From Candidatus Omnitrophota bacterium (GTDB taxonomy: Bacteria > Omnitrophota > Gorgyraeia > Pluralincolimonadales > Pluralincolimonadaceae): a stretch of DNA of 64,000 nt. How positions within the stretch are numbered: the stretch's first letter is position 1; every line of letters starts with the position of its first letter. The position numbers and the translations under genes were made by a program. The notes below the pieces were generated by a model that was not told where the DNA came from, ran no database searches, and saw nothing but the letters and a program-made list of their open reading frames with translations. This document shows, piece after piece, positions 1-64,000 of the stretch. Location of the stretch: NCBI GenBank assembly GCA_003141835.1, contig PLNR01000009.1:136307-200306 (forward strand). The letters are read 5' to 3'.

Positions 1-305
1 ACCCTGACCGGATATGTCACCTGGTCCAGGGGATATCCCTCATAAAAATGGAACCTGCCCTCCATCGCGACGACATTCTTGTCCCCGATCTTTCCGAATA
101 CCAGCTCGCCTTTGTGCCCCTTGACCGTAGACACCGGGAAATTCGGTATCTTCCAGTATTCTATGCCCCTCTTCTCTTTTATCTTCTCGGCGAGGTTGCC
201 AAGGCCGGTCCCGAGGATTATCGCGATGTCGATCTTCGGTATCTCTTTGAGTTCGCCCTCTATGAACTTGAGCGTATCTTCGATCTTCTTCTTCAGTTCG
301 TGCAT
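1..305 (-). CDS. punA: purine nucleoside phosphorylase (PNP family I), N-terminal part; gene continues beyond the window start
   Basis: Minus-strand translation from the ATG at 305 reads MHELKKKIEDTLKFIEGELKEIPKIDIAIILGTGLGNLAEKIKEKRGIEYWKIPNFPVSTVKGHKGELVFGKIGDKNVVAMEGRFHFYEGYPLDQVTYPVR. This has the diagnostic PNP motifs GTGLG, IPNFPxSTVxGHxGxLVFG, GRFHxYEGY and PVR. An AAGGAG Shine-Dalgarno sits 7 nt upstream. The frame is open to the window edge. Confidence 0.75.
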   Translation of the reverse strand, partial: MHELKKKIEDTLKFIEGELKEIPKIDIAIILGTGLGNLAEKIKEKRGIEYWKIPNFPVSTVKGHKGELVFGKIGDKNVVAMEGRFHFYEGYPLDQVTYPVR

Positions 306-331
306 TTATTTCTCCTTTATGGGGACGTCCC

Positions 332-634
332 CTACATTCTTAACCTCATAGCCAATTCCAGCAACGTCGGCACAAGAAAATATTTGTTTATGTAATAAAT
401 GACTATCGTAGCGATCCACGGCGAGATGTCGACCGGCCCTAACGACGGTATTAACCTCCTTATCGGCGCCAGGATCGGGTCTGTAGCCCTGTTCAGGAAC
501 TGCACCAGCGGATTGAACGGGTCCGGGTTGACCCAGCTTATTACCGCGCGCAGGAATATAAGGATGCATACAATATTTACCAGCGCTTCGACCAAACGCG
601 CGGCCAGCACTATTAAATTGCTTAACGCGAACAT
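332..634 (-). CDS. yggT: YggT family small membrane protein (Ycf19-like)
   Basis: A 100-aa hydrophobic protein with an ISWV motif, placed directly after proC and yggS in the conserved yggS-proC-yggT arrangement. Confidence 0.75.
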   Translation of the reverse strand: MFALSNLIVLAARLVEALVNIVCILIFLRAVISWVNPDPFNPLVQFLNRATDPILAPIRRLIPSLGPVDISPWIATIVIYYINKYFLVPTLLELAMRLRM

Positions 635-635
635 A

Positions 636-1463
636 TCATTCCCCCGATAATTCTTTTGAGCGGCGGACAGCGGCTGCCACGGCCTTTTCGACTATCCTCT
701 TCATCCCGGAACGGTCGAATACCTTTATCGCCTGTTCGGTCGTGCCGCCCTTTGATGTCACGCGCTGGCGCAAGACGCCGGGTTCTTGTCCCGATCCTAT
801 AAGCAGCCGCGCCGAGCCGAGAGCGGTCTTCGATACGAGCCTCTTTGCCGTAACCCTGTCCATCCCGAGGCTGACAGCTGTCTCTATAAGTGCTTCTTTT
901 AGATAAAAGAAATAGGCCGGCCCGCTTCCCGATACCGCGGTGACAACGTCAAAATGTTTCTCATTTATATTTACCGTCTCACCCACGCTCGAAAATATCT
1001 CATTCGCAGCCTTCAGGTCTTTCGCCGCAGCATACCTGCCTTTGCAGATCGCCGAGATGCCTTCACCCACAAGCGCGGGCGTATTCGGCATCACCCTTAT
1101 GACGCGGGGCTTTGGTATGCGCGCCAGGGCCTTCTCTATCCTGCGGGTCGTTATGCCGGCAGCGATCGAGATATATAACCGGTTTTTACCATAAAAAGAT
1201 ATTTCAGCGAGCACCTCGTCGATATTCTGCGGCTTGACCGCGAAGATGACTATGTCGCAGTGCGCCGCGACCTCGAGTATGGATCTGGTGGTTGCCGATA
1301 TCCCGTATTTCTTAACGGCAGCCGCGCGTTTGGCCGCATCGCTGTCAAAACCTATGATGTTTGCTTTTTTGACGGCGCCGGATGAGAGGAGTCCGTTTAC
1401 TATCGCCCCGCCCATATTCCCTAGGCCGATAACGCCTATTTTTTTATCCGCCAAATATCGCAT
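636..1463 (-). CDS. proC: pyrroline-5-carboxylate reductase
   Basis: 275 aa with the N-terminal Rossmann motif IGVIGLGNMGGAIVNGL and overall ProC-like sequence. Confidence 0.9.
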   Translation of the reverse strand: MRYLADKKIGVIGLGNMGGAIVNGLLSSGAVKKANIIGFDSDAAKRAAAVKKYGISATTRSILEVAAHCDIVIFAVKPQNIDEVLAEISFYGKNRLYISIAAGITTRRIEKALARIPKPRVIRVMPNTPALVGEGISAICKGRYAAAKDLKAANEIFSSVGETVNINEKHFDVVTAVSGSGPAYFFYLKEALIETAVSLGMDRVTAKRLVSKTALGSARLLIGSGQEPGVLRQRVTSKGGTTEQAIKVFDRSGMKRIVEKAVAAAVRRSKELSGE

Positions 1464-2121
1464 GCCCTATCCTCAGTATATTTGCGCCTTCCTCTATCGC
1501 GACCTCGAAATCCTGGGTCATCCCCATGGAAAGATAATCCATCTTTACGTTCCTTATGCTCTTCGCCGAAACGAGTATCGCCACCTTTTTCAGCCTTTGG
1601 AAATACGGCCTCGACTCCTCCGGGTTCTCGGTGAACGGCGCCATCGTCATAAGGCCCATGACCCTTACATTGGGCAGTTCGGCTATCTTTTCCAAGAGCG
1701 GGAGCACCTGCTCAGGCGGTACCCCGTATTTTGTCGCCTCTTCAGAGGTCTTGACCTCTATCAATATCTTTTTAGGATACGAAAGGCCGGCGGAGCGTTT
1801 CGATATCTCCTCGGCCAGTTTCAGCGAATCAACCGAATGGATGAGGTCGAAGATCTGCACGGCCTCCTTGACTTTATTTGTCTGGAGGTGGCCGATAAGG
1901 TGCCACCTGGCCCTGTGCTCGATCGCCTTATATTTTATCTCCGCTGCCTGCACATAGCTTTCGCCTATATCCGTAACGCCGGCTGCGATGGCCTCTTCGA
2001 TCTGCGGGACGCCTACGGTCTTGGTCACGCAGACCAGGGTGATGTCCCGGTCGTTTTTGCCCACGTTCTGGGCAGCCCGACGGACCCGTTCCTTTACCGC
2101 CTGTATATTTTCAGGGATCAT
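1444..2121 (-). CDS. yggS: YggS family pyridoxal-phosphate homeostasis protein
   Basis: 225 aa matching the alanine-racemase-fold YggS family (VCVTKT, GHLQTNK, RIGHAIFG). It overlaps the proC start. Confidence 0.9.
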   Translation of the reverse strand: MIPENIQAVKERVRRAAQNVGKNDRDITLVCVTKTVGVPQIEEAIAAGVTDIGESYVQAAEIKYKAIEHRARWHLIGHLQTNKVKEAVQIFDLIHSVDSLKLAEEISKRSAGLSYPKKILIEVKTSEEATKYGVPPEQVLPLLEKIAELPNVRVMGLMTMAPFTENPEESRPYFQRLKKVAILVSAKSIRNVKMDYLSMGMTQDFEVAIEEGANILRIGHAIFGG

Positions 2122-2124
2122 TTT

Positions 2125-3381
2125 TTAGAAATACTCGCTGAAGATCTGGTTTACCCTGTCCAGTAATTTCCCTAACGGCGTGTTGCCGAAGAAATTCTTC
2201 CGGACTTTTTTCTTCGCACCCTCCCTCGCCCAGTATTTCACGAGTCCCACCGACACGACCTGTCCGGCGCCGGCCCTGGCCATGTCCCCTCCGGAAACTC
2301 CCTTAACCAGTCCCATCTTCACCGGCATGCTGAGATATAATTCCAGCATCTCGAGGAACCCGCCCAGGGAGGTCAAGTCGCCGGCGACTACGCATCCCAT
2401 CGCGGCTTCCTTGGCGGAACACATATCTTTCAGTTTGTCGCCTATCTTTTTAATAAGCCCTTCGGCTTCCGGCCTCACCGCATCGGCGACGGCCTTTCTC
2501 GAGACGGAACGGGTCGACCCTCCCAGCCTCAGGATTACCTTGTCGCTTTCCGGAGAAGCGCTTCCCTGCGCAGCCGGTTCGGCGGCCGCGGGCTTATCGA
2601 GGGTTATCTCGCGCTTTAACAGGTCTGCGGCGTATTCGCCGGGTATCTTAAAGTTATCCGCGATGAGCCCGGACATCCTGCCGCTTCCGGCCGGGATTAT
2701 CTCGATGGACCTTATCTCGCTGCCGTTATAGACGATTATATGAGTGGCCGAATAAGAGATGAATATGAATATGACGCCTAATTCTTTCTCGAGTTCCTCA
2801 AGTATCGCGTGCCCGGCCGCTATGCCGGAAAGGACTATATCCCTGATCTCGAAACCTGCGGTATTTATAGACCTCCTGACGTTGTGGAGGTTGGTCACAA
2901 GGGCGGTCACAAATTCCATGTCAGCCTCGAGCCGCGTGCCGAACATGCCGGTCGGGTCCTTGATCCCGTCCTGGCCGTCGAGGATGAAACCGCGCGTTAC
3001 GGAATGGACTATCTCCCTGTCGAACGGGAGCGCTATCGTCTTGGCGGCCTCGGTCACCCGCTCGACCTCATGTTTGCCTATCTCGTTCTCTTTCTCGGCG
3101 ACGGTCACGCTACCCTTGGTATTATATACGCGCAGGCTCGAGCCGTCGCAGTTCGTTACCAGTGATACGACCTTCGTCTTCGCCGCGGCCTCGGCCTTTT
3201 CGACGGCTGACGCCACCGATAAGGCCACTTCGCTTATATCCGATATCGTCCCGTTGTCGATTCCGCGGGACGGGACAGACGCGGACCCGAGGAGCGCGAC
3301 AGTATCCTTCTCCTCGGTCGAGCAGATCGAGCAGGTCACGAAGTCTTCGCTTATATCCAGGCCGGCCAATATCTTCTTCAT
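2125..3381 (-). CDS. ftsA: cell division protein FtsA
   Basis: 418 aa with an actin-like fold and an amphipathic C-terminal tail. It follows ftsQ with a 4-nt overlap. Confidence 0.9.
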   Translation of the reverse strand: MKKILAGLDISEDFVTCSICSTEEKDTVALLGSASVPSRGIDNGTISDISEVALSVASAVEKAEAAAKTKVVSLVTNCDGSSLRVYNTKGSVTVAEKENEIGKHEVERVTEAAKTIALPFDREIVHSVTRGFILDGQDGIKDPTGMFGTRLEADMEFVTALVTNLHNVRRSINTAGFEIRDIVLSGIAAGHAILEELEKELGVIFIFISYSATHIIVYNGSEIRSIEIIPAGSGRMSGLIADNFKIPGEYAADLLKREITLDKPAAAEPAAQGSASPESDKVILRLGGSTRSVSRKAVADAVRPEAEGLIKKIGDKLKDMCSAKEAAMGCVVAGDLTSLGGFLEMLELYLSMPVKMGLVKGVSGGDMARAGAGQVVSVGLVKYWAREGAKKKVRKNFFGNTPLGKLLDRVNQIFSEYF

Positions 3382-4175
3382 TTCTTTTCCGGTTTAAACG
3401 TCACCGCGGCATCGGTGAACCTGAGGTCTATCGAATCGATCTTCGACCTGTCCACTTTGGGATTGCTTAGCGCGTCGGCCAAAGAGTCTAGCTTCCTGTC
3501 GAAATCGTTATTGCCGACCACTATAGTCATCCCGTCCATGATGAAAAAAGCCTTATCCGGGTATGTCATATCGATGGCGGTGACCGCGGACTTCCCGAAT
3601 TCCTTCCTCGCGTTTATTCGCCGGAGGATATCGAGGGCCGTGCTTACCCTCCGGGACTTCACCCTCGTGCCCGCCTTAGGGTCCGCAAGCTGGGACTCCA
3701 GGCCGGTGATAAGGGGAAGTGAATCAAGGCTGCCCGTATCCGAGACGATGACGCCGTCGAAATCGACCGGCAGGACCTTCCCTACCCGTATCCTTGCCAC
3801 CGCCTCCCTGTCCTTTATTCTGGCGACGATGCGGTTCGGCAGGAACTTGGTTATTATCACGATCTGGAATTCGGGGTGCGCCGCTTTTATCTTTCCTGCG
3901 AGCGCCGCAGTGTCTACCGTGAAAAAATTGACGGGGTATTCGAGGTTGAAATATTCTTTCTGCATATATAAGTTCCCCTCAGTGCCGGGTTTTACTATCT
4001 CAACCTTCTTCACCTCGAAACATTGCGCGCCGGAGAGGAAATCACTGAACCACAGGATGGTCGCGGCCAGGACCAACACAAATATAAAAAAGACCACGAC
4101 GGCAACCTTGTTGCGTTTTATGAAATAACCGGCCTGTCTTGAGGCTTCTGAACCTGATTTTCTTTTTCTAGCCAT
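3378..4175 (-). CDS. ftsQ: cell division protein FtsQ/DivIB (single TM plus POTRA domain)
   Basis: 265 aa with an N-terminal transmembrane segment and a POTRA-like region, located between ddl and ftsA. Confidence 0.8.
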   Translation of the reverse strand: MARKRKSGSEASRQAGYFIKRNKVAVVVFFIFVLVLAATILWFSDFLSGAQCFEVKKVEIVKPGTEGNLYMQKEYFNLEYPVNFFTVDTAALAGKIKAAHPEFQIVIITKFLPNRIVARIKDREAVARIRVGKVLPVDFDGVIVSDTGSLDSLPLITGLESQLADPKAGTRVKSRRVSTALDILRRINARKEFGKSAVTAIDMTYPDKAFFIMDGMTIVVGNNDFDRKLDSLADALSNPKVDRSKIDSIDLRFTDAAVTFKPEKK

Positions 4176-4176
4176 A

Positions 4177-5079
4177 TTATTTAAAAGCCGATTCGAGCAT
4201 CTTTTCGCATAATAATGGGAAATCTATTCCTCTCGCCTTCGCCGCCTTCGGCAAAAGGCTGAGCTGCGTCATCCCGGGTATCGTATTCACCTCTAGGACG
4301 ACTATCTTCCCTTCATCGTCAAGTATCATATCGACCCTCGAGAAAGACCTGCAGCTGAGGGCGTTATGCGCCCTGATGCCGGCATCCTGCGCGAGCCTCG
4401 CCTCGCCTTCCTGGATCGGGGCGGGACATAGGTACTCGGTCATCCCGGCCGTATATTTTGCGATCTCATCGTAATAGCGCCTTTTCGGGACAACCTGTAT
4501 CACGGGAAGCGGTTTGCCTTCGAGAATTCCCACGGTAAGTTCTTTGCCGTGGATGAACTCCTCAAGGAGCACTTGGTCGCCGAACTTGAACGCCTCCTTG
4601 ATCGCGGCGTCCAACTCCTCGATCTTGTCTATTATGGAGACCCCTACCGAAGAGCCCTGCGCCGAAGGCTTGACGACTACCGGCGCCTGGAATTTCAGTT
4701 TTGGTTTTGAACCGTTATTTACCACATTGTATCCCGGGATGTTGAGCCCGGCCTTCTTGAACAATTTACGCGAGGCGATCTTGTCCATTCCGAGCTGGCT
4801 AGCTTTTACCTTTGAGCCGGTATAGGGTATCTTAAGATCCTCGAGTATCGCCTGTATCTGGCCGTCTTCGCCGAATGTCCCGTGCAGGGCTATGAAGGCG
4901 GCGTCGATGCCGGCAGACCTAAGCTCGTCCCTCGTCGGAAGCCATATCTCGATCGGGACGGCGTTATATCCTTTGCTTAAAAGCGCGTCGGTGATCGCCC
5001 TGCCGGAGCGCAGGGAAACCTCCCTCTCAGCGGATGGCCCTCCCATCAGCACGCCTATCCGCAAACCCACCTTATCCAT
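4177..5079 (-). CDS. ddl: D-alanine--D-alanine ligase
   Basis: 300 aa with the Ddl N-terminus (IGVLMGGPSAEREVSLRSG) and an ATP-grasp body. Confidence 0.9.
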   Translation of the reverse strand: MDKVGLRIGVLMGGPSAEREVSLRSGRAITDALLSKGYNAVPIEIWLPTRDELRSAGIDAAFIALHGTFGEDGQIQAILEDLKIPYTGSKVKASQLGMDKIASRKLFKKAGLNIPGYNVVNNGSKPKLKFQAPVVVKPSAQGSSVGVSIIDKIEELDAAIKEAFKFGDQVLLEEFIHGKELTVGILEGKPLPVIQVVPKRRYYDEIAKYTAGMTEYLCPAPIQEGEARLAQDAGIRAHNALSCRSFSRVDMILDDEGKIVVLEVNTIPGMTQLSLLPKAAKARGIDFPLLCEKMLESAFK

Positions 5080-5918
5080 TAAAACTCTCCTATCAATTTA
5101 GTCTCTAATTTTAACATAATTTGATGTTCTTTAAAAACTATTTTTTGTATCTCATCTATTAATTTCTTTACGTCGGAGGCCGTGGCGTTCGCCCTGTTTA
5201 TTATGAAGTTCGCGTGCTTCTCGGAGACAGCCGCGCCGCCTTCCTGCTTCCCCCTTAAGCCGCACTTGTCTATGACCTCCCATGCCGGCGAATTGCCTGA
5301 CGGGTTAAGGAAGATGCTTCCCACGCTGGGATAGCCGAGCTCCTGCGTTTTCCTCTTCTTTTCCAAATTTTTCTTTATCTCGGCCTCGATCTTATCCTTG
5401 GCTTTCTTTTCCAGCTTGAGTTTGGCCGAAACCAGGACCAACCCTTCGAGATTTGATGAACGGTACGAGAATTTCAGCCCGCTTTTATCAAGCCTGGGCT
5501 TTTCAAGGCCTTTGAGCGCGGTTATCTCCTCGACGAGGTCCCCTATCGCCTTGGACGGCCAGCCCGCATTCATCGTAAGCGCGCCGCCGAGCGTCCCGGG
5601 TATGCCGGCGAGGAATTCAAGCCCGCCCAGATCCTTCTCCGAGGCCTCCTTTATCAGCTCGTGGACCTTTATACCGCAACCAGCGACAACTGTCTCCCCG
5701 TCGAATTCAATCCCGTTAAATGCCGGCGCAGACAATGATATTACAAACCCGCGGATGCCCTTGTCTCCGACCAGGAGCTTGCTTCCGCCGCCTATTATGA
5801 AGTGATCTATCTTATGCGACTCGGAATAACGTAGGATATTCCGCAGATCGTCAATGTCCTCAGGGCAGACAAAAATATCCGCCGGGCCGCCGATCTTGAA
5901 CGTCGTATGGCGGCTCAT
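5079..5918 (-). CDS. murB: UDP-N-acetylenolpyruvoylglucosamine reductase
   Basis: 279 aa with an FAD-binding MurB N-terminus (FKIGGPADIFV...IIGGGSKLLV). Confidence 0.9.
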   Translation of the reverse strand: MSRHTTFKIGGPADIFVCPEDIDDLRNILRYSESHKIDHFIIGGGSKLLVGDKGIRGFVISLSAPAFNGIEFDGETVVAGCGIKVHELIKEASEKDLGGLEFLAGIPGTLGGALTMNAGWPSKAIGDLVEEITALKGLEKPRLDKSGLKFSYRSSNLEGLVLVSAKLKLEKKAKDKIEAEIKKNLEKKRKTQELGYPSVGSIFLNPSGNSPAWEVIDKCGLRGKQEGGAAVSEKHANFIINRANATASDVKKLIDEIQKIVFKEHQIMLKLETKLIGEF

Positions 5919-5953
5919 CGGTTCATCGAGCTTTATTTCGCCCCTGATGAAAC

Positions 5954-7354
5954 TTAAATCTTCTTTTTCGATCTCTTACCCCTTTTTTTCGAGAGCTCCT
6001 GCGCCACTTCCCCTGCTATAGAGGTGATATCACCGGCGCCCATCATCAGTACCATGTCGCCGCGTTTTATCTCTTTTAAGATATATTCCTTCAACCCTTT
6101 TTTAGGCAGGTATACGACGTCTTTATGGCCGTGCCTTTTCACTTCCTCATAAATGCTTTTACCGGAGATATTATCGATCTCGTCTTCTGACGCCGCGTAG
6201 ATATCCGTAAGTATAAGTTTATCCGCCGCGTCGAAGCAGGCAGCGAACCGGTCCTTCAGGTATTTTGTGCGCGAGAAACGGTGCGGTTGGAACGCGACTA
6301 TCAGCCGCTTGGGCTTCCAATTCCTGGCCGCGAGTATCGTCGCATTTATCTCGGCAGGATGGTGCGCGTAATCGTCTATCACTTTTATCCCGTTCCCCGA
6401 ATACCTTACCTGGAACCTGCGCGCGGCGCCGGTGAAATCCTCGACCGCCTTCTTTATCGTATCGAAATCGAGGCCGAGCTCCAGCGCCACGGCGAACGCG
6501 GCCATGGCGTTCGAGACGTTATGTATGCCCGGGATGTTTATGGCTGCCGGCCCGAGCCTTTTGCCACGGTAGACTATCTCGAACTCGGAATGTGAGTCGT
6601 GCATCTTTATCTTCTCGGGGTATATGTCGCGGCCTGCCGTAAGCCCGAAAGTGACGACTTTCTTCTCGTAACCGCGGAGCGCCCGCTTTAAGTTATCGCA
6701 GTCGCCGCACGCGAAGAGTTTCCCGCCCGGTTTTATCTTCTCTATGAATTTCAGGTACCAGGATATGATCTCGCCCATGTTCCTGTAATAGTCGAGGTGC
6801 TCGGCGTCGATATTCGTGATAACGCTGTAGAATGGTTTCAAATGGACGAAGGAACCGTCACTCTCGTCGGCCTCGACCACAAAATGCTCGCCCTTGCCCA
6901 CCCTGGCATTGCCCTCCAGCGATTTAACTTCGCCGCCCAGGATCGCGGTAGGGTCGAGCCCGGCCCTGTACAGGATATGGGCGATGAGCGATGATGTCGT
7001 CGTCTTGCCGTGGGCGCCGGTAACGGCGATCCCTTTCCTGCCGTTCATTATGAGCGCGAGCATATCGGCGCGGTGGAGAGTGGTTATCTTTTTATTGCGC
7101 GCGGCCTTAAGCTCCGGGTTCTCCGGCGTGATCGATGACGAGAATACGACGATATCGGCGCCTTCTATGTTCCTCTCGTGATGGCCTTCCCGGAACTTCC
7201 CGCCGAGCGATTCGAGCTTCTCCACGATGCGCGAACGCTTGACGTCCGAGCCTGAGACCTTATGGCCCTGCTTGAGCAGGACGAAGGCGATCGCGCTCAT
7301 CCCGATGCCGCCGATGCCGATAAAATGTATATGCTTCTTACCTTTAAGTTTCAT
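5954..7354 (-). CDS. murC: UDP-N-acetylmuramate--L-alanine ligase
   Basis: 466 aa with a Mur ligase P-loop (GAHGKTTT) and the MurC N-terminus (HFIGIGGIGMSAIA). Confidence 0.92.
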   Translation of the reverse strand: MKLKGKKHIHFIGIGGIGMSAIAFVLLKQGHKVSGSDVKRSRIVEKLESLGGKFREGHHERNIEGADIVVFSSSITPENPELKAARNKKITTLHRADMLALIMNGRKGIAVTGAHGKTTTSSLIAHILYRAGLDPTAILGGEVKSLEGNARVGKGEHFVVEADESDGSFVHLKPFYSVITNIDAEHLDYYRNMGEIISWYLKFIEKIKPGGKLFACGDCDNLKRALRGYEKKVVTFGLTAGRDIYPEKIKMHDSHSEFEIVYRGKRLGPAAINIPGIHNVSNAMAAFAVALELGLDFDTIKKAVEDFTGAARRFQVRYSGNGIKVIDDYAHHPAEINATILAARNWKPKRLIVAFQPHRFSRTKYLKDRFAACFDAADKLILTDIYAASEDEIDNISGKSIYEEVKRHGHKDVVYLPKKGLKEYILKEIKRGDMVLMMGAGDITSIAGEVAQELSKKRGKRSKKKI

Positions 7355-7370
7355 AGCCTTCCTATATATT

Positions 7371-7481
7371 CCTTGAAATTTAAGTCTCGCTTGGCCTTAG
7401 CTCCCAGTCAATCGGTTCGCTCGGGCTTTCTTTATTCCTCGTCCCGCAACGGCGGGACTGTGGCATAAATCGCCTCTTCGC
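7371..7481. repeat. intergenic repeat element, copy A, with an internal perfect hairpin GTCCCGC-AACG-GCGGGAC
   Basis: CCTTGAAATTTAAGTCTCGCTTGGCC ... TTTCTTTATTCCTCG ... CATAAATCGCCTCTTCGC. The same flanks recur at 18806-18886 with a different central hairpin. Confidence 0.6.
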
Positions 7482-7505
7482 TTACCGGATTGCCTGGTCG
7501 CAACG

Positions 7506-8612
7506 TCAAGTTAGTATACAATCAGCAAGACGCTTAGCCGCATCTGGAACAGCAAATTTTTTCGCCGCGACGGACATCGACCTTAACTTCGCCTTGTCGT
7601 CCTTCAACTCAAATATTTTTTCCTTCAGCATCTGCGGCGTCAGGCCGAACTCGTCCATGATGACCGTCCCGCCGGCATTTTCGAGCGCGGCGGCGTTATG
7701 GTACTGGTGCCCGCCGGCGAACCTGTAAGGTACCATTATCGAAGGCTTGCCCAGCGCGGCGATTTCGAACAGCGCAGTCGCGCCTGCACGCGAGACGATG
7801 AGGTCTGCCATCGCATACGAATATCCTATATCCTCGACAAAGTCGCATACGCAGCCGTCCACGCCGCTCCCTTCGTATCTCTTCCGCACATCATCGATGT
7901 TCCTTATGCCTGCGATGTGCAATATATTTATCGCTTTCTTCTCTTCCGCGTCCAAAATGCCGAGCATGCCGCTCACTATCTCGTTTATCTTCCGCGAGCC
8001 CTGGCTCCCTCCCAGGATAAGGACCGTGAACTTTGACGGGTCCAGTTTATAATATTTCAGCGCGTCTTCTTTTCTTACCGACAGGAGTTTCTTGCGTATC
8101 GGGTTTCCGGTAAATACCCCCTTATTACCGAATGTTTTTATGGTATCCTTGAAACTTACTGCAACACGCCTCGCCAAAAGCGCCAGTATTTTATTTGCCA
8201 GCCCGGCCTCGCAATTCTGCTCATGGAGAATAAGCGGTTTACCCATGAGCGCGGCAAATTTGCATATTGGGAAAGACGCGTACCCGCCGAAACCGACGAC
8301 GATGTCCGGCTTGTATCCAAATAATAATTTTATCGACTTAAAGCAGGCCGAGGTGAACCGCGCGAGGAATTTCATGAACTCCACCGGGTTCGCTGAAAGT
8401 TTCGCCACAGGCATAAGCCTGTACGGGATGCCGAATGACCCGAAGAGTTTCACCTCGAGGGGATGGTCTGTCCCTACCAGCAGGAGATCTGATACGCCCC
8501 TCTCTTTAAGTTCCTGCGCGAGGCTTAACCCGGGGAAGATATGGCCCCCCGTACCGCCGCACGCGATAAGTATCTTCATCCCATTTATATAATGTTTATG
8601 GTCGGGATTCAC
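7506..8612 (-). CDS. murG: UDP-N-acetylglucosamine--N-acetylmuramyl-(pentapeptide) pyrophosphoryl-undecaprenol N-acetylglucosamine transferase
   Basis: 368 aa with the MurG motif GGTGGH and a dcw-cluster position. Confidence 0.92.
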   Translation of the reverse strand: MNPDHKHYINGMKILIACGGTGGHIFPGLSLAQELKERGVSDLLLVGTDHPLEVKLFGSFGIPYRLMPVAKLSANPVEFMKFLARFTSACFKSIKLLFGYKPDIVVGFGGYASFPICKFAALMGKPLILHEQNCEAGLANKILALLARRVAVSFKDTIKTFGNKGVFTGNPIRKKLLSVRKEDALKYYKLDPSKFTVLILGGSQGSRKINEIVSGMLGILDAEEKKAINILHIAGIRNIDDVRKRYEGSGVDGCVCDFVEDIGYSYAMADLIVSRAGATALFEIAALGKPSIMVPYRFAGGHQYHNAAALENAGGTVIMDEFGLTPQMLKEKIFELKDDKAKLRSMSVAAKKFAVPDAAKRLADCILT

Positions 8613-9722
8613 TTAAATTTCTTCCTTCTCGTAAGGGCTCTCGCTGTATTTGGCGATATTGAGCAAGAGCGCCACGCCTATCATGTCGAAGACGAGCGAC
8701 GAACCTCCGTAACTTATGAACGGCAGCGGAAGGCCTTTCGTCGGAATGGATCCGGTAGCTACAGCTATATTTATTATCGCCTCGAGAGCTATGACCGAGA
8801 CGACGCCCAGCGCGACCAGGTGCCCGAATAGGTCCCTCGCCCTCAATGCTATCCTGAAACCCAGCCAGATGAAGAGCGCGAAAAGGATTATCACTGCGGC
8901 CGCGCCCACCAGCCCGAGCTCCTCGCCGATTATCGAGAATATGAAATCCGTATGCGCGCCCGGCAGGTAAAGCAATTTTTGCCGCGACTGGCCGAGGCCG
9001 ACGCCGAACGGGCCGCCGGATCCGAGCGCTATAAAAGACTGGATTATCTGGAACCCGACGCCTTGCGGGTCTTTCCAGGGATCCCAAAAAGCCACGATCC
9101 TCCTCATCCTGTAGGCCTTATGGAATATGAGCACGCCCAGTACCGGTATCGAGCCCAACAGCATCGGGACGAGGTGCCTTAATTTTATCCCGGCGACGAA
9201 GAGCATCATGAACGAGACGGCGCTTATCGCGACCGCCGTGCCGAGGTCAGGCTCGAGCAGGATCAGCCCGACGCTGAAACCGAGTATTATCATCGGCGGC
9301 ACGAAGCCTTCCCAGAAACTCTTTATCTCGCTTTGTTTCCTCGAAAGGAAATCGGCGAAATAGAGTATCATCACTATCTTGCACACCTGCGACGGTTGGA
9401 AGCTGAGGAACGAGAACCTGAACCATCGCCTCGCGCCGGCTATCTCGCGGCTTATCCCCGGGATGAGGACAAGCAACAGCAAAAAGAACGTGGCTATGAG
9501 GACCGGTTTCACATATTTCTTCAGGGATACGTAATCGACGGACATGACCATCAACGACGCCACTATGCCGATAATAAGATACAGCAGGTGGCGCTTGAGG
9601 TAATAGGCGCTGTCCTTCATGAATTCCTGGGCGCTTATCGCGCTGGCGCTGTAGACCATCACAACGCCGATCGCGAGGAGCACGACAGTCACCATGAAAA
9701 GCTGCGTCCGAAGTTTTCTCAC
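8613..9722 (-). CDS. ftsW: peptidoglycan glycosyltransferase FtsW (SEDS family)
   Basis: 369-aa polytopic membrane protein of the SEDS family, between murD and murG. Confidence 0.9.
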   Translation of the reverse strand: MRKLRTQLFMVTVVLLAIGVVMVYSASAISAQEFMKDSAYYLKRHLLYLIIGIVASLMVMSVDYVSLKKYVKPVLIATFFLLLLVLIPGISREIAGARRWFRFSFLSFQPSQVCKIVMILYFADFLSRKQSEIKSFWEGFVPPMIILGFSVGLILLEPDLGTAVAISAVSFMMLFVAGIKLRHLVPMLLGSIPVLGVLIFHKAYRMRRIVAFWDPWKDPQGVGFQIIQSFIALGSGGPFGVGLGQSRQKLLYLPGAHTDFIFSIIGEELGLVGAAAVIILFALFIWLGFRIALRARDLFGHLVALGVVSVIALEAIINIAVATGSIPTKGLPLPFISYGGSSLVFDMIGVALLLNIAKYSESPYEKEEI

Positions 9723-9728
9723 CCCGCC

Positions 9729-11093
9729 TTACCTCTCCTCTTTAAGCGCGCGGACTATCGCCTTGAATACCCGTCCGCGCTCCTCGAAATTCCTGAACAT
9801 GTCGAAACTCGCGCACATAGGCGAAAGGAGCACGCAATCCCCTTCTTCCGCCTCGCCGAACGACTTCTTCACCGCGTCTTCCATTGTATCCGCGAATATA
9901 TACGGGGCCGCGCCCGAAAGATGCTCCCTTATCTTCTCCTTCGCCTCGCCTATCAGGACGAGCTTCTTTACCTTCGCGCCTACGACCTGGCGCGCCTTCC
10001 TGAAATCGCTTCCTTTGTCGTGGCCGCCGGCGATAAGTATAACCGGTTTCGCGCACGACTCGAGCGCCATCATCGTCGCAAGGACAGTCGTCCCCTTGGA
10101 ATCGTTTATGAACTCCACGCCCCTTGTGGTCCTCACGTGCTCGAACCTGTGCTCGAGACCCTTAAAACTTACCAGCGCTTCCTTGATCTTCTTCGGGCTT
10201 ATCCCGAATATCGAAGCCACGCAGAGGCAGGCGAGGACGTTCTCGATATTATGCGTTCCTTTTATCTTAAGTTCCGACGCGCCGCAGATCCTCTGCGGTT
10301 TCCCTCCCCGGCCGATAAAGACCGAGCCGTCCTCGAAAAAGGCCGCGGCTTTTTTATTTTTCCGCGAGAAGAAAAGCGCATTTGCCTTTGTCCTCGACTT
10401 AAGTCTCCTGGCCAGCGGGTCGTCGTAATTCAAGACCGCCCAGTCGTCCTTTCCCTGGTTCTCGAATATCCGCGCCTTCGCGTTGATATACGCGCGGAGG
10501 TCCGGATGCCTGTCAAAATGGTTCTGCGAAATATTCAGCACGACGGCGACATGCGGCCTGAACGTCTTTACGCTCTCGAGCTGGAACGAGCTGGTCTCGA
10601 GGACAACGACGGAGTTCTTCTTGACCTTAGCTATCTCGCCGCAGATCGGGTTGCCGATGTTGCCGCAGACGACGGCGCGTTTTCCGCCCTTCTTCAATAT
10701 CTCTCCTATAAGCGTCGTGGTCGTCGATTTCCCGTTCGTCCCCGTTACCGCGACTATCGGCGCCTTGCAGCACAGGTAACCGAGCTCTACCTCGCCTATG
10801 ACCGGGACCTTATGCTTCGCGGCCCATTTCAAGACCTGCGAATCCTCGGGTACCCCTGGACTTATTACGATAAGATCTTTACCTGCGACGAACCCAGGGG
10901 TATGGCCTCCCACCTCGACTTTTATCCTTTTCCATTCGAGGAAGCCCTTCGCTTCTTTTAATTTCTGCGAGTCGCCGGAATCGGTAGCCCAGACTTTCGC
11001 GCCGAGCTTCTTGAGCAGGAATGCCGCGGCCATCCCGCTCTTCGCGAGCCCTACCACCGTCACTTTTTTCCCTTTGAAACTTTTTGGGTTCAT
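9729..11093 (-). CDS. murD: UDP-N-acetylmuramoylalanine--D-glutamate ligase
   Basis: 454 aa with a Mur ligase P-loop (GTNGKSTTT). Confidence 0.92.
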   Translation of the reverse strand: MNPKSFKGKKVTVVGLAKSGMAAAFLLKKLGAKVWATDSGDSQKLKEAKGFLEWKRIKVEVGGHTPGFVAGKDLIVISPGVPEDSQVLKWAAKHKVPVIGEVELGYLCCKAPIVAVTGTNGKSTTTTLIGEILKKGGKRAVVCGNIGNPICGEIAKVKKNSVVVLETSSFQLESVKTFRPHVAVVLNISQNHFDRHPDLRAYINAKARIFENQGKDDWAVLNYDDPLARRLKSRTKANALFFSRKNKKAAAFFEDGSVFIGRGGKPQRICGASELKIKGTHNIENVLACLCVASIFGISPKKIKEALVSFKGLEHRFEHVRTTRGVEFINDSKGTTVLATMMALESCAKPVILIAGGHDKGSDFRKARQVVGAKVKKLVLIGEAKEKIREHLSGAAPYIFADTMEDAVKKSFGEAEEGDCVLLSPMCASFDMFRNFEERGRVFKAIVRALKEER

Positions 11094-12181
11094 CTAAGTT
11101 TTAATGTCGATAGGCTGAAAAGCGCCAGTATTATCCCGATTATCCAGAACCTTATGACCACCTTTGTCTCGGACCACCCCTTCATCTGGAAATGGTGATG
11201 TATCGGCGCCATGAGGAATATCCTCTTTTTAAGCAGCTTGAACGACGCGACCTGGAGGATGACCGAGAGCGCCTCAAACACGAATATGCCGCCTACAATA
11301 AGGAGCAGGAGTTCTTTCTTTATGAATATCGCCACGATGCCTATCGCCCCGCCGAGCGCCAGCGAACCTGTATCACCCATGAAGACGGTAGCCGGGAACG
11401 AATTGAACCAAAGGAATCCCAGCCCGGCCCCGAGTATCGCCGCGCAAAATACGGCCAGCTCGCCCGCGCCCGGGATGAACATGATATTAAGATATTCGCT
11501 TATCTTGGCGTTACCGGTGATGTAGCTTAAAGCCATATAGGCGAGCGCAACTATCGCAGTGCAGCCTATCGCGAGCCCGTCGAGCCCGTCGGTCAGGTTG
11601 ACCGCGTTCGAGGCGCCGACAACCACGACCGTGGCAAATAATATATAGAATATCCCCAGCGGTACCATCGCGTTCTTTAAAAACGGCACATCGAGGTTCT
11701 TGCTGATATGCGGGTCGCAAACGACATAAAGCCCTATCAGGAAGCCGAGCATTATCTGTCCTATGAACTTCGACCTCGCGGTAAGCCCCTTGGATTTCAT
11801 CAGCCTTAACTTGAGGTAATCGTCAAGGAAACCGACGACGCAGAGCCATATTATCGATACGAGAGATAAAAGGACATACTTGTTCGTCAGGTCGCCCCAG
11901 AGAATAGTCGAGAGGACGACGGCCGTGACTATCAGGAGGCCGCCCATCGTCGGCGTCCCAGCCTTGTTCTTGTGCATCTCATAGATGCCTTTGGCGTCGT
12001 CCGAGGTGCGCACGACCTGCCCTATCTTGAATTCGCGCAATTTCTCGATGATATAAGGCCCCAATACCATGCAGAGAAGGAATGAAGTGATCGCAGCGCC
12101 GGCCGCGCGGAAAGTGATGTACTTGAATACGTTGAAACCGAAGAACAGATCCTTTAGCGGGTAGAGCAGGTGGTAAAACAC
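11090..12181 (-). CDS. mraY: phospho-N-acetylmuramoyl-pentapeptide transferase
   Basis: 363-aa polytopic membrane protein with MraY motifs (NAVNLTDGLDGLA). Confidence 0.92.
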   Translation of the reverse strand: MFYHLLYPLKDLFFGFNVFKYITFRAAGAAITSFLLCMVLGPYIIEKLREFKIGQVVRTSDDAKGIYEMHKNKAGTPTMGGLLIVTAVVLSTILWGDLTNKYVLLSLVSIIWLCVVGFLDDYLKLRLMKSKGLTARSKFIGQIMLGFLIGLYVVCDPHISKNLDVPFLKNAMVPLGIFYILFATVVVVGASNAVNLTDGLDGLAIGCTAIVALAYMALSYITGNAKISEYLNIMFIPGAGELAVFCAAILGAGLGFLWFNSFPATVFMGDTGSLALGGAIGIVAIFIKKELLLLIVGGIFVFEALSVILQVASFKLLKKRIFLMAPIHHHFQMKGWSETKVVIRFWIIGIILALFSLSTLKLR

Positions 12182-13479
12182 TTCTTGATCTCCTCCATTT
12201 TCATACCGCGCGAACCTTTTACCAGCACCAGATCCCCTTCTTTCAATATGCCTTTCAAGGCCTTAGCGGCCTCTACGGAATTTTTGAAACGGAGGAGGGA
12301 CATACCGCCGATGCCCTCCTCCTGTGCGCCCTCAAGGATATACCCGGAGAGCGTGCCCACACTCACGAAAAGATCCACTTTGGCTTTCGCCGCGAACTTG
12401 CCGATATCGCGATGGAGTTCCGGCCCGGCCGCGCCCAGCTCGAGCATGTCGCCTGCCACGAGCACCTTCCTCTTATACGGCTGCATGTCGCGCAGCGTCC
12501 CGACGGCGCTCTCCAGCGAAGCCGGGTTGGAATTATAGCAGTCAAAGATGAAATCTATCCCCTCGCACTTCTCGTATTCCATCCTGAGCTTCGGCAGGAC
12601 AAAATCCTCAAGGAGTTTCGACGCGGACCTTATCTCTATCCCATATAATGAAGCCGCGGAGATGGCTGCCATCGCATTGTAAACGTTATGTCTCCCTAGC
12701 ATCCTGAGCTTCACGACATACGTATCGTTGAGCGCGAAATTTATCCCGCAGTCGCTCTCCTGCGCGTTCTCTGCGACAAGATCGCAATCTTCGTTGAAGC
12801 CGAAAGTCACTACTTCCCCGCACATTTTTTTGGCGGTGATGGCGAGTATTTCGTCATCACCATTAACTACGGCCGAGCCGTCCTCCCCGATCCTCTTTAA
12901 CAGGTCAAGTTTCTCTTTCCTGACGTTCTCTACCGAGCCGAAGAACTCCAAATGCGACGGCCCTGCATTCAATATGATCCCGCAATTCGGCTCGACTATG
13001 TCGGCCAGATATCCGATCTCGCCGGGATGGTTCGTCCCCAGCTCGATGACCGCTATCTCGTGGCTTTCTTTTAATTTTAACAGCGTCTGCGGTACACCTA
13101 TGAAATTATTCTCCGTCCCTTCGTTCTTCAGGACTTTGTACCTGGATGACAGTATCAGGGCTAGCATCTCCTTCGTAGTCGTCTTCCCGTTCGAGCCGGT
13201 CAACGCGATGACGGGGATGTCGAACCTGTTGCGGTGGAACTTCGCGATCGCGCCTAGGGCCTTGACGGTGTCGTTTACCAGTATCACCGTAAAACCGGGT
13301 TTGGGCGAAGGTATATCGCGGCTTACTATTGCCCCGGCCGCGCCTTTCCATACAGCTTCATTCACAAAATCATGGCCGTCAAAATTAGGCCCTTTTACCG
13401 CTATGAAGAGCGAATGCTTCTCTATCTTCCTCGTATCGGTAGAAACATCCGGAAAGATGGTCTCCGAACCTCCATTCAC
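12154..13479 (-). CDS. murF: UDP-N-acetylmuramoyl-tripeptide--D-alanyl-D-alanine ligase
   Basis: 441 aa with a Mur ligase P-loop (GSNGKTTTKEM). Confidence 0.9.
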   Translation of the reverse strand: MNGGSETIFPDVSTDTRKIEKHSLFIAVKGPNFDGHDFVNEAVWKGAAGAIVSRDIPSPKPGFTVILVNDTVKALGAIAKFHRNRFDIPVIALTGSNGKTTTKEMLALILSSRYKVLKNEGTENNFIGVPQTLLKLKESHEIAVIELGTNHPGEIGYLADIVEPNCGIILNAGPSHLEFFGSVENVRKEKLDLLKRIGEDGSAVVNGDDEILAITAKKMCGEVVTFGFNEDCDLVAENAQESDCGINFALNDTYVVKLRMLGRHNVYNAMAAISAASLYGIEIRSASKLLEDFVLPKLRMEYEKCEGIDFIFDCYNSNPASLESAVGTLRDMQPYKRKVLVAGDMLELGAAGPELHRDIGKFAAKAKVDLFVSVGTLSGYILEGAQEEGIGGMSLLRFKNSVEAAKALKGILKEGDLVLVKGSRGMKMEEIKKCFTTCSTR

Positions 13480-13499
13480 CAGTTTCCCGCCTGTCGCCT

Positions 13500-14969
13500 C
13501 TAAGATATCTTTTGTGCTGAAAATGTTTTTTTCACAACCTCCCTGTCATCGAACACTATAGTCGTATTCTTGAATATCTGGTAGGCCTCATGCCCTTTCC
13601 CGGCTATAAGGACGCAATCGCCTGCCCCGGCCGTAGAGAGCGCCTCTTCGATGGCGCGCTGCCTGTCCAGTATGACCTTATAGTTCTTCTTCGATATTCC
13701 TGCCACGATCTCATCGGCTATTGCCTGCGGCTCCTCGCTGCGCGGGTTGTCGGATGTCACAATAACGATATCCGACATCTCGCTCGCAACCTTGCCCATG
13801 CGCGGGCGTTTAGTCCTGTCGCGGTCCCCGCCGCAGCCGAACACTACGATTATCTTTTTGCTGATCAGGGGTTTTAGCGCCGAGAGGACGTTGTATAACG
13901 CGTCATCGGTGTGCGCGTAATCCACGAATATTTTGAACGGTTGGCCGCAATCCACCGGCTCGAGCCTGCCCGGCACCGCCTTCATATCCTCAAGCCCGCG
14001 CTTCACCTCGCCTGCCGGGAACCCGAGGCTCATGCCGCAGGCAGCCGCCGCTGCCATATTATAGACATTGTGCATGCCGATAAGTTTTGAATTCACGTGC
14101 AGGCTGCCTTTTGGCGAATTTATAGTGAACTTCGTCCCGTCCAGCGAGAGCTTTATGTCCGAGGCGAGGTAATCGGCCACGAGCTTTGTCCCGTACGTCA
14201 CGACCTTGCCCTTAGAGACCTTGACCAGTTTCCTGCCCCACTCATCGTCTATGTTTATCACGGCATACGCGCTGTCTTTAAGCCCTTCGAAGAGGCGGCA
14301 CTTCGCCCTGAAATATCCGTCGAACGTCTTATGGTAATCGAGGTGGTCGCCGGTAAGGTTTGTGAATATCGCCGCGGAGAAATCTATGCCGCCTACCCTG
14401 TTCTGGTCGAGGGCGTGCGATGAGACCTCCATCACGAGGTGATCGCTGGAATTCCTTACCATCTCTCCCATGAAACCGTAGAGCTCGACCGGCCCGGGCG
14501 TGGTGTTCGTCGCGGGTATGATGCGTTTCCCTATCCTGTAACTTATCGTCCCGATAATGCCGGCCTTATGGCCTGCGGCCGCGATTATCGAATCCATCAG
14601 GTACGATATCGTCGTCTTGCCGTTTGTGCCGGTTATCCCGATGCAAGTCAGTTTCCCTGAAGGCCTGCCGAAGAAATTATCGGCTATCTTCGGCGCCGCG
14701 GCCCTCGAATCCCTGACGAATATCCTGGCCACATCATCGGGAAGCGCTATATCTTTTTCAAGGACGACGGCAACCGACCCTTTGTCAACGGCCTCATTGG
14801 CGAACTTGTGTCCGTCGAAATTCACGCCTGAGACGGCGATGAACAGCGAATCTTTCCCTGCCTTCTTGGAATCGCTGGATACGCCTTTGATATCTGTATC
14901 GAGGCCGCGCGGGAAGGCCGATTGCGCCTTATATTCCACGTCTTTCAACAGGTCTTTTAGTTTCATCAA
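13500..14969 (-). CDS. murE: UDP-N-acetylmuramoyl-L-alanyl-D-glutamate--2,6-diaminopimelate ligase
   Basis: 489 aa with GITGTNGKTT, located between ftsI and murF. Confidence 0.9.
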   Translation of the reverse strand: MMKLKDLLKDVEYKAQSAFPRGLDTDIKGVSSDSKKAGKDSLFIAVSGVNFDGHKFANEAVDKGSVAVVLEKDIALPDDVARIFVRDSRAAAPKIADNFFGRPSGKLTCIGITGTNGKTTISYLMDSIIAAAGHKAGIIGTISYRIGKRIIPATNTTPGPVELYGFMGEMVRNSSDHLVMEVSSHALDQNRVGGIDFSAAIFTNLTGDHLDYHKTFDGYFRAKCRLFEGLKDSAYAVINIDDEWGRKLVKVSKGKVVTYGTKLVADYLASDIKLSLDGTKFTINSPKGSLHVNSKLIGMHNVYNMAAAAACGMSLGFPAGEVKRGLEDMKAVPGRLEPVDCGQPFKIFVDYAHTDDALYNVLSALKPLISKKIIVVFGCGGDRDRTKRPRMGKVASEMSDIVIVTSDNPRSEEPQAIADEIVAGISKKNYKVILDRQRAIEEALSTAGAGDCVLIAGKGHEAYQIFKNTTIVFDDREVVKKTFSAQKIS

Positions 14970-16693
14970 TCCTCTACGCTCTGGAGCTCAACCGCCCTCT
15001 TGACCTCAGTTATATTCTCCGGCTTTATCTCAAGATATCTTAAAGTATCCTTTACTACCTTGCTGAATACCGGGGCGGCGACCACGCCTCCGTAATACTG
15101 CGGGTGCGGCTGGTCGAGCATCACCACGACTACGACCCTCGGGTCCTTTACCGGCGCGAACCCGACGAACGAGCCGATGAATTTCGAATGCGAATATGCG
15201 CCGTTCTCGATCTTCTGGGAGGTCCCGGTCTTGCCGCCGACATCATACCCCTCTACCTTGGCGAGTTGGCCGGTCCCGTCGGTCACGACCCCGCTTAATA
15301 TATCACGCATAGTCGCGGCTGTCTTTTCCGAGAGGACATCCCTTATTTCCTCGGGCGGGAATTCCTTTATCATTTCGCCGTGCTTATCCTGCACTGCCTG
15401 GATGACCCTCGGCCTCACAAGTCTTCCGCCGTTCGCGATGACAGACATGGCGCAGGCCATCTGTATCGCGGAGACGCTCACCTCCTGGCCCATGGGTATC
15501 GCGTACATCGAAGTGCCGGACCACTGCGAAGGCGGCCGTATGAACCCGGGGACTTCGCCGGGCAGGTCGATCTTCGTCATGTCGCCGAAACCGAATTTCT
15601 TTATATAATTGTATAGGTTATCCCCGCCGAGCTTGAAGGCGACCTTGACCGTGCCTATGTTAGATGATCTCTCGATGACCTGCCTGAAGGTGAGCCAGCC
15701 CTGCGGCGTGTGGTCGTGCAAAATTCTCCCGCCGCCGTGGCTCCACGCGCCGTTCTCGCAGAAGAACCTGTCGTTTAACCCGACCTTATTCTCATTGAGC
15801 GCGGCCGACGCCGTGACTATCTTGAACATCGAGCCGGGCTCATACATGTCGGTGACGGCGCGGTTCCTCCTGTTCTCGGCGTTCGCGCGCTGGAAGGAAT
15901 TAAGGTCGTAAGTCGGCCTGCTCGACATCGCGAGTATGTCGCCGTTCTTCGGGTCCATGACTATTATGCACGCGCCTAACGGATGGTATTTCTTGACGGC
16001 CGCGTCGAGCTCGCGCTCGGCGACGTTCTGTATTATGTCGTCTATGGTGAGGACAAGGTCGAGGCCGTCTATCGAGGGATAATATTCGTATTCGAAAGAG
16101 GCTATCTCGCGGCGGCGCGCGTCCCTGAAAGTCGCCCTGTAACCGGCCGAACCCTTCAGGTACGGATCGTACTTAAGCTCGAGCCCCTCGAGGCCTTTGT
16201 TATCGGTGCCGGCGTACCCGACTATCTGGCTGGCTAGGGTATTGTTGGGGTATACCCTCTTCGGCTCTTTCATGAAATCTATGCCCTTGATATTCAGGGC
16301 TTTTACCCTTGCGGCCTCGGCCGGGCTTAACTTGCGCTTGATCCAGATGAAACCCTTGTCCTTATTGAGCCGTGCGTAGACGTACTGCTCGTTCAAGCCC
16401 ATCGCCGACGCAAGCCTTTTCGCCGCTGCCCTCTTCTCCTGGACCACCCTGTCGTCCGAGAATACGGACTGCAGGTTGAGTGAGACGGCAAGCGGCCTCA
16501 TGTTCCTGTCGTAGATAGTGCCGCGCGTAGGCTGTAGCTCTATGACCGCAGTATGCTGTTTCCTGGCGAGCTGTGTGAGGTTGTAGGATTTGGCGAGTTG
16601 TAAATATAAAACGCGGATCAAAAGGATGCTTAATAAAATGAGAAATAGAGAAAATACCGCATTGAGGCGGTTTTTGTGGGCTCTTGTATACAC
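14966..16693 (-). CDS. ftsI: penicillin-binding protein (FtsI-type class B transpeptidase)
   Basis: 575 aa with an N-terminal transmembrane segment, a PBP dimerisation region and a transpeptidase SxxK motif (SMFK). Confidence 0.9.
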   Translation of the reverse strand: MYTRAHKNRLNAVFSLFLILLSILLIRVLYLQLAKSYNLTQLARKQHTAVIELQPTRGTIYDRNMRPLAVSLNLQSVFSDDRVVQEKRAAAKRLASAMGLNEQYVYARLNKDKGFIWIKRKLSPAEAARVKALNIKGIDFMKEPKRVYPNNTLASQIVGYAGTDNKGLEGLELKYDPYLKGSAGYRATFRDARRREIASFEYEYYPSIDGLDLVLTIDDIIQNVAERELDAAVKKYHPLGACIIVMDPKNGDILAMSSRPTYDLNSFQRANAENRRNRAVTDMYEPGSMFKIVTASAALNENKVGLNDRFFCENGAWSHGGGRILHDHTPQGWLTFRQVIERSSNIGTVKVAFKLGGDNLYNYIKKFGFGDMTKIDLPGEVPGFIRPPSQWSGTSMYAIPMGQEVSVSAIQMACAMSVIANGGRLVRPRVIQAVQDKHGEMIKEFPPEEIRDVLSEKTAATMRDILSGVVTDGTGQLAKVEGYDVGGKTGTSQKIENGAYSHSKFIGSFVGFAPVKDPRVVVVVMLDQPHPQYYGGVVAAPVFSKVVKDTLRYLEIKPENITEVKRAVELQSVED

Positions 16694-16750
16694 TTATATC
16701 CTACCCTTGTTTTCGGCGGAAAACTATGGGTATGTATTAATAAAAAACTG

Positions 16751-17137
16751 CTATTTAGCTAAGTTCGCCTGCGCTTCCGGCCCTAAAGCGAAGAGGCTGG
16801 CGGCGGTCTGGCGTATCTTCCCGAAGAAACCCGCGGTGCGGGTGATATTTTTCATGCCGGTCTCGCCCGTCCCTGCCGAGACCAGGATAACGCGTTCCCT
16901 GGACGGGATCTCAAGCTTCATCTGCTTCGCGAGCAGCGTCCGCTCCAGCCTCGCCGGGGATTCCAGCTGCCTTACATTATATAGCAATACCTTATTGCGG
17001 TCAAGGAGGTCGGAATACATCTTGTCCTTGGCCTTTATGTCATAGCTAAGGTGCACCAGGGCCGTCTGCTGGCTTACATAAAGCAGCGCGACCATAGTCA
17101 CCATAACAGTTGTCGTCAAAAATTTATATGTGCTCAT
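16751..17137 (-). CDS. ftsL: cell division protein FtsL-like (single TM plus coiled coil)
   Basis: 128 aa with one transmembrane helix followed by a coiled-coil region, at the conserved position between rsmH and ftsI. Confidence 0.7.
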   Translation of the reverse strand: MSTYKFLTTTVMVTMVALLYVSQQTALVHLSYDIKAKDKMYSDLLDRNKVLLYNVRQLESPARLERTLLAKQMKLEIPSRERVILVSAGTGETGMKNITRTAGFFGKIRQTAASLFALGPEAQANLAK

Positions 17138-17145
17138 CTTAACCC

Positions 17146-18045
17146 CTAAACCCTTCTCGCGGCCCGCAGCTTCGCGCTCCGCGACCTCGGATTCTCCCCG
17201 ATCTCCCCTTCTTCCGGAGTCAGGGGTTTCTTGTAAAGGATATTCAATATCTTATTCGCCTTGGCTTCCCTGAACTTGTTCTTTACGATCCTGTCCTCGA
17301 GCGAATGGTACGAGATCACGCATATCGCTCCCGAAGGACTCAACAGCCCTATCGCGTCATCCAGCGCTTTCCCGAGGACGTTCAATTCGTCGTTTACCGC
17401 TATCCTGAGCGCCTGGAAAGTCCTCGTCGCCGGGTGCACCCTCCCGTGTTTGCCTTTGTACGGGACGGCGCGCATTATGACATCGACGAGCTTGGCTGTT
17501 GTATCGATCCGGTCCTCTTCCCTGCGCTCGACGATAGCTTTAGCTATCCTGCGGCTGAACCTCTCCTCACCGTATTCATAAATGATCCGGCTCAGGTCGG
17601 CCTCAGGGTAGCGGTTCACCATTTCTTCCGCCGTCAGTTCAGCCCCCTTATCCATGCGCATATCCAACGGGGCGTCGTAACGGAAGCTGAACCCTCTCTC
17701 AGCCTTGTCGAACTGCATCGAAGAGACGCCGAGATCGAACAAGAAACCGTCGGCTCTTTCGATATTCGATTTTTCAAAGATCGCTTTCAACTCACCAAAG
17801 TTGCCTTGCACCAAAAGGACGTTCGTCTCCCCGAACCTCCTTAATCTCTCTTTAGCTATCTCAAGCGCTTCGCCGTCTCGGTCTATCCCTACCAGCCTGC
17901 CGCCCGGCAATATCTTTTCCAGTATCGCCTCGGCATGGCCGCCGAGCCCGAGCGTGCAATCGACTATCGTCTTGCCCGGCGCCGGCGCGAGCGCCTCAAC
18001 AACCTCTTTTAAAAGAACGGGCTTATGTATTATCTCCCCGCTAAT
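17146..18045 (-). CDS. rsmH: 16S rRNA (cytosine1402-N4)-methyltransferase RsmH; start codon uncertain (non-canonical)
   Basis: The ORF track starts at a TTG at 17910. The conserved RsmH N-terminus (IIHKPVLLKEVVEALAPAPGKTIVDCTLGLGGHAEAILEK) is encoded upstream, in frame, from 18045 to 17911. That stretch has no ATG, GTG or TTG; only ATT at 18045 and ATA at 18033 or 18030 are available. Confidence 0.8.
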   Translation of the reverse strand: MSGEIIHKPVLLKEVVEALAPAPGKTIVDCTLGLGGHAEAILEKILPGGRLVGIDRDGEALEIAKERLRRFGETNVLLVQGNFGELKAIFEKSNIERADGFLFDLGVSSMQFDKAERGFSFRYDAPLDMRMDKGAELTAEEMVNRYPEADLSRIIYEYGEERFSRRIAKAIVERREEDRIDTTAKLVDVIMRAVPYKGKHGRVHPATRTFQALRIAVNDELNVLGKALDDAIGLLSPSGAICVISYHSLEDRIVKNKFREAKANKILNILYKKPLTPEEGEIGENPRSRSAKLRAARRV

Positions 18046-18048
18046 TGC

Positions 18049-18498
18049 TTAGCCTTTCTCTTCCAAGTCCAGCAAATTCTCAGCGGTCTTTTCGAACGAC
18101 GGCGCGGCGCCCTCGTAGTACTTGCGCCACTCCTCCTTCGACCATATCTCTATCCTGTTCGAGACGCCGATTATCATGACGTCCCGTTTTATCCCGGCAT
18201 ATTCTTTGAGGTATTGCGGGAGAAGGATCCTCCCCTGTTTGTCGCAGGAGATGTCGGCCGCGCCCGAAAAAAACAGGCGGTTGAATGTTCTCGAGACCGC
18301 CTTTGTGAACGACATCGATTTGAATTTTTGTTCCTGGGTCTTCCACTCTTCCTCGGTGAATACGAAGAGGCATTTGTCGAGGCCGCGGGTGACGTAGAAC
18401 TTCTCGGCGAATTGTTCCTTGAACACATCGCGGAACTTGGAAGGTATGATGATCCTCCCCTTCCTGTCGATAGTATGTTCGTATTCGCCGTAGAACAT
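18049..18498 (-). CDS. mraZ: transcriptional regulator MraZ
   Basis: 149 aa with the duplicated MraZ/SpoVT-AbrB-like fold. It is the first gene of the dcw cluster. Confidence 0.9.
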   Translation of the reverse strand: MFYGEYEHTIDRKGRIIIPSKFRDVFKEQFAEKFYVTRGLDKCLFVFTEEEWKTQEQKFKSMSFTKAVSRTFNRLFFSGAADISCDKQGRILLPQYLKEYAGIKRDVMIIGVSNRIEIWSKEEWRKYYEGAAPSFEKTAENLLDLEEKG

Positions 18499-18546
18499 CT
18501 GCCGTCCCCCCGTAACCGCTTATAAAGAAATTAAAGGCTGTGGATC

Positions 18547-18575
18547 CCGAAATCTTAAAAAGGACCGGCTGGACC
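18547..18575 (-). terminator. hairpin plus T-run inside the putative mraZ 5' UTR (attenuator- or terminator-like)
   Basis: AAAAAGG-ACCGGCTGGA-CCTTTTT is an inverted repeat. On the minus strand it is followed by TTTTTAAGATTT. Confidence 0.3.
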
Positions 18576-18683
18576 TTTTTCTCTTTGCCTTTCCCTCTCA
18601 CGAGGGCTCCCCGACAAAGGCGAATTTGGAATCCACAACCTTATCCTCCACTTTGAACCACTTTACTCCACCTGACGATACAA

Positions 18684-18712
18684 AGTATATACTCTCCCTC
18701 CACCCTTGTCAA
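18684..18712 (-). promoter_or_regulatory. putative sigma70-type promoter of mraZ (dcw cluster)
   Basis: The minus strand reads TTGACA, a 17-nt spacer, then TATACT. This sits about 185 nt upstream of the mraZ ATG. Confidence 0.45.
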
Positions 18713-18805
18713 GGGGAAAAATGCTATAATTCCCGCCGCTTGTGCCACGCCCTACGGCATATATATACTGGCCTCTTCGACCTTGTGTTCTTGCAGGGAC
18801 GTTCG

Positions 18806-18886
18806 CCTTGAAATTTAAGTCTCGCTTGGCCTTTCTTTATTACTCGCAGCAAGCAGGAGCAACTGCGTCATAAACCGGCTCTGCGC
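18806..18886. repeat. intergenic repeat element, copy B
   Basis: Shares CCTTGAAATTTAAGTCTCGCTTGGCC, TTTCTTTATTaCTCG and CATAAAcCGgCTCTgCGC with copy A. The central hairpin differs (CGCAG...CTGCG). Confidence 0.6.
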
Positions 18887-19351
18887 GAGACGTTAAATTT
18901 CGCGGCGGCAAATTCATTGCTTGGAAAACGAGGGTCTTTTTCCCCTCATCGCATGGAAAGACTCGAGCGGGCATGGATCCCGAGCGAAGCGAGGGAGAGC
19001 GAGAGTATTTCAAGCGGCGCGGGCCTCGCAGGGGCCCGCAAGCGCGCGATGAGGGGAAAAGAACCCGAGTTTTATGCAGCTGTGAATTTGCGGTCGAATT
19101 TAGGCGGGTATTGTGTGTGGTTAATTATGCGGGGTTAACGACGGGTATGTGATGCGTGGAAGAGTAGGTTAACACTTGGGATAATAACGATGGCCATTAA
19201 AGATGACGCAAAATACAATCCGGCGTCATTAAAACTGGCTGACAACACAGCTCCTAATAAAAATGCGCCTAATACAACCTGCAGCAGTCCTTTTAGTCCA
19301 TGCATACATATTAAACAATATGAATTTTTCTGATAGGAGTTCATCAAATCC

Positions 19352-20449
19352 TTACCGCCCTGAAAAGGGCGTGCCGCGTTCGGTGCGTTTGATGCCTTTG
19401 AGGGCGAGCTCGAGGATCGCTTCGGAATCGCAGAACCTCCTGGCGTCCTCCACCGAGATCTTCTTCTCGAGGAAGAATTTGGCCAGGCACTGGTCGAATG
19501 TCTGCATCCCGAAGAGGTTGCCTTCCTCGATATAGTGCAGGAGCTCATTCGTCTTTCCCTCCCTGATGAGGGCTGAGATGGTCGGGGTGAGCAGCATTAT
19601 CTCGCAGGCCGGGATCCTGCCTTTTCCGTCCTTGATAGGTACGAGCCTCTGCGCGATGACTCCTTTGAGGAGTAATGACAGCTGCATCCTTATCTCTTCG
19701 TGCTGGTAAGGCGGATAAAAATTGACTATCCTTTCGACTGTCTGGGTCGCGTTCACCGAATGTATTGTCGATACGACCAGCTGGCCGGTCTCGGCAGCGT
19801 TCATCGCCGCGGTCATCGTCTCCTGGTCGCGGATATTCCCGATAAAGATGACGTCAGGGCTCTGGTACATGACATGCTTTAGCGCGTCGAGATAGGACGG
19901 AGTGTCGATCCCGAGCTCCCTCTGCTCTATCAACGACTTCTTATCGGTAAATGTGAACTCGATGGGATCTTCTATAGTGACGATATGGCTTGGGAGGTTC
20001 TGGTTGATGTATTCGATGATGCTCGCGATCGTGGTCGACTTGCCGCTTCCGGTGGCGCCGGTGACAAGGATCAACCCGCGCTTCTCGACTGAAAGTTTCG
20101 TCAAGACCTTAGAAGGCAGGTTAAGTTCATCGAAAGCCTGGATCTTGCCTTTGATATGACGGAAGACCGCTCCGGGCATCCCGTCCTGATGGAATATGCT
20201 GCCCCTGAACCTGCCGATCCCCTCGACGTTTATCGCGAAATCTATCTCGCGCAAGTCCTCGAAGACCTTCTTCTGGCCCTCATCCAATACCTCATCGATC
20301 ATCTTCATCAGGTCTTTTTCGCCGAGCGGGTCCTTGTCCTGCGGCTTGAGCAGGCCGTCTATCCTGAAATTAACAGAGCTCCCGACCTTGAAGAAGATAT
20401 CGGAAGCCCCGGAATCTACCATCGACCTGAAAATTGTCTTTATATCCAT
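19352..20449 (-). CDS. pilT: type IV pilus retraction ATPase PilT/PilU family
   Basis: 365 aa with a Walker A motif (GPTGSGKST) and PilT-family sequence throughout. Confidence 0.85.
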   Translation of the reverse strand: MDIKTIFRSMVDSGASDIFFKVGSSVNFRIDGLLKPQDKDPLGEKDLMKMIDEVLDEGQKKVFEDLREIDFAINVEGIGRFRGSIFHQDGMPGAVFRHIKGKIQAFDELNLPSKVLTKLSVEKRGLILVTGATGSGKSTTIASIIEYINQNLPSHIVTIEDPIEFTFTDKKSLIEQRELGIDTPSYLDALKHVMYQSPDVIFIGNIRDQETMTAAMNAAETGQLVVSTIHSVNATQTVERIVNFYPPYQHEEIRMQLSLLLKGVIAQRLVPIKDGKGRIPACEIMLLTPTISALIREGKTNELLHYIEEGNLFGMQTFDQCLAKFFLEKKISVEDARRFCDSEAILELALKGIKRTERGTPFSGR

Positions 20450-20470
20450 ATAGGCCCTTTTCGGAAGACC

Positions 20471-20848
20471 TTAAACTGCTTTATCCTTGTTCTGCTCGAC
20501 GTATTCTTTTATCCTGTCGAGGAACGCCTTATCTATATCGACGAATTTTATTCCCAGCCGGTATTTGCCGTCTTTCATAGGGCGGCAATAACATATCTCG
20601 CCTTTTATCCTGGCCGGTTTCCCGGTACTTAATGCCGACGCGTCCATATCGATCATCAGCGCGGCGCCCTTGGGAAGGAATATCGGGGAGACCGCCCCGA
20701 TGCCGACGGCGCTTATATCCGCTATCACGGCCTTCTGGGGCTCGCGAAGGAACCTGGCGATCCCCTTCCCGCCCGTATCAACATCGACCGTGAGAGTCGC
20801 GTTTATGCTTACGCGCGCGCCGGCGCGGCTTTCCATCCCCATCGGCAT
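20471..20848 (-). CDS. PilZ domain protein (putative c-di-GMP receptor)
   Basis: Contains RAGAR (RxxxR) and DISAVGIG (DxSxxG-like) motifs. The longest ORF's 5' extension (to 20929) overlaps the RNase P RNA 3' end, so the start is placed at an internal ATG with a GAAAGGGA ribosome-binding site. Confidence 0.6.
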   Translation of the reverse strand: MPMGMESRAGARVSINATLTVDVDTGGKGIARFLREPQKAVIADISAVGIGAVSPIFLPKGAALMIDMDASALSTGKPARIKGEICYCRPMKDGKYRLGIKFVDIDKAFLDRIKEYVEQNKDKAV

Positions 20849-20865
20849 TTCCCTTTCAAAAAAAT

Positions 20866-21275
20866 CGGGCAAGCCTGTAAGCCGAGTTTTGTCCCCTTGC
20901 GTTCTAACGCAAGGATGACGGCCATCCATCTAGACCCGGCGTCGCCGCCGGGCTCAAGCGGCCAACCCGCGCATCCGCCCCTTGCGGGGACCGGGGCGAG
21001 CAGCCCCGAAAGATACGCCTATTTGGCCTTGCTCCGCGTAGAGATTGCCGCGTTTCACTTCTTCCCGGCGTTAAGGCCGTCTGGCCCCCCGCCTGAGATT
21101 GTTCGTCACTGTGGCTCTCCCGAATTGAATTGAATCGCATCGGGATCCCGCTGCTATCGATAGCCCGCGGGATGATCCTACTCTTACGAGTGACGGGTAT
21201 TACCCGCTACGCTGCTCTATGGAGCTCGGACTTTCCTCCCCCGTTTCCGGGAGCGGCCATCCGGCTTGCCCAAAT
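20866..21275 (-). ncRNA. rnpB: RNase P RNA, bacterial type A
   Basis: The minus strand contains GGAAAGTCCGAGCTCCATAGAGCAG, AGTGAAA, CGGAGCAAGGCCAAATAGG, CTTGAGCC, CTAGATGGATGGC and ACAAAACTCGGCTTAC. The P1 helix pairs GGGCAAGCC with GGCTTGCCC and is followed by GATTTTTTT. Confidence 0.9.
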
Positions 21276-21283
21276 CCGTTATT

Positions 21284-21697
21284 CTAAAAGAGCGATTCCT
21301 GCCCTATCGCCTTATTCGCCAATTTATCCGCCCCTTTATTCTCGGAGCGGTCTATATGCCTAATCTCGTATTTATCAAACCCGCCCAACAGATGCATGAT
21401 CTGCCTGTAAAGCATCTTGAGGGTAGCGTCCTTTATCTTATATTCCTTTTTCAACTGCTTCGCGAGAAGCTCCGAGTCCGTATTAATTATAACCTCGCCG
21501 GCCCTCAAAATCAAGGCCTCCTGGAGGCCGTATATCAGCGCCATGTATTCCGCGACGTTATTCGTCGTCTCGCCGATATATTCCGAGACATTCCCTACAG
21601 TCTCGCCTTTATCGTTAATGATGACCGCGCCCACGCCGGACGGCCCGGGGTTGCCGTGGCAAGCGCCGTCGGTAAATATGGTCAGCCGCTTACGCAT
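21284..21697 (-). CDS. rnhA: ribonuclease HI
   Basis: 137 aa with FTDGACHGNPGPSGVGAV and the RNase H catalytic residues. Confidence 0.9.
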   Translation of the reverse strand: MRKRLTIFTDGACHGNPGPSGVGAVIINDKGETVGNVSEYIGETTNNVAEYMALIYGLQEALILRAGEVIINTDSELLAKQLKKEYKIKDATLKMLYRQIMHLLGGFDKYEIRHIDRSENKGADKLANKAIGQESLF

Positions 21698-22421
21698 CTT
21701 CCTCGTTCTCGATATAAAGGATCCGCGCGCAGCTATCGCAGGTGACTATCTTGTCCTTCATCTTGATCTCGTTTATGACCTGCGGCGGTAGGTTCATAAA
21801 ACAGCCTTGGCACGACTTCCCCTTCACCGGGGAGAGCGCGACACCATCCTTGCCGGCGAGGACCTTCTCGTAATGGGTAAGTATTTTTTTGTCGACCAGC
21901 ACGGTTATTTCATTGCGCTGCGCCTCGAGGGTAGAGATCTCTCCGTCGAGCAACGCCATCTCCGCCTCTATCTTCTTTTTGTCCTCGTTCAAGTGTTTCT
22001 CGGCGTCGGCGAAAAGTTCTTTTTCCTTCGCCATCTCCTTGTTCAGGTCCTCAGCTTCTTGCATCAACACCAGTATCTCATCCTCGATGCGCGAGTTGTC
22101 GGCCTTCTGCCCTTCGATCTCATGCTGCATCGTCTGGTATTCTTTGTTGGTCTTTAACTGGTAGAGCTGGGCCTGGAATTTCTTTATGCTGTCTTCTTTA
22201 GTCGAGAGATCGAGCTCGCGCTGCTTGCGTTTGACCTGGCTGGCCTTGATCTTCTCCTCAAGCGCCTTTACCGCGGCCTGCTCCTCGTTGCGGCGGACCT
22301 CCAAGTCCTGTATCAATTTCGGCTTGGACTGCCTCTCCCGGCGCAGGCCGTAGAGCCTGCTGTCGAGGGCCTGCAATTTGATGAGATGAACGAGCTCTTC
22401 TTCGACGTTTACCTTCTGCAT
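21690..22421 (-). CDS. zinc-ribbon and coiled-coil protein (COG1579 family)
   Basis: 243 aa with a long coiled coil and C-terminal CQGC...CDSC. COG1579 proteins are commonly paired with rnhA. Confidence 0.7.
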   Translation of the reverse strand: MQKVNVEEELVHLIKLQALDSRLYGLRRERQSKPKLIQDLEVRRNEEQAAVKALEEKIKASQVKRKQRELDLSTKEDSIKKFQAQLYQLKTNKEYQTMQHEIEGQKADNSRIEDEILVLMQEAEDLNKEMAKEKELFADAEKHLNEDKKKIEAEMALLDGEISTLEAQRNEITVLVDKKILTHYEKVLAGKDGVALSPVKGKSCQGCFMNLPPQVINEIKMKDKIVTCDSCARILYIENEEDA

Positions 22422-22451
22422 ACGGCCTTTCTGCGTTCGGTAAAGCGGCTA

Positions 22452-22528
22452 TGGTGGGCGATAAAGGATTCGAACCTTTGACCTCCACAATGTGAATGTG
22501 GCGCTCTAACCAACTGAGCCAATCGCCC
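22452..22528 (-). tRNA. tRNA-Val (anticodon CAC)
   Basis: GGGCGAUUGGCUCAGUUGGUUAGAGCGCCACAUUCACAUUGUGGAGGUCAAAGGUUCGAAUCCUUUAUCGCCCACCA. The cloverleaf has 7/4/5/5-bp stems and the CCA end is encoded. Confidence 0.9.
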
Positions 22529-22542
22529 GTCTATAGCTCACT

Positions 22543-22619
22543 GGTGGACAAATGGTGGGCCCAATAGGACTTGAACCTATGACCCGCTGATTATGAGTCA
22601 GCTGCTCTAACCAACTGAG
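22543..22619 (-). tRNA. tRNA with CAU anticodon (elongator Met or Ile2-lysidine)
   Basis: GGGCCCAUAGCUCAGUUGGUUAGAGCAGCUGACUCAUAAUCAGCGGGUCAUAGGUUCAAGUCCUAUUGGGCCCACCA. Positions 1 and 72 are paired and there is no GGG/CCC anticodon stem, so this is not an initiator tRNA. Confidence 0.85.
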
Positions 22620-22633
22620 CTATGGGCCCTTAG

Positions 22634-22714
22634 TTTACTCCCTGGCCCAATCCCAGCGAAGCGCGGGATGGGCCCTTGCTAACAGTATTCGATGCCCTAT
22701 CCCAGCGATGCGCG
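22634..22714. repeat. two tandem ~31-nt palindromic hairpin units spaced 50 nt apart
   Basis: GGCCCAATCCCAGCGAAGCGCGGGATGGGCCC and GCCCTATCCCAGCGATGCGCGGGATGGGCCC. Confidence 0.6.
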
Positions 22715-22802
22715 GGATGGGCCCTCTCATAGAAAGCGAAATAGCATCATACTATTTTAGGGCTGTTTTAGCAAGCCAAAAATGACGGAAAAACCGCCAA
22801 AT

Positions 22803-24335
22803 TTAGTGGATCACCGGTCCGGGCACATCATGCCTCGGCCGCTTGAGCAGGAAGACGAGCGGGACGACGCATATCATCATAATTGAAGCCACGTGGAAAG
22901 CATCGTTAAAAGAAAACAGGTTCGCCTGCCTCATCAGCTGCTGGAATATGAGGCCGTTTGCCGCGTGTTCGGAGACAGGCCCGGCCTTCGCCCCGAGGAC
23001 GCTCATCGCCTTATTGAGGCCCAGCTGGTAATGCGTGTCGTAAGGATTGAGCTGCTCGGATAAGCGCGCCTGGTGGAACTGCGCCCTCCTGGCCAGGATA
23101 GTGGTCATTATCGCGACGCCGAAACTGCCGGCGATGTTCCTTATCAGGCTGAATATACTGGTGGCGTTGGCCATCTCTTCCTTCTTGATGGTCGCGAAGG
23201 CCATAGTCATCAACGGGACCATTATCATACCCATCCCTACCCCCATGACTATGCGCGACCAGGCGATGATATCATAATCTACGGACAGGTTGAACCGCGT
23301 CATCATGAACATGGAATAAGCCATTATGACGATCCCGCAGATGAGGATCGCCTTCGGATTGATCCGGGTGAGCGACAGCCCTACCAGCGGCATAATTAAT
23401 ACCGTGGCCACACCTCCGGGCGCGAGGACCATTCCGGCCAGAAAAGCGGTATACCCCATAAGCTCCTGCACAAATATCGGCAATATGACGATGCTCCCGA
23501 ATAGCGCAAAGAATGCGATGAGCTGTATCACGTTAGCGCTCGCGAAAGCGACGTTCTCGAGCGCCCTTAGGTTTAATATGGGATCTCGTGTCCTTAGTTC
23601 GACTATTATGAACGCGATGAGGGCGACGGCTGATATTATGGCAAGCCTTATGATGAAGGCCGAGGAGAACCAATCCTCACGCTGTCCTTTATCAAGTACG
23701 ACCTGGAGGCATCCTATACCTACGACTATGAGGCCAAGCCCCCAGTAATCTATCTTTTCCCTTATATTAACTCTCCTGAGGTACGGCGGGTCGACGATGA
23801 AGAACATCGTCATTATGATGGAGATCAGCCCTATCGGGATGTTTATGTAAAATATCCACGGCCATGACCAGTTATCGGTTATCCATCCTCCTAGGAGAGG
23901 CCCTATGATCGGGCCGAAGAGAACGCCTATGCCGTAGACCGCCATCGCTATGCCGTGTTTAGCCGGCGGGAACGTTTCCAGAAGTATCGCCTGCGAAAGC
24001 GGCTGGAGCCCGCCGCCTCCTATCCCCTGGAGTATCCTGTAAAAAATAAGCGCGGAAAGGCTGTGCGCGCTCCCGCACAAAAAAGAGCTGAAGGTAAATA
24101 AACCGACCGATAACATCAGGTAGCGCTTCCTGCCGACGAGCCGGCTCAACCAGCCGGTCATCGGGATTATTATGGCGTTCGCGACCAGGTAGGCGGTGAT
24201 CGTCCACGTCGCCTCATCGATCCCTGCCGAAAGGCTTCCCCTGATATGGTTGAGCGAGACGTTCACTACGGAAGTATCAATGACCTCGAGAAGTGTCGGG
24301 AGGATGACCGTTAAAGCGATGATCCATCTGCTCAT
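22803..24335 (-). CDS. MFS drug efflux transporter, DHA2 (EmrB/QacA-like, 14 TMS)
   Basis: A polytopic MFS protein. The start is set at the MSRW ATG, which overlaps the HlyD stop (ATGA); the longest ORF extends to 24395. Confidence 0.8.
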   Translation of the reverse strand: MSRWIIALTVILPTLLEVIDTSVVNVSLNHIRGSLSAGIDEATWTITAYLVANAIIIPMTGWLSRLVGRKRYLMLSVGLFTFSSFLCGSAHSLSALIFYRILQGIGGGGLQPLSQAILLETFPPAKHGIAMAVYGIGVLFGPIIGPLLGGWITDNWSWPWIFYINIPIGLISIIMTMFFIVDPPYLRRVNIREKIDYWGLGLIVVGIGCLQVVLDKGQREDWFSSAFIIRLAIISAVALIAFIIVELRTRDPILNLRALENVAFASANVIQLIAFFALFGSIVILPIFVQELMGYTAFLAGMVLAPGGVATVLIMPLVGLSLTRINPKAILICGIVIMAYSMFMMTRFNLSVDYDIIAWSRIVMGVGMGMIMVPLMTMAFATIKKEEMANATSIFSLIRNIAGSFGVAIMTTILARRAQFHQARLSEQLNPYDTHYQLGLNKAMSVLGAKAGPVSEHAANGLIFQQLMRQANLFSFNDAFHVASIMMICVVPLVFLLKRPRHDVPGPVIH

Positions 24336-25321
24336 TTGGTGAGGATGGTCGGTATGCAGGACATTCCGACGCGCAATTGGCGGTTCGCGCCCCAATCTTT
24401 GTCGAAGGTTATCTTCACGGGAACCCTTTGGACCACCTTGACATAATTGCCCAATGCGTTTTCAGCCGGGAAGAGCGAGAACGCCGCGCCTGTCCCTGCC
24501 ATGATGCTGTCGACCTTGCCCTTGAATACTTTACCGGGATAGGTATCTACCAATATCGTGACATCTTGCCCGGCTTTGACTCTTTCAAGCTGCGTCTCTT
24601 TATAGTTCGCGATGAGCCAGATGTCGCCGAGGTCCACGACCGCCATGAGCGGCTGGCCCGCCTGCACCTGGTTACCGGCCTCGACGGACCTTCTTGTCAC
24701 ATACCCGTCCGAACTCGAATATAATTTGGTATAACTCAGGTTAAGCTGGTTTATATCCAAAGTCGCCTGCTTCTGTTTGATGAGCGATCCCTCGAGGTCC
24801 CTGACCGCCTTCGCCTTCGAAAGCTGTTCCTCGGCCGCCACTAACTGCGCCTTGGCGAGCTCGAGCGCGGTCGTGATCTTCTCATGGCGTTCTTTTGTTA
24901 TGACTTCCTTCTGGAAAAGTTTCTCGCCGCGGTCCATGTCCAACTGGGCCTGGTTAAGGGTCACCTGCTGGATGGCGAGGTTCGCCGCCGCGGTCCTTAT
25001 CCCGGCCTCGGCGTCTGCGAGCCGCGACTTCTCGGCCTCGACCGCGGAATTGGCTTCCTTCACCTTGAGTTCGTAATCCGCAGGGTCGAGCTCGATGAGC
25101 AGGTCGCCTTTTTTGACGTCCTGGTTATCGTCGACATGCAGCTTCAGGACAGTCCCCGGGACTTTGAACGCGACCTGGTGGACGCGGCCGTCGATATAAG
25201 CGTCATCGGTCATTACGCGCCCAAAGCTGGTCACCATATGGATGACGCCAAGTATTATCCCTATCGCCGCGACGGCCAGTATCACGAAGATCAATTTGTG
25301 TTTCCTGTTATTGTCCGCCAT
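24332..25321 (-). CDS. HlyD/EmrA-family membrane fusion protein
   Basis: 329 aa with an N-terminal transmembrane segment, a coiled coil and a biotinyl/lipoyl-like beta domain. Confidence 0.85.
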   Translation of the reverse strand: MADNNRKHKLIFVILAVAAIGIILGVIHMVTSFGRVMTDDAYIDGRVHQVAFKVPGTVLKLHVDDNQDVKKGDLLIELDPADYELKVKEANSAVEAEKSRLADAEAGIRTAAANLAIQQVTLNQAQLDMDRGEKLFQKEVITKERHEKITTALELAKAQLVAAEEQLSKAKAVRDLEGSLIKQKQATLDINQLNLSYTKLYSSSDGYVTRRSVEAGNQVQAGQPLMAVVDLGDIWLIANYKETQLERVKAGQDVTILVDTYPGKVFKGKVDSIMAGTGAAFSLFPAENALGNYVKVVQRVPVKITFDKDWGANRQLRVGMSCIPTILTK

Positions 25322-26648
25322 TCCGGGTATTCTCCATTTTTTCGTATATCATCGCCATGTCTATGCCCATCGAATACATCAGCCTCGCGTAACTCCTCTT
25401 GAGTTCGTAATCGGCCCTGTAATAGTTCGTCTGGGCGTTCTTCTGCATCGTTATCGAATCGAGCACTTCGGTGGAAGTGGCGCTGCCGCCGGTGTACTTT
25501 TCGCGGTAGAGCCGGACGTTCTCCTCGGCCTGCGCGACCGCCGCTTTGGTGACTTTCACTTTTTCGGAGGCGTCATTAAGGCCGTTGAAGCTGTCCTTGA
25601 CTTCGAGCTTGACGTCATCGACCAGTTTCTTCCTCTCCTCCTCAAGCTGCGCGCGCCTGACTCGCTCCCTGTCGGCCTCGGCCTTGGCAAGCCCGCCGTC
25701 GAAGGCATTGACCTTGACGCCTAGGGTGAATGCCATCGCGTCGTCGTGGACCATATACCTGTTCTGCGTCATGGAATATCCGCCGTCGGCGAAGAGCTCG
25801 GGGTAATTCTTCGCACGCTTGCTCTTCTCGAAGAGCGATGTCGCCCTTATCTGGTCGTCGACCATCTTTATCTCCGGCCTCTGCTCTTCCGCGGTCCTGA
25901 AAGAATAACCCAGCGCCGGTATCTCCGGAGGCGCCATATCGAATTCGCTGACCGCAATGGGTTCCTCCAGCGGTATTACGAGGATATTGCACAATTTTGC
26001 CGCGACATTGTCCCTGAGGTTGCGCATGGTGATGAGCCTCTGCTGCGCGTCTGAGAGCCTTACTTCCGCGGATAGGAGGTCGTTCTTTACCGCGGCGCCC
26101 TCGTCATACATCGTCCGGACGTCCTTCAGATAGGAAGATATGCCGTCGATCTCGCTCTGGTTCACCGCGATCATCTTCTCCGCGTCAAGGAGGTCGAAAT
26201 ATGTGATGATGAACTCGAGCACGGCGATGTTCTTTATCCTGCCTATATCCGTCACACTGGAATCCAGCAGGGCCTTTGAGGCCTTATAATTATAATAATT
26301 CTTCCCGAAATCGAAGATGGTCTGGTATACGTCAGCGCCGAGCGAGAAGAAATTCCTTTGGGACGTGTTCACCGCCATCGCCCCGAATTTCGCGGTCGGC
26401 TGGTGGCTCAGGAACGTCTCGCTAAACGACGCGTTGACCTGGGGCAAGAGCGGCGAACGGGCCATCGAGACCTCCTGCGCCGAGATCTCCTTGTTCGATT
26501 CCGAGATCTTCACGAGGTGGCTCTCCTCAAGGACCTTCTTTATCCCGTCGCGGATAGTTATCAGCCGCGGCGCGCCTGTCACATCGGCAACGGCTATGGG
26601 AAGGGCCAATAAAAATATAACATATATTGCGAAAATTCTCTTCATCAT
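25308..26648 (-). CDS. TolC-family outer membrane efflux protein
   Basis: 446 aa with a signal peptide and duplicated TolC coiled-coil repeats. Confidence 0.8.
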   Translation of the reverse strand: MMKRIFAIYVIFLLALPIAVADVTGAPRLITIRDGIKKVLEESHLVKISESNKEISAQEVSMARSPLLPQVNASFSETFLSHQPTAKFGAMAVNTSQRNFFSLGADVYQTIFDFGKNYYNYKASKALLDSSVTDIGRIKNIAVLEFIITYFDLLDAEKMIAVNQSEIDGISSYLKDVRTMYDEGAAVKNDLLSAEVRLSDAQQRLITMRNLRDNVAAKLCNILVIPLEEPIAVSEFDMAPPEIPALGYSFRTAEEQRPEIKMVDDQIRATSLFEKSKRAKNYPELFADGGYSMTQNRYMVHDDAMAFTLGVKVNAFDGGLAKAEADRERVRRAQLEEERKKLVDDVKLEVKDSFNGLNDASEKVKVTKAAVAQAEENVRLYREKYTGGSATSTEVLDSITMQKNAQTNYYRADYELKRSYARLMYSMGIDMAMIYEKMENTRNGGQ

Positions 26649-26681
26649 TACGTATATTATTCCACATTTGGTGCCTGTTTG

Positions 26682-28106
26682 TCAAAAAGGAATGACCCTT
26701 ATCGCCCTCACCGGGCGGACCGGGCATTTGTTCTGGCATGTCCCGCAGCCGACGCAGAGGTCCCCGTCCACAAGCGGCCTTAATACTTCCCTGCCGTCAA
26801 CGATATCTTTTTTTAATTTTATCGCCTTATCCGCAACCGGGCAATGCTCCTCGCAGACAACGCATTGTCCGTTCCCGGCCCAGGCTATGCATATCGAACG
26901 GTCGACCGCAGCGAGGCCGAGCCGCGTGTCGTGTTTCACCTCAGGCGAGACGTTGCGTATGGCGCCGGTCGGACAGGTCCTGCCGCAAAGAGTGCAGTTA
27001 TATTCGCAATATCCTATCTCGGGGATGAGCTGCGGCGTCCATACTCCCTCTATTCCCGATTGGAAAGAGACCGGCTGGAGCCCGTTCGTCGGGCAGACCT
27101 TCATGCAGTTGCCGCACCTGACGCACCGGTCTATGAATTCGCTCTCTTCCAGCGCCGCCGGCGGTCTTATGACGCTCCTTCGCCTGTGGGAACGCAGCGG
27201 GTCGAACCTAAAACCCAAAGAAAAAACGGCCAATGACGACATTAACAGGAAATCCCGCCTTGTTATTCCCTCTTTATGCCCGGGGACGGCTGCTGCGCGG
27301 GCCTTATTTCCGGCCGGCCATTCGAACCTGGTGATATTTACGGGGCAATCGTAGACGCAATCCATGCAAAGGACGCACTCGCCCTTCGAATAGCTGGAAT
27401 CGTCCCTTATGGCGCCCATCCGGCAGGCGCTTTTGCATTTTTTGCAGTTTTTGCATTCTTTGGCCGTCCGCCCTAAGAGCGCGGCCTTCGCAGTCAGGGC
27501 ATATATGGCCCCCAACGGGCAGAGCGACCTGCACCAAAGGCGCGGGATAAAAAGCGCCAGCCCGCATACTACGGCGAAATATATAAAAACGGGAAGAGCG
27601 TGCGGAAAGAAATGCGGGTTCACGCCCAGTGTGGCGATAGGGATTAGGTTAAACGAGACGAACCTCGCGAATATGGCCAGCGGGTCTAATACCCATGCCA
27701 GTTGAAGGCCTACCGCAGCGGATACCGTTATTACGGCAAGGATGAAGAATTTTGGTTTTCGGACTTTCGCATTGACCGCATCCTTCTCTTCCTTTTTCAT
27801 ATAGCCTTTTCTGCGCAGCCAACCAGATAGGTCTATCGCCGATCCGAGCGGGCATACCCATCCGCAGAAGAACCTTCCGAATATGAGGGTGAGCGCGAGC
27901 ATCGTGGTGGCAATTATCATTCCCGGAAGCAAAACTTTCTCGCTTAATGAAGTAAATATCATGATGAGGGGGTCTATCTTGAAGAGCACTTGCGGCGAGA
28001 TGCCACCATTAAGCGGATATGTCGTGGACCAAAGTACGTAGATAAAAAGGAAGAAAAAAACTGTCTGAGAGATCCTGCGTAAAACTGCCCATTTCTTTTT
28101 TGCCAT
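26682..28106 (-). CDS. membrane-bound polyferredoxin: NapH/MauN-like N-terminus plus additional 4Fe-4S domains
   Basis: 474 aa. The transmembrane region carries FCGWVCPLG and WCRSLCPLG, and at least four more CxxCxxCxxxCP ferredoxin motifs follow. Confidence 0.8.
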   Translation of the reverse strand: MAKKKWAVLRRISQTVFFFLFIYVLWSTTYPLNGGISPQVLFKIDPLIMIFTSLSEKVLLPGMIIATTMLALTLIFGRFFCGWVCPLGSAIDLSGWLRRKGYMKKEEKDAVNAKVRKPKFFILAVITVSAAVGLQLAWVLDPLAIFARFVSFNLIPIATLGVNPHFFPHALPVFIYFAVVCGLALFIPRLWCRSLCPLGAIYALTAKAALLGRTAKECKNCKKCKSACRMGAIRDDSSYSKGECVLCMDCVYDCPVNITRFEWPAGNKARAAAVPGHKEGITRRDFLLMSSLAVFSLGFRFDPLRSHRRRSVIRPPAALEESEFIDRCVRCGNCMKVCPTNGLQPVSFQSGIEGVWTPQLIPEIGYCEYNCTLCGRTCPTGAIRNVSPEVKHDTRLGLAAVDRSICIAWAGNGQCVVCEEHCPVADKAIKLKKDIVDGREVLRPLVDGDLCVGCGTCQNKCPVRPVRAIRVIPF

Positions 28107-28134
28107 ATGCTGCTTGACCCTGTTCCTGTTTAGG

Positions 28135-29100
28135 TTATAATCTTATGGCCTGTCTGGCGTTCAGAATCCTGCATCCTCCGCCGCAATTATCATATTCCGC
28201 ACAAACACGGCAATCCTGACATAAATCTTTATTCCGGAAGGAGCTGGTTTTTTTAAGTTCGGTTAATTCGGAAAAACCGGTTTCGAAAAGATTCCCCAGG
28301 ATCTCAGGGTTCTGCTCGCAAGTCCTTAGATTCCCTAAAGGGTCTATCACCCACTTGTCCTTTCCGCATACACATGTCCCAAAATTAAGGCTCGGATACC
28401 TGCTATGGTCTATGCGGCAGGACTCAACCGGGATTGTGACGTTTACCGGAAAATTTAATTCTTTAGCCTTCTTATCTGCGATATGCAGGACATCCTCGAG
28501 ATCTTCTTTAGTTATCTGGCAATCAGACATATTTTCCAGGCCGCGGCCTCCAGGCACAAACCGGTTTAAAGAGATGGAATCAGCCGAGAAAGCAAAGGAA
28601 AGGTCGATTATTTCCCCGATCTCCGACTTATTGTATTTAGTTATCACCGCGGATATATTAAGCCTCGCTTTATGTTTTTTAACCGCCAGGATCGCGTTTT
28701 TTACCTTATCGATGCGGTCATTTTGGCTCAAATAAGCATACGAATCTTTCCTTGCACTTACGAGGGATAATTCAAAATAACCTACGCCGTTATTTACCAG
28801 TGCCCTCACCACGCCTTCGTCCAGCAAGATTCCGTTCGTGGCAATCCCTAATTTGATTTTCTTTTGATTCAGGAAGGACGCGATCTCGATGAGATAGGGG
28901 TATAATAGCGGCTCACCGCCGGCTAAAGTGACCCCGGCCGGCTTGATCTCTGAAAGGATTTTTTCGAATAATTTCTTGCTTTCGGAAAGAGGCAACTCTC
29001 CCTGCGGATATCCTTTATCTTCTTTCCAAACATTATAACAATACAGGCAATTATTATTACAGCGCGGGGTTATTTCATAAATGAGAAATAAATTACTCAT
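28135..29100 (-). CDS. radical SAM enzyme with a C-terminal SPASM/twitch auxiliary cluster domain
   Basis: CNNNCLYC (CxxxCxxC), GGEPLL, and a C-terminal CVCGKDKWVIDPLGNLRTC...CQDCRVC...CGGGC. The gene lies in a local GC dip of about 38-40%. Confidence 0.85.
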   Translation of the reverse strand: MSNLFLIYEITPRCNNNCLYCYNVWKEDKGYPQGELPLSESKKLFEKILSEIKPAGVTLAGGEPLLYPYLIEIASFLNQKKIKLGIATNGILLDEGVVRALVNNGVGYFELSLVSARKDSYAYLSQNDRIDKVKNAILAVKKHKARLNISAVITKYNKSEIGEIIDLSFAFSADSISLNRFVPGGRGLENMSDCQITKEDLEDVLHIADKKAKELNFPVNVTIPVESCRIDHSRYPSLNFGTCVCGKDKWVIDPLGNLRTCEQNPEILGNLFETGFSELTELKKTSSFRNKDLCQDCRVCAEYDNCGGGCRILNARQAIRL

Positions 29101-30058
29101 TCTCCAAATCTGCGATCAGTTCATTAAGGCGGGGAAGGATTGTTTTAAATTCTCCAAGGGCTTTCTTGGTTTCGGCATATTTTCGGTCTATATCTTTATA
29201 ATAAACTCCCTGTTCGTCTTTAAACTTTTCTTCTCTTTTCTCTGACTCGTATCCGGAATAATCTTTTTCAACGGCTGACACGTATTCGTTTATCATATCC
29301 TGAGTATTTTCTGAGGAAGTAAGCGGCAATCTAAAAAAATGATTGTATTTTATTTTAATGATATCCAAAGCGTACACGCCTTCGGCATCTCTCTGGACAT
29401 TCGCTAATGCCCGTTGAAACTCATTATCAATAATCCTTCCCTTGCTTTTTAATTCTAACAATTTGTCTATTTTAATCTCCAGATCGTGGAGCATAATATC
29501 TTGTGCTATATCACCTGGGATCGCCATGCGCGTCATCATATTAGGCCCCACCCAAAAACTTTCAATCCTATAATCGGAAACCTTGCGTAAAAAACTGACT
29601 TCTTGAGAAGATATCATGTCTCCTTCAAGTTTTTCCAAATTAGAAACCTTAACCTGCAACTCCTTCTTTAAGCTTTCGTATTGCTCTTGAGAAATTGAAT
29701 TCCTGTATATTCTCCTCTGGCGATCATCCTTGACTTCATGCCCCGTTCGTTTTGGTTCTATCTGGTCCAGCTTTTTCCAGAAAGCTTTGAAATCTTTCCA
29801 TTCAAGAGTGCAGCAAATAACGGCCGTCGAGCTGGGCGGCTGCGAGATCTTCTTCTGTTGGCTGGAAGCCGAAAGTTCACCTTGACTGGCATAACTCGAG
29901 CCGCCAAATGAAAGAAAACCCAGCATAAGCAGTAACGAACTCAAAAAAAGACTACGGCGTTCGATCTTATTTAATTTATGCGGACGGATTCCCAGGGTAA
30001 ACAGAATATAGGCAGCTGCAACAGCAAATAAAACCACGACTATTTGAAATAATTTCAC
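29093..30058 (-). CDS. hypothetical membrane-anchored protein (2 N-terminal TM helices, CC motif, long charged coiled-coil region)
   Basis: A 321-aa ORF in the low-GC block. Its start overlaps the rpoD stop and its stop overlaps the radical SAM start. No recognisable family. Confidence 0.6.
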
Positions 30059-31698
30059 GTGGTATTCTCCTCACCTAACCCTAGCCCCATCTCTAAGAAT
30101 GTCTTTAGTTTCTTGGAACGTATGGGATGGCGCAATTTGCGCAACGCCTTCGCCTCTATCTGCCTTACCCTTTCGCGGGTGACGTTGAATATCGAACCGA
30201 CCTCTTCGAGGGTGCGCGGGCAGCCGTCGCCTATGCCGAAACGGAGTTTCAGGACCTTCTTCTCCCTTTCGGTCAGCGTCGTCAGCACGTCCTCGAGTTG
30301 TTCCTTCAGCATCGAATAAGCGGTCGCGTTAGCCGGCGATATCGCCCTCTTGTCCTCTATGAAATCCCCGAAATGCGTGTCGCCTTCGTCGCCGACAGGC
30401 GTCTGCAGCGATATCGGCTCCTGGGCGATCTTCAATATGCCGCGGACCTTCTCCGTCGCCATCCTCATCGAATGCGCGATCTCCTCGGGCAGCGGCTCGC
30501 GCCCTGTTTCTTGCACGAGGTTACGTGAAACACGGATCAACTTATTTATCGTCTCGGTCATATGGACCGGGATGCGGATAGTGCGGGCCTGGTCCGCTAT
30601 CGCGCGGGTTATCGCCTGCCTTATCCACCACGTAGCGTATGTTGAAAATTTATATCCCCTCTCGTATTCGAACTTGTCGACCGCGCGCATCAGCCCGATG
30701 TTGCCTTCCTGGATGAGGTCGAGGAACGAAAGGCCCCTGTTCGTGTATTTCTTCGCGATAGATACGACGAGCCTCAAATTGGCCTCGACGAGTTTCTTCT
30801 GCGCGCTCTCGAACTGCCTCTCGCGCCTTCTTATATATGCGATGCGGTCCTTCATCTTAAGCAGGGGCTCGTCGAATTCCCTTATTACCTGGCGCTTCCT
30901 CTCCTTGAGCACGGCTGTATGGCCGCGCGGGCCCTTGCCGGCCAGCCTGATGACGTCCCTGTCTATCTTCTCTGCCTCATAGAGGAGGAATTTCATCCTG
31001 GCGGCGAGGTCTTCCACCACCGAAGTGGAGAACTTGAAATCCGTCAGAAGCGGCACGAGGTTCGTGGTCTTCTTGGCGCCGCGGAGCCTCTTCATCAGCC
31101 GCTGGATCTTCTTTATCACCTTCTCCAGCTTTTCGGTCGGGTCTATATCGACGACCTCGTCAATATTGACCTGCCTGGCGAGGATATCGTTTACGAGCCG
31201 CAAGACCTCTTTCCTGCAGAAAGAGCATTCGAAGACCGATTCCCTGAACCTAAACTCGGCTTCCTTGATCTTCTTGGCGAGCTCGAGTTCCTGCTCGCGC
31301 GTCAAGAGCGAGATCTGCCCCATCTGCTTGAGGTACATGCGAACAGGGTCTTCCATCTGGGCCATGCGAGGGATCTCTTCCGCCTCGGGTTCCGGCTTAT
31401 GGGCCTTCTCCTCCTCTTCCTCTAGGCCTTCCTCCTTGAGCTCCTTCTCCTCATCGGCATCGATTATCTCTATCTTTTCTTTGTCGAGGACTGCAAAGAT
31501 CTCGTCGATATCCTCGGACGAAGTGACCTCTTCCGGCAGGAGGTTGTTTACCTCCTCGAAGGTGAGATGCCCTTTCTCCTTGCCGAGCGCTATAAGTTTT
31601 TCGAGGCCTTTGATCCTCTTCCTTATATCGATCTTCTTCGGAGCCTTCTTAGTTGTCTTCTTCACAGCCTTCATCTCCTTGCGAAATCCTTTTGGCAT
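30055..31698 (-). CDS. rpoD: RNA polymerase sigma factor RpoD (sigma-70)
   Basis: 547 aa with regions 1.2 to 4.2 and [12 protein letters not shown]. Confidence 0.93.
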
Positions 31699-33443
31699 TT
31701 TACCAGGCCGCTGTATTCGGCGACCAGTTGGGTGACACGCTTCTCGTCGCCCATCATCTGGGCGGCCTTTATAAGGTTCTGCAGCTCAGAGAGCCTTGAC
31801 TTCGAGTTATTGCACCTGATCCATCTTACGCAATCCGAGAGGTTCTTGGGCTTGTCCTTTATATCATCAGTGAGGCTCGTAGCCTCAGCTATAAGCGCAG
31901 TCAGGTCGCTCTCCGCGAGCTTGTTTATCAATTGGGCCGGCTTGAAAGATTTGCCGTCCCCGTATGAACTGAATATCTCCTCCGCTATCTTGCGCGTCCC
32001 CACGTCAACAAAATCCTCGGACTTCAAAGTCTCCTTGACCTGGGCGATCGTCTCCGGGTCATCGAGCATGAGCCCTATCACGATCTTCTCGGCCATCGCC
32101 GCCTGGGACTTCCCGGCCGACGAAGAGAGCTCCTCGGAGGGCTCGTATTCGCGGTCCGGTTTTACTTTCTTCAACTCCGAGAGCAAGGCCCCTTCGCTCA
32201 CCTGCAGCCTCTCGCCTAATCTTTTTACATACTCGGATTTCAAGACCGCGTCGGTCACCTTCGCTATCGTCGGAAGCATTTCCGCGCACATCTTCGCCTT
32301 GTCCGACGACTTCTTCGCGTCGTATCTCGAGGCGAGGACTCCCAGTTTAAAATCAAAAAGGTCCGCGGCTCCGGAGATCAGTGAATCGAATTCCCCGGCA
32401 CCCTTGCCCCTCACGAACGAATCCGGGTCGAAGCCTTTCGGCAGTGTGGCGACCTTGACCTGCATCCCCTCCTGCAGGAATATGTCGAGGCCGCGCAGTG
32501 AGGCCGCTTCCCCGGCCGAATCGCCGTCGTAGAGCATGACGACGTTCTTGGTATACCTCTTTATCAGCCTCGCCTGGAGTTCGGTCAGGCTCGTGCCGAG
32601 CGAAGCCGCTATATTCATTATCCCGTTCTGGTAAGGGATAAGGAAATCGAGGTAACCCTCGACTATTATGCAAAAATCCTTTTCTTTAATCGCCTGGAGA
32701 GAAAAATTGAACCCGTAGAGATGCCTGCTCTTTATATATACTTCCGTCTCCGGGGAATTTATGTATTTGGGGAGCGACTTGTCCAGCACCCTCGCCCCGA
32801 ACGCCACGACCCTGTTCTTGATATCGAAGATCGGGAACATTATCTTGTTCCTGAACCTGTCGTAATGGCCGCCGCCCTCGCGCGGCATGACCAGCCCGGC
32901 GCGCTCGAGGAGCTCGACGCCTACCCCCTTGCCCTTCGCGAAATTTATGAGGCCGCTCCAGTCGTCAGGCGCGAATCCCAGCTTGGCTTTCGCGATAGTG
33001 TCGTCGTTTACGCCGCGTTCCTTAAGGTAAGAACCGGCATGCCTTCCTGCATCTGTCCCGACCAGCATTGACGAATAAAAAGAGGCCGCCAGTTCGTTCA
33101 GCTTATATATCTGGAGGGCGTATCCGCTCGTCTCGAACTGCGACTGGGTAAAACGCGGTAATTCCACGCCTGCTTTTTCCGCGAGGGTCCTGACCGCCTC
33201 CGGGAAATCCATATTCTCCATCTTCATCACGAAACCGAAGACATTACCCCCGGCGCCGCACCCGAAACAATGGAATATCTGTTTCGACGGGCTGACCATG
33301 AAAGACGGGGTCTTCTCTTTATGGAAAGGGCAGGGCGCCTTGTAATTCCTGCCGGCGCGACGCAGCGGGACATAGCTGCCGATGATCTCGACTATATCGG
33401 CTTTGTTCTGTATCTCTTCTAAGACCTGTTCCGAGAACGCCAT
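31671..33443 (-). CDS. dnaG: DNA primase
   Basis: 590 aa with the zinc-binding motif [11 protein letters not shown]...CFGCG and a TOPRIM domain. Confidence 0.92.
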
Positions 33444-33447
33444 TACG

Positions 33448-34401
33448 CTAACGGCTTATCCTTTCGAATCCCGCGGTGCCGATGAACTCGATCTTATCCT
33501 CTTTCGCGAGCTTGTCGAATAAGAGGTTCAGGCCGAGGTTATCGCTCGAGATATGCCCCGCGATCACGATATTTAAATGGCCCTTCTGCACGTTCTTGAA
33601 ATGCTCTTCGCCCAGGTGCATGCAGATTATCGTCCCGACGCCGGCGGCCTCGAGCTTCTCGAACATATCCTTCGGCCCTTCGGTCCCCCCGGTCATGTCG
33701 ACGAATATCCTGCCCGGCCTGTTCCTCGGCTCGCCGAAGAGTATCCTGGGCCCGGCGTTGCGTTTCGCGGCGTTCCTGTATTCGGGTATCTCCCTTAATA
33801 TCTCGACCACTTCGCTTAATACCTCGGGCTTCTTGCTGTCAAAGATCTTCTGGAGAAAACTTGTGACGTGGTTATCTGCCGGCGTATGTATGCACATCAT
33901 CGGCAGGCCGAGGAGTTTCGCGGCATCGACCGCCCGGGTGTGGTTGCCGCCCAGTACGCGGCGCTCGACTTCCTTTATCCTGTCCCTCATGAGCCCTTCG
34001 GCCGTATTTATCGGGACGCCGAATTTGTACCAGATATCCGGCTGCATGTTCATCACTTCGTAAAAATTGGCCATCGCGCTGCCTTCCGGGTGGTGTGCCA
34101 ACACGAGATCTATCTTCCTGCCCTTCTCGTTCAACCTGTCGGCAAGCAATACCTCGGCCGATTCCATATCGACCCCGACGAGAGCCTTCTTGATCTCCGT
34201 GGAACCCTCGCCGTTCAATATGCGCGTATCGGCGTAGGGATTGGTAAGTTTTTCCTTATCGAAAAATTCCTTGTCTTTCTCCTTTAACGCCTCATATTCT
34301 TTCTTGACCCTGGCGAGTTGCTTCGCGATCACTTCCTTACCGCGCGGGTCGGCGGCCATCCCTTCCCTTACCGCGAAATCGTACAATTTGGATAATTTCA
34401 A
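33448..34401 (-). CDS. Nif3-family dinuclear metal centre protein (YqfO/YbgI-like)
   Basis: 317 aa with the Nif3/DUF34 fold and an insertion domain. It precedes dnaG-rpoD as in the Bacillus yqfO-sigA region. Confidence 0.75.
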   Translation of the reverse strand: MKLSKLYDFAVREGMAADPRGKEVIAKQLARVKKEYEALKEKDKEFFDKEKLTNPYADTRILNGEGSTEIKKALVGVDMESAEVLLADRLNEKGRKIDLVLAHHPEGSAMANFYEVMNMQPDIWYKFGVPINTAEGLMRDRIKEVERRVLGGNHTRAVDAAKLLGLPMMCIHTPADNHVTSFLQKIFDSKKPEVLSEVVEILREIPEYRNAAKRNAGPRILFGEPRNRPGRIFVDMTGGTEGPKDMFEKLEAAGVGTIICMHLGEEHFKNVQKGHLNIVIAGHISSDNLGLNLLFDKLAKEDKIEFIGTAGFERISR

Positions 34402-34438
34402 TTCAACCTCCTGTAGTCTTATAGAAAAATGAGTTTGT

Positions 34439-35008
34439 TTACTTACCCTTCGGGAGCGCTTTTGCGAGTTCCGGGGATGTCCTTGCTAAGACCTGATATA
34501 CGTTGGGCGCTATCTTCGCTACGTAGGGGCCTGTCAGGGAACGTTCCTCTACAGATTTTACCAGGTAATCGACCTGGATGATGCTAAATAGCATGAATAA
34601 AAGGCTCATCAGGACCGCGCCGCGGAACAGGCCCACCATGAACCCGCCCCATTTATCTATCTTGTCGGCAAAGGCCAGCTTTACTATCTTGGTCAAACCG
34701 AGGGCGACTAATTTCATACTTAGCATAGACAGTAAAATTAGTATTAAAAAAGTCGCGCCGTCGACATATTCCTGTGGCAGGGATACGGTAGAATTAATGC
34801 GGCTTCCTAGAGCGGAATAGAATTTGATGGAAAAAAAGAGGCCCAGCAGGACGCCTATTATCCTGAAGATCTCTTCTGAAAGTCCGTTACGCGCTCCAAT
34901 ATAAGCTGTTCTAATTAAAAGGATTACGATCAGGACATCGACCCAATTGATACGCTGGAATACTTCTGGCAAGAGATTTCTCCTGATATTTGTAACCAAG
35001 TATATCAC
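34439..35008 (-). CDS. cvpA: CvpA-family membrane protein (colicin V production protein-like)
   Basis: The INWVD N-terminal motif is present with multiple transmembrane helices. The true start may be internal, possibly a TTG. Confidence 0.7.
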   Translation of the reverse strand: MIYLVTNIRRNLLPEVFQRINWVDVLIVILLIRTAYIGARNGLSEEIFRIIGVLLGLFFSIKFYSALGSRINSTVSLPQEYVDGATFLILILLSMLSMKLVALGLTKIVKLAFADKIDKWGGFMVGLFRGAVLMSLLFMLFSIIQVDYLVKSVEERSLTGPYVAKIAPNVYQVLARTSPELAKALPKGK

Positions 35009-35043
35009 ATAGGGTTAGAATTGTCAAGGTAGGCAAAAAAGGC

Positions 35044-36270
35044 TTACTTTTTAAGGACTTCCTTGAATTTCTGCGTAAGGGCCGGGACGATCTCGTTCAA
35101 GTCGCCTACGATCCCGTAGGTCGCGACCGAGAATATAGGGGCAAGCGGGTCCTTATTGATCGCGATGATGATATCCGAGGAAGACATTCCGGCAAGGTGC
35201 TGTATCTGCCCGGATATGCCGCAGGCAAAATATATCTTCGGGCAGACGGTCTTTCCGGTCTGGCCTACCTGGTGCGAGTACGGTATCCATTCTGCGTCAA
35301 CGGCCGAACGTGACGCGCCGACAGCGCCGCCCAATACCTTTGCGAGCTCTTCGATGATCTTGAAATTTTCGGGTTTGCCAAGTCCTCTCCCTCCCGAGAC
35401 GATTATGTTCGCCTCGGTGAGGTTCGCTGTAGCCGACTCCTCTTCTTTTATCTCCAGTAATTTCGTGCGGGAATCGTAAAGGTTACCCGGATAGCTCTTC
35501 TTTATCACCTGGCCGGTCCTGGCCTTGTCGACAACCGCTTCCTTGAATACTTTGTGGCGGACCGTCGACATCTGCGGACGGTAATTCTCGCAGACGATAG
35601 TCGCCATGATGTTTCCGCCGAACGCCGGGCGGGTCTGTAATAGTAATTTCTTCTCTTTATCGATGGCCAACCCGGTGCAATCAGCGGTCAGGCCCGTATA
35701 AAGCTTCACCGCAACACGCGAGGCGAGCGACCTTCCGATGGAGGTAGCGCCGTACAAGAGTATCTCAGGTTTGAATTCTTTTACCATCTCGACGATGATA
35801 TTGGTATAAGGCTCGTCCATGTAATTCTTGAGTTTCGGGTCCTCGACGAGATATACCTTATCCGCGCCGCGCGAGAATAATTCCTGGGCCTTGGCTCCTA
35901 TGCCGTCGCCTATCAGGATGCAGGCGAGCTCTGTGCCGAGGTCATTGGCGAGCTCCCTGCCTTTTCCGAGGAGTTCGTATACGACGCTCTGGACATCCCC
36001 CTTCTTCTGCTCGGCGAATACCCAGACGCCTTTATACGAACTCAGGTCGGCTTTAGGCGCGACCTTGCAGGTGGTAAGTTCTATCGCCTTAAATTTGCAT
36101 GTTGCGACACACGCGCCGCAGAGCGTGCATTTCCCGAAATCTATGACCGCCTTCTTGTCCTGCATCGTTATCGCGCCGAACGGGCAGCTCTTGACGCACA
36201 GCGTGCATCCCGTGCATTTATCGAGTAAAATACGTATTGAACATTCCTGGGGATTATTTTGGTCTGCCAT
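35044..36270 (-). CDS. etfA: electron transfer flavoprotein alpha subunit with an N-terminal 2x[4Fe-4S] ferredoxin domain
   Basis: The N-terminus has CTGCTLCVKSCP and CTLCGACVATC. The C-terminus is an EtfA FAD-binding domain. Confidence 0.88.
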   Translation of the reverse strand: MADQNNPQECSIRILLDKCTGCTLCVKSCPFGAITMQDKKAVIDFGKCTLCGACVATCKFKAIELTTCKVAPKADLSSYKGVWVFAEQKKGDVQSVVYELLGKGRELANDLGTELACILIGDGIGAKAQELFSRGADKVYLVEDPKLKNYMDEPYTNIIVEMVKEFKPEILLYGATSIGRSLASRVAVKLYTGLTADCTGLAIDKEKKLLLQTRPAFGGNIMATIVCENYRPQMSTVRHKVFKEAVVDKARTGQVIKKSYPGNLYDSRTKLLEIKEEESATANLTEANIIVSGGRGLGKPENFKIIEELAKVLGGAVGASRSAVDAEWIPYSHQVGQTGKTVCPKIYFACGISGQIQHLAGMSSSDIIIAINKDPLAPIFSVATYGIVGDLNEIVPALTQKFKEVLKK

Positions 36271-37068
36271 TTATGTCTTTCCTGCCGCGACTACCATGTC
36301 TTTTAACGCCTCGACGAGTTTAGCCACGACCTCATTGGTCTCGCCCTGCAATATTTGCCCGCCGGTCCTCTTGGGCGGAGAAAATACTTTCTTGACGACC
36401 GTCGGGGAACCCTTAAGCCCGAGTTTCTCCGGTTCGGCGTCAATATCTTTCGCGGTCAGCGTCGTCACCGGCGCCTGTTTGGCGCGTATCTTCCCTTTTA
36501 ACGAGGGAAGCCGCGGGAAATTTATCTCTTTTACGACAGTGATAAGGCACGGCAGCGGGGTTTCTATGACCTCGAACCCTTCCTCCGTCATCTTCTCGAA
36601 CCTCGCCATCCCCTCTTTTATCTCTTCTGTCTTTTTCACGTATGTGACCTGCGGAATATCGAGGGTGGCGGCTATTCCCGGCCCGACCTGCGCCGTGTCG
36701 CCGTCGATCGCCTGTTTGCCGCATATTATAAGGTCGAATTTGCCGAGCTTCTGTATGCCCTTCGCGAGGGTATAGCTCGTCGCCCATGTATCGGAGCCTG
36801 CGAACGCGCGATCGCACATGAGGACCATCTCGTCCACACCCATCGATACCGCCTCGCGCATCGCCTCTTCGGCCTGCTTCGGGCCCATGCTGATGACCGT
36901 GATCTTACCGCCGAGCTTTTCCTTGATCCTGAGAGCCTCTTCTATGGCATACATGTCAAAGGGATTCACTATCGACTGGACGCCCTCGCGCATCAGGGTA
37001 TTTGTCTCGGGGTTGATCCTTATGTCCTGCGTATCGGGGACTTGCTTTATGCAGACTATGATATTCAC
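36271..37068 (-). CDS. etfB: electron transfer flavoprotein beta subunit
   Basis: 265 aa of the EtfB family, with a GTG start. Confidence 0.88.
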   Translation of the reverse strand: MNIIVCIKQVPDTQDIRINPETNTLMREGVQSIVNPFDMYAIEEALRIKEKLGGKITVISMGPKQAEEAMREAVSMGVDEMVLMCDRAFAGSDTWATSYTLAKGIQKLGKFDLIICGKQAIDGDTAQVGPGIAATLDIPQVTYVKKTEEIKEGMARFEKMTEEGFEVIETPLPCLITVVKEINFPRLPSLKGKIRAKQAPVTTLTAKDIDAEPEKLGLKGSPTVVKKVFSPPKRTGGQILQGETNEVVAKLVEALKDMVVAAGKT

Positions 37069-37123
37069 CCCACACCTCCTACTTTCATTCTCAGCGCTTG
37101 TATTATATAGAGATGTGTGGGGT

Positions 37124-38278
37124 TCACTTTCTTAACTGCTCTTTCAGCACTTCGAGCGCTATTATGTTCCGTTGTATCTGGTTGGTGCCTTCGTAAATCT
37201 GGGTTATCTTAGCGTCGCGCATGTATTTTTCTACCGGGTAATCGCGCATATAACCGTAACCGCCGAGTACCTGGACCGCGTCGGTCGTGACCTTCATAGC
37301 GGTATCCGACGCGAATAACTTCACCATCGCGGATTCCTTCGAAACATCCCTCGCTCCCGAATCTACCATCCTCGCAACGGCATAGGTCAGCGCGCGTGCC
37401 GCCTCTATCTGGGTAGCCATGTCCGCGATCATGAACTGGAGCCCCTGGAACGACGATATCGTCTTGCCGAACTGCTTGCGCTCGCGCGAATATTTGACCG
37501 CGTGGTCGAGCGCGCCCTGCGCTATGCCGACTGCCTGCGCCGCAACGCCGGGGCGCGACTTGTCGAAAGTCTTCATCGCGACTATAAAACCCATGCCCTC
37601 CCGCCCGAGAAGATTATCTTTATGGACCTTGCACTCATTGAATATCAATTCGCGGGTAGCGGAGGCACGTATGCCGAGTTTCTTCTCTTTCTTTCCGAAA
37701 TCAAAACCGGGGGTACCTTTTTCAACTATAAAAAAGCTTGCGCCGCGCGCGCCCTTCTCCCTGTCGGTCATCGCGATGACCGAATATATCTCCGCCTCTC
37801 CGCCGTTGGTTATCCACTGCTTGACGCCGTTCAATACGTAATAGTCGCCTTCTTTCCTTGCGGTCGTGGCGATAGCACCCGCGTCTGAACCGGCGCCTGC
37901 CTCGGTCAAGGCAAAAGCGGCAAGTTTCTTGCCGCTGGCTATATCAGGCAGATATTTTTGTTTCTGCTCATCATTGCCGAACAATATTATAGGGTATGTC
38001 CCGAGAGCGGTCGCCGCGAAGCATATCGCGATGCCGCCGCACGCGCGCGAGAGTTCCTCGGTCACGAGGCAGAGTTCCATAGCCCCGCCTCCGAGCCCGC
38101 CGTATTTCTCCTCAATATATACGCCGCAGAGGTCTGACTCGGCCATGACCTTCATTATGTCCCACGGGAAGGTCTCTTTCTCGTCGTGCTCCGCCGCGAC
38201 AGGCGCTATCTTCTCTTTGGCTATCTTCCGGGCCAGGTCGCGAACCATTATCTGCTGTTCGGTCAATAAATAATCCAT
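37124..38278 (-). CDS. acyl-CoA dehydrogenase (butyryl-CoA dehydrogenase-like)
   Basis: 384 aa of the ACAD family with a catalytic glutamate near the C-terminus (YEGTNQIQ). Confidence 0.88.
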
Positions 38279-38299
38279 CTCATCACCCCTTATTGTGGT

Positions 38300-39547
38300 T
38301 TACGGAAGGAATTTTTTTACGGCGACGCACGCGTTGTGCCCGCCGAAGCCGAAGGCGTTCGATATGGCGACGTTCACCTTGGCGCTTCTCGCTTTATTCG
38401 GGACGTAATCGAGATCGCAGTCCGGGTCCGGAGTCTCGTAATTTATAGTGGGCGGGATCATATCCTCTTTTACGGCCATGACGCTGGCGATGAATTCTAT
38501 TCCGCCGGCCGCGCCCAGACAATGCCCGGTCATTGATTTGGTAGAGCTGACCGGTATATTATATGCCTGCTTGCCGAATAATTTCTTTATGGCGAGCGTC
38601 TCTATCTTATCGTTCAGCTCGGTCGATGTGCCGTGCGCATTTATATAAGAGACCTCTTCCAACTTCAAGCCTCCGTCCTGCAAAGCAAGTTTCATGCACA
38701 TCGCTGCGCCCTCGCCGTTAGGGTCGGGGGCGGTCATATGGTAAGCGTCGCCGCACATCCCGTAGCCGGCCACTTCAGCGTAGATCTTGGCCCCGCGCTT
38801 AGTTGCGTGGCCAAGCTCCTCTAATAAGGCTATGCCGCTGCCCTCGCCCATAACGAACCCGTCGCGGCCCTTATCGAACGGCCTGCTTGCCTTTTCAGGC
38901 TCGCTATTCCTCTTCGAGAGGGCCGTAAGGGCGCAGAAACCGCCCACACCCGTCTCGACAATAGCCGCCTCGGCGCCGCCGGATACCATCATATCCGCGT
39001 AGCCGTGCTGGATAAGCCTGAACGCCTCGCCTATCGAATGGTTGCCGGTTGCGCACGCCGTGGCCACACAGGAATTCGGACCTTTTATCCCGCATGATAT
39101 CGAGATCTGTCCGGGAGCCATGTTAACGATGAGCATCGGTATGAGTAGCGGTCCGAGCCTCGAGGGGCCCTTCTCTTTCCAGATGAGGGTCTGGTCCTGG
39201 ATGACCTTAAGGCCGCCTATCCCTGAACCGACAAGGACGCCTATGCGATACGGGTCTTCCTTGGATATGTCCAGGCCTGCGTCCTCCAGCGCCATCTTGG
39301 CGCTGTAGACCGCGAATTGCACAAAGCGGTCCATCCTCCTCATCTCGCGCGGGGTGGTTATATACTTGGATGGGTCGAAGCTCTTGACCTCGCAGGCTAT
39401 CTGGGAATCAAAAGCCGAGGGGTCAAAGTGGGTTATCCTTCCCGCGCCGCTTTTCCCGGCGAGCAGGGACTTCCACAGGTCGTCTTTGGTATTCCCGACC
39501 GGAGTGACGGCACCAAGGCCCGTTACGACTACTCTTCTCTTATCCAT
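38300..39547 (-). CDS. fabF: 3-oxoacyl-ACP synthase II
   Basis: 415 aa with the KAS II active-site C/H/H residues. Confidence 0.92.
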   Translation of the reverse strand: MDKRRVVVTGLGAVTPVGNTKDDLWKSLLAGKSGAGRITHFDPSAFDSQIACEVKSFDPSKYITTPREMRRMDRFVQFAVYSAKMALEDAGLDISKEDPYRIGVLVGSGIGGLKVIQDQTLIWKEKGPSRLGPLLIPMLIVNMAPGQISISCGIKGPNSCVATACATGNHSIGEAFRLIQHGYADMMVSGGAEAAIVETGVGGFCALTALSKRNSEPEKASRPFDKGRDGFVMGEGSGIALLEELGHATKRGAKIYAEVAGYGMCGDAYHMTAPDPNGEGAAMCMKLALQDGGLKLEEVSYINAHGTSTELNDKIETLAIKKLFGKQAYNIPVSSTKSMTGHCLGAAGGIEFIASVMAVKEDMIPPTINYETPDPDCDLDYVPNKARSAKVNVAISNAFGFGGHNACVAVKKFLP

Positions 39548-39577
39548 AAAAAAACTTAAGGACTACCCCTTGTGGGG

Positions 39578-39820
39578 TTAGGCCTTGGCCGACCTTTCTT
39601 CTATATACTTGATGGCCTCTCCGACGGTCTTCATCTTCTCGGCGTCTTCATCGGGTATCTCAGCCTTGAATTCCTCTTCGAGGGCCATTACTATCTCTAC
39701 CGTATCAAGCGAATCCGCGCCCAGGTCATCGATGAACGTCGCCTGGGGGGTGACCTCTTCAAGTTTTACGCCCAATTGTTTCGCTATTATCTCTCTTACT
39801 TTATCTGCTACAGCTGACAT
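39578..39820 (-). CDS. acpP: acyl carrier protein
   Basis: [10 protein letters not shown] carries the phosphopantetheinyl serine. The start is set at the ATG with an AAGGAGGAG ribosome-binding site; the longest ORF extends further upstream. Confidence 0.9.
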
Positions 39821-39842
39821 GTACTCCTCCTTTTTGAGTTGA

Positions 39843-40583
39843 CTACATAACCATTCCGCCGTCAACCTTGATCACTTGTCCTGTTATGTATGACGACGCG
39901 TCAGATGCCAAAAACATAGCGAGATTCGCTACGTCGTTTGCCTTCCCGAATCTATTTAAAGGGATGTAGGCCAACATCTGGGACTTGACGTTCTCGGGAA
40001 GCTTTGCGGTCATGTCCGTTTCGATGAAGCCCGGAGCGATCGCGTTTACATTGACGTTCCTTGACGCCAGCTCCTTCGCGACACTCTTCGTGATCCCTAT
40101 TATTCCGGCTTTCGAGGCCGCGTAATTGGCCTGTCCGGCATTGCCCATTATACCGATTATCGAAGCGATCGATACTATCTTGCCGTACCTCTGCTTCATC
40201 ATAACCTTGGCGAGCGCCTTCGTGCAATTGAATGTGCCCTTTAGGTTTACGGCAATTACGGCATCGAAATCCTGTTCGCTCATCCGCACGATCAGGGCGT
40301 CCCTGGTTATGCCTGCGTTGTTAATCAGTATATCGATTTTCTGAAATTTGTCAAGCGTCTTATTGACCATTTCCTCGACTTGGGAGAGGTTCGTGACATC
40401 GACTACAAAAGCCTCCGCTTTGCGGCCTAAAGCCTCTATTTCTTTCTTTGTGGCGCTCAGCGTCTCCTGGTTTACGTCGCAGATAACGATATCCGAGCCC
40501 TCTTTGGCGAATGCCAGGGCTATCTCCCTGCCTATACCCCTCGCGCCGCCGGTTATCAGGCTCACCCTGTCCTTGAATATCAT
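39843..40583 (-). CDS. fabG: 3-oxoacyl-ACP reductase
   Basis: 246-aa short-chain dehydrogenase with TGGARGIG and YxxxK. Confidence 0.9.
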
Positions 40584-40584
40584 A

Positions 40585-41544
40585 TCAGCCTCCTATCGCT
40601 TCTTTAATGGCGGTGATATCCGCCGTTGTCTCGACATTCAAACACTCCAGTTGAGGGTCTATCCTCCTCAAAAGCCCGGCCAATACCTTCCCAGGCCCTA
40701 CTTCTATATATCTTTTTATCCCTCCTGCGGAGGGACTTTGTTCCCTTCCGGCTAAAAATTTTATCGAATCTTCCCACATCACGGACGACTTGACCTGCGC
40801 GACCAGGTTGGCTTTTATTTCTTCAGGGGATGACTCGTATCCTGCGTTAACGTTCGTGACCACCTTTATCTTCGGGGACTTTACCTCTATCTTGCCCATT
40901 TCGGCGTTCAACTTTTGGGCGGCAGGCTCCATCAGGCTTGAGTGGAACGCGCCGCTGACATCGAGGGGTATGACCTTCCTGGCTCCCCTCTCCTTCGCCA
41001 GGTTCGAGGCAGCCTCGACCTTTTCCTTGGCCCCGGAGATCACTACCTGGCCCGGGGAATTGAGGTTCGCTATCTCAGTACCGGTCTCGGCGCATACTTT
41101 TTTGGTCTCTTCCAGGGAAAGGCCTATGACCGAGGCCATAGTGCCTGGATTCTGGCGCGACGCCTCTTCCATGAACTGCCCGCGCTTTCTTACCAGCGAG
41201 ACTGCATCTTCGAAAGTCATGGATCCTGCCGCGACAAGCGCCGTGTATTCCCCCAGGCTCAAACCGAGAACAGCCTTCGGCGCGAATTGGCCCGAAAGCG
41301 GTAATACCGATTCGAGCGCCCTTAAGGAAGCGATAGACGCAGTCAATATCGCCGGCTGGCAGATATCCGTGCGCGTCAATTCTTCCTTAGGCCCCTCAAA
41401 ACAGAGCTTCGTTATATCGAGGCCTAAAATATGGTTTGCTTTTTCGAATATGACTTTTGCGGCGGGAAACTGGTCGTATAGGTCCTTGCCCATTCCTACA
41501 TACTGGGCGCCTTGTCCGGGGAAGATCAGGGCGAAGTCTACCAT
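40585..41544 (-). CDS. fabD: malonyl-CoA:ACP transacylase
   Basis: FPGQGAQ and GLSLGE motifs. The start is placed at the internal ATG just after the fabH stop. Confidence 0.88.
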   Translation of the reverse strand: MVDFALIFPGQGAQYVGMGKDLYDQFPAAKVIFEKANHILGLDITKLCFEGPKEELTRTDICQPAILTASIASLRALESVLPLSGQFAPKAVLGLSLGEYTALVAAGSMTFEDAVSLVRKRGQFMEEASRQNPGTMASVIGLSLEETKKVCAETGTEIANLNSPGQVVISGAKEKVEAASNLAKERGARKVIPLDVSGAFHSSLMEPAAQKLNAEMGKIEVKSPKIKVVTNVNAGYESSPEEIKANLVAQVKSSVMWEDSIKFLAGREQSPSAGGIKRYIEVGPGKVLAGLLRRIDPQLECLNVETTADITAIKEAIGG

Positions 41545-42551
41545 TCTATTATGCAGGAGCCCCATACGAAACCGCTGCCGAAAGCGACCAAAAGGACCTT
41601 GTCGCCTCTTTTGACGCGGCCTTCCTTGACGGCCTCATATAAAGCCACGATGGCCGAGGCCGCCGACATATTACCGTACCTGTCGACATTCACGAATACC
41701 TTCTCCATCGGTATCTTCACGCGCTCAACTACGGCTTCTATTATCCTTATGTTCGCCTGGTGCGGTATGACGCAGTCGATATCCCCTGTGGTAAGCCCTG
41801 CCTTGTGCAGTACTTTCGCACAGGCATCGGTCATGACGCGCACGGCGTTCTTGAAGACATCGTTGCCTTCCATCTTCAAAAAATGCATGCCTTCGGTAAC
41901 CGTCTTGTGCGATGCCGGATGGGCAGACCCGCCTGCCGGGCACATCAGGAGACGGCTCTTCGTCCCGTCTGCGCCCAGGTAAGAAGATATTATCCCGCCC
42001 TTCTTTACCGGGGCTATTACGGCGGCCCCTGCCCCATCCCCGAAGAGGACGCAGGTCGAGCGGTCTTTCCAGTCCGTAAAACGCGAGAGCAGTTCTGCGC
42101 CGATAACGAGCACGTTCTTGTACATCCCGCTTTCGACGAACTGCTGGGCTATCGCCAATTCATGTATAAATCCGGAGCATGCGGCGTTTATATCGAAGCA
42201 GGCCGCGTTGACCGCGCCGAGTTTCGCCTGGACAATGCAGCTCGTCGCGGGAAAAGGCATATCCGGGGAGATGGACGCCAATATGATGAGCTCCACATCC
42301 TTGATCTCGAGTTTTGCGTCCCTCAAGGCCATCTTCGCGGCGTTTACCGCAAGGTCGGATGTGACCTCTTTCTCGTCGGCTATCCTGCGCTCGGAGATGC
42401 CGGTGCGCGTCCTTATCCAATCATCCGACGTATCGACCAGTTTCTCGAGGTCGGCGTTGGTCATGACCTTCCTGGGAAGATAAGCGCCCAGGCCGGTGAT
42501 CCCGGCGGTTATCCCCGTATGCTTTTTTATTGTCTTGGATTTTGGTGTCAT
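41538..42551 (-). CDS. fabH: 3-oxoacyl-ACP synthase III
   Basis: 337 aa of the KAS III family. Confidence 0.9.
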   Translation of the reverse strand: MTPKSKTIKKHTGITAGITGLGAYLPRKVMTNADLEKLVDTSDDWIRTRTGISERRIADEKEVTSDLAVNAAKMALRDAKLEIKDVELIILASISPDMPFPATSCIVQAKLGAVNAACFDINAACSGFIHELAIAQQFVESGMYKNVLVIGAELLSRFTDWKDRSTCVLFGDGAGAAVIAPVKKGGIISSYLGADGTKSRLLMCPAGGSAHPASHKTVTEGMHFLKMEGNDVFKNAVRVMTDACAKVLHKAGLTTGDIDCVIPHQANIRIIEAVVERVKIPMEKVFVNVDRYGNMSAASAIVALYEAVKEGRVKRGDKVLLVAFGSGFVWGSCIIEW

Positions 42552-43540
42552 GAGGTTTTTTTGACTGACTCGAGGATATGCTGGTTGACCTGGTGTTCGA
42601 CGAACGCGCCGGCCACCCTGATTGCGTTCTTTATGGCTTTCGCAGAAGAACGGCCGTGGCTTATGATGCAGATCCCGTTGACCCCGAGTAACGGCGCCCC
42701 GCCGTGCTCGGCGTAATCCATCTGCTTCTTGACCGCCGTAAACGCCGGGGCGGTAAGCAGCCCGCCGAGTATCCTGAGCGGGTCCCTCTTGAGTTCGTCT
42801 TTTATGAACGAGCCTATCGTGGTGGCTATGGATTCGGCGACTTTCAGTACGACATTGCCGGTATAGCCGTCACAGACGACTACATCGAATTTCCCCGCGA
42901 ATATGTCCCTTCCTTCGGCATTGCCCTGAAAATTGAGTTTGCTCGATTCGAGGAGCAGGTGTGTCTCCTTCAGGAAATCCGGGCCCTTGGTCGATTCCTC
43001 GCCTATATTCAAAAGCCCGATCGACGGGTTTTCTTTCCCCAATATATGCCTTACATAAACATCGCCCATAAGGCCGAAACCCATCAGGTGCGAGGGTTCG
43101 GGATTTATCGTAGCGCCGCAGTCTATCATCACGATCGGCCCCTTCATGGAAGGAAGTAGGACCGCGATACCGGGCCGCTCGACGCCCGGAAGGCGCCTTA
43201 ATGACATTATCGCCGCGCTGACAAAAGCCGCCGTATTGCCGGCCGAAACGACCGCGTCGGCCTTGCCCTCCTTGACCAGGTCGGTCGCCACGCATATCGA
43301 GGAGTCTTTTTTGTTGCGGGCGCTTGTCGCACCGGGTTCGTCCATGCCGATTACCTCGGACGCGTGGTGCACAGTGACGCCCGGCGGAACAGAACCGGCC
43401 TTTGAAAGCTCGTCCTCTATCCTCGCCTTATCCCCGACTATAATTACTTCAAAACCGTATTCTGTAGCGGCAAGGATTGCCCCTTCGACTACTGCTTTGG
43501 GGGCATAATCCCCTCCCATACCGTCAACGGCTATCTTCAT
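42548..43540 (-). CDS. plsX: phosphate acyltransferase
   Basis: 330 aa of the PlsX family. Confidence 0.9.
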   Translation of the reverse strand: MKIAVDGMGGDYAPKAVVEGAILAATEYGFEVIIVGDKARIEDELSKAGSVPPGVTVHHASEVIGMDEPGATSARNKKDSSICVATDLVKEGKADAVVSAGNTAAFVSAAIMSLRRLPGVERPGIAVLLPSMKGPIVMIDCGATINPEPSHLMGFGLMGDVYVRHILGKENPSIGLLNIGEESTKGPDFLKETHLLLESSKLNFQGNAEGRDIFAGKFDVVVCDGYTGNVVLKVAESIATTIGSFIKDELKRDPLRILGGLLTAPAFTAVKKQMDYAEHGGAPLLGVNGICIISHGRSSAKAIKNAIRVAGAFVEHQVNQHILESVKKTS

Positions 43541-43734
43541 TTCTTCTTCTCTTCCTTTTTCTTGATCTCGATGACCTTGCGTCCTTTATAGTATCCGCAG
43601 CTCGGGCATACCTGGTGCGGCCTCACCGGCGCGAAACACTGCGTGCATTTGGTGACCTCAGGGGTCGCCAGCACCTGGTGCGTGCGCGATTTATCGCGCC
43701 TCATTTTGGAATGTTTTCTTTTTGGTAATGCCAT
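43537..43734 (-). CDS. rpmF: 50S ribosomal protein L32
   Basis: 65 aa beginning MALPKRKHSKMRRDKSR with a C4 zinc ribbon. Confidence 0.9.
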   Translation of the reverse strand: MALPKRKHSKMRRDKSRTHQVLATPEVTKCTQCFAPVRPHQVCPSCGYYKGRKVIEIKKKEEKKK

Positions 43735-43751
43735 TTCGATCTACTCCTTCG

Positions 43752-44198
43752 TTAGTTACTGCTTTTTTCTATCCGGTTCCATTTCTGCACGTCTGTTTTG
43801 TGTCCGCAGCTGCCTTCGTTCAGGTTCTTGCCGCAGACCTGGCAAAGCCCCTTGCAGCCCTCCTTGCATAATGGTTTGACGGGGTATTCGAGTATTATCT
43901 CCGAACGTATGTCATCGGTCATGTCGACTACGTTCTTCCCCCTCAGGTCGTAACTGAAATCGAAATCCCTTTTGAAATCCACCGTGTATGAGGAAAGGCA
44001 GCGGCTGCATACCGCCTCTATCTTACCGCCGGCCGTGACATGCGCGTATGCCTCATCCTTGTCCCTGTTGATAAAAATCGTAAGCGTTATCGGCGTCACG
44101 AATTTCAGGTCGTCCCTTGCCAGGTCCAGTTCCGAGGCGTCGCGCTTCTCCTCGATAGTCAGCCCTTCCTGCGGGATGTCGTTTATTTTTATCTTCAT
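43752..44198 (-). CDS. yceD: YceD/DUF177 family protein
   Basis: 148 aa with a C-terminal CxxC...CxxC motif, directly upstream of rpmF. Confidence 0.8.
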   Translation of the reverse strand: MKIKINDIPQEGLTIEEKRDASELDLARDDLKFVTPITLTIFINRDKDEAYAHVTAGGKIEAVCSRCLSSYTVDFKRDFDFSYDLRGKNVVDMTDDIRSEIILEYPVKPLCKEGCKGLCQVCGKNLNEGSCGHKTDVQKWNRIEKSSN

Positions 44199-44674
44199 CG
44201 TTGTTTTTGCGCGAGCGCCTTGGCCACGAACGGCGGGACGAAACTCTTTACGTCGGCCCCCAGCGCGTGCGCCTCCTTTATAAGTTTTGACGAGAGGTAA
44301 GAATATGCTTCGGAGGGCATCATGAATATCGTCTCGATATCCTGTGCCAGTTTCCTGTTGGTCAGGGCCATCTGGAATTCGTATTCGAAATCCGATAGCA
44401 TCCTCAGGCCGCGTATCATGACCATCGAGCCTTTGCCCCTGACATAATTGACGGCCAGGCCGCCGAAGTCCTCGATGACTACGCCCTTCATGCCCCTGGT
44501 CGCCTTTTTGAGCATCGCTATCCGCTCTTCAACGCTGAACAAGGGCTCTTTTTCCGCGTTGTGCGCGACCGCTATTATCACGGTGTCAAAGATCTTGAGA
44601 GCTCTCTTTATGAGATCTATATGGCCGTAGGTTACGGGATCAAAAGTCCCCGGGTAGACCGCTTTTCTCTTCAT
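44195..44674 (-). CDS. coaD: phosphopantetheine adenylyltransferase
   Basis: YPGTFDPVTYGH motif. Confidence 0.92.
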   Translation of the reverse strand: MKRKAVYPGTFDPVTYGHIDLIKRALKIFDTVIIAVAHNAEKEPLFSVEERIAMLKKATRGMKGVVIEDFGGLAVNYVRGKGSMVMIRGLRMLSDFEYEFQMALTNRKLAQDIETIFMMPSEAYSYLSSKLIKEAHALGADVKSFVPPFVAKALAQKQR

Positions 44675-45255
44675 TATCTGGTTTGGCCCTTACAGTAAAA
44701 AGAAACCAGCGTGTCGCCGTACCTTGCGGTACGAAAGAGCTTAAGACCCCCGCTTGAATCCGGTAACAGGTCATGCTTGGAATGCTCTATAACCGCTACG
44801 CCAGTTTCGGACAATATATCACAACCGGCCAGTAATGACAAGGTTTTTTTGGCGATCTCCTTATAGTAGGGCGGGTCCATGAAGATAATATCGAATCTGG
44901 CGCCGCCCCCGGCAAGCTTCTGGATGGCTGCCTGGGAATCCGAGAAAATAACCTCAGTACGGCCTGGTTGGAGCTCCACACTTTCATGAAAGTGTGGGAC
45001 AAGGGCCTCGATGTTCTCTTTTATCGCCTTTACCGAGGCGCGGCTATTGTCCACGAATGCGCAGGAGGCGGCGCCGCGGCTCAAAGCTTCCAAGCCCAGG
45101 GCGCCGGAACCGGCAAAAAGGTCGAGCGCCTTCGCCCCTTCGACCGCCCCGCCTAAAATATCGAAAATGGCCTTACGGACGTTATCAAGGGTAGGCCTTA
45201 TGGCCCCGGGCGCCTTGACTATCCTGCTCTTAAAGATGCCGCTTGTTATCCGCAT
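44674..45255 (-). CDS. rsmD: 16S rRNA (guanine966-N2)-methyltransferase
   Basis: 193 aa with DLFAGSGALGLEALSRGA and the DPPY motif. Confidence 0.88.
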   Translation of the reverse strand: MRITSGIFKSRIVKAPGAIRPTLDNVRKAIFDILGGAVEGAKALDLFAGSGALGLEALSRGAASCAFVDNSRASVKAIKENIEALVPHFHESVELQPGRTEVIFSDSQAAIQKLAGGGARFDIIFMDPPYYKEIAKKTLSLLAGCDILSETGVAVIEHSKHDLLPDSSGGLKLFRTARYGDTLVSFYCKGQTR

Positions 45256-45256
45256 G

Positions 45257-47380
45257 TCACGCCTTTAGCTCCGTCTTCCCTGAGAACTTGCGCCTGATCA
45301 TCTCCCTTACCTGCCCGTGTCCGGGTTCCTTAAGCTCAGGGTCTATTTTTACAAGTTCGAACGCCTCCTTGCGCGCCATCTCAAGCTGCTTTACGTTCGC
45401 CACAAGGTTGGCGTAGCGCAATTCCGGAAGCCCGTGCTGCCTTGTCCCGAAGAACTGGCCCGGCCCGCGCAGCTGCAAATCTTCCTCGGCGATATTGAAG
45501 CCGCTGGTCGTGCCGATAAGAGCCTTGAGGCGCTTCTTCGCCTCTTCGGATTCGGTATCGGAGAGCAGGATGCAATAAGAGCGCTGGTTGCCCCTCCCGA
45601 TCCTTCCCCTCAACTGGTGCAGCTGGCTCAATCCGAACCTCTCGGGATTCTCGATGAGCATCACCGAAACATTGGGATTATCGATGCCGACCTCTATTAC
45701 CGTCGTAGAGACGAGGATCTGCACTTTGCCGGACTTGAAATCCGCCATCACGCGCTCTTTCTCCTCGTTGTCGAGCCTGCCGTGGACCAGGCCGACCTTG
45801 AGCTGCGGGAAGACCTCTTTTTTGAATTTTCCGTACATATCAGTGGCCGCCTTGAGGTCCTCTTTCTTGCCTTTTTCTATCAAAGGATAGACGATGAAAG
45901 CCTGGCTTCCGGCCGCGATCTCCTGGGCGATAAATTTATAGATCCCTTCGCGCCTCTGCTCCCCGACCCAATAGGCCTTGGGAGGTATCCTGCCCTTTGG
46001 CATTTCGTCGAGTATCGAGAGATCGAGGTCGCCGTACAGGGTCATCGCGAGCGTCCGCGGTATCGGCGTGGCGGTCATGAAAAGCATGTCAGGATTAAAA
46101 CCCTTTTGTTTCAGCTGGACACGCTGGTCGACGCCGAATTTATGCTGTTCGTCTATTACCGCCAGCCCGAGGTTTTTGAATTTGACGCCTTCCTGGATGA
46201 TGGCGTGGGTCCCTATCACTATATTCGCCCGGCCCTCTTCTATCATTCGTTTCGCTTCGCCCCGCTGCGGCGGGACTTCGTCCCGCGCCTCATCATTTAC
46301 ACTATGGGTAAGCATGACGATGTTTATGCCGAGCGGGCTGAGCAATTTGTTCAGGTTCATGAAGTGCTGCTGGGCGAGTATCTCGGTCGGCGCCATAAGC
46401 ACGCCCTGGTAACCGTTCGATACGGTGAGGACGAGCGCGTACGACGCCACTATCGTCTTGCCCGAGCCGACATCGCCCTCGAGCAGGCGGTTCATCGGCT
46501 TCGTGCTGGCCATATCATTTTCTATATCGGTTATCGCTTTCATCTGGGCATCTGTCAGCTTGAACGGGATGACCTCTTTGAACGACTCCAAAAGCTCTCC
46601 GCCGACCTTATGCGCGATCCCGTCATCAGAGCCTTTAACCCTGGCCTTCCTCTGCGCCAGCGCGACCTGCAGGGCAAAAAATTCATCGAAGACTATGCGC
46701 TCATACGCGGCTTTGCGCAGGTCCTCGCTTTTCGGAAAGTGGATGTTGAAGAGAGCCTCTTTCAATTCAGGCAGGCCGTTCCTGGACCTTATTCCGGCGG
46801 GAAGGAACTCTTCTGTATCTTCGAGGTATTTATCCAGCAGGTTTTTGATTACAGAACGCATCCCCCTCTGGCTTATCCCCTCTGTCAGCGGGTATATCGG
46901 GACGATCCTGCCGGTGTGGATCAGTTCCGCGTCCCCCTCATCCTTTATTATCTCGAACTCGGGGTTCGTTATCTGGATATCCTTGTACCTCTCGACCTTC
47001 CCGTAAAGGACCACTTTGTCGCCGGATCTGAACATCTTCTGCATATACGGCTGGTTGAACCAGACCGCGTAGATGACCCCGGTATCGTCGCCGAAGGCCA
47101 TCTTGAATAACGCCATGCCTTTACCCCGGCGCAGGCCGGCAGTCAGCACCTCGCCCTTTATCGTGGCGTACTCGCCTATTTTGACTTTGTTTATCGTGTT
47201 GAAATGGCTGCGGTCCTCATAGCGGCGCGGGAAATGGTAGAGCAGGTCTTCGACGGTAGATATGTCCAGGCGCGCGAGTATCTCGGCCCTCGCCGGCCCG
47301 ACGCCCTTGACGTAGCGCACCGGGATGGCGCTTAACGCCTCTTTTTTACTGTTGATGTTTTGTCCGGCTTGTGTTATCAT
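45257..47380 (-). CDS. recG: ATP-dependent DNA helicase RecG
   Basis: 707 aa with a wedge domain and superfamily 2 helicase motifs. Confidence 0.92.
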   Translation of the reverse strand: MITQAGQNINSKKEALSAIPVRYVKGVGPARAEILARLDISTVEDLLYHFPRRYEDRSHFNTINKVKIGEYATIKGEVLTAGLRRGKGMALFKMAFGDDTGVIYAVWFNQPYMQKMFRSGDKVVLYGKVERYKDIQITNPEFEIIKDEGDAELIHTGRIVPIYPLTEGISQRGMRSVIKNLLDKYLEDTEEFLPAGIRSRNGLPELKEALFNIHFPKSEDLRKAAYERIVFDEFFALQVALAQRKARVKGSDDGIAHKVGGELLESFKEVIPFKLTDAQMKAITDIENDMASTKPMNRLLEGDVGSGKTIVASYALVLTVSNGYQGVLMAPTEILAQQHFMNLNKLLSPLGINIVMLTHSVNDEARDEVPPQRGEAKRMIEEGRANIVIGTHAIIQEGVKFKNLGLAVIDEQHKFGVDQRVQLKQKGFNPDMLFMTATPIPRTLAMTLYGDLDLSILDEMPKGRIPPKAYWVGEQRREGIYKFIAQEIAAGSQAFIVYPLIEKGKKEDLKAATDMYGKFKKEVFPQLKVGLVHGRLDNEEKERVMADFKSGKVQILVSTTVIEVGIDNPNVSVMLIENPERFGLSQLHQLRGRIGRGNQRSYCILLSDTESEEAKKRLKALIGTTSGFNIAEEDLQLRGPGQFFGTRQHGLPELRYANLVANVKQLEMARKEAFELVKIDPELKEPGHGQVREMIRRKFSGKTELKA

Positions 47381-47413
47381 TATTCACCTAAATAATACTT
47401 CAAGGAGGAAAGC

Positions 47414-47641
47414 ATGTCAAAGGTATGCGATATATGCGGCAAAGGAAAGATGGCGGGTAAGGCCATCAAACGCCGCGGTATGGCCAAGAAAGACGGCGGT
47501 GTCGGCCAGAAGATAACGGGCAGGAGCATCAGGCGCTTCGCCCCCAATCTGCAGAGAATAAAGGTTAATCTGAAAGGCGCCATCAAGACCCTCAAAGTCT
47601 GCACTGCTTGCATCAGGTCGGGTAAAATAGTTAAGGCTTAA
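47414..47641 (+). CDS. rpmB: 50S ribosomal protein L28
   Basis: 75 aa with an L28 zinc ribbon (CDICGKG ... CTAC) and RRFAPNLQ. AAGGAGGA precedes the ATG. This is the only plus-strand gene in the window. Confidence 0.85.
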   Translation: MSKVCDICGKGKMAGKAIKRRGMAKKDGGVGQKITGRSIRRFAPNLQRIKVNLKGAIKTLKVCTACIRSGKIVKA

Positions 47642-49329
47642 CTGAACTTCAAATCTTTAAGTTGCAGTTGTATTGACTCCTGCCCCTGCCACACATTTAT
47701 CGAAGGCGTAAAAGCGAGATCGAAGACCAGCGAGGCGGAATCGAGTTTATAATCAAGGGCTTTCTTGAAACCGACCGCCTCGTAAGTCAGTTCCCCGTCC
47801 GTAACCCAGATCTTGAGCGTATTATAGTTTAGTATCTTCGGCTTCGCTTTAAGCGATAGCCCCTTTACCGCGAATACGGGCTTGCGGTTACCCACCCCGA
47901 ACGGCTCAAGCAATTCCAATTCTTTGAGGAATTTCCTCGTGATATCCTTAAGGGATATCCACGCGTCTATCTCGAGCCGCGGGACCAGGTCCAGGGGCCC
48001 GAGGACCTCGTGCGCCACGGCGTTCAAGCTGTCGCGGAAAGCGTCTATATTATCCCTGGAGATGGTTATGCCGGCCGCGTGCTCGTGCCCGCCGAACTCG
48101 ATCAGGTGCTCCTTGCATTTCGAGAGCGCCTCGAAAAGATGGAAATTCCTTATCGAACGCCCCGAGCCTTTCCCCCGGCCGAGGCCGTTTTCGTCAAAAG
48201 CCACAAGTATCGTAGGCCTGTAGAATTTTTCGACTATGCGCGAGGCGACTATCCCTATCACGCCTGGATGCCATTTATCGCCGTGGAGGACTATGACCCT
48301 GTGCTCCTTAAAATTCACTTCGCGCTCGACTTTCGAGACCGCCTCTTTAAGTATCGCCGCCTCCATCGCCTGCCGTTCGCGGTTGCTCTTATCAAGTTCC
48401 TCGGCAAGTTTCTTTCCCTCTTCCTTATCATCCGTCAGGAGCAGTTTGAGCGAATGCATCGACGAATTCATCCTGCCCGAGGCATTCAGCCGCGGCCCCA
48501 GGATGAATCCCACCGTCTCGGTATAAAATTCCTTCTTCTTCCCTATACCGGCGACTTCCATGAGCGCCCTTAAGCCCGCCCTCTGCGTCGTCGCGAGATA
48601 TTTCAGGCCGTGTTTAACGAGCACCCTGTTCTCCCCGGTGAGAGGCGCGACATCCGATATCGTCCCGAGCGCAACCAGGTCCAGGTCCTCTTCCCTGCTC
48701 CAGCCTAATGCCTGCGCCAATTTATAGACAAGGCCAACGCTGGCGAGATGTTTGTAGGGATAGCCGGAGCCCTGTACGAACGGGTCTAGAATCGCTAATG
48801 ACTCAGGCAGGTGGTCCTTTACGGGCTGGTGGTGGTCGACGATTATGGAATCGATGTGATGTTTATTTAAGAAATCTACCTCTTCGGCGGCGGTAATGCC
48901 GCAGTCGACCGCGATGACAAGTTTCGCGCCGTCCTTGCGCGCGCTCTCAAGCGCGCCGAGATTAAGGCCGTATCCCTCCTTTACGCGGTCAGGGATATAA
49001 TTATGCGCGTGGGCGCCGTATCTTTTCAGCGTCGTATATAACAACGCCGTGGCGGTCAGGCCGTCGACGTCGTAATCGCCGTAAACGAGGATGCGCTCTT
49101 TATTATCTATTGCAGACCTTATCCGGGCAACCGCTTTCTCCATGTCCTTGAAAAGGAAAGGGTCATGGAGTGACGGGAGGTCGCATGTGAGGAAATCACG
49201 GGCTTCCTGCGGGTTCCTTACCCCCCTTTTTGTGAGCAGGCAGGCGAGGACAGGCGAGATACCGAGGGCCTCGGCAAGGCCGGGGGCGGCGCTGTCGTCT
49301 AACGATTCTACTTCCCACGCCTTTTGCAT
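47638..49329 (-). CDS. recJ: single-stranded-DNA-specific exonuclease RecJ
   Basis: 563 aa with DHH and DHHA1 domains. Confidence 0.9.
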   Translation of the reverse strand: MQKAWEVESLDDSAAPGLAEALGISPVLACLLTKRGVRNPQEARDFLTCDLPSLHDPFLFKDMEKAVARIRSAIDNKERILVYGDYDVDGLTATALLYTTLKRYGAHAHNYIPDRVKEGYGLNLGALESARKDGAKLVIAVDCGITAAEEVDFLNKHHIDSIIVDHHQPVKDHLPESLAILDPFVQGSGYPYKHLASVGLVYKLAQALGWSREEDLDLVALGTISDVAPLTGENRVLVKHGLKYLATTQRAGLRALMEVAGIGKKKEFYTETVGFILGPRLNASGRMNSSMHSLKLLLTDDKEEGKKLAEELDKSNRERQAMEAAILKEAVSKVEREVNFKEHRVIVLHGDKWHPGVIGIVASRIVEKFYRPTILVAFDENGLGRGKGSGRSIRNFHLFEALSKCKEHLIEFGGHEHAAGITISRDNIDAFRDSLNAVAHEVLGPLDLVPRLEIDAWISLKDITRKFLKELELLEPFGVGNRKPVFAVKGLSLKAKPKILNYNTLKIWVTDGELTYEAVGFKKALDYKLDSASLVFDLAFTPSINVWQGQESIQLQLKDLKFS

Positions 49330-49330
49330 A

Positions 49331-50197
49331 TCAGGCGGGCTCTATATGGACGATGACGTCTTTGGTCCCCGGGAACCTTTCGCGGAGGCGTTTTTCTATC
49401 GCGGTTGAAAGCTCGTGCGCTTTACCTACTGGCATGTTCTTGTCCACGGTAACGTGAAGATCCACGTGGATGTCATCCTGGCGGCCGCGCGTCCTTATCC
49501 TATGGCAACCGACTATCTCTTTCAGATCGGAAAGGGCCGCGCAGATCTCCTGCACGTCGATGACGGCGTAATCGGTAAGGACCCTCGAGCTGTGCTTGAG
49601 TATCCCTACGCCTATGTAGGCGATGAACAGGGATATGATTATGCCGGCGATGACATCTATTATCGGCAGGCCCATCTTGACGCTTACAAGGCTCACGATG
49701 ACCATGATCGAGGTGAAGATGTCCGAACCGGTGTGCAGGGAATCGGCAACGAGGAAATCGCTTCCGAGCTCTTTGCCTTTTTTGTATTCATACCTCATCA
49801 CGCCGACATTCACGGCCAGGGTCACGCCCATCACGATGAAGCTGCCAAGGTTGGCAACGGGATTGATAAGTTCCTGGTGAGAAAGCTTGTGTATGGACGC
49901 TTTGATAAGCTCGAACGAGATGAGGAAAAGCGCCATGGCTATAGCCATAGACGCGAGCGTCTCGTATTTCCCGTGGCCGTAAGGGTGCCCCGCGTCCCTC
50001 GGCCGGGAGGCGACCGCTATTCCTATCAGGCCGATGATATTAGACGACCCGTCCGAGAGCGAATGGAAACCGTCGGCCGACATGGCCAGCGATTGCGTCA
50101 TGAGGCCGTACACTATCTTGGCCGCGGCTACTCCCCAGTTGAGGACGAGTATCCACAAAAGGATCTTTCTTATCTGTACGTACTTGTTATTTCCCAA
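49331..50197 (-). CDS. cation diffusion facilitator family transporter
   Basis: 288 aa with six transmembrane helices and a C-terminal cytoplasmic domain. Confidence 0.85.
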   Translation of the reverse strand: MGNNKYVQIRKILLWILVLNWGVAAAKIVYGLMTQSLAMSADGFHSLSDGSSNIIGLIGIAVASRPRDAGHPYGHGKYETLASMAIAMALFLISFELIKASIHKLSHQELINPVANLGSFIVMGVTLAVNVGVMRYEYKKGKELGSDFLVADSLHTGSDIFTSIMVIVSLVSVKMGLPIIDVIAGIIISLFIAYIGVGILKHSSRVLTDYAVIDVQEICAALSDLKEIVGCHRIRTRGRQDDIHVDLHVTVDKNMPVGKAHELSTAIEKRLRERFPGTKDVIVHIEPA

Positions 50198-52430
50198 TTA
50201 CCTTTTTCCTCGGCTGGAACGCCAATACTAGCGGGCTCGTGATATAAACGGTCGAATAGACGCCCAGGAAGAAGCCCACCAGCAGGGCGAACGAGAAGTT
50301 GCTCAAGACTTCGCCGCCCCATGTGTATATGGCGAATACCGTAAGCAGCGTAACGCCCGTGGTCAACACTGTCCTCGAGAGCGTTTGGTTGACGCTTAAG
50401 TTTATAAGCTCATAAAGGCTGAGCTTGCGGTTCAGCGGCCTGTTCTCCCTGACGCGGTCATACACGACGATCGTATCGCTTATGGAATAACCGGCGATGG
50501 TAAGGAGCGCCGTGACGCTCAACAGGTCTATCGGTATCTTCGCCATGGCCATGATACCCAGCGTAAGCAAGACATCATGGAAGATGCCGATGACGCCTGC
50601 AAGAGCGAAGTTAAAGTCCTTGAACCTGAACGCTATGTAGATCAGGATGCCGATCAGCGACCCGATTATAGCGTATATGGCCTTCGCCCTCAGCTGCTGT
50701 CCGGCGACAGGCCCGACGTGCTCCGTCTTAAGGACCTGTATCTCCTGGTCCGGGAATTTCTGCTTTAGTTTATCGGTGATCAGTTTATTCTTGTCGATGG
50801 CGGTCCTGATAAGGAGGACGCGCGGGTTCTCCTTGAACTGCTGTATCTGCGCGTTGCCGAGTTTCAGTTCATCAAGGGCTTTGCGCACTTCATCCATAGG
50901 CGGCTGGGTCTTGAACATATACTCCTGAAGCTCGCCTCCGACAAAATCTATGCCATAGGCCCTCTCCCCTTTCGAGAAGAACGAGAATAGGCCTACCGCG
51001 ATCAATATCACCGATATCGAAAAGAATATGAACCTGCCGCGGATAAAATCGATCTTCGTGTTCCTAAAGAGGTGCAGCATCGGCAGGGATTTGACCCATC
51101 CCTTATCCATCAGGAATTCCAATACGATGCGAGTAACGATAATGGCGGTAAACAAGCTCGATACGACGCCGATTATCAATGTGACAGCGAAACCCCTGAT
51201 CGGGCCGGTGCCGAACTGGAAGAGCAGGACCGCCGCGATGAGGTTCGTGACATGCGAGTCGAGGATGGCGCTGAACGCGCGGTTATAACCGTGGTCGACC
51301 GCCATGCGGAGCGACCTGCCTAGGTTCAACTCCTCCCTTATGCGCTCGTTTATCAGGACGTTCGCGTCGATAGCCATACCTAATGACAACGCGATACCCG
51401 CGATGCCCGGCAACGTTAACGTCGCCGATACGCCGGGGAAGAGGTAAGGCAGGATCGACATCGAGCCGAGTATGATAAGGAAGTTGAGTATAAGCGCTAT
51501 ATCCGATATAAGGCCGGATAAAAGATAATAAACGGCCATGAAAACGATCACAAATATGATACCGATAAGCGTTGCCTTTATGCCTTTATTGATCGAGTCC
51601 TGTCCCAATAACGGGCCGACCGTCCTCTCCTCCTCGATAGACATGGGAGCCGGCAGCGCGCCGACCCTCAAGACCGTGGAGAGGTCTTTCGCCTGGTCTA
51701 TGTTAAACCTTCCCGTTATAGACGCCTGCCCTGACGGGATGGGCTCGTTGATATTAGGGGCAGACTGCACTTTTCCGTCCAGAATAATGGCCAGCCGCCT
51801 GCCGACGTTCTCGCTCGTTATCCTGGCAAATTTCTTGGCCCCTTCGGAGTTGAACTCCAGGCTTACGCCGGGTTCGTTGAACTTGTTCGTGTCGAAATGT
51901 ATCGCGGCGTTCGTTATCGCCTCGCCGGTCATGAGGACCTGTTTCTCTAAAAGTATGGGTTCGTTATCTTCGGAGTATTTAAGCTCATAACCGTCCGGCA
52001 CGTTGCCGCCTATCGCCTGTTTCAATTTATCCGGTTCGTTGGCCACGAGCTTGAACTCGAGCATAGCGGTCTGGCCGATGATGCTCAATGCGCGTTCACG
52101 GTCTGTTACGCCGGGCAACTGGACTACTATCTCATCCGTCCCCTGCCTCTGGATGGCCGGCTCCCTGACGCCGAACTGGTCTATCCTGTTCCTTAAAACC
52201 TCTATCGCCCTGTCGGCCGCGTCATTCTTTGAGCTGGCAGGCAGCTTGCTGGTATCCACCTTGAGCAAAAGATGCATGCCGCCCTGGAGGTCGAGGCCTA
52301 ATTTTATCTTGCCTTCCCTTATGACCTTGCCGTCCTTGTCCTTGATGTCAAACGGCGGATATATGACCCAAAGGCATGCCGCCGCCAAACCGAGTATCGC
52401 TAATATCTGCCAGGCTTGTCCTCTCTTCAT
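50187..52430 (-). CDS. secDF: protein translocase subunit SecDF (fused)
   Basis: 747 aa with 12 transmembrane helices and periplasmic domains. Confidence 0.9.
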   Translation of the reverse strand: MKRGQAWQILAILGLAAACLWVIYPPFDIKDKDGKVIREGKIKLGLDLQGGMHLLLKVDTSKLPASSKNDAADRAIEVLRNRIDQFGVREPAIQRQGTDEIVVQLPGVTDRERALSIIGQTAMLEFKLVANEPDKLKQAIGGNVPDGYELKYSEDNEPILLEKQVLMTGEAITNAAIHFDTNKFNEPGVSLEFNSEGAKKFARITSENVGRRLAIILDGKVQSAPNINEPIPSGQASITGRFNIDQAKDLSTVLRVGALPAPMSIEEERTVGPLLGQDSINKGIKATLIGIIFVIVFMAVYYLLSGLISDIALILNFLIILGSMSILPYLFPGVSATLTLPGIAGIALSLGMAIDANVLINERIREELNLGRSLRMAVDHGYNRAFSAILDSHVTNLIAAVLLFQFGTGPIRGFAVTLIIGVVSSLFTAIIVTRIVLEFLMDKGWVKSLPMLHLFRNTKIDFIRGRFIFFSISVILIAVGLFSFFSKGERAYGIDFVGGELQEYMFKTQPPMDEVRKALDELKLGNAQIQQFKENPRVLLIRTAIDKNKLITDKLKQKFPDQEIQVLKTEHVGPVAGQQLRAKAIYAIIGSLIGILIYIAFRFKDFNFALAGVIGIFHDVLLTLGIMAMAKIPIDLLSVTALLTIAGYSISDTIVVYDRVRENRPLNRKLSLYELINLSVNQTLSRTVLTTGVTLLTVFAIYTWGGEVLSNFSFALLVGFFLGVYSTVYITSPLVLAFQPRKKVIGK

Positions 52431-52720
52431 TTCTCCTCTCCTGTCCTCTTCTTGGTTGTAAAGGCGATCGCGTATTTTTCGACTTCGACCTTGGTATTAT
52501 CGTCAATACGCAGCACCACCGACGTATCTTTCACGTTGATAACGGTGCCGTGTATGCCGCCGCTCGTGACGACCTCATCGTTCTTGGCGAGAGCCTTGAG
52601 CATCCCCTCGTGCTCTTTCTTCTGTTTCTGCTGGGGCTTTATGAGCAGGAAATAAAATACCACAAATATGAGGATCAGTGGTAAAAAACTTATTATCGGG
52701 TTTGCGCTTTGCTGGTCCAT
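52427..52720 (-). CDS. yajC: preprotein translocase subunit YajC
   Basis: A 97-aa single-TM protein directly upstream of secDF. Confidence 0.88.
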   Translation of the reverse strand: MDQQSANPIISFLPLILIFVVFYFLLIKPQQKQKKEHEGMLKALAKNDEVVTSGGIHGTVINVKDTSVVLRIDDNTKVEVEKYAIAFTTKKRTGEEK

Positions 52721-52734
52721 TGTCTTCCCTTTCT

Positions 52735-53877
52735 TTAAGTTGTTACTTTCTCTTTGGTTTCGTACCTCTCCGTAAAATCAGCCCTGAGCTTCACGAACTT
52801 CCCGTCCTTTATCGCCTGCCTCATCTTCTTCATGAGGCTTTGGTAAAAATATATGTTGTGGAGCGACACCAGTTTCAAACCGAGGATCTCGTCGGTATTG
52901 AAGAGGTGCCTGATATAGCTCTTCGTGTGGTTCCTGCAGGCGTAGCACCCGCACCCTTCTTCTATCGGCCCCAGGTCCTTAGAGTTTACCGCCGTCCTGA
53001 CCGAGAAGCGCCCATTCGAAGTAAAAGCGGTCCCGTTCCTGCCGTTCCTCGTAGGGACCACGCAATCAAACATATCAATTCCCAAAGATACCGCGTCGAA
53101 GAGGTCCTGCGGCTCTCCGACGCCCATAAGGTAGCGCGGCTTATCCTCAGGAAGGAGCTCAACCGTAAATTCCGTCATCTCGTTGGTGATCTCGCGCGGC
53201 TCGCCGACGGCGAGGCCGCCCAGCGCGTAACCGTCAAAATCCATCTTCACCAGCATCTTCGCGCAATCTTCCCTCAGGTCCTTATACGAAGCGCCCTGCA
53301 CTATGCCGAACAAGCATTGCTTCTTATTCGGCCTGAAACCAAAATCCTTTTCGAGCCGCTCCCTGGAATGCCTCGCCCAATCGAGGGTCCTTACGACCGC
53401 GCGCTTCGCCATCTCGTATTCGCAGGGGTAATGTACGCACTCGTCAAGCACCATCATTATATCACTTCCGAGGCTTGTCTGGAACTCCAGCATCTTCTCC
53501 GGGGTGAGCATATGCCTCGAGCCGTCTATATGCGACTGGAACTCGACGCCCTCGTCGCTCACTTTACGCAGCAACGCAAGGCTGAAGACCTGGAACCCTC
53601 CCGAGTCCGTAAGTATGGGCTTATCCCAATTCATGAATTTATGCAGCCCGCCCGCGTTTTTTATTATCTCTTCCCCGGGCCGCAGGTAGAGGTGGTACGC
53701 GTTCGACAAAAGTATCTGCACGCCGCAATCATCGAGCTCGTTATTCGAGAGGGTCTTTACCGTCGCCTGCGTCCCGACCGGCATGAACGCGGGGGTATCG
53801 AATTCGCCGTGCGATGTCTTTACCCTTCCCGCACGGGCCTTCGTCCCCTTATCCTTCGCGATTATCTCTATTTTCAT
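52735..53877 (-). CDS. tgt: queuine tRNA-ribosyltransferase
   Basis: 380 aa with a TIM barrel and a zinc site (CxCxxC...H). Confidence 0.92.
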   Translation of the reverse strand: MKIEIIAKDKGTKARAGRVKTSHGEFDTPAFMPVGTQATVKTLSNNELDDCGVQILLSNAYHLYLRPGEEIIKNAGGLHKFMNWDKPILTDSGGFQVFSLALLRKVSDEGVEFQSHIDGSRHMLTPEKMLEFQTSLGSDIMMVLDECVHYPCEYEMAKRAVVRTLDWARHSRERLEKDFGFRPNKKQCLFGIVQGASYKDLREDCAKMLVKMDFDGYALGGLAVGEPREITNEMTEFTVELLPEDKPRYLMGVGEPQDLFDAVSLGIDMFDCVVPTRNGRNGTAFTSNGRFSVRTAVNSKDLGPIEEGCGCYACRNHTKSYIRHLFNTDEILGLKLVSLHNIYFYQSLMKKMRQAIKDGKFVKLRADFTERYETKEKVTT

Positions 53878-54917
53878 ATTATCAGCATCGAGTCGCCGTA
53901 ACTGTAAAACCGGTACTTCTCTTTTACGGCCTCCTCATAGGCCTGGAACAGGACTTCCTTGCCGCAGAAAGCCGCGACCAGCATGAGCAGCGTCGTCTTA
54001 GGCAGGTGGAAATTCGTGACCAGCGCGTCGACAAACTTGAAATTATACGGCGGGTATATGAAAAGCCCGGTCCATCCCTTCCCCTTCTCTACGCGATTCT
54101 CGGAACCCTTGACGAGCCGAGCCTGGTTCTCCAGCACCCTGCAGGTGGTCGTCCCGACCGCGAATATCTTCCCGCCTTTTTCTTTCACGCCGTTCACCCT
54201 CAGCGCAGCCTCTTCCTTCAATTCAAAAACCTCGGGTTCTAACTTATGCTTCGTTACGTCGTCTGCCGAAACGGGCTTGAACGTCCCGTACCCGACGTGC
54301 AGGGTTACCGACTCGACCGATGCGCCCTTTGCCTTGATATTTTTTAATACCTCATCGCTGAAATGCAGTCCGGCGGTCGGGGCCGCGACAGCTCCCGGCG
54401 ACCTGGCATAGACGGTCTGGTACCTCTCCTCGTCGGCTTTTTCCGGCGGGCGCTTTATATAAGGCGGCAACGGCACGATGCCTATCTTATCCAATATGGC
54501 ACTGAAATCGGCGCCGTTTATGCTGAATTCGATAAGCCTTATCCCCTCGCTCTCGCCGCGGATGACGCCGGTAAGCTCGCCGTCCCCGAACGTGAATTTC
54601 GTGCCTACCTTTATTTTCGTGGAAGTGTCTATCAGGCACTTATAGAGCCTGTCGCTCATCTTCTCTATAAGCGTTATCTCGGCCTTCGCGGCGGTATCGG
54701 CCCTCTTCGCCGGGAGCCTCGCCTTTATGACCTTCGTGTCGTTGACGACAAGGCAGTCGGCCGGCCCGATATAATCGGCCAGATCGCGGAAATTCCTGTG
54801 CTCTATCTTCTTCGATATCTTATGCACTACCATCAGCCGCGAGGCGTCCCGCGCCTTCGCGGGATATTGCGCGATCAGCTCCTCAGGGAGCTTATAATCG
54901 AATTCGCTCAGTCTCAT
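53874..54917 (-). CDS. queA: S-adenosylmethionine:tRNA ribosyltransferase-isomerase
   Basis: 347 aa of the QueA family. Confidence 0.92.
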   Translation of the reverse strand: MRLSEFDYKLPEELIAQYPAKARDASRLMVVHKISKKIEHRNFRDLADYIGPADCLVVNDTKVIKARLPAKRADTAAKAEITLIEKMSDRLYKCLIDTSTKIKVGTKFTFGDGELTGVIRGESEGIRLIEFSINGADFSAILDKIGIVPLPPYIKRPPEKADEERYQTVYARSPGAVAAPTAGLHFSDEVLKNIKAKGASVESVTLHVGYGTFKPVSADDVTKHKLEPEVFELKEEAALRVNGVKEKGGKIFAVGTTTCRVLENQARLVKGSENRVEKGKGWTGLFIYPPYNFKFVDALVTNFHLPKTTLLMLVAAFCGKEVLFQAYEEAVKEKYRFYSYGDSMLII

Positions 54918-56086
54918 CTGGCATCCTTATAGTCGGTTATCTTTGAGCCCGGATAATAAAATTCAAGTATCTCGGACGCATTCTTCCCGGCGCGCGACAT
55001 GTAATAAGCGCCCCACTGGCACATGCCCACGCCGTGCCCCCAACCCAGTCCCTCGAAGGCCACATATTCCCCTACCAATGTGACCTTGAAATTCGTGCTC
55101 CTTACGATATCGGCCCCTATTATCCGCCTGAAATCCTTGGCGAGGATGACCGACTCCCCTTTATCGCCTTTGATCTTTAATTCCAATATCCGCGCCGAGA
55201 AAGGGTCCCTTTTTGTTGTCTCAAACCCGATTATATCGCCCACCGAATAACCGGCGGCGGCAAGTTTCTCTTCTGTCTCTGTTACCGACAACCATTTCTC
55301 CCAGTTGAAGTGCGGGGATTTCCTGCACCACCTGCACTTGACCCCTTTCAGGGGAGGAAGGTCTATATTCCAAAGGTAAGCGGCATCGAACGTGCTGCCG
55401 CCGCATGTGGCGTGGAAGAATGCCGGGAATACCGCCCCGTCATATGTCAGGACCTTGTCCCTGGTCTCGTCCACTGCCCTGTTAGTGCGCCACTTCTCGG
55501 AAAAGATCCCCCCGTAGACCTGGGAGCCCACATCCGCCGTGACGTCGTAATCTTTCGCCTTCGATTCGTTTATCTGGTTAAGCGCGTAAGTCCTCGCAGC
55601 TATCGCCTGGGCCTTGAGCGACTCCATCGGCCACCACGTCGAGACCTCATTGCGCATGACCCCGTAGAGATATTCCTCGATGTCGACCGCGTTTACGACG
55701 GTCAGTTTATTGCCGTCCTTAAAAACCCTTATTTCGCCCCTGAATATGCGCCCGTTTATATAGACACGCGAGCCGCCTACCGGCTCGACCGAGATCGCGC
55801 TGGCGTTGAGCTCTTTCCCGTCCAGCTTGAACCCTGTCTCAGTTGCGGTCAAGTCGGTTTCGGACAGGTACTTCTCCTCCAGGATGACGCTTTTGGAGAG
55901 ATAGTCTATTATTTTGAAATTCCCCGCGATGAATATCTTTACCGAATCGGCGCCTTTCGCGACCGCGACGCGGACGAGGATGGGCTCCCTCGGGGCCGCG
56001 GGATCCTGGGCGCAGGGGCATATAGGCGTGATAACGACGGATATAGCCGCGCAGATCATCAAGAAACTGAGGCGGGTTCGCATCAC
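54914..56086 (-). CDS. SpoIID/LytB domain protein (putative amidase activator or lytic transglycosylase)
   Basis: 390 aa with a signal peptide and the SpoIID/LytB domain (AQAIAARTYALNQ). Confidence 0.8.
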   Translation of the reverse strand: MMRTRLSFLMICAAISVVITPICPCAQDPAAPREPILVRVAVAKGADSVKIFIAGNFKIIDYLSKSVILEEKYLSETDLTATETGFKLDGKELNASAISVEPVGGSRVYINGRIFRGEIRVFKDGNKLTVVNAVDIEEYLYGVMRNEVSTWWPMESLKAQAIAARTYALNQINESKAKDYDVTADVGSQVYGGIFSEKWRTNRAVDETRDKVLTYDGAVFPAFFHATCGGSTFDAAYLWNIDLPPLKGVKCRWCRKSPHFNWEKWLSVTETEEKLAAAGYSVGDIIGFETTKRDPFSARILELKIKGDKGESVILAKDFRRIIGADIVRSTNFKVTLVGEYVAFEGLGWGHGVGMCQWGAYYMSRAGKNASEILEFYYPGSKITDYKDAR

Positions 56087-56089
56087 TCT

Positions 56090-57142
56090 CTAAAAAAGCT
56101 CCTTCTGTGTCTCTTTTGCCGAAGGGGCTTTGAAATGTTCGTACGCCAGCTTGGTCGCTTCCCTGCCGCGCGGGGTGCGTTTCAAAAGGCCCACCTTCAA
56201 AAGGAACGGTTCGACCACGTCCGAGATCGTATCGGCTTCTTCGTTCAAAGTGGCAGCAAGGGATTCTATGCCGACGGGCCCGCCGCTATACGTATCTATA
56301 ATTGCTTTCATGACTTTCCTGTCGAGCGCGTCGAGGCCCATCTCGTCGATGCCGAGCATCGCCAGGGCCTTGTCTACAATCCCCCTGTCGACCTTGCCGT
56401 CATTCTTTACCTCGGCGTAATCCCTCACCCTGCGCAGGAGCCTGTTTGCGATGCGAGGAGTACCTCTGGCACGACGAGCGATCTCGGCAGCTGAATCCTT
56501 GTCCAACTCTATCTTGAGTATCTTAGCGGAGCGCTTGATTATCTGCACCAGCTCCTCGGCCGCATAAAAATCGAGGTTGTAGAGCATTCCGAACCTGCTG
56601 CGCATCGGGGCGCTCAATAGCCCGGAGCGGGTAGTCGCACCGATGAGCGTGAACGGTTTCAAATTGAATTTTATCGTCTTGGCGTAGGGGCCCTTGTCGA
56701 TGACGAAATCTATCTGGTAATTCTCCATCGCCGGATACAGGAATTCCTCAACGATCTTCGAGAGGCGGTGGATCTCGTCTATGAAAAGGATATCGCCTTC
56801 GCCGAGGTTTGTAAGGATTCCTATGAGGTCGCCGGCCTTCGCGATCGCCGGCCCGGATGTGGCGGTTATCTTCGTCCCCATCTCGCCGGCTATTATATGG
56901 GCAAGCGTGGTCTTGCCGAGGCCGGGCGGCCCGGAGAATAGCACGTGCTCGAGCGGCTCTTTCCTCTTCTTTGCGGCCGATACTGCGATGAGCAGGTTAT
57001 CGACGACCGCCTTCTGCCCGACGAACTCAGAGACCTTCGCGGGGCGCAGGGAAAGGTTCAATATTATATCTTCCTCTGTCTCCTGGATGAAGACGAGTTT
57101 TTCCCGCAGCTGCCCTTCTTTGCCTTTTTTCTCTTCGTTCAT
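56090..57142 (-). CDS. ruvB: Holliday junction branch migration helicase RuvB
   Basis: GPPGLGKTT and AAA+ fold. Confidence 0.93.
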   Translation of the reverse strand: MNEEKKGKEGQLREKLVFIQETEEDIILNLSLRPAKVSEFVGQKAVVDNLLIAVSAAKKRKEPLEHVLFSGPPGLGKTTLAHIIAGEMGTKITATSGPAIAKAGDLIGILTNLGEGDILFIDEIHRLSKIVEEFLYPAMENYQIDFVIDKGPYAKTIKFNLKPFTLIGATTRSGLLSAPMRSRFGMLYNLDFYAAEELVQIIKRSAKILKIELDKDSAAEIARRARGTPRIANRLLRRVRDYAEVKNDGKVDRGIVDKALAMLGIDEMGLDALDRKVMKAIIDTYSGGPVGIESLAATLNEEADTISDVVEPFLLKVGLLKRTPRGREATKLAYEHFKAPSAKETQKELF

Positions 57143-57771
57143 TTGGAATGTTTCTTGTTTTTATAGACTTCGTTTAACAGGTCTTCCGCGGTCTTGATCC
57201 CCGGCGAGCGCTCGAGCGCCTTCTGTATCATCTCTTTGGCTTCCGGCTTCTTGTACTGCAATTGCAGCAATATCTCGACCGCTTCTTCGACAAAATCCGC
57301 CTCCTTCGCGACCGTTATCTCTACGCCGTATTCCTGTATCAGCCCGAATTTCCCGAGCTTGTTCTGGAGCTTGGCGACGATCTCCTTGGCGCGCTGTTCC
57401 CCGATGCCGGGCAGGGATTTGAGCGCGGCGAGGTCGCCGTCGGCTATCGCCTTCACTACCTGCGGTATCGATGCATTCAACGCCCTGACCGCGGCTTTGG
57501 GCCCGATGCCGGAAACGGTGATGAACTTCTCGAAAAATTCTTTCTCTATTTCGTTCAGGAAACCTATGAGGACGGGTATGCTGCGGGCGGGATCCGTATG
57601 GTGGTAATGGTACGTTATAAGTTTGATGGAGCCGTCCGGGGAGATATTGGCGTCGATCGATTTCATGACGCAGCCCGGGATCAATACTTCATAAGAGAAG
57701 CCGCCGTCTACGTCGATGATGAGGGACGAGCTCTTGCGTTTGGCTATCTTGCCGCGGATATGAGATATCAT
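57139..57771 (-). CDS. ruvA: Holliday junction DNA helicase RuvA
   Basis: 210 aa with HhH motifs. Confidence 0.9.
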   Translation of the reverse strand: MISHIRGKIAKRKSSSLIIDVDGGFSYEVLIPGCVMKSIDANISPDGSIKLITYHYHHTDPARSIPVLIGFLNEIEKEFFEKFITVSGIGPKAAVRALNASIPQVVKAIADGDLAALKSLPGIGEQRAKEIVAKLQNKLGKFGLIQEYGVEITVAKEADFVEEAVEILLQLQYKKPEAKEMIQKALERSPGIKTAEDLLNEVYKNKKHSK

Positions 57772-57796
57772 CCTATTAACCTGCTCGCTGAGGATA

Positions 57797-58294
57797 TCAT
57801 CTTGACCTGGTTATCCCGTCCATCCGGGAGATGTGTGCGTGTGCGACCGCGAGCGCCAGGGCGTCGGAGATATCAGGCGGATTCGGGGCCGATTTCATAT
57901 TGAAAAGGTTTTGTATCATGCGCTGCATCTGGTATTTGCTAGCGTGCCCCGCGCCTGTGACCGCCTTTTTTACGCGCGTCGCCGAATATCCGACTAGTTC
58001 CGTCCCGGTCTCTTTCGCCAGGAGGCATATCGCGCCGCGGGCGTGGCCCATGAGTATGGATGTTACCGGGTGTTTGTAATGGGAATATAGCTGCTCCAGG
58101 ACCAGCACGTCCGGCTTAGATTCCTTGACGAGGCTTTTTATCCCGTCATATATCTTTTCTATCCTCGCCTCGACCTTCTCTTTCGCCGAGGTCCTCACGA
58201 CACCCGCTTCAATGAGCTTTATTCCTTTCGGCCCGGCCTCTATAAGGCCATAACCGGTAATGCACAGACCTGGGTCGATACCCAGTATCTTCAT
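57797..58294 (-). CDS. ruvC: crossover junction endodeoxyribonuclease RuvC
   Basis: 165 aa beginning ILGIDPG. Confidence 0.9.
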   Translation of the reverse strand: MKILGIDPGLCITGYGLIEAGPKGIKLIEAGVVRTSAKEKVEARIEKIYDGIKSLVKESKPDVLVLEQLYSHYKHPVTSILMGHARGAICLLAKETGTELVGYSATRVKKAVTGAGHASKYQMQRMIQNLFNMKSAPNPPDISDALALAVAHAHISRMDGITRSR

Positions 58295-59043
58295 CCTTGC
58301 TTAGCCTGTTCCATTATCTCATCGGGGATGTCAAAATTCGCGTATACGTTCTGGACGTCTTCGTAATCTTCCAGAGCTTCGACGAGCGACAGGACCTGTT
58401 TCGCGGGAGTGCCGGCAACCTTTACGGTCATCGTCGGGATACTGGTCACCTCGGCCAGCTGGCATTCGATCTTGTTGTCATCGAGCGCCTTCTTGACCTT
58501 CTCGAAATCCTGGGGGGCTGTCGTTATCTCATAGACATTATCTTCGGTCTTCATGTCTTCGGCGCCCGCGTTGAGAGCTATGTCCATAAGCTTGTCCTCA
58601 TCTATCTTGGATTTCTCGATGGCTATGAGCCCCTTCTTATGGAAGATACGCGCGACAGAGCCTGAGCCGGCCATATTGCCGCCCTTGCGGGTGAGGATGT
58701 TCTTTATTTCCGCCGAGGCCCTGTTCTTGTTGTCGGTCAGGGCTTCTACCATTATCGCCACGCCGCCGGGCCCGTAGATCTCGTAATTGATAGTCTCATA
58801 GACGACACCGGGAAGCTCGCCGGTGCCCTTCTTTATCGCCTTTTCTATGTTGTCCTTGGGCATGTTCACTTCCCTGGCCTTTGCCAGGGCAAAGCGAAGC
58901 CTGGGATTCGTATCCGGGTCGCCGCCCCCGTCCTTTGCGGCGACAGTGATCTCTTTGGTCGCCTTGGTAAACGCCTTACCTTTTACCGCGTCAGCGGCCG
59001 CTTTTTTGTTCTTTTGTGTCTTCCATTTTGAATGTCCGGACAT
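58291..59043 (-). CDS. yebC: YebC/PmpR family DNA-binding transcriptional regulator
   Basis: 250 aa beginning MSGHSKW. Confidence 0.9.
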   Translation of the reverse strand: MSGHSKWKTQKNKKAAADAVKGKAFTKATKEITVAAKDGGGDPDTNPRLRFALAKAREVNMPKDNIEKAIKKGTGELPGVVYETINYEIYGPGGVAIMVEALTDNKNRASAEIKNILTRKGGNMAGSGSVARIFHKKGLIAIEKSKIDEDKLMDIALNAGAEDMKTEDNVYEITTAPQDFEKVKKALDDNKIECQLAEVTSIPTMTVKVAGTPAKQVLSLVEALEDYEDVQNVYANFDIPDEIMEQAKQG

Positions 59044-59137
59044 CTCAGGAAATACCTCCGATTTAGAGTGGTTTTTGGATACGAAATTATACCATTTAAG
59101 GGATTAAAATGTAAAGGATTTTTGGGCGGGAACCGCG

Positions 59138-61189
59138 TTATTTATGGTGCTCGTGGCTGTGGTTGGCGTGGCTGCCGGCTGCTTCTTCAGCCGCCTTCTT
59201 GGTGTTGGCGACTATCAACTGGGTGATCTTGGCGGGGACTTCCTCGTAGTGGTCGAACTTCATCGAATATGAGCCGCGGCCGCCTGTCATTGAGCGGAGC
59301 TCGGTGGCGTATTTGAACATCTCGGACATGGGTATAGTGGCTTTGACATACTCCTGTTTTTCCCTGCCCTCGATGCCCATGATCCTTCCCCGGCGTGAAT
59401 TTATATCGCCGGTTATTTGCCCGAGGTATTCGTTCGGTACGATTATCTCGACATCCATTATAGGCTCGAGCAATACCGGGACTGCCTGTTCCTGGCCGCT
59501 CTTAAAGGCCATCGAACCGGCTATCTGGAATGCCATATCCGACGAATCGACCTCGTGGAATGAACCGTCGTAGACGATCACCCTGATATCGACTACCGGA
59601 TATCCCGCGAGAGAACCCTTGATCATCGCTTCCCTTACGCCCTTCTCTACAGACGGGATAAATTGCCTCGGGATCGCTCCGCCGACGACTTTGTCCACGA
59701 ACTCGAATTGCTGCCCGTGCGGCAACGGCTGGAGTTCCAGCCAGCAGTCGCCGTATTGCCCGCGGCCGCCGGACTGCCTCTTGAATTTACCCTGTATCTT
59801 GACAATCTTTCTTATCGTCTCTTTATACGGGACTTTCGGGACACCGACCTCTACTTCCACGCCGAAACGCTTCTTCATCCTGTCAAGCATCACGTCCAGG
59901 TGGAGGTCTCCCATCCCTGATATTACTAGCTCGTGCGTCTGCTCGTTGCGCGTGATCTTGAATGTCGGGTCTTCCGAGGCGAGGCGCGTCAATGCGCCCA
60001 TTATCTTCTCCTCATCCTGGCGTGTCTTGGGTTTTACGGAGTCTGATATGCACGGGTCCGGGAATGTCGTCGCAGGGAAGACGATGGGATTTTTCTCGTC
60101 GCAAAGGGTATCGTTATTATGGGAATCCTTGAGCTTGGCGACCGCGGCTATGTCCCCGGCGCCGGCCTTCTGTATGGGCACCTGCTCCTTGCCCTGCAGC
60201 ACATAGATCTGCCCTATGCGCTCCTTGAGGTCCCTCGATGAATTATAGAATCCCGTGTTCGATTCTATCGTCCCTGAGAATACCCTGAAGAGCGTAAGGT
60301 GGCCTACATAAGGATCGAATATATCCTTGAATATGAAAGCCGAGAAGGGTTCGGTATCGACGGGATTCCTTTTGGCCGGTTCTTTCGTCTTCGGATTTAT
60401 GCCCTCGATCGGCGGCCTGTCTGCCGGCGACGGAAAGAGGTCTACGATCGCGTCCAAAAGCTGCGTCACCCCGATATTCTGGACGGCTGAGCCGCAAAAA
60501 ACCGGGATGATCTTTCCCGAGATACACGCCGACTTTAGCGCCTTGGCCATCTCCTCCTGGGAGATCTCCTTGCCTTCAAGGAATTCCTCGGTAAGCGTGT
60601 CGTCGGTCTCGACGACCGCGTCGAGCAGCTCTTCCTTATACCTTCCGTCCTTAGGCAGGACGCTCTCTACGCCTTTGAGCGAAGATTGTTCCCCTGCGGG
60701 AAGCTGGAGCGCGACGCACTGTTTACCGAACCTGTCGCGTATCGAGTTAAGGGTGTTCTCAAAACTTGCATTCTCTTTATCGAGTTTATTTATGAATATC
60801 GCGCGCGGGAGGTTCCTCTCCTCGAGGAATTGCCATACGCGCTCGGTCCCGACCTCGATGCCGTGCACCGCCTCGACCAGAAGCACGGCCGCATCAGCCG
60901 CCCGCAGCGGGGCTATAACGTCGCCGACGAAATCTGCGTACCCCGGCGTGTCGAGGATATGGACCCTTGTGTTCTTCCAGATGAGGTGGAGGAATTTCGA
61001 GGTGATGGAGATCTTACGTTCTATCTCGTCGGCGTTGTAGTCGGAGTGGGTGTTGCCTTCCGCAACTTTTCCGAGCCGGGTGGTCATCTTGGCGTTAAAG
61101 AGGAGCGCCTCGATCAGTGAAGTCTTCCCCGAACCGGAATGCGAAACGAAGATTACGTTACGGATGTTTTGCGCGGGGTATCTATCCAT
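59138..61189 (-). CDS. elongation factor G-like GTPase (EF-G paralogue with a divergent G1 motif)
   Basis: 683 aa with G1 = SHSGSGKTS (canonical EF-G has AHIDAGKTT), DTPGYADF, and EF-G domains II to V. Confidence 0.8.
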   Translation of the reverse strand: MDRYPAQNIRNVIFVSHSGSGKTSLIEALLFNAKMTTRLGKVAEGNTHSDYNADEIERKISITSKFLHLIWKNTRVHILDTPGYADFVGDVIAPLRAADAAVLLVEAVHGIEVGTERVWQFLEERNLPRAIFINKLDKENASFENTLNSIRDRFGKQCVALQLPAGEQSSLKGVESVLPKDGRYKEELLDAVVETDDTLTEEFLEGKEISQEEMAKALKSACISGKIIPVFCGSAVQNIGVTQLLDAIVDLFPSPADRPPIEGINPKTKEPAKRNPVDTEPFSAFIFKDIFDPYVGHLTLFRVFSGTIESNTGFYNSSRDLKERIGQIYVLQGKEQVPIQKAGAGDIAAVAKLKDSHNNDTLCDEKNPIVFPATTFPDPCISDSVKPKTRQDEEKIMGALTRLASEDPTFKITRNEQTHELVISGMGDLHLDVMLDRMKKRFGVEVEVGVPKVPYKETIRKIVKIQGKFKRQSGGRGQYGDCWLELQPLPHGQQFEFVDKVVGGAIPRQFIPSVEKGVREAMIKGSLAGYPVVDIRVIVYDGSFHEVDSSDMAFQIAGSMAFKSGQEQAVPVLLEPIMDVEIIVPNEYLGQITGDINSRRGRIMGIEGREKQEYVKATIPMSEMFKYATELRSMTGGRGSYSMKFDHYEEVPAKITQLIVANTKKAAEEAAGSHANHSHEHHK

Positions 61190-61200
61190 AAGTACTAGTC

Positions 61201-61229
61201 AATATAACGTAGGCGCAAATCCTTGTCAA
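61201..61229 (-). promoter_or_regulatory. near-consensus sigma70 promoter driving the EF-G-like gene with a very short leader
   Basis: The minus strand reads TTGACA, a 17-nt spacer, then TATATT. The -10 element ends only 12 nt before the ATG. Confidence 0.5.
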
Positions 61230-61246
61230 GCGGAAAAAACAGCCTC

Positions 61247-62245
61247 TTATCTTGAAACGATCAGGCGGATCTCTTTGCGCGCGTCGGCCAGCGTCGAATT
61301 GATCGAATTTTTCAGGAATTGCGGGTCGAGCATCATCGAGGTTGGCCCCTGCCCTACTTCGCCGGGTTTCTCCTGCGCGACAAATTCCAATGAATAGGCC
61401 GTATTAAGAAGAATAAGCTGGCGAAAGGATACTTCCAGGCTGCCGTGCACCTTGGGATATAAAGTCTTGACGTTCCCGTTCGAGAAAAGCGCGAACGTCT
61501 GCATCTGGTCTTGAGCGGACCGGAGCCACGAAGCGGACCATTTGCCCCATTTCTCTTTATCGAAATTTTTCTTATTCTTTTCGTAAGCTGTGTTCAGGTC
61601 GTCGTAAAGCGACTGGATCCTGTCCGCGGTTTCGGAGAGGCGCTGCTTATCGCTCTTCTCCCTTTCGCTCACCTGCGCGGACGAACCTACAACCAGATCG
61701 CATGATCCCGCGCCTATCTCCTTATTATCCTTTTCCGCCCTGGCTTCGATGACGTATTTACCCGGGGATAGCACTCTTTCGAAGGGCTCGATAAGGGTGA
61801 AAAAGTCCCCGCTCCGGAGGGTGATACGCTTCGTTATGAGGACCTTCTCCTGCCTCTTAAAATTGAGCGTAAGCTTTGTCCCGCGCGGAAGTCCGGCCGA
61901 GCCCGTGATCCTTATTTTGCTCCTTGCGTATTCGGCTTTTAAGTCTATATTTGAAAGCGCTTCGGGCCCTTTAAGCGCAGCGTCTTCGGACCCAGAACCT
62001 TCGGATTTTGAATAACCTTCGGCCGGCTCTTTTATCTCAAAAGACTTGACGTCTTTCATGCCCAGCTTCATCTTGCCGGAGCCCAACTTTATCTCGATAT
62101 AATCACCGGACTGGTTTATTATCTGCCCGTTAAGCGTCCTGCCGTTCTGGAGCGTCAAGGTATCGGCACGTGATGAAATAACCGTGGAAAAAACTACCGC
62201 TATCGTCAAAATTATACACGCCTTCTTCATGACCCTTCCCTCCAA
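61247..62245 (-). CDS. hypothetical secreted protein
   Basis: 332 aa with a signal peptide (MKKACIILTIAVVFSTVISSRA). It overlaps the upstream ORF by 19 nt. No recognisable family. Confidence 0.55.
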   Translation of the reverse strand: MEGRVMKKACIILTIAVVFSTVISSRADTLTLQNGRTLNGQIINQSGDYIEIKLGSGKMKLGMKDVKSFEIKEPAEGYSKSEGSGSEDAALKGPEALSNIDLKAEYARSKIRITGSAGLPRGTKLTLNFKRQEKVLITKRITLRSGDFFTLIEPFERVLSPGKYVIEARAEKDNKEIGAGSCDLVVGSSAQVSEREKSDKQRLSETADRIQSLYDDLNTAYEKNKKNFDKEKWGKWSASWLRSAQDQMQTFALFSNGNVKTLYPKVHGSLEVSFRQLILLNTAYSLEFVAQEKPGEVGQGPTSMMLDPQFLKNSINSTLADARKEIRLIVSR

Positions 62246-64000
62246 TATTTAATACGCACCGTAGGTAAATAAGTGCAAGTCAGGTCTTCAAAGACCGGGG
62301 TCTGCGAGCTCGTTGTATACTGGTCCTTATTGATATCCGATTTGGCTAAGACGATCTTGTATTGAATCCAGGGTTCGGTCCCGCCTATAGCCGCGCCATT
62401 ACTGACTGCGGCGGTCCATGAATCCGTCGCCAGGATATTGCTATAGGAATTGGCTGTCCTGACATATACGTTTACGGTGTTAGCGGCCGATGTCTGGGCC
62501 GACCAGGATATGGTCCCCCACTTTACGGATGCCCCGGTGTAAAACGGCGCGGAGACAAGATACCCTCTCTCCGGTATGCAACGGATATCATCCCAATGCG
62601 TCTGCATCTCGGTGACGGCGCCGGCATAAGGCCAAGTGTCATTAGCGCCTATTATATGTTGTCCCCTATCAAGGTCGGTCCAGTCAGCGCCCAGATACTG
62701 GTTGTTTGCCACAAATTTAAATATAGGATTTGACGGGTAACCGGCCGCCCAATTCGCCACGTTATTCCTCTGGATGCCGTTTACCCAGGAGGCATACTCG
62801 GCTCTACTCGATCCGTTATCCCATCCTATCATCGCCATGACTTTCTCCGCAAGATAATCAAATTGCGGATGGAAGAACGCGCCCTGATAAAGCCGTATCT
62901 CGCAAGTGTCCCCATCCGGCCAGAGAGGCTTGGGCTCGGTCGATACCGGATCTGTTCCGTGCGCGTCGGTTAACAATGTCTTGTAACCATTGGGTAACAG
63001 GCAATTCGCCCACCCCTGAGAATCATCGGCGGAGCCTTTGGCGAAAAGCCAGCAACCGCAGCCGGTCCCTTCCGGCTGCCAATAGTGATAACTTCCCGGC
63101 GCAGGAATAGCTTCCAAGGCGGTATTCTTTTTAAGATCCGGACTGTATATATACACCGGGGCATCGCCGTTATAGGCGTCATAAACAGGAAAAACTTGTG
63201 GGTCGTCTAAGATGTAATTAAAAGGGTAAACTGGATTTTGATGATAATCTAGTTGGCCATTACCGTTTATGTCGTAATAATAAATACTTTTGTAATTATT
63301 TGTTTGGTCCTTGCCAGCGCCCGGATAACGTCCCATAGGAGGCGCCGGCGGAACCGCAAGCGGATATAATGTCCCGTTCCCTCTCCAGGCTATCCTGGTA
63401 GACGGGGCAGGTTCTTTCACGTAAGCCCTCACGAACACGCTTTCGGTGTTGGGCCTAAAGTAATACCTGTTCAGCTCAAAATGCTTCGCCTCGAACGTAT
63501 TGCATTTGATGTAAATTTCGTTGTCTCCATCCCCGTCGTTATCCCTGATATCCTGAAAACTTATATTTAAGGTCACGTCCGGGATATTCCACCACGAGCG
63601 ATTCCATTGATAACCCTTCATCATGACGGTGGAAAAAGCCGGGTCCTCGTCGAAATTGTCCCAGTACCCGAGTTTTACCGAATCAGGCGTTTTGGTATAA
63701 GTTCCGGCCTCTTCCCAGCGCATCTTTCCGGCGACGGCGTCCCAGTAATCGCCCTCGGTCGGGCAGCTGTCGAGCCAATTCACGTTAAAGACCTCGCCGT
63801 CGCGGAAATTACCCTGTTCATTGAACCAGGCCGCGTAGAACTCCTCTTTTGTCGTCTGCGTCCATGTGCCGAAGACCTCGACCGTCGCGGTCACCTGCCT
63901 GGTCGCCACCGTCTGGCCGCTATTCAGGACTGAAGCCGTCGAAGTTATGGTGTATATCCCCGCGTGGTTGTATGTAAGGCCCGTCTTCATCAGGGGGTCA
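62227..64000 (-). CDS. large hypothetical protein, aromatic/Asn/Asp-rich, open to the window edge (5' partial)
   Basis: At least 590 aa. The frame is open past the first ATG at 63990. Rich in W/Y/N/D with DxDGDGD and DINGNGQLD calcium-binding-like motifs. Confidence 0.55.
   Translation of the reverse strand, partial: DPLMKTGLTYNHAGIYTITSTASVLNSGQTVATRQVTATVEVFGTWTQTTKEEFYAAWFNEQGNFRDGEVFNVNWLDSCPTEGDYWDAVAGKMRWEEAGTYTKTPDSVKLGYWDNFDEDPAFSTVMMKGYQWNRSWWNIPDVTLNISFQDIRDNDGDGDNEIYIKCNTFEAKHFELNRYYFRPNTESVFVRAYVKEPAPSTRIAWRGNGTLYPLAVPPAPPMGRYPGAGKDQTNNYKSIYYYDINGNGQLDYHQNPVYPFNYILDDPQVFPVYDAYNGDAPVYIYSPDLKKNTALEAIPAPGSYHYWQPEGTGCGCWLFAKGSADDSQGWANCLLPNGYKTLLTDAHGTDPVSTEPKPLWPDGDTCEIRLYQGAFFHPQFDYLAEKVMAMIGWDNGSSRAEYASWVNGIQRNNVANWAAGYPSNPIFKFVANNQYLGADWTDLDRGQHIIGANDTWPYAGAVTEMQTHWDDIRCIPERGYLVSAPFYTGASVKWGTISWSAQTSAANTVNVYVRTANSYSNILATDSWTAAVSNGAAIGGTEPWIQYKIVLAKSDINKDQYTTSSQTPVFEDLTCTYLPTVRIKYWREGS

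Follow-up and report, generated by a model that had tools for sequence, protein, structure and literature searches.

A dcw cluster ending at ftsA without ftsZ, and a retained, divergent FtsA, in a Candidatus Omnitrophota bacterium

The dcw cluster of a Candidatus Omnitrophota bacterium, analyzed here in a 64-kb stretch of DNA (the window), ends in ftsQ-ftsA and continues directly into yggS, with no ftsZ at this locus or at the related loci. The FtsA that it encodes is under strong purifying selection and departs from canonical FtsA in its nucleotide-binding motifs and in subdomain 2B. We put at roughly 80% the probability of the explanation that ftsZ was lost ancestrally in the phylum, that a constrained FtsA was retained, and that division proceeds independently of FtsZ.

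The source belongs to the class Gorgyraia, order Pluralincolimonadales (GTDB Koll11; o__UBA6215). All homologues of the window FtsA at 52–99% identity come from Omnitrophota, among them the FtsA of SM23_29 (52% identity), and the MAG UBA6215 itself has an ftsA locus of the window type. The tables of Seymour et al. 2023 place the relatives RIFCSPLOWO2_12_FULL_51_24 and SM23_29 in Gorgyraia/Pluralincolimonadales, GTDB order UBA6215.

The genes of the cluster follow the canonical order mraZ-rsmH-ftsL-ftsI-murE-murF-mraY-murD-ftsW-murG-murC-murB-ddl-ftsQ-ftsA on the minus strand (Table 1), and the genes for peptidoglycan synthesis and the late divisome (murB-G, mraY, ddl, ftsW, ftsI and ftsQ) are kept. 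The initial annotation had called the cluster complete and canonical from mraZ to ftsA, and Pfam identification bears this out, with ftsL assigned by its position and by weak NCBIfam FtsL matches (E=1.6e-4 and 5.8e-4, both below the cut-off). The in-frame translation of rsmH runs on up to the mraZ stop; its first ATG, GTG or TTG comes only after the N-terminal ~40 residues, and the start codon is therefore probably ATA or ATT. The ftsQ and ftsA genes overlap in the sequence ATGA, and the overlap of yggS with proC is 20 nt long. The window also encodes a SpoIID homologue, and PilZ and pilT-like genes are located close to the cluster in several genomes.

Table 1. Features of the dcw cluster, its downstream genes and FtsA in the window.
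Feature	Coordinates	Strand	Basis
mraZ, first dcw gene	18049..18498	-	Pfam MraZ E=1.4e-44
rsmH (mraW)	17146..18030	-	Pfam Methyltransf_5 E=3.5e-96, match begins at profile position 45
ftsL-like small membrane/coiled-coil gene	16751..17137	-	Between rsmH and ftsI; weak NCBIfam FtsL matches
ftsI, murE, murF, mraY, murD, ftsW, murG, murC, murB, ddl	4177..16693	-	Pfam match for each gene
ftsQ	3378..4175	-	Pfam FtsQ_DivIB_C E=2e-8; stop overlaps ftsA start
ftsA, 418 aa, orphan FtsA of Omnitrophota type	2125..3381	-	SHS2_FTSA E=3e-25; TIGR01174 218 bits
FtsA phosphate-1 region GLDISED, degenerate (canonical G-L-D-x-G-T-x)	3343..3363	-	Alignments and independent HMMER alignment
FtsA subdomain 1C (SHS2 insert)	2905..3144	-	Pfam SHS2_FTSA E=3.3e-25, residues 80-159
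FtsA phosphate-2 region FIFISYSATH (canonical V-V-D-I-G-G-G-T-x-D)	2740..2769	-	Alignments and HMMER alignment
FtsA 2B helix RPEAEGL, with Glu and Gly at the E. coli R300 and E303 equivalents	2455..2475	-	Alignments
FtsA adenosine motif region VVAGDLTSLGGF (canonical x-L-T-G-G-x)	2356..2391	-	Alignment, motif scan
FtsA C-terminal amphipathic helix GKLLDRVNQIFSEYF, putative membrane-targeting sequence	2128..2172	-	Hydrophobic moment; conserved in family
3-nt spacer (AAA), ftsA stop to yggS start, the ftsZ slot of other bacteria	2122..2124	-	Junction sequence
yggS, PLP-binding YggS/YlmE family	1444..2121	-	TIGR00044 183 bits (cut-off 106.25); Pfam Ala_racemase_N
proC, pyrroline-5-carboxylate reductase	636..1463	-	Pfam P5CR_dimer and F420_oxidored
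yggT, YlmG family membrane protein	332..634	-	Pfam YGGT E=5.7e-20

At the downstream end, the ftsA stop (TAA, 2125–2127) lies 3 nt from the yggS start (ATG, 2119–2121), and the junction sequence thus agrees with the earlier description of a cluster running straight into yggS. A tblastn search of the 64-kb window, using FtsZ from E. coli and B. subtilis and SepF from B. subtilis as queries, gave no FtsZ or SepF (best E 2.1), none of the ~54 window ORFs matched Tubulin or FtsZ_C (PF00091, PF12327), and none of the six reading frames contains G[GAS]G[TS]G[STAG]G, a relaxed form of the tubulin signature, in line with the annotated lack of any tubulin-like ORF. Neither FtsZ nor tubulin was found in ~335 kb of Omnitrophota-type loci, and no ftsZ remnant was present in any of their downstream gaps. 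The order ftsA-yggS-proC-yggT recurs in 13 of 13 related species-level Omnitrophota loci with downstream DNA. Six more distant members of the FtsA clade, including the complete 1.14-Mb genome CP070655.1, likewise have a dcw cluster that ends at ftsA, with no ftsZ. Altogether ftsZ is absent after ftsA in the 19 Omnitrophota-type loci with downstream sequence, namely the window locus, the 13 related species and the five distant members for which downstream DNA was available. In the same tblastn scan, each of the 37 control loci from Chloroflexota and Syntrophobacteraceae that reach past ftsA had ftsZ as the next gene, which served as a positive control. The ftsQ-ftsA-yggS ending without ftsZ, as first annotated, is thus a real feature of the window and its relatives. 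The annotation had also made a point of the missing sepF; both genes are indeed absent from the window, but the absence of sepF is uninformative since Pende et al. 2021 describe Gracilicutes as generally without SepF.

The source is a metagenome assembly (the contig name is of MEGAHIT style), and we considered whether a chimeric join between ftsA and yggS could have removed ftsZ, the outcome that the annotation itself had named as fatal to its claim. Across the junction no base differs between the ENA contig and the Logan assembly (100% identity), although these two assemblies could come from the same reads; the relative L004, with a nucleotide identity of 85%, is collinear through it, as are the other related species-level loci, and the 3-nt spacing together with an intact FtsA C-terminus gives no sign of truncation. 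Based on these observations, an assembly artefact has next to no chance of accounting for the junction.

A second possibility is that ftsZ has merely been relocated, with a normal FtsZ encoded elsewhere in the genome and still working with FtsA. The sequence covered here is the 64-kb window, or about 72 kb with L001, of a 443-kb contig, older PVC reviews credit Omnitrophica with FtsZ, and a 2025 paper calls the dcw genes of Omnitrophota "highly conserved", ftsZ not being shown there specifically. However, the statements on FtsZ in Omnitrophica go back to OLB16, the supposed FtsZ-bearing exception, which according to Seymour et al. 2023 is not an Omnitrophota. Supplementary Notes 1 and 2 of the same phylum-wide genome survey describe Omnitrophota as without ftsZ except for one archaeal contaminant, and the legend and supplementary data of Pende et al. 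2021 record FtsA without FtsZ in three Omnitrophica genomes, one of which is SM23_29, whose FtsA belongs to the window family. In addition, the window FtsA has Glu at a position where 136 of 143 representatives outside its clade have Arg. For two Omnitrophota genomes, the KO lists contain ftsI, ftsQ, ftsK and mreBC and lack K03531; one of the two also has ftsW, ftsA and ftsB. For the genome-wide absence of ftsZ we rely on the published surveys, which used standard FtsZ marker models and could thereby have missed a tubulin homologue that has diverged strongly. Taken together, relocation is very unlikely, and of the two options raised by the annotation it is that of an FtsZ-less organism keeping its FtsA that is supported. 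Given these two reports and the dismissal of OLB16, the loss of ftsZ, whose product is a nearly universal division protein, is real in Omnitrophota but was previously reported.

The annotation had further assumed that the keeping of FtsA is shared with other FtsZ-less PVC lineages, which does not hold: FtsA is also missing from Chlamydiae and Planctomycetes (Pende et al. 2021), and within the PVC group its retention is therefore peculiar to Omnitrophota. FtsZ-less Planctomycetota (Phycisphaerae, Planctomycetales and anammox bacteria) resemble the window organism in having lost ftsZ while partly retaining dcw genes, but they have also lost ftsA and ftsB, and their dcw cluster is often fragmented and non-essential, whereas that of the window is unbroken from mraZ through ftsA. 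Chlamydiae, also of the PVC group, lack FtsZ and keep peptidoglycan synthesis and ftsQ/L/W/I-type genes; they are obligate intracellular bacteria without FtsA, whereas Omnitrophota are free-living or epibiotic nanobacteria, and the window FtsA is retained and constrained.

Several lines of evidence identify the retained protein as FtsA. It scores 218.2 bits against the NCBIfam equivalog model TIGR01174 (cut-off 175.85), although Pfam PF14450 alone gives 27.1 against a cut-off of 31.8, and its family profile matches the PDB FtsA 7q6f over residues 4–378 (E=7e-58). In the AF2 model (pLDDT 92.8) the protein is predicted to adopt the actin fold with the SHS2 1C insert replacing subdomain 1B, and the top Foldseek matches are all FtsA (7q6i, TMt 0.86–0.87; 7q6d, 0.82; 4a2a, 0.77–0.79), with PilM and MreB lower. 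The dN/dS values of 0.03–0.17 in 12 pairs mark ftsA as functional and strongly constrained by purifying selection. Subdomain 1C is the most conserved subdomain of the window family, with a mean pairwise identity of 0.79 (0.66 overall), and for the C-terminal helix KLLDRVNQIFSEYF the hydrophobic moment is 0.66, compared with 0.57 for the E. coli membrane-targeting sequence, a value reached by 0.5% of shuffles. In its fold with 1C, its C-terminal amphipathic helix and its place after ftsQ, the window FtsA thus resembles that of the canonical FtsA-FtsZ proto-ring (E. coli and T. maritima; PDB 7Q6D and 4A2A).

The window FtsA departs from the canonical proto-ring in the absence of FtsZ, in its nucleotide-binding motifs and in 2B. 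Where canonical FtsA has D-x-G-T, D-x-G-G-G-T and G-G, the window protein has D-I-S-E, F-I-S-Y-S-A and A-G-D, and the phosphate-1, phosphate-2 and adenosine motifs are degenerate in 16 of 16 members of its family and in none of the controls, as the HMMER alignment also indicates. Among the FtsA representatives from outside the clade, G16 and G212 are invariant (143/143 in both cases) and the G-G pair is found in 140 of 143. The sequences that replace the motifs of the nucleotide pocket are conserved within the Pluralincolimonadales family, and from these changes we infer a loss of nucleotide binding in Pluralincolimonadales FtsA.

Residues R300 and E303, which we take to be the contacts of the FtsZ tail in 2B of E. 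coli FtsA, are both replaced in the window protein. This assignment is said to go back to work by Pichoff and Lutkenhaus in 2007 and by Szwedziak in 2012. Arg at the R300 equivalent, the common state outside the clade, is found in 4 of 25 clade representatives, and Glu at the E303 equivalent in 9 of 25 as against 130 of 143 outside, the clade being defined by an unbootstrapped NJ tree and holding only four Omnitrophota-named clusters beyond the window family. Neither residue is thus still conserved across the Omnitrophota FtsA clade. About half of the clade still has Lys or Arg at the R300 position, and the 2B positions of the wider clade are variable, with no new consensus. Within the window family, 2B is the least conserved subdomain, at 0.75 of the overall identity as against 0.87–0.98 in canonical FtsA; since 2B is the least conserved subdomain there too, the contrast is modest. 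The retained FtsA shows sequence signs of adaptation to working without FtsZ. Seymour et al. 2023 and Pende et al. 2021 record the absence of ftsZ and sepF and the presence of FtsA in the same phylum and are confined to presence and absence, whereas the abutment of ftsA on yggS-proC-yggT and the altered motifs are described here; the altered state of the retained FtsA appears to be undescribed.

The loss of the canonical nucleotide motifs and of the presumed FtsZ-contact residues, and the PilZ and pilT-like genes near the cluster in several genomes, could also be read as an FtsA homologue repurposed outside division, for example in a PilM-like role. This is quite improbable, given that in every genome examined ftsA remains the last dcw gene, after ftsQ and translationally coupled to it, that the structural match to FtsA is far better than that to PilM (Foldseek E of 1e-39 and 1e-21, respectively), and that the protein passes the FtsA equivalog model. 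Alternatively, an undetected divergent tubulin-like or other cytoskeletal protein might replace FtsZ, tethered by FtsA via a remodelled 2B surface: very divergent homologues can evade marker-HMM surveys, the window family conserves both its 2B region and its replaced nucleotide motifs, as would fit a new partner, and window ORFs at 29093–30058, 61247–62245 and 62227–63990 have no family assignment. On the other hand, no such protein is encoded beside ftsA in the 19 loci with downstream sequence, and the 2B positions of the wider clade have not switched to a new consensus; we regard this replacement as unlikely.

Under the preferred explanation of ancestral loss with FtsA retained, ftsZ would have been removed cleanly, in the ancestor of Omnitrophota, from its slot between ftsA and yggS-proC-yggT, and the dcw operon from mraZ to ftsQ-ftsA now continues through overlapping or 3-nt junctions into the latter genes. 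FtsA would have outlived its partner, keeping the actin-like fold, 1C and the amphipathic membrane helix, and division would be independent of FtsZ. Binding of FtsZ needs subdomain 2B of FtsA, while recruitment of FtsQ and FtsN needs 1C (PMC4281207); 1C also gives lateral contacts in FtsA double filaments, which sense curvature in an MreB-like manner and may, as proposed, align FtsWI (Nierhaus 2022, PMC7613929). Both roles of 1C are those seen in E. coli. Membrane-bound FtsA may then scaffold or activate, from the cytoplasmic side, the septal peptidoglycan machinery of FtsQ, FtsL, FtsW and FtsI encoded in the same operon, probably nucleotide-free in Pluralincolimonadales, and may act much as MreB guides RodA-PBP2. 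In that elongasome a SEDS-bPBP synthase is steered by an actin-like filament on the membrane, with no tubulin involved, and this is the analogy proposed for FtsA-FtsWI (Nierhaus 2022, PMC7613929), although the actin families and the partners differ and the analogy is inferred.

Septal peptidoglycan in Chlamydiae is organized as a ring by MreB, RodZ and FtsK. Division in Omnitrophota might similarly be organized chiefly by MreB and the elongasome, with FtsA only as an accessory adaptor. Both KO lists have entries for mreB and mreC, and one of them for mreD, rodA and mrdA as well; the window has its SpoIID homologue, and Chlamydia, an FtsZ-less PVC lineage, uses MreB (Nierhaus 2022, PMC7613929). 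Conversely, neither the window nor the related loci contain mreB, FtsA disappeared together with FtsZ in Chlamydiae and Planctomycetes, and the keeping of ftsA at the end of the dcw operon under strong constraint argues for a central role. We consider the MreB-led scheme an appreciable but minor possibility; it and the explanation preferred here are not mutually exclusive, and MreB may contribute as in Chlamydia.

More tentatively, FtsA freed from FtsZ could be the primary cytoplasmic organizer of division in Omnitrophota, and in Pluralincolimonadales a membrane-bound, nucleotide-independent filament or scaffold whose 1C would position and activate FtsQ/L/W/I in very small cells. If true, this would represent an "FtsA-only" divisome occurring in nature, one that stands midway between the elongasome and the classical Z-ring.

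The dcw cluster is complete upstream of ftsQ, with mraZ, rsmH, an ftsL-like gene, ftsI, murE, murF, mraY, murD, ftsW, murG, murC, murB and ddl, and continues through ftsQ and ftsA directly into yggS, proC and yggT. The ATGA overlap of ftsQ and ftsA, the 3-base spacer (AAA) between the ftsA stop codon TAA (2125–2127) and the yggS start codon ATG (2119–2121), and the 20-nt overlap of yggS and proC define one tightly packed operon, from whose slot after ftsA the ftsZ gene has been cleanly lost.

Positions of features in the window and in homologous loci from other contigs (L001, L061 and L063)
Feature	Sequence	Position	Strand	Remarks
yggT	window	332–634	minus	
proC	window	636–1463	minus	
yggS	window	1444–2121	minus	TIGR00044, 183 bits (cut-off 106)
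ftsA	window	2125–3381	minus	NCBIfam equivalog TIGR01174, 218 bits (cut-off 176)
Insertion in FtsA subdomain 2B	window	2542–2595	minus	FtsA residues 263–280
ftsQ	window	3378–4175	minus	
rsmH	window	17146–18048	minus	
PilT-like ATPase and PilZ-domain genes	window	19352–20929	minus	directly upstream of mraZ
RNase P RNA (class A, 187 bits) with adjacent tRNA-Val(CAC), tRNA-Met(CAT)	window	20862–21272, 22452–22629	minus	just upstream of dcw
Coiled-coil/zinc-ribbon protein	window	21690–22421	minus	
Low-GC island	window	28000–30060		
Radical-SAM gene	window	28135–29100		in the island
321-aa ORF	window	29093–30058		in the island, overlaps the radical-SAM gene
SpoIID homologue	window	54914–56086	minus	Pfam SpoIID, E=1e-27; between queA and ruvB
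Two overlapping large ORFs	window	61247–63990	minus	332 and 587 aa
yggS-to-rluD block	L001	11261–19181		
Coiled-coil protein, 256 aa	L001	19232–20002		after rluD
PilZ-domain gene	L061	7234–7668		
Broken upstream part of dcw	L063	1–4088		
proC fragment, 82 aa	L063	7352–7596		after ftsA
PilZ-domain genes	L063	10208–10432, 11140–11862		

Gene calls and searches agree with the initial annotation that the cluster is complete to ftsA, that yggS lies 3 nt beyond it and that ftsZ is absent from the 64 kb. In tblastn searches of the window, FtsZ from E. coli and B. subtilis and SepF from B. subtilis gave nothing better than E=2; a Pfam scan found no Tubulin or FtsZ_C domain in the ~54 ORFs, and a relaxed tubulin signature was absent from all six frames. 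The gaps downstream of ftsA (34–421 nt) in six homologous loci (L014, L015, L016, L059, L060 and L062), when searched for ftsZ or sepF remnants, returned only noise (E of at least 0.47). The initial annotation had listed sepF as missing together with ftsZ; both are indeed absent from the window, but the lack of sepF is uninformative, since Gracilicutes as a rule have no SepF (Pende et al. 2021).

A chimeric join of ftsA to yggS, which would make the gene order an artifact, is contradicted by two further contigs, a 443-kb ENA contig and a 12.5-kb Logan contig, that encode an identical FtsA protein, are 100% identical to the window at the junction and share the downstream order yggS, proC, yggT, a PNP-family gene, ileS and onward. 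The homologous locus L004 (85% nucleotide identity) is likewise collinear with the window across the junction. In L001, the order beyond the window end is yggS-proC-yggT-PNP-ileS-DksA/TraR zinc finger-lspA-lgt-rluD, followed by a gene for a coiled-coil protein. It resembles the B. subtilis region after ftsZ, ylmE-sepF-ylmG-...-divIVA-ileS-ylyA-lspA-rluD, and suggests an ancient block from which ftsZ alone was removed.

Scanning one genome for each GTDB species, we obtained 17 Omnitrophota loci, the MAG UBA6215 itself among them. In all 13 with sequence downstream of ftsA, that gene is followed by yggS-proC-yggT, and ftsZ is absent on either side of it in the available sequence (up to 10 kb). 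From that scan also came 38 Chloroflexota and Syntrophobacteraceae loci, which served as a positive control: ftsZ directly follows ftsA in each of the 37 whose sequence continues beyond ftsA. More distant FtsAs, forming a graded series, came from an exhaustive profile search across 1.8 billion representative proteins; they join the window family (16 FtsAs of the order Pluralincolimonadales) in one clade of 42 sequences in an unbootstrapped NJ tree; the members bearing names, which outside the window family comprise four clusters, are all Omnitrophota. We defined Omnitrophota-type FtsA by this clade; a C-terminal ‘..[DE]YF’ was rejected as its mark, as it also caught four to six ordinary FtsAs. 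In six of six distant clade members inspected in their contigs, including the complete 1.14-Mb genome CP070655.1, ftsA ends the dcw cluster with no ftsZ after it, the next genes being proC-yggT, gltB, prpD, yggS-proC-yggT, a proC fragment or a methyltransferase gene. The absence of ftsZ from this slot is a trait of the clade, and its confirmation at the level of synteny is independent and extends to ~20 genomes. Erosion at the ftsA end of the cluster depends on lineage: L059 lacks yggS, and gltB and prpD follow ftsA in L060 and L061, respectively. In L063 (CP070655.1, 1,137,816 bp) the cluster is also interrupted upstream: feoAB and a second ddl-like gene precede murB.

The initial annotation had left open whether ftsZ was relocated or the organism lacks FtsZ while retaining FtsA, and published genome-wide surveys support the latter (Seymour et al. 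2023; Pende et al. 2021). Homologues of the window FtsA at 52–99% identity all belong to Candidatus Omnitrophota, the next matches being at ~31%. Two genomes of this group, RIFCSPLOWO2_12_FULL_51_24 and SM23_29, were assigned by Seymour et al. (2023) to the order Pluralincolimonadales within class Gorgyraia (GTDB Koll11; o__UBA6215), where genome sizes are estimated at ~1.2–1.5 Mb. KO lists for two Omnitrophota genomes contain ftsI, ftsQ, ftsK, mreB and mreC, one of them also ftsW, ftsA and ftsB, and K03531 is absent from both; the phylum lacks ftsZ but for a single case, which shares 89% identity with an archaeal protein, and ftsY is reported absent lineage-wide (Seymour et al. 2023). FtsZ is likewise entered as absent from Omnitrophica by Pende et al. 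(2021), whose supplementary table lists Ca. Omnitrophus magneticus, RIFOXYB12_FULL_50_7 and SM23_29 as FtsA+, FtsZ− and SepF−; the SM23_29 FtsA (P0036) is a member of the window family. Several PVC reviews contradict this absence because they used OLB16, from which their statements of FtsZ in Omnitrophica derive; this genome, for earlier surveys the sole ‘Omnitrophica’ member to carry FtsZ, falls outside the phylum (Seymour et al. 2023, Supplementary Note 2). The contradiction in the PVC literature is thereby resolved. The initial observation is true and its first reading, though hedged, was correct; FtsZ-less Omnitrophota are a kind previously described, though their record is confined to a supplementary note and the legend of a figure.

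As judged by profile and structure prediction, the window protein is a real FtsA. The window family profile matches PDB FtsA with E=7e-58, and an AlphaFold model from a 146-sequence alignment reached a pLDDT of 92.8 (a 17-sequence family alignment gave 44 and was discarded in its favour), with FtsA structures as its best structural matches (TM 0.82–0.87) and PilM and MreB ranking lower. The gene is under strong purifying selection (dN/dS 0.03–0.17, 12 pairs), and the C-terminal 14 residues form a predicted amphipathic helix that equals the membrane-targeting sequence of E. coli in strength. Subdomain 1C is best conserved within the family (identity 0.79 vs 0.66 overall) and 2B least (0.50); relative to canonical FtsAs, identity is 43% in 1C and 29% over the whole protein. 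The 2B subdomain also carries an Ala/Pro/Ser-rich insertion, KPAAAEPAAQGSASPESD, found only in the closest relatives (at least 89% identity) and predicted with low confidence (pLDDT ~64).

Residues R300 and E303 (E. coli numbering) are presumably the FtsZ contacts of FtsA, as Pichoff & Lutkenhaus (2007) and Szwedziak et al. (2012) reportedly found. Outside the clade, 136 of 143 FtsA representatives carry Arg at the R300 position, against 4 of 25 clade representatives (window family excluded), and the window has Glu; the E303 position is Glu in 130/143 outside vs 9/25 inside. Subdomain 2B binds FtsZ (PMC4281207), and PDB 4A2A is an FtsA:FtsZ-peptide complex. All 16 window family members have altered nucleotide motifs, with phosphate-1 D-x-G-T replaced by D/N-I-S-x, phosphate-2 D-I-G-G-G-T by F/Y-I-S-Y-S-A-T-H and adenosine T-G-G by A-G-D/E/V; the three motifs are intact in every control, and HMMER alignment to PDB FtsA gave the same correspondences. 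Phosphate-2 status was taken from per-position counts, a strict regular expression having flagged many ordinary FtsAs. Clade members outside the window family mostly retain the core D-x-G. The alignments suggest that: (i) the 2B arginine was lost phylum-wide, later than FtsZ, and (ii) the nucleotide pocket was lost afterwards, in one order. The Omnitrophota FtsA carries in its sequence a clear signature of life without FtsZ, the loss of the near-invariant 2B arginine; one order has also lost the nucleotide motifs, with 1C and the membrane helix still under constraint. To our knowledge, this state of a retained FtsA is undescribed in the papers searched; Planctomycetes and Chlamydiae are without FtsA, whereas Omnitrophota have kept it.

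Several other features of the window were recorded. The first ~40 residues of rsmH contain no ATG, GTG or TTG start, match the MraW profile and follow in frame directly after the mraZ stop (…EKG* AISGEIIHKPVLLKEV…), so that the start codon is probably ATA or ATT. PilZ-domain genes (encoding c-di-GMP receptors) lie upstream of mraZ and adjoin or neighbour ftsA in L061 and L063, and are recurrently associated with the dcw cluster. One protein combines a CT398-like coiled-coil hairpin, of a family named for a Chlamydia protein, with a C4 zinc ribbon. The low-GC island (GC 0.38–0.44 vs 0.54 for the window), flanked by rpoD and a gene for a multi-ferredoxin protein, was possibly acquired horizontally; its 321-aa ORF matches no Pfam or NCBIfam family. 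The two overlapping large ORFs match no Pfam family, and the shorter has a weak, sub-cut-off match to the Leptospira-type N-terminal domain NF047433.

Division in these organisms would proceed without FtsZ, with a membrane-anchored FtsA as cytoplasmic scaffold or activator of the septal synthase FtsQ/FtsL/FtsW/FtsI encoded in the same operon. We infer this role because E. coli FtsA assembles into double filaments, curved and antiparallel, whose lateral contacts run via 1C and which, like those of MreB, have a preference for negative Gaussian curvature and have been proposed to align FtsWI, long-range organisation being seen as the task of FtsZ (Nierhaus et al. 2022). Omnitrophota nanobacteria pass 0.2-µm filters (Seymour 2023), and we speculate that long-range organisation may be dispensable in such cells. 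Alternatively, MreB may contribute to division as it does in Chlamydia, in keeping with the presence of mreB in the KO lists of at least two Omnitrophota genomes. In FtsZ-less Chlamydia, a homologue of SpoIID works on the septal peptidoglycan, and by analogy the SpoIID homologue in the window may be relevant to division.

No bacterial division protein is more highly conserved than FtsZ, and the rare lineages able to divide in its absence are experiments of nature. With the FtsA of Omnitrophota, an old question, what FtsA does apart from tethering FtsZ, becomes testable on a defined protein.

Follow-up and report, generated by a model that had tools for sequence, protein, structure and literature searches.

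Two overlapping genes lie between rpoD and a gene for a membrane polyferredoxin in the window, by which we mean the whole 64,000-nt stretch of DNA analysed here (Table 1). Both open reading frames are present on the minus strand, and their junctions are as the preliminary description gave them. The first gene, encoding the 321-residue protein hyp321, starts with a GTG codon that overlaps the stop codon of rpoD (GTGA at 30055-30058), with a GAGGAG Shine-Dalgarno sequence 8 nt upstream, within rpoD. The hyp321 stop codon in turn overlaps the ATG of the second gene, which encodes a radical SAM/SPASM enzyme, the two genes sharing the 8 nt ATGAGTAA at 29093-29100; a gap of 28 nt separates the stop of the enzyme gene from the start of the polyferredoxin gene. 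The gene model in the source record lacks 35 codons of the enzyme gene and, with them, the catalytic motif. The preliminary description had seen no short precursor peptide at the locus, and our re-scan of positions 28050 to 30120 agrees: all open reading frames of at least 20 aa fell inside the two genes, in other frames, there was neither a plausible short precursor nor a free-standing small open reading frame, and the two genes leave no intergenic space.

Table 1. Genes and features at the locus (positions in the window; res, residues)
Feature	Position	Strand	Basis or remark
hyp321 partner gene	29093-30058	minus	321-aa ORF
hyp321 N-terminal membrane hairpin	29900-30052	minus	hydropathy
TM1, res 3-23	29990-30052	minus	hydropathy
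hyp321 positively charged loop, res 24-35	29954-29989	minus	hydropathy and charge
TM2, res 36-53	29900-29953	minus	hydropathy
Trp helix, res 84-100 (W87 and W94)	29759-29809	minus	72-sequence alignment
Inter-helix loop NMMTRMAIP, res 173-181	29516-29542	minus	conservation; proposed enzyme target
SHOCT-like helix-turn-helix, res 190-222	29393-29491	minus	conservation
Radical SAM/SPASM enzyme gene	28135-29100	minus	321-aa ORF
CNNNCLYC, a CX3CX2C motif (C14, C18, C21)	29038-29061	minus	predicted to bind the SAM-cleaving [4Fe-4S] cluster
SPASM region, res 228-311	28168-28419	minus	eight conserved cysteines and Pfam
NapH-like/NapG-like fused membrane polyferredoxin gene	26682-28106	minus	neighbour only, outside the conserved cassette

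The 1.9-kb stretch formed by the two genes is the lowest-GC segment in the 64 kb (41.7%; the mean is 53.5% and the standard deviation 2.2%). GC is 40.0% in the hyp321 gene (GC3 41%) and 43.7% in the enzyme gene (GC3 49%), compared with 54.6% in rpoD (GC3 75%), 54.0% in the polyferredoxin gene, 53.4% in the whole window and 54-55% in the flanks. The drop reported earlier is therefore real, but it had been overstated for the enzyme gene, which was put at 38-40%. The foreign origin read from it also stands as a suggestion: a horizontal history of the cassette is plausible, because the GC3 drop is seen in the sister genome as well, the cassette is patchily distributed across phyla, and the divergence between the two sister genomes is mosaic. 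Among IMG/VR sequences no relative exceeded 26% identity, which makes an origin from phage unlikely. Somewhat low GC is also seen in the first ~200 nt of the polyferredoxin gene.

Pfam recognizes a Radical_SAM domain in the enzyme (PF04055, 80.8 bits against a cut-off of 29.5, residues 8-167) and a SPASM domain (PF13186, 25.0 bits against 21.5, residues 243-300), the only other match being Fer4_12. C14, C18 and C21 are invariant in a 31-sequence alignment. The conserved cysteines of the SPASM region are C228, C243, C245, C261, C297, C300, C306 and C310, and the arrangements C245-X10-G-X4-C261 and C297-X2-C300-X5-C306-X3-C310 are both present and conserved; the canonical final downstream SPASM cysteine is absent, and the enzyme ends 11 residues after C310. 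By analogy with the anaerobic sulfatase maturase anSME, these cysteines would be enough for two auxiliary Fe-S clusters. Pfam found no RRE (PqqD-like) domain, and the radical SAM domain begins at residue 8. An AlphaFold2 (AF2) model of the enzyme (pLDDT 88) has SkfB (E = 7e-16) and SuiB (E = 2e-13), SPASM or twitch enzymes that modify peptides, as its nearest solved folds, with TM about 0.7 and 16-18% identity. Homologues are numerous (622 at E<=1e-10), and when the enzyme was compared with NCBIfam it reached no cut-off and matched nothing below superfamily level. The scores, in bits over the cut-off, were 109.3/500 for NirJ2, 105.1/500 for AhbD, 87.3/650 for NirJ1, 74.4/650 for AhbC and 74.4/515 for NirJ among tetrapyrrole enzymes; 70/381 for PqqE, 74/265 for MftC and 55/445 for YhhB among RiPP maturases; and 56.7/349.45 for anSME (TIGR03942), 67/284 for MoaA, 68.1/180 for viperin (NF038283) and 69.3/425 for TIGR04133.

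We found no Pfam or NCBIfam family match for hyp321, and ten partner proteins gave no consistent NCBIfam match at E<=1. The protein has 10 close homologues, and a profile search of 1.84 billion representatives returned 205 clusters at E<=1e-3, of which 135 reached E<=1e-10; a further protein-database search with a 72-sequence partner profile added almost no new members, and a pattern-based genome scan found 6 loci only. By sequence comparison, hyp321 is the founder of a family that has no Pfam or NCBIfam model. Its dN/dS against the sister genome is 0.29, and it is therefore a real gene under purifying selection.

The two N-terminal hydrophobic helices noted previously are present in hyp321 (TM1 and TM2 in Table 1). 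Read from hydropathy and charge, without a dedicated predictor, TM2 appears to be a signal-like helix followed by a possible cleavage site (SYA/SQ), and a positive-inside reading of the basic loop would place the remainder of the protein outside the cytoplasm. In 24 of 72 relatives the last hydrophobic helix ends in a lipobox (LSGC, LTGC and similar). The CC motif pointed out earlier exists (C82 and C83), but it is not conserved, being LCS even in the sister genome, and what had been called a long charged coiled coil is better described as a predicted exported all-alpha domain. Within this domain the only invariant columns of the 72-sequence alignment are W87 and W94, which fall in a helix that AF2 models at residues 85-98 with pLDDT about 85. 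In the helix-turn-helix further along the chain E194, I197, D198 and L203 are nearly invariant, and 4 of 72 family members match SHOCT (PF09851) weakly. The AF2 model of hyp321 as a whole, built from 10 sequences, is mediocre (pLDDT 67.6).

The preliminary description proposed testing whether the two genes co-occur in other genomes, and in every informative locus a partner homologue lies directly upstream of an enzyme homologue. Starting from the enzyme, we surveyed 73 distinct groups, and all 24 groups that were both close (HMM score >=330) and informative (>=900 nt of upstream DNA) had a partner-family open reading frame directly upstream. Starting from the partner, the enzyme gene was immediately downstream in every locus, usually with a 4-8 nt overlap, in Omnitrophota, Ratteibacteria, Patescibacteria, Acidobacteriota, Marinifilum, Spirochaetaceae and a PVC bacterium; the pairing extends to a remote partner-family member of 19% identity. 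Overall, the hosts of the cassette include Omnitrophota, Ratteibacteria, Patescibacteria, WOR-1, Acidobacteriota, Bacteroidota and Spirochaetes. A conserved third gene is lacking: beyond the pair itself, the most frequent neighbour is present in 7 of the 73 enzyme groups. The window pair scores 332.7 bits with the partner HMM and 510.9 bits with the enzyme HMM and has all features of the cassette: an overlapping upstream partner, the W..FK.FW helix and the T-R-M-x-P loop. This strict pairing in the surveyed loci supports the earlier view of the two genes as a functional unit. Neither the pairing nor the motifs are described in the literature searched, which took in only a minority of subscription journals. 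Within that literature the earlier statement that no system with this gene combination had been described holds, and neither gene matched a described family below superfamily level in Pfam or NCBIfam. On this comparative evidence the two low-GC genes are a widespread, undescribed cassette.

The best conserved non-helical element of the partner is a loop with the family consensus S-M-M-T-R-M-M-P-P, in which M178 is present in at least 90% of partner sequences and position 177 is R or H. In the AF2 model of hyp321 it lies between two helices, with pLDDT <50. Partners of this T-R-M-x-P (TRM) type contain no conserved cysteine. In a distant clade of enzymes (32-39% identity) the partners are otherwise diverse and bear T-C-Y-x-P (TCY) instead; they include Tat-signal proteins, polytopic membrane proteins and a 7-repeat protein. 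The motif [T/S/M]-C-Y occurs 18 times in 9,096 residues of the upstream proteins of the distant clade, compared with 2 times in 34,766 residues of other open reading frames from the same loci (odds ratio 34, p = 6e-11). Three transitional proteins (L063, L066 and L059) have the full partner architecture with TCY exactly at the TRM position of the family, and hhalign places TRMmPP opposite TCY.P, although weakly (E = 5e-4, probability 31%). A crude neighbour-joining distance tree of the enzymes, which carries no support values, groups the TCY-paired enzymes in a single clade, with the TRM-paired enzymes making up the rest. About ten distant-clade loci (L058, L070, L089, L095, L097 and others) have neither motif upstream. 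Two other candidate target sites were considered and rejected: the near-invariant Cys161 (Ser in the window protein), which might have been an anSME-like Cys/Ser target, is F, T, L or I in many relatives, and the invariant Trp helix is often missing from TCY-type partners.

Taken together, these observations lead us to favour, if only by a little, a two-gene cassette of an exported helical protein and a dedicated maturase, which most likely modifies the conserved loop of its partner. The preliminary description had put the 321-aa protein forward as a candidate partner or substrate of the enzyme, and we read it as the likely substrate because the enzyme clade co-varies with the loop motif. The cassette would be self-contained and horizontally mobile, inserted in this Omnitrophota genome behind rpoD. 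Its first gene would give a protein that is exported, or else anchored to the cytoplasmic membrane on its outer side, and that combines a membrane hairpin or signal with a linker rich in Ser and Gln and an all-alpha domain of about 240 aa; the second gene, translationally coupled to the first, would supply the radical SAM/SPASM maturase. We infer that the partner is modified at the loop in the cytoplasm, ahead of export. SAM would be cleaved at the C14/C18/C21 cluster, and the resulting 5'-deoxyadenosyl radical would take a hydrogen from a residue of the M-M-T-R-M-x-x-P loop (173-181), most likely of the Arg-Met pair, while the two auxiliary SPASM clusters would handle the electron to complete an oxidation or cross-link. 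TCY-type partners carry Tat plus lipobox signals, and their Tat export would imply maturation in the cytoplasm. TRM-type hairpin partners, however, may insert co-translationally, which would leave little time for a cytoplasmic enzyme. The conservation of the loop could instead reflect a structural or ligand-binding role, the motif being Met-rich like Cu(I)-binding motifs, and its co-variation with the enzyme could come from shared ancestry alone.

A different division of labour would make the 321-aa protein a membrane anchor, chaperone or regulator that keeps the enzyme at the membrane by way of the cytoplasmic loop between TM1 and TM2; the substrate of the enzyme would then not be a protein but, for example, a lipid, a tetrapyrrole or an envelope precursor. 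Among close relatives the hairpin is well conserved, as is its basic loop (G23, I24, R25 and K28), lipid-modifying radical SAM enzymes such as GDGT-MAS are among the weak PDB matches, the pair is followed in this lineage by a membrane polyferredoxin, and the highest NCBIfam scores are those of the tetrapyrrole enzymes NirJ2 and AhbD, although these reach about 105-109 against cut-offs of 500. TM1, however, is absent from many members of the partner family, the hairpin is absent altogether from TCY-type partners, and one partner type (L092) is soluble, lacks a signal and has seven CY repeats; what all partner types have in common is the loop motif, located in the exported portion. We consider this alternative unlikely. 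Almost certainly the enzyme is not a member of a known housekeeping family (anaerobic sulfatase maturase, NirJ/AhbD, MoaA or prokaryotic viperin) that happens to lie beside an unrelated gene. It does give weak full-length matches to many SPASM families and scores about 76 bits with the PADLOC pVip models, but the latter match covers only the radical SAM core (residues 4-206) and the enzyme has a SPASM domain, which viperins lack; every NCBIfam score is far under its cut-off, the best PDB sequence match has just E = 1e-6, and the neighbour co-occurs in 24 of 24 informative groups. The partner, moreover, has no Pfam sulfatase match and no C/S-x-P/A-x-R motif in its sequence.

The preliminary description also drew the neighbouring genes into the system, with the polyferredoxin as electron donor, the TolC/HlyD/MFS exporter as export route and a coupling to rpoD, and a larger pathway of this kind under rpoD control would agree with the local layout: all genes are on one strand, no terminator-like site was found from rpoD to the polyferredoxin, which follows after the mere 28-nt gap, and rpoD, the pair and the polyferredoxin are kept together in the sister lineage. 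The comparative context, however, largely refutes it, and we regard it as very unlikely. Among 100 loci searched, the polyferredoxin (NapG 111 bits and NapH 108 bits in NCBIfam, both below cut-off) adjoins the cassette in only 3, all of one sister lineage (L001, L002 and L018), in addition to the records of the window itself; it could be a lineage-specific electron partner. L001 is collinear with the window from cvpA to a CT398-like gene and lacks the whole TolC/HlyD/MFS block, a promoter-like site (11/12 matches) precedes TolC, and the partner has its own Sec or lipoprotein-type export signal, for which no efflux pump would be needed. The link to rpoD is found only in this lineage and one relative (L027), and is an accident of the insertion site.

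A dedicated maturase with an exported protein as its substrate, the reading we prefer, would have partial counterparts among known systems. The anSME enzymes are likewise radical SAM/SPASM proteins without an RRE domain, with a comparable fold (TM about 0.66), and modify a full-length protein at a short motif in the cytoplasm before export, which is the role proposed for the cassette enzyme. The similarity between them is at superfamily level only (57 bits against a cut-off of 349), the cassette partner is not a sulfatase and has the motif T-R-M-x-P, or T-C-Y-x-P in the sister clade, and in the cassette the genes for the enzyme and its presumed substrate always come as a pair and, as a rule, overlap. 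The SPASM maturases of RiPPs (SkfB, SuiB/StrB, PqqE, MftC and the cyclophane-forming YhhB/XyeB), which include the closest solved folds, SkfB and SuiB, are also dedicated enzymes encoded beside a ribosomally made substrate (a candidate one here), and the repeated motifs of the distant-clade partner L092 resemble the repeated cores of many RiPP precursors. Unlike these systems, the cassette lacks an RRE/PqqD-like domain, a leader/core peptide of 20-60 aa and genes for a protease or an exporter, and the protein proposed as its substrate is folded, exported and about 320 aa long. QhpD is a radical SAM/SPASM enzyme that cross-links QhpC, the small subunit of quinohemoprotein amine dehydrogenase, before export; in that system, as is proposed for the cassette, a periplasm-bound protein is modified by a SPASM enzyme while still in the cytoplasm. 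QhpC, however, belongs as a small, Cys-rich subunit to a known enzyme complex and has other qhp genes close by, whereas the TRM-type partner has no conserved Cys and the cassette no third conserved gene. TIGR04133 ('rSAM_w_lipo') is paired with a lipoprotein family in Bacteroidota and is, like the cassette enzyme, an uncharacterised SPASM enzyme that goes with an exported protein. It is an analogous idea in a different family: the cassette enzyme scores 69 bits against its cut-off of 425, and 0 of 10 partners match its lipoprotein model at E<=1.

For annotation, the enzyme gene should be lengthened by 35 codons, which restores the catalytic motif, and the neighbouring efflux pump and polyferredoxin should be left out of the system. 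Much unusual peptide chemistry comes from radical SAM/SPASM enzymes, of which, to our knowledge, very few act on whole proteins. With just two genes and a predicted target loop, the cassette is a clean system, and the sister clade with its different motif provides a built-in comparison. The hosts of the cassette include many candidate phyla without cultured members, in which few surface proteins can be interpreted. Tentatively, the cassette and its T-C-Y-x-P sister clade may represent a new class of radical-SAM-dependent modification of exported or surface proteins, widespread in small-genome uncultivated anaerobes (Patescibacteria, Omnitrophota, Ratteibacteria and WOR-1), whose Arg-Met or Cys-Tyr chemistry would be unlike any characterised SPASM reaction.

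The partner gene, which encodes a 321-aa helical, probably exported protein, and the radical SAM/SPASM enzyme gene directly downstream are joined to their surroundings as the preliminary description had it: rpoD ends and the partner gene begins (with GTG) within a common GTGA at 30055–30058, the two genes share ATGAGTAA at 29093–29100, and a gap of 28 nt precedes the polyferredoxin gene. Its failure to see a short precursor ORF was also borne out, as a re-scan of 28050–30120 gave no credible small ORF within or between the two genes. No other segment of the 64-kb window has a GC as low as the 1.9-kb pair, which falls about five standard deviations under the mean; the six larger flanking genes have a GC of 53–56% (GC3 64–76%). 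The 38–40% GC ascribed to both genes holds for the partner gene (40.0%, GC3 41%) and not for the enzyme gene (43.7%, GC3 49%). GC also dips, though less deeply, in a cvpA-like gene (46%, GC3 55%) amid a region that otherwise has 53–55%.

Coordinates of the features discussed (positions without a locus label refer to the window)
Feature	Position	Strand	Remark
dnaG	31671-33443	-	first in minus-strand order
rpoD	30055-31698	-	precedes partner gene
partner gene	29093-30058	-	321-aa ORF without family, between rpoD and enzyme gene
enzyme gene	28135-29100	-	321-aa radical SAM ORF, between partner gene and polyferredoxin
polyferredoxin	26682-28106	-	474 aa, downstream of enzyme gene
TolC-, HlyD-, MFS-type genes	22803-26648	-	after polyferredoxin
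promoter-like site	26685-26656	-	just upstream of TolC
cvpA-like gene	34439-35008		
SHOCT-like element of partner	29393-29491		
C-terminus of enzyme	28168-28200		
divergent exported domain	29150-29750		compared with L001:8300-8930
CT398-like gene	21690-22421		
CT398-like/RNase H/rsmH neighbourhood	L001:11684-12821		Omnitrophota
CT398-like/RNase H/rsmH neighbourhood	L003:12373-13507		Ratteibacteria
286-aa call of enzyme gene, for comparison	L098:2064-2924		
repeat protein	L092:147-905		252 aa
Tat-signal, lipobox family	L057:121-882		
Tat-signal, lipobox family	L068:375-1067		
Tat-signal, lipobox family	L069:1055-1756		
Tat-signal, lipobox family	L074:2354-3091		
tandem radical SAM/SPASM genes	L058:1205-2374, 2367-3392		

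The two genes form a unit that is kept across genomes. In loci found through the partner, the enzyme gene lay directly downstream every time, in Omnitrophota, Ratteibacteria, Patescibacteria, Acidobacteriota, Marinifilum, Spirochaetaceae and a PVC bacterium, and also beside a remote member of the partner family (19% identity). Look-ups that started from the enzyme (in Patescibacteria, Omnitrophota and WOR-1) revealed in all three an unannotated gene overlapping the enzyme start, whose product of 300–333 aa aligned over its full length with the window partner at 30–35% identity. A metagenome scan added 80 loci, and the enzymes were collapsed into 73 groups. A partner-family ORF was found directly upstream in all 24 informative groups (those with 900 nt or more of DNA upstream) of close enzymes (HMM score at least 330); on nearly all of the shorter contigs the 3′ end of the partner gene was visible. 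No third gene recurred across the 73 enzyme groups.

The larger system that had been envisaged, with the polyferredoxin as electron donor, the TolC/HlyD/MFS block for export and rpoD functionally linked, is thus unsupported, because flanking genes vary between loci, the polyferredoxin neighbours the pair in the sister lineage alone (L001, L002 and L018), the exporter block is missing from the closest locus (L001), and a strong promoter-like site (11 of 12 matches) precedes TolC. The L001 locus, which stems from a MAG of Candidatus Omnitrophota, encodes an RpoD 95% identical to that of the window and is collinear with it over the stretch between cvpA and the CT398-like gene, which makes it almost certain that the window belongs to Omnitrophota too. 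In L001 the CT398-like gene comes directly after the polyferredoxin, so that an insertion or deletion of ~4 kb separates the two loci. In the polyferredoxin itself, a NapH-like membrane half (residues 2–263) is fused to a NapG-like half (residues 301–473); the twin-arginine motif GITRRDFLL sits mid-protein, so that the Tat signal usual for NapG takes an internal position. The same CT398-like/RNase H/rsmH neighbourhood is found a few kb downstream of the cassette in Ratteibacteria as well as Omnitrophota, which may reflect old synteny or coincidence; the immediate cassette flanks of L003 and L001 differ despite this common wider neighbourhood.

Pfam, NCBIfam and PADLOC gave no match to the partner, and no more than ten relatives came out of a word-based search. 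Searched with a HMMER profile, 1.84 billion cluster representatives yielded 205 hits at E ≤ 1e-3, 135 of them at E ≤ 1e-10; judged from these sequences, the family is real and fast-diverging. At the N-terminus, a strongly basic loop joins two hydrophobic helices; the first is conserved, and the second is closed by a lipobox in 24 of 72 relatives. A low-complexity linker leads to a helix in which two tryptophans are invariant (EW..FK.FW..LD); several further helices come next, together with the conserved loop S-M-M-T-R-M-M-P-P (residues 173–181, NMMTRMAIP in the window). The partner also contains a SHOCT-like element (LE.KID.L..LK.KG.I...EF), with weak matches to SHOCT (PF09851) in 4 of 72 members. 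Some relatives are missing the first hydrophobic helix and others carry a tandem duplicate of the domain. Charge distribution and lipoboxes would place the domain outside the cytoplasm. The ‘CC’ pair singled out earlier is not conserved among relatives.

The enzyme comprises Radical_SAM (residues 8–167) and SPASM domains (Pfam), a layout that leaves no space for an N-terminal peptide-recognition domain. Cysteines C14, C18 and C21 (CX3CX2C), as well as eight within the last 95 residues, are invariant in 31 homologues. The cut-off of no NCBIfam model was approached: the top matches, NirJ2 and AhbD, scored 109 and 105 bits (both cut-offs 500), and anSME, PqqE and viperin reached 57/349, 70/381 and 68/180, respectively. 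The best PDB sequence match was PqqE (E = 1e-6), and a confident AF2 model (pLDDT 88) was nearest to the peptide maturases SkfB and SuiB, followed by viperin, DesII, MoaA, PqqE and anSME, all at 14–21% identity. The public annotation of the gene (286 aa) starts 35 codons late and so loses the catalytic motif; the 321-aa reading from the ATG at 29100 is common to all homologues. Enzymes of the close clade, whose partners carry TRM, stop 11 residues past the CX3C cysteine, without the canonical final isolated Cys of SPASM, which may leave one of their predicted auxiliary clusters with an open or non-Cys ligand site. Enzymes of the distant clade (~355 aa) keep the downstream Cys.

Distant-clade enzymes, at 32–39% identity to the window enzyme, mostly lacked a recognisable partner-family gene upstream. 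The proteins encoded there were Tat-signal lipoproteins (~240 aa), polytopic membrane proteins (~400 aa), other proteins of 118–211 aa and one of 252 aa with seven evenly spaced repeats, and T-C-Y-x-P was present in nearly all of them. In these upstream ORFs (9,096 residues) [T/S/M]-C-Y was counted 18 times, and in the other long ORFs of the same loci (34,766 residues) twice (odds ratio 34, p = 6e-11). The upstream proteins of three loci (L063, L066 and L059) possess every element of the partner architecture, from hairpin and lipobox to Trp helix and SHOCT-like element, with TCY at the exact position of the family TRM, and profile–profile alignment of the partner and Tat-signal families placed TRMmPP on TCY.P, albeit weakly (E = 5e-4, probability 31%). 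T-R-M-x-P and CY were mutually exclusive among upstream proteins, and the CY-paired enzymes formed a single clade in a distance tree without support values; about ten distant loci had neither motif. What the different partner types have in common is thus a single short loop motif, which changes with enzyme lineage.

The repeat protein has no signal peptide, carries x-C-Y-[M/L/F]-P about every 25–30 residues and looks like a multi-core precursor; a distant enzyme relative lies 320 nt downstream. Four proteins without family assignment, all paired with distant-clade enzymes, form one family with Tat signal and lipobox: L057, L068 and L069 have CY sites just past the lipobox and in the TRM-equivalent loop, and L074 at the loop only. 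The pairing rule fails at one distant-clade locus (L058): upstream of its two tandem radical SAM/SPASM genes, no ORF of the partner type was detected.

The proposal that the partner is a candidate substrate gains comparative support from this loop motif. Its change with enzyme lineage would be expected of enzyme recognition and a target site, by analogy with the C-x-P-x-R of sulfatase maturase, and Tat signals on some partners would fit cytoplasmic maturation ahead of export. The methionine-rich loop could be a ligand site instead, however, and hairpin-type partners may be inserted co-translationally. Given these points, the unsupported tree and the motif-less loci, we consider it somewhat probable that the partner is the substrate of the enzyme. 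Possible chemistry at the Arg-Met or Cys-Tyr pair would be a cross-link, dehydrogenation or epimerisation.

In the sister genome the pair occupies the same place with a GC of 39.6% and 45.1% versus 52%, and its acquisition is therefore older than the split of both genomes; elsewhere, the pair also lies 2–10 GC points under its surroundings at about 7 of the 10 loci compared. Between window and sister genome, dS was 0.43–0.61 for the flanking rpoD, dnaG and polyferredoxin genes. It fell below that of the flanking housekeeping genes in the enzyme gene (0.12) and partner codons 1–100 (0.145), and was about 1.0 in codons 101–310, the exported domain (61% amino-acid identity). With dN/dS about 0.2–0.3 in all compared segments, the pattern is unlike simple positive selection; the mosaic suggests recombination or allele replacement of a surface-exposed partner domain, with divergent alleles. 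Together with the patchy distribution over phyla (enzyme identity 45–60%), it supports a probably horizontally mobile cassette. The viral collection IMG/VR yielded no relatives above 26% identity.

QhpD is a SPASM enzyme that matures the exported protein QhpC before export. From comparison, we propose that the cassette may resemble this system and that of anSME and sulfatases, in both of which a SPASM enzyme matures an exported protein ahead of export; with RiPP systems it shares the adjacency of enzyme and candidate substrate genes. Every tested feature of membership in the anSME or RiPP families failed, which sets the cassette outside them; it would also be distinct from QhpD/QhpC. The view that no such gene pair had been described agrees with the full-text literature searched, whose incomplete coverage leaves an earlier description possible, and which held no account of the pairing or the loop motifs. 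On this wholly comparative basis, a new protein modification may emerge from this small, widespread two-gene system.
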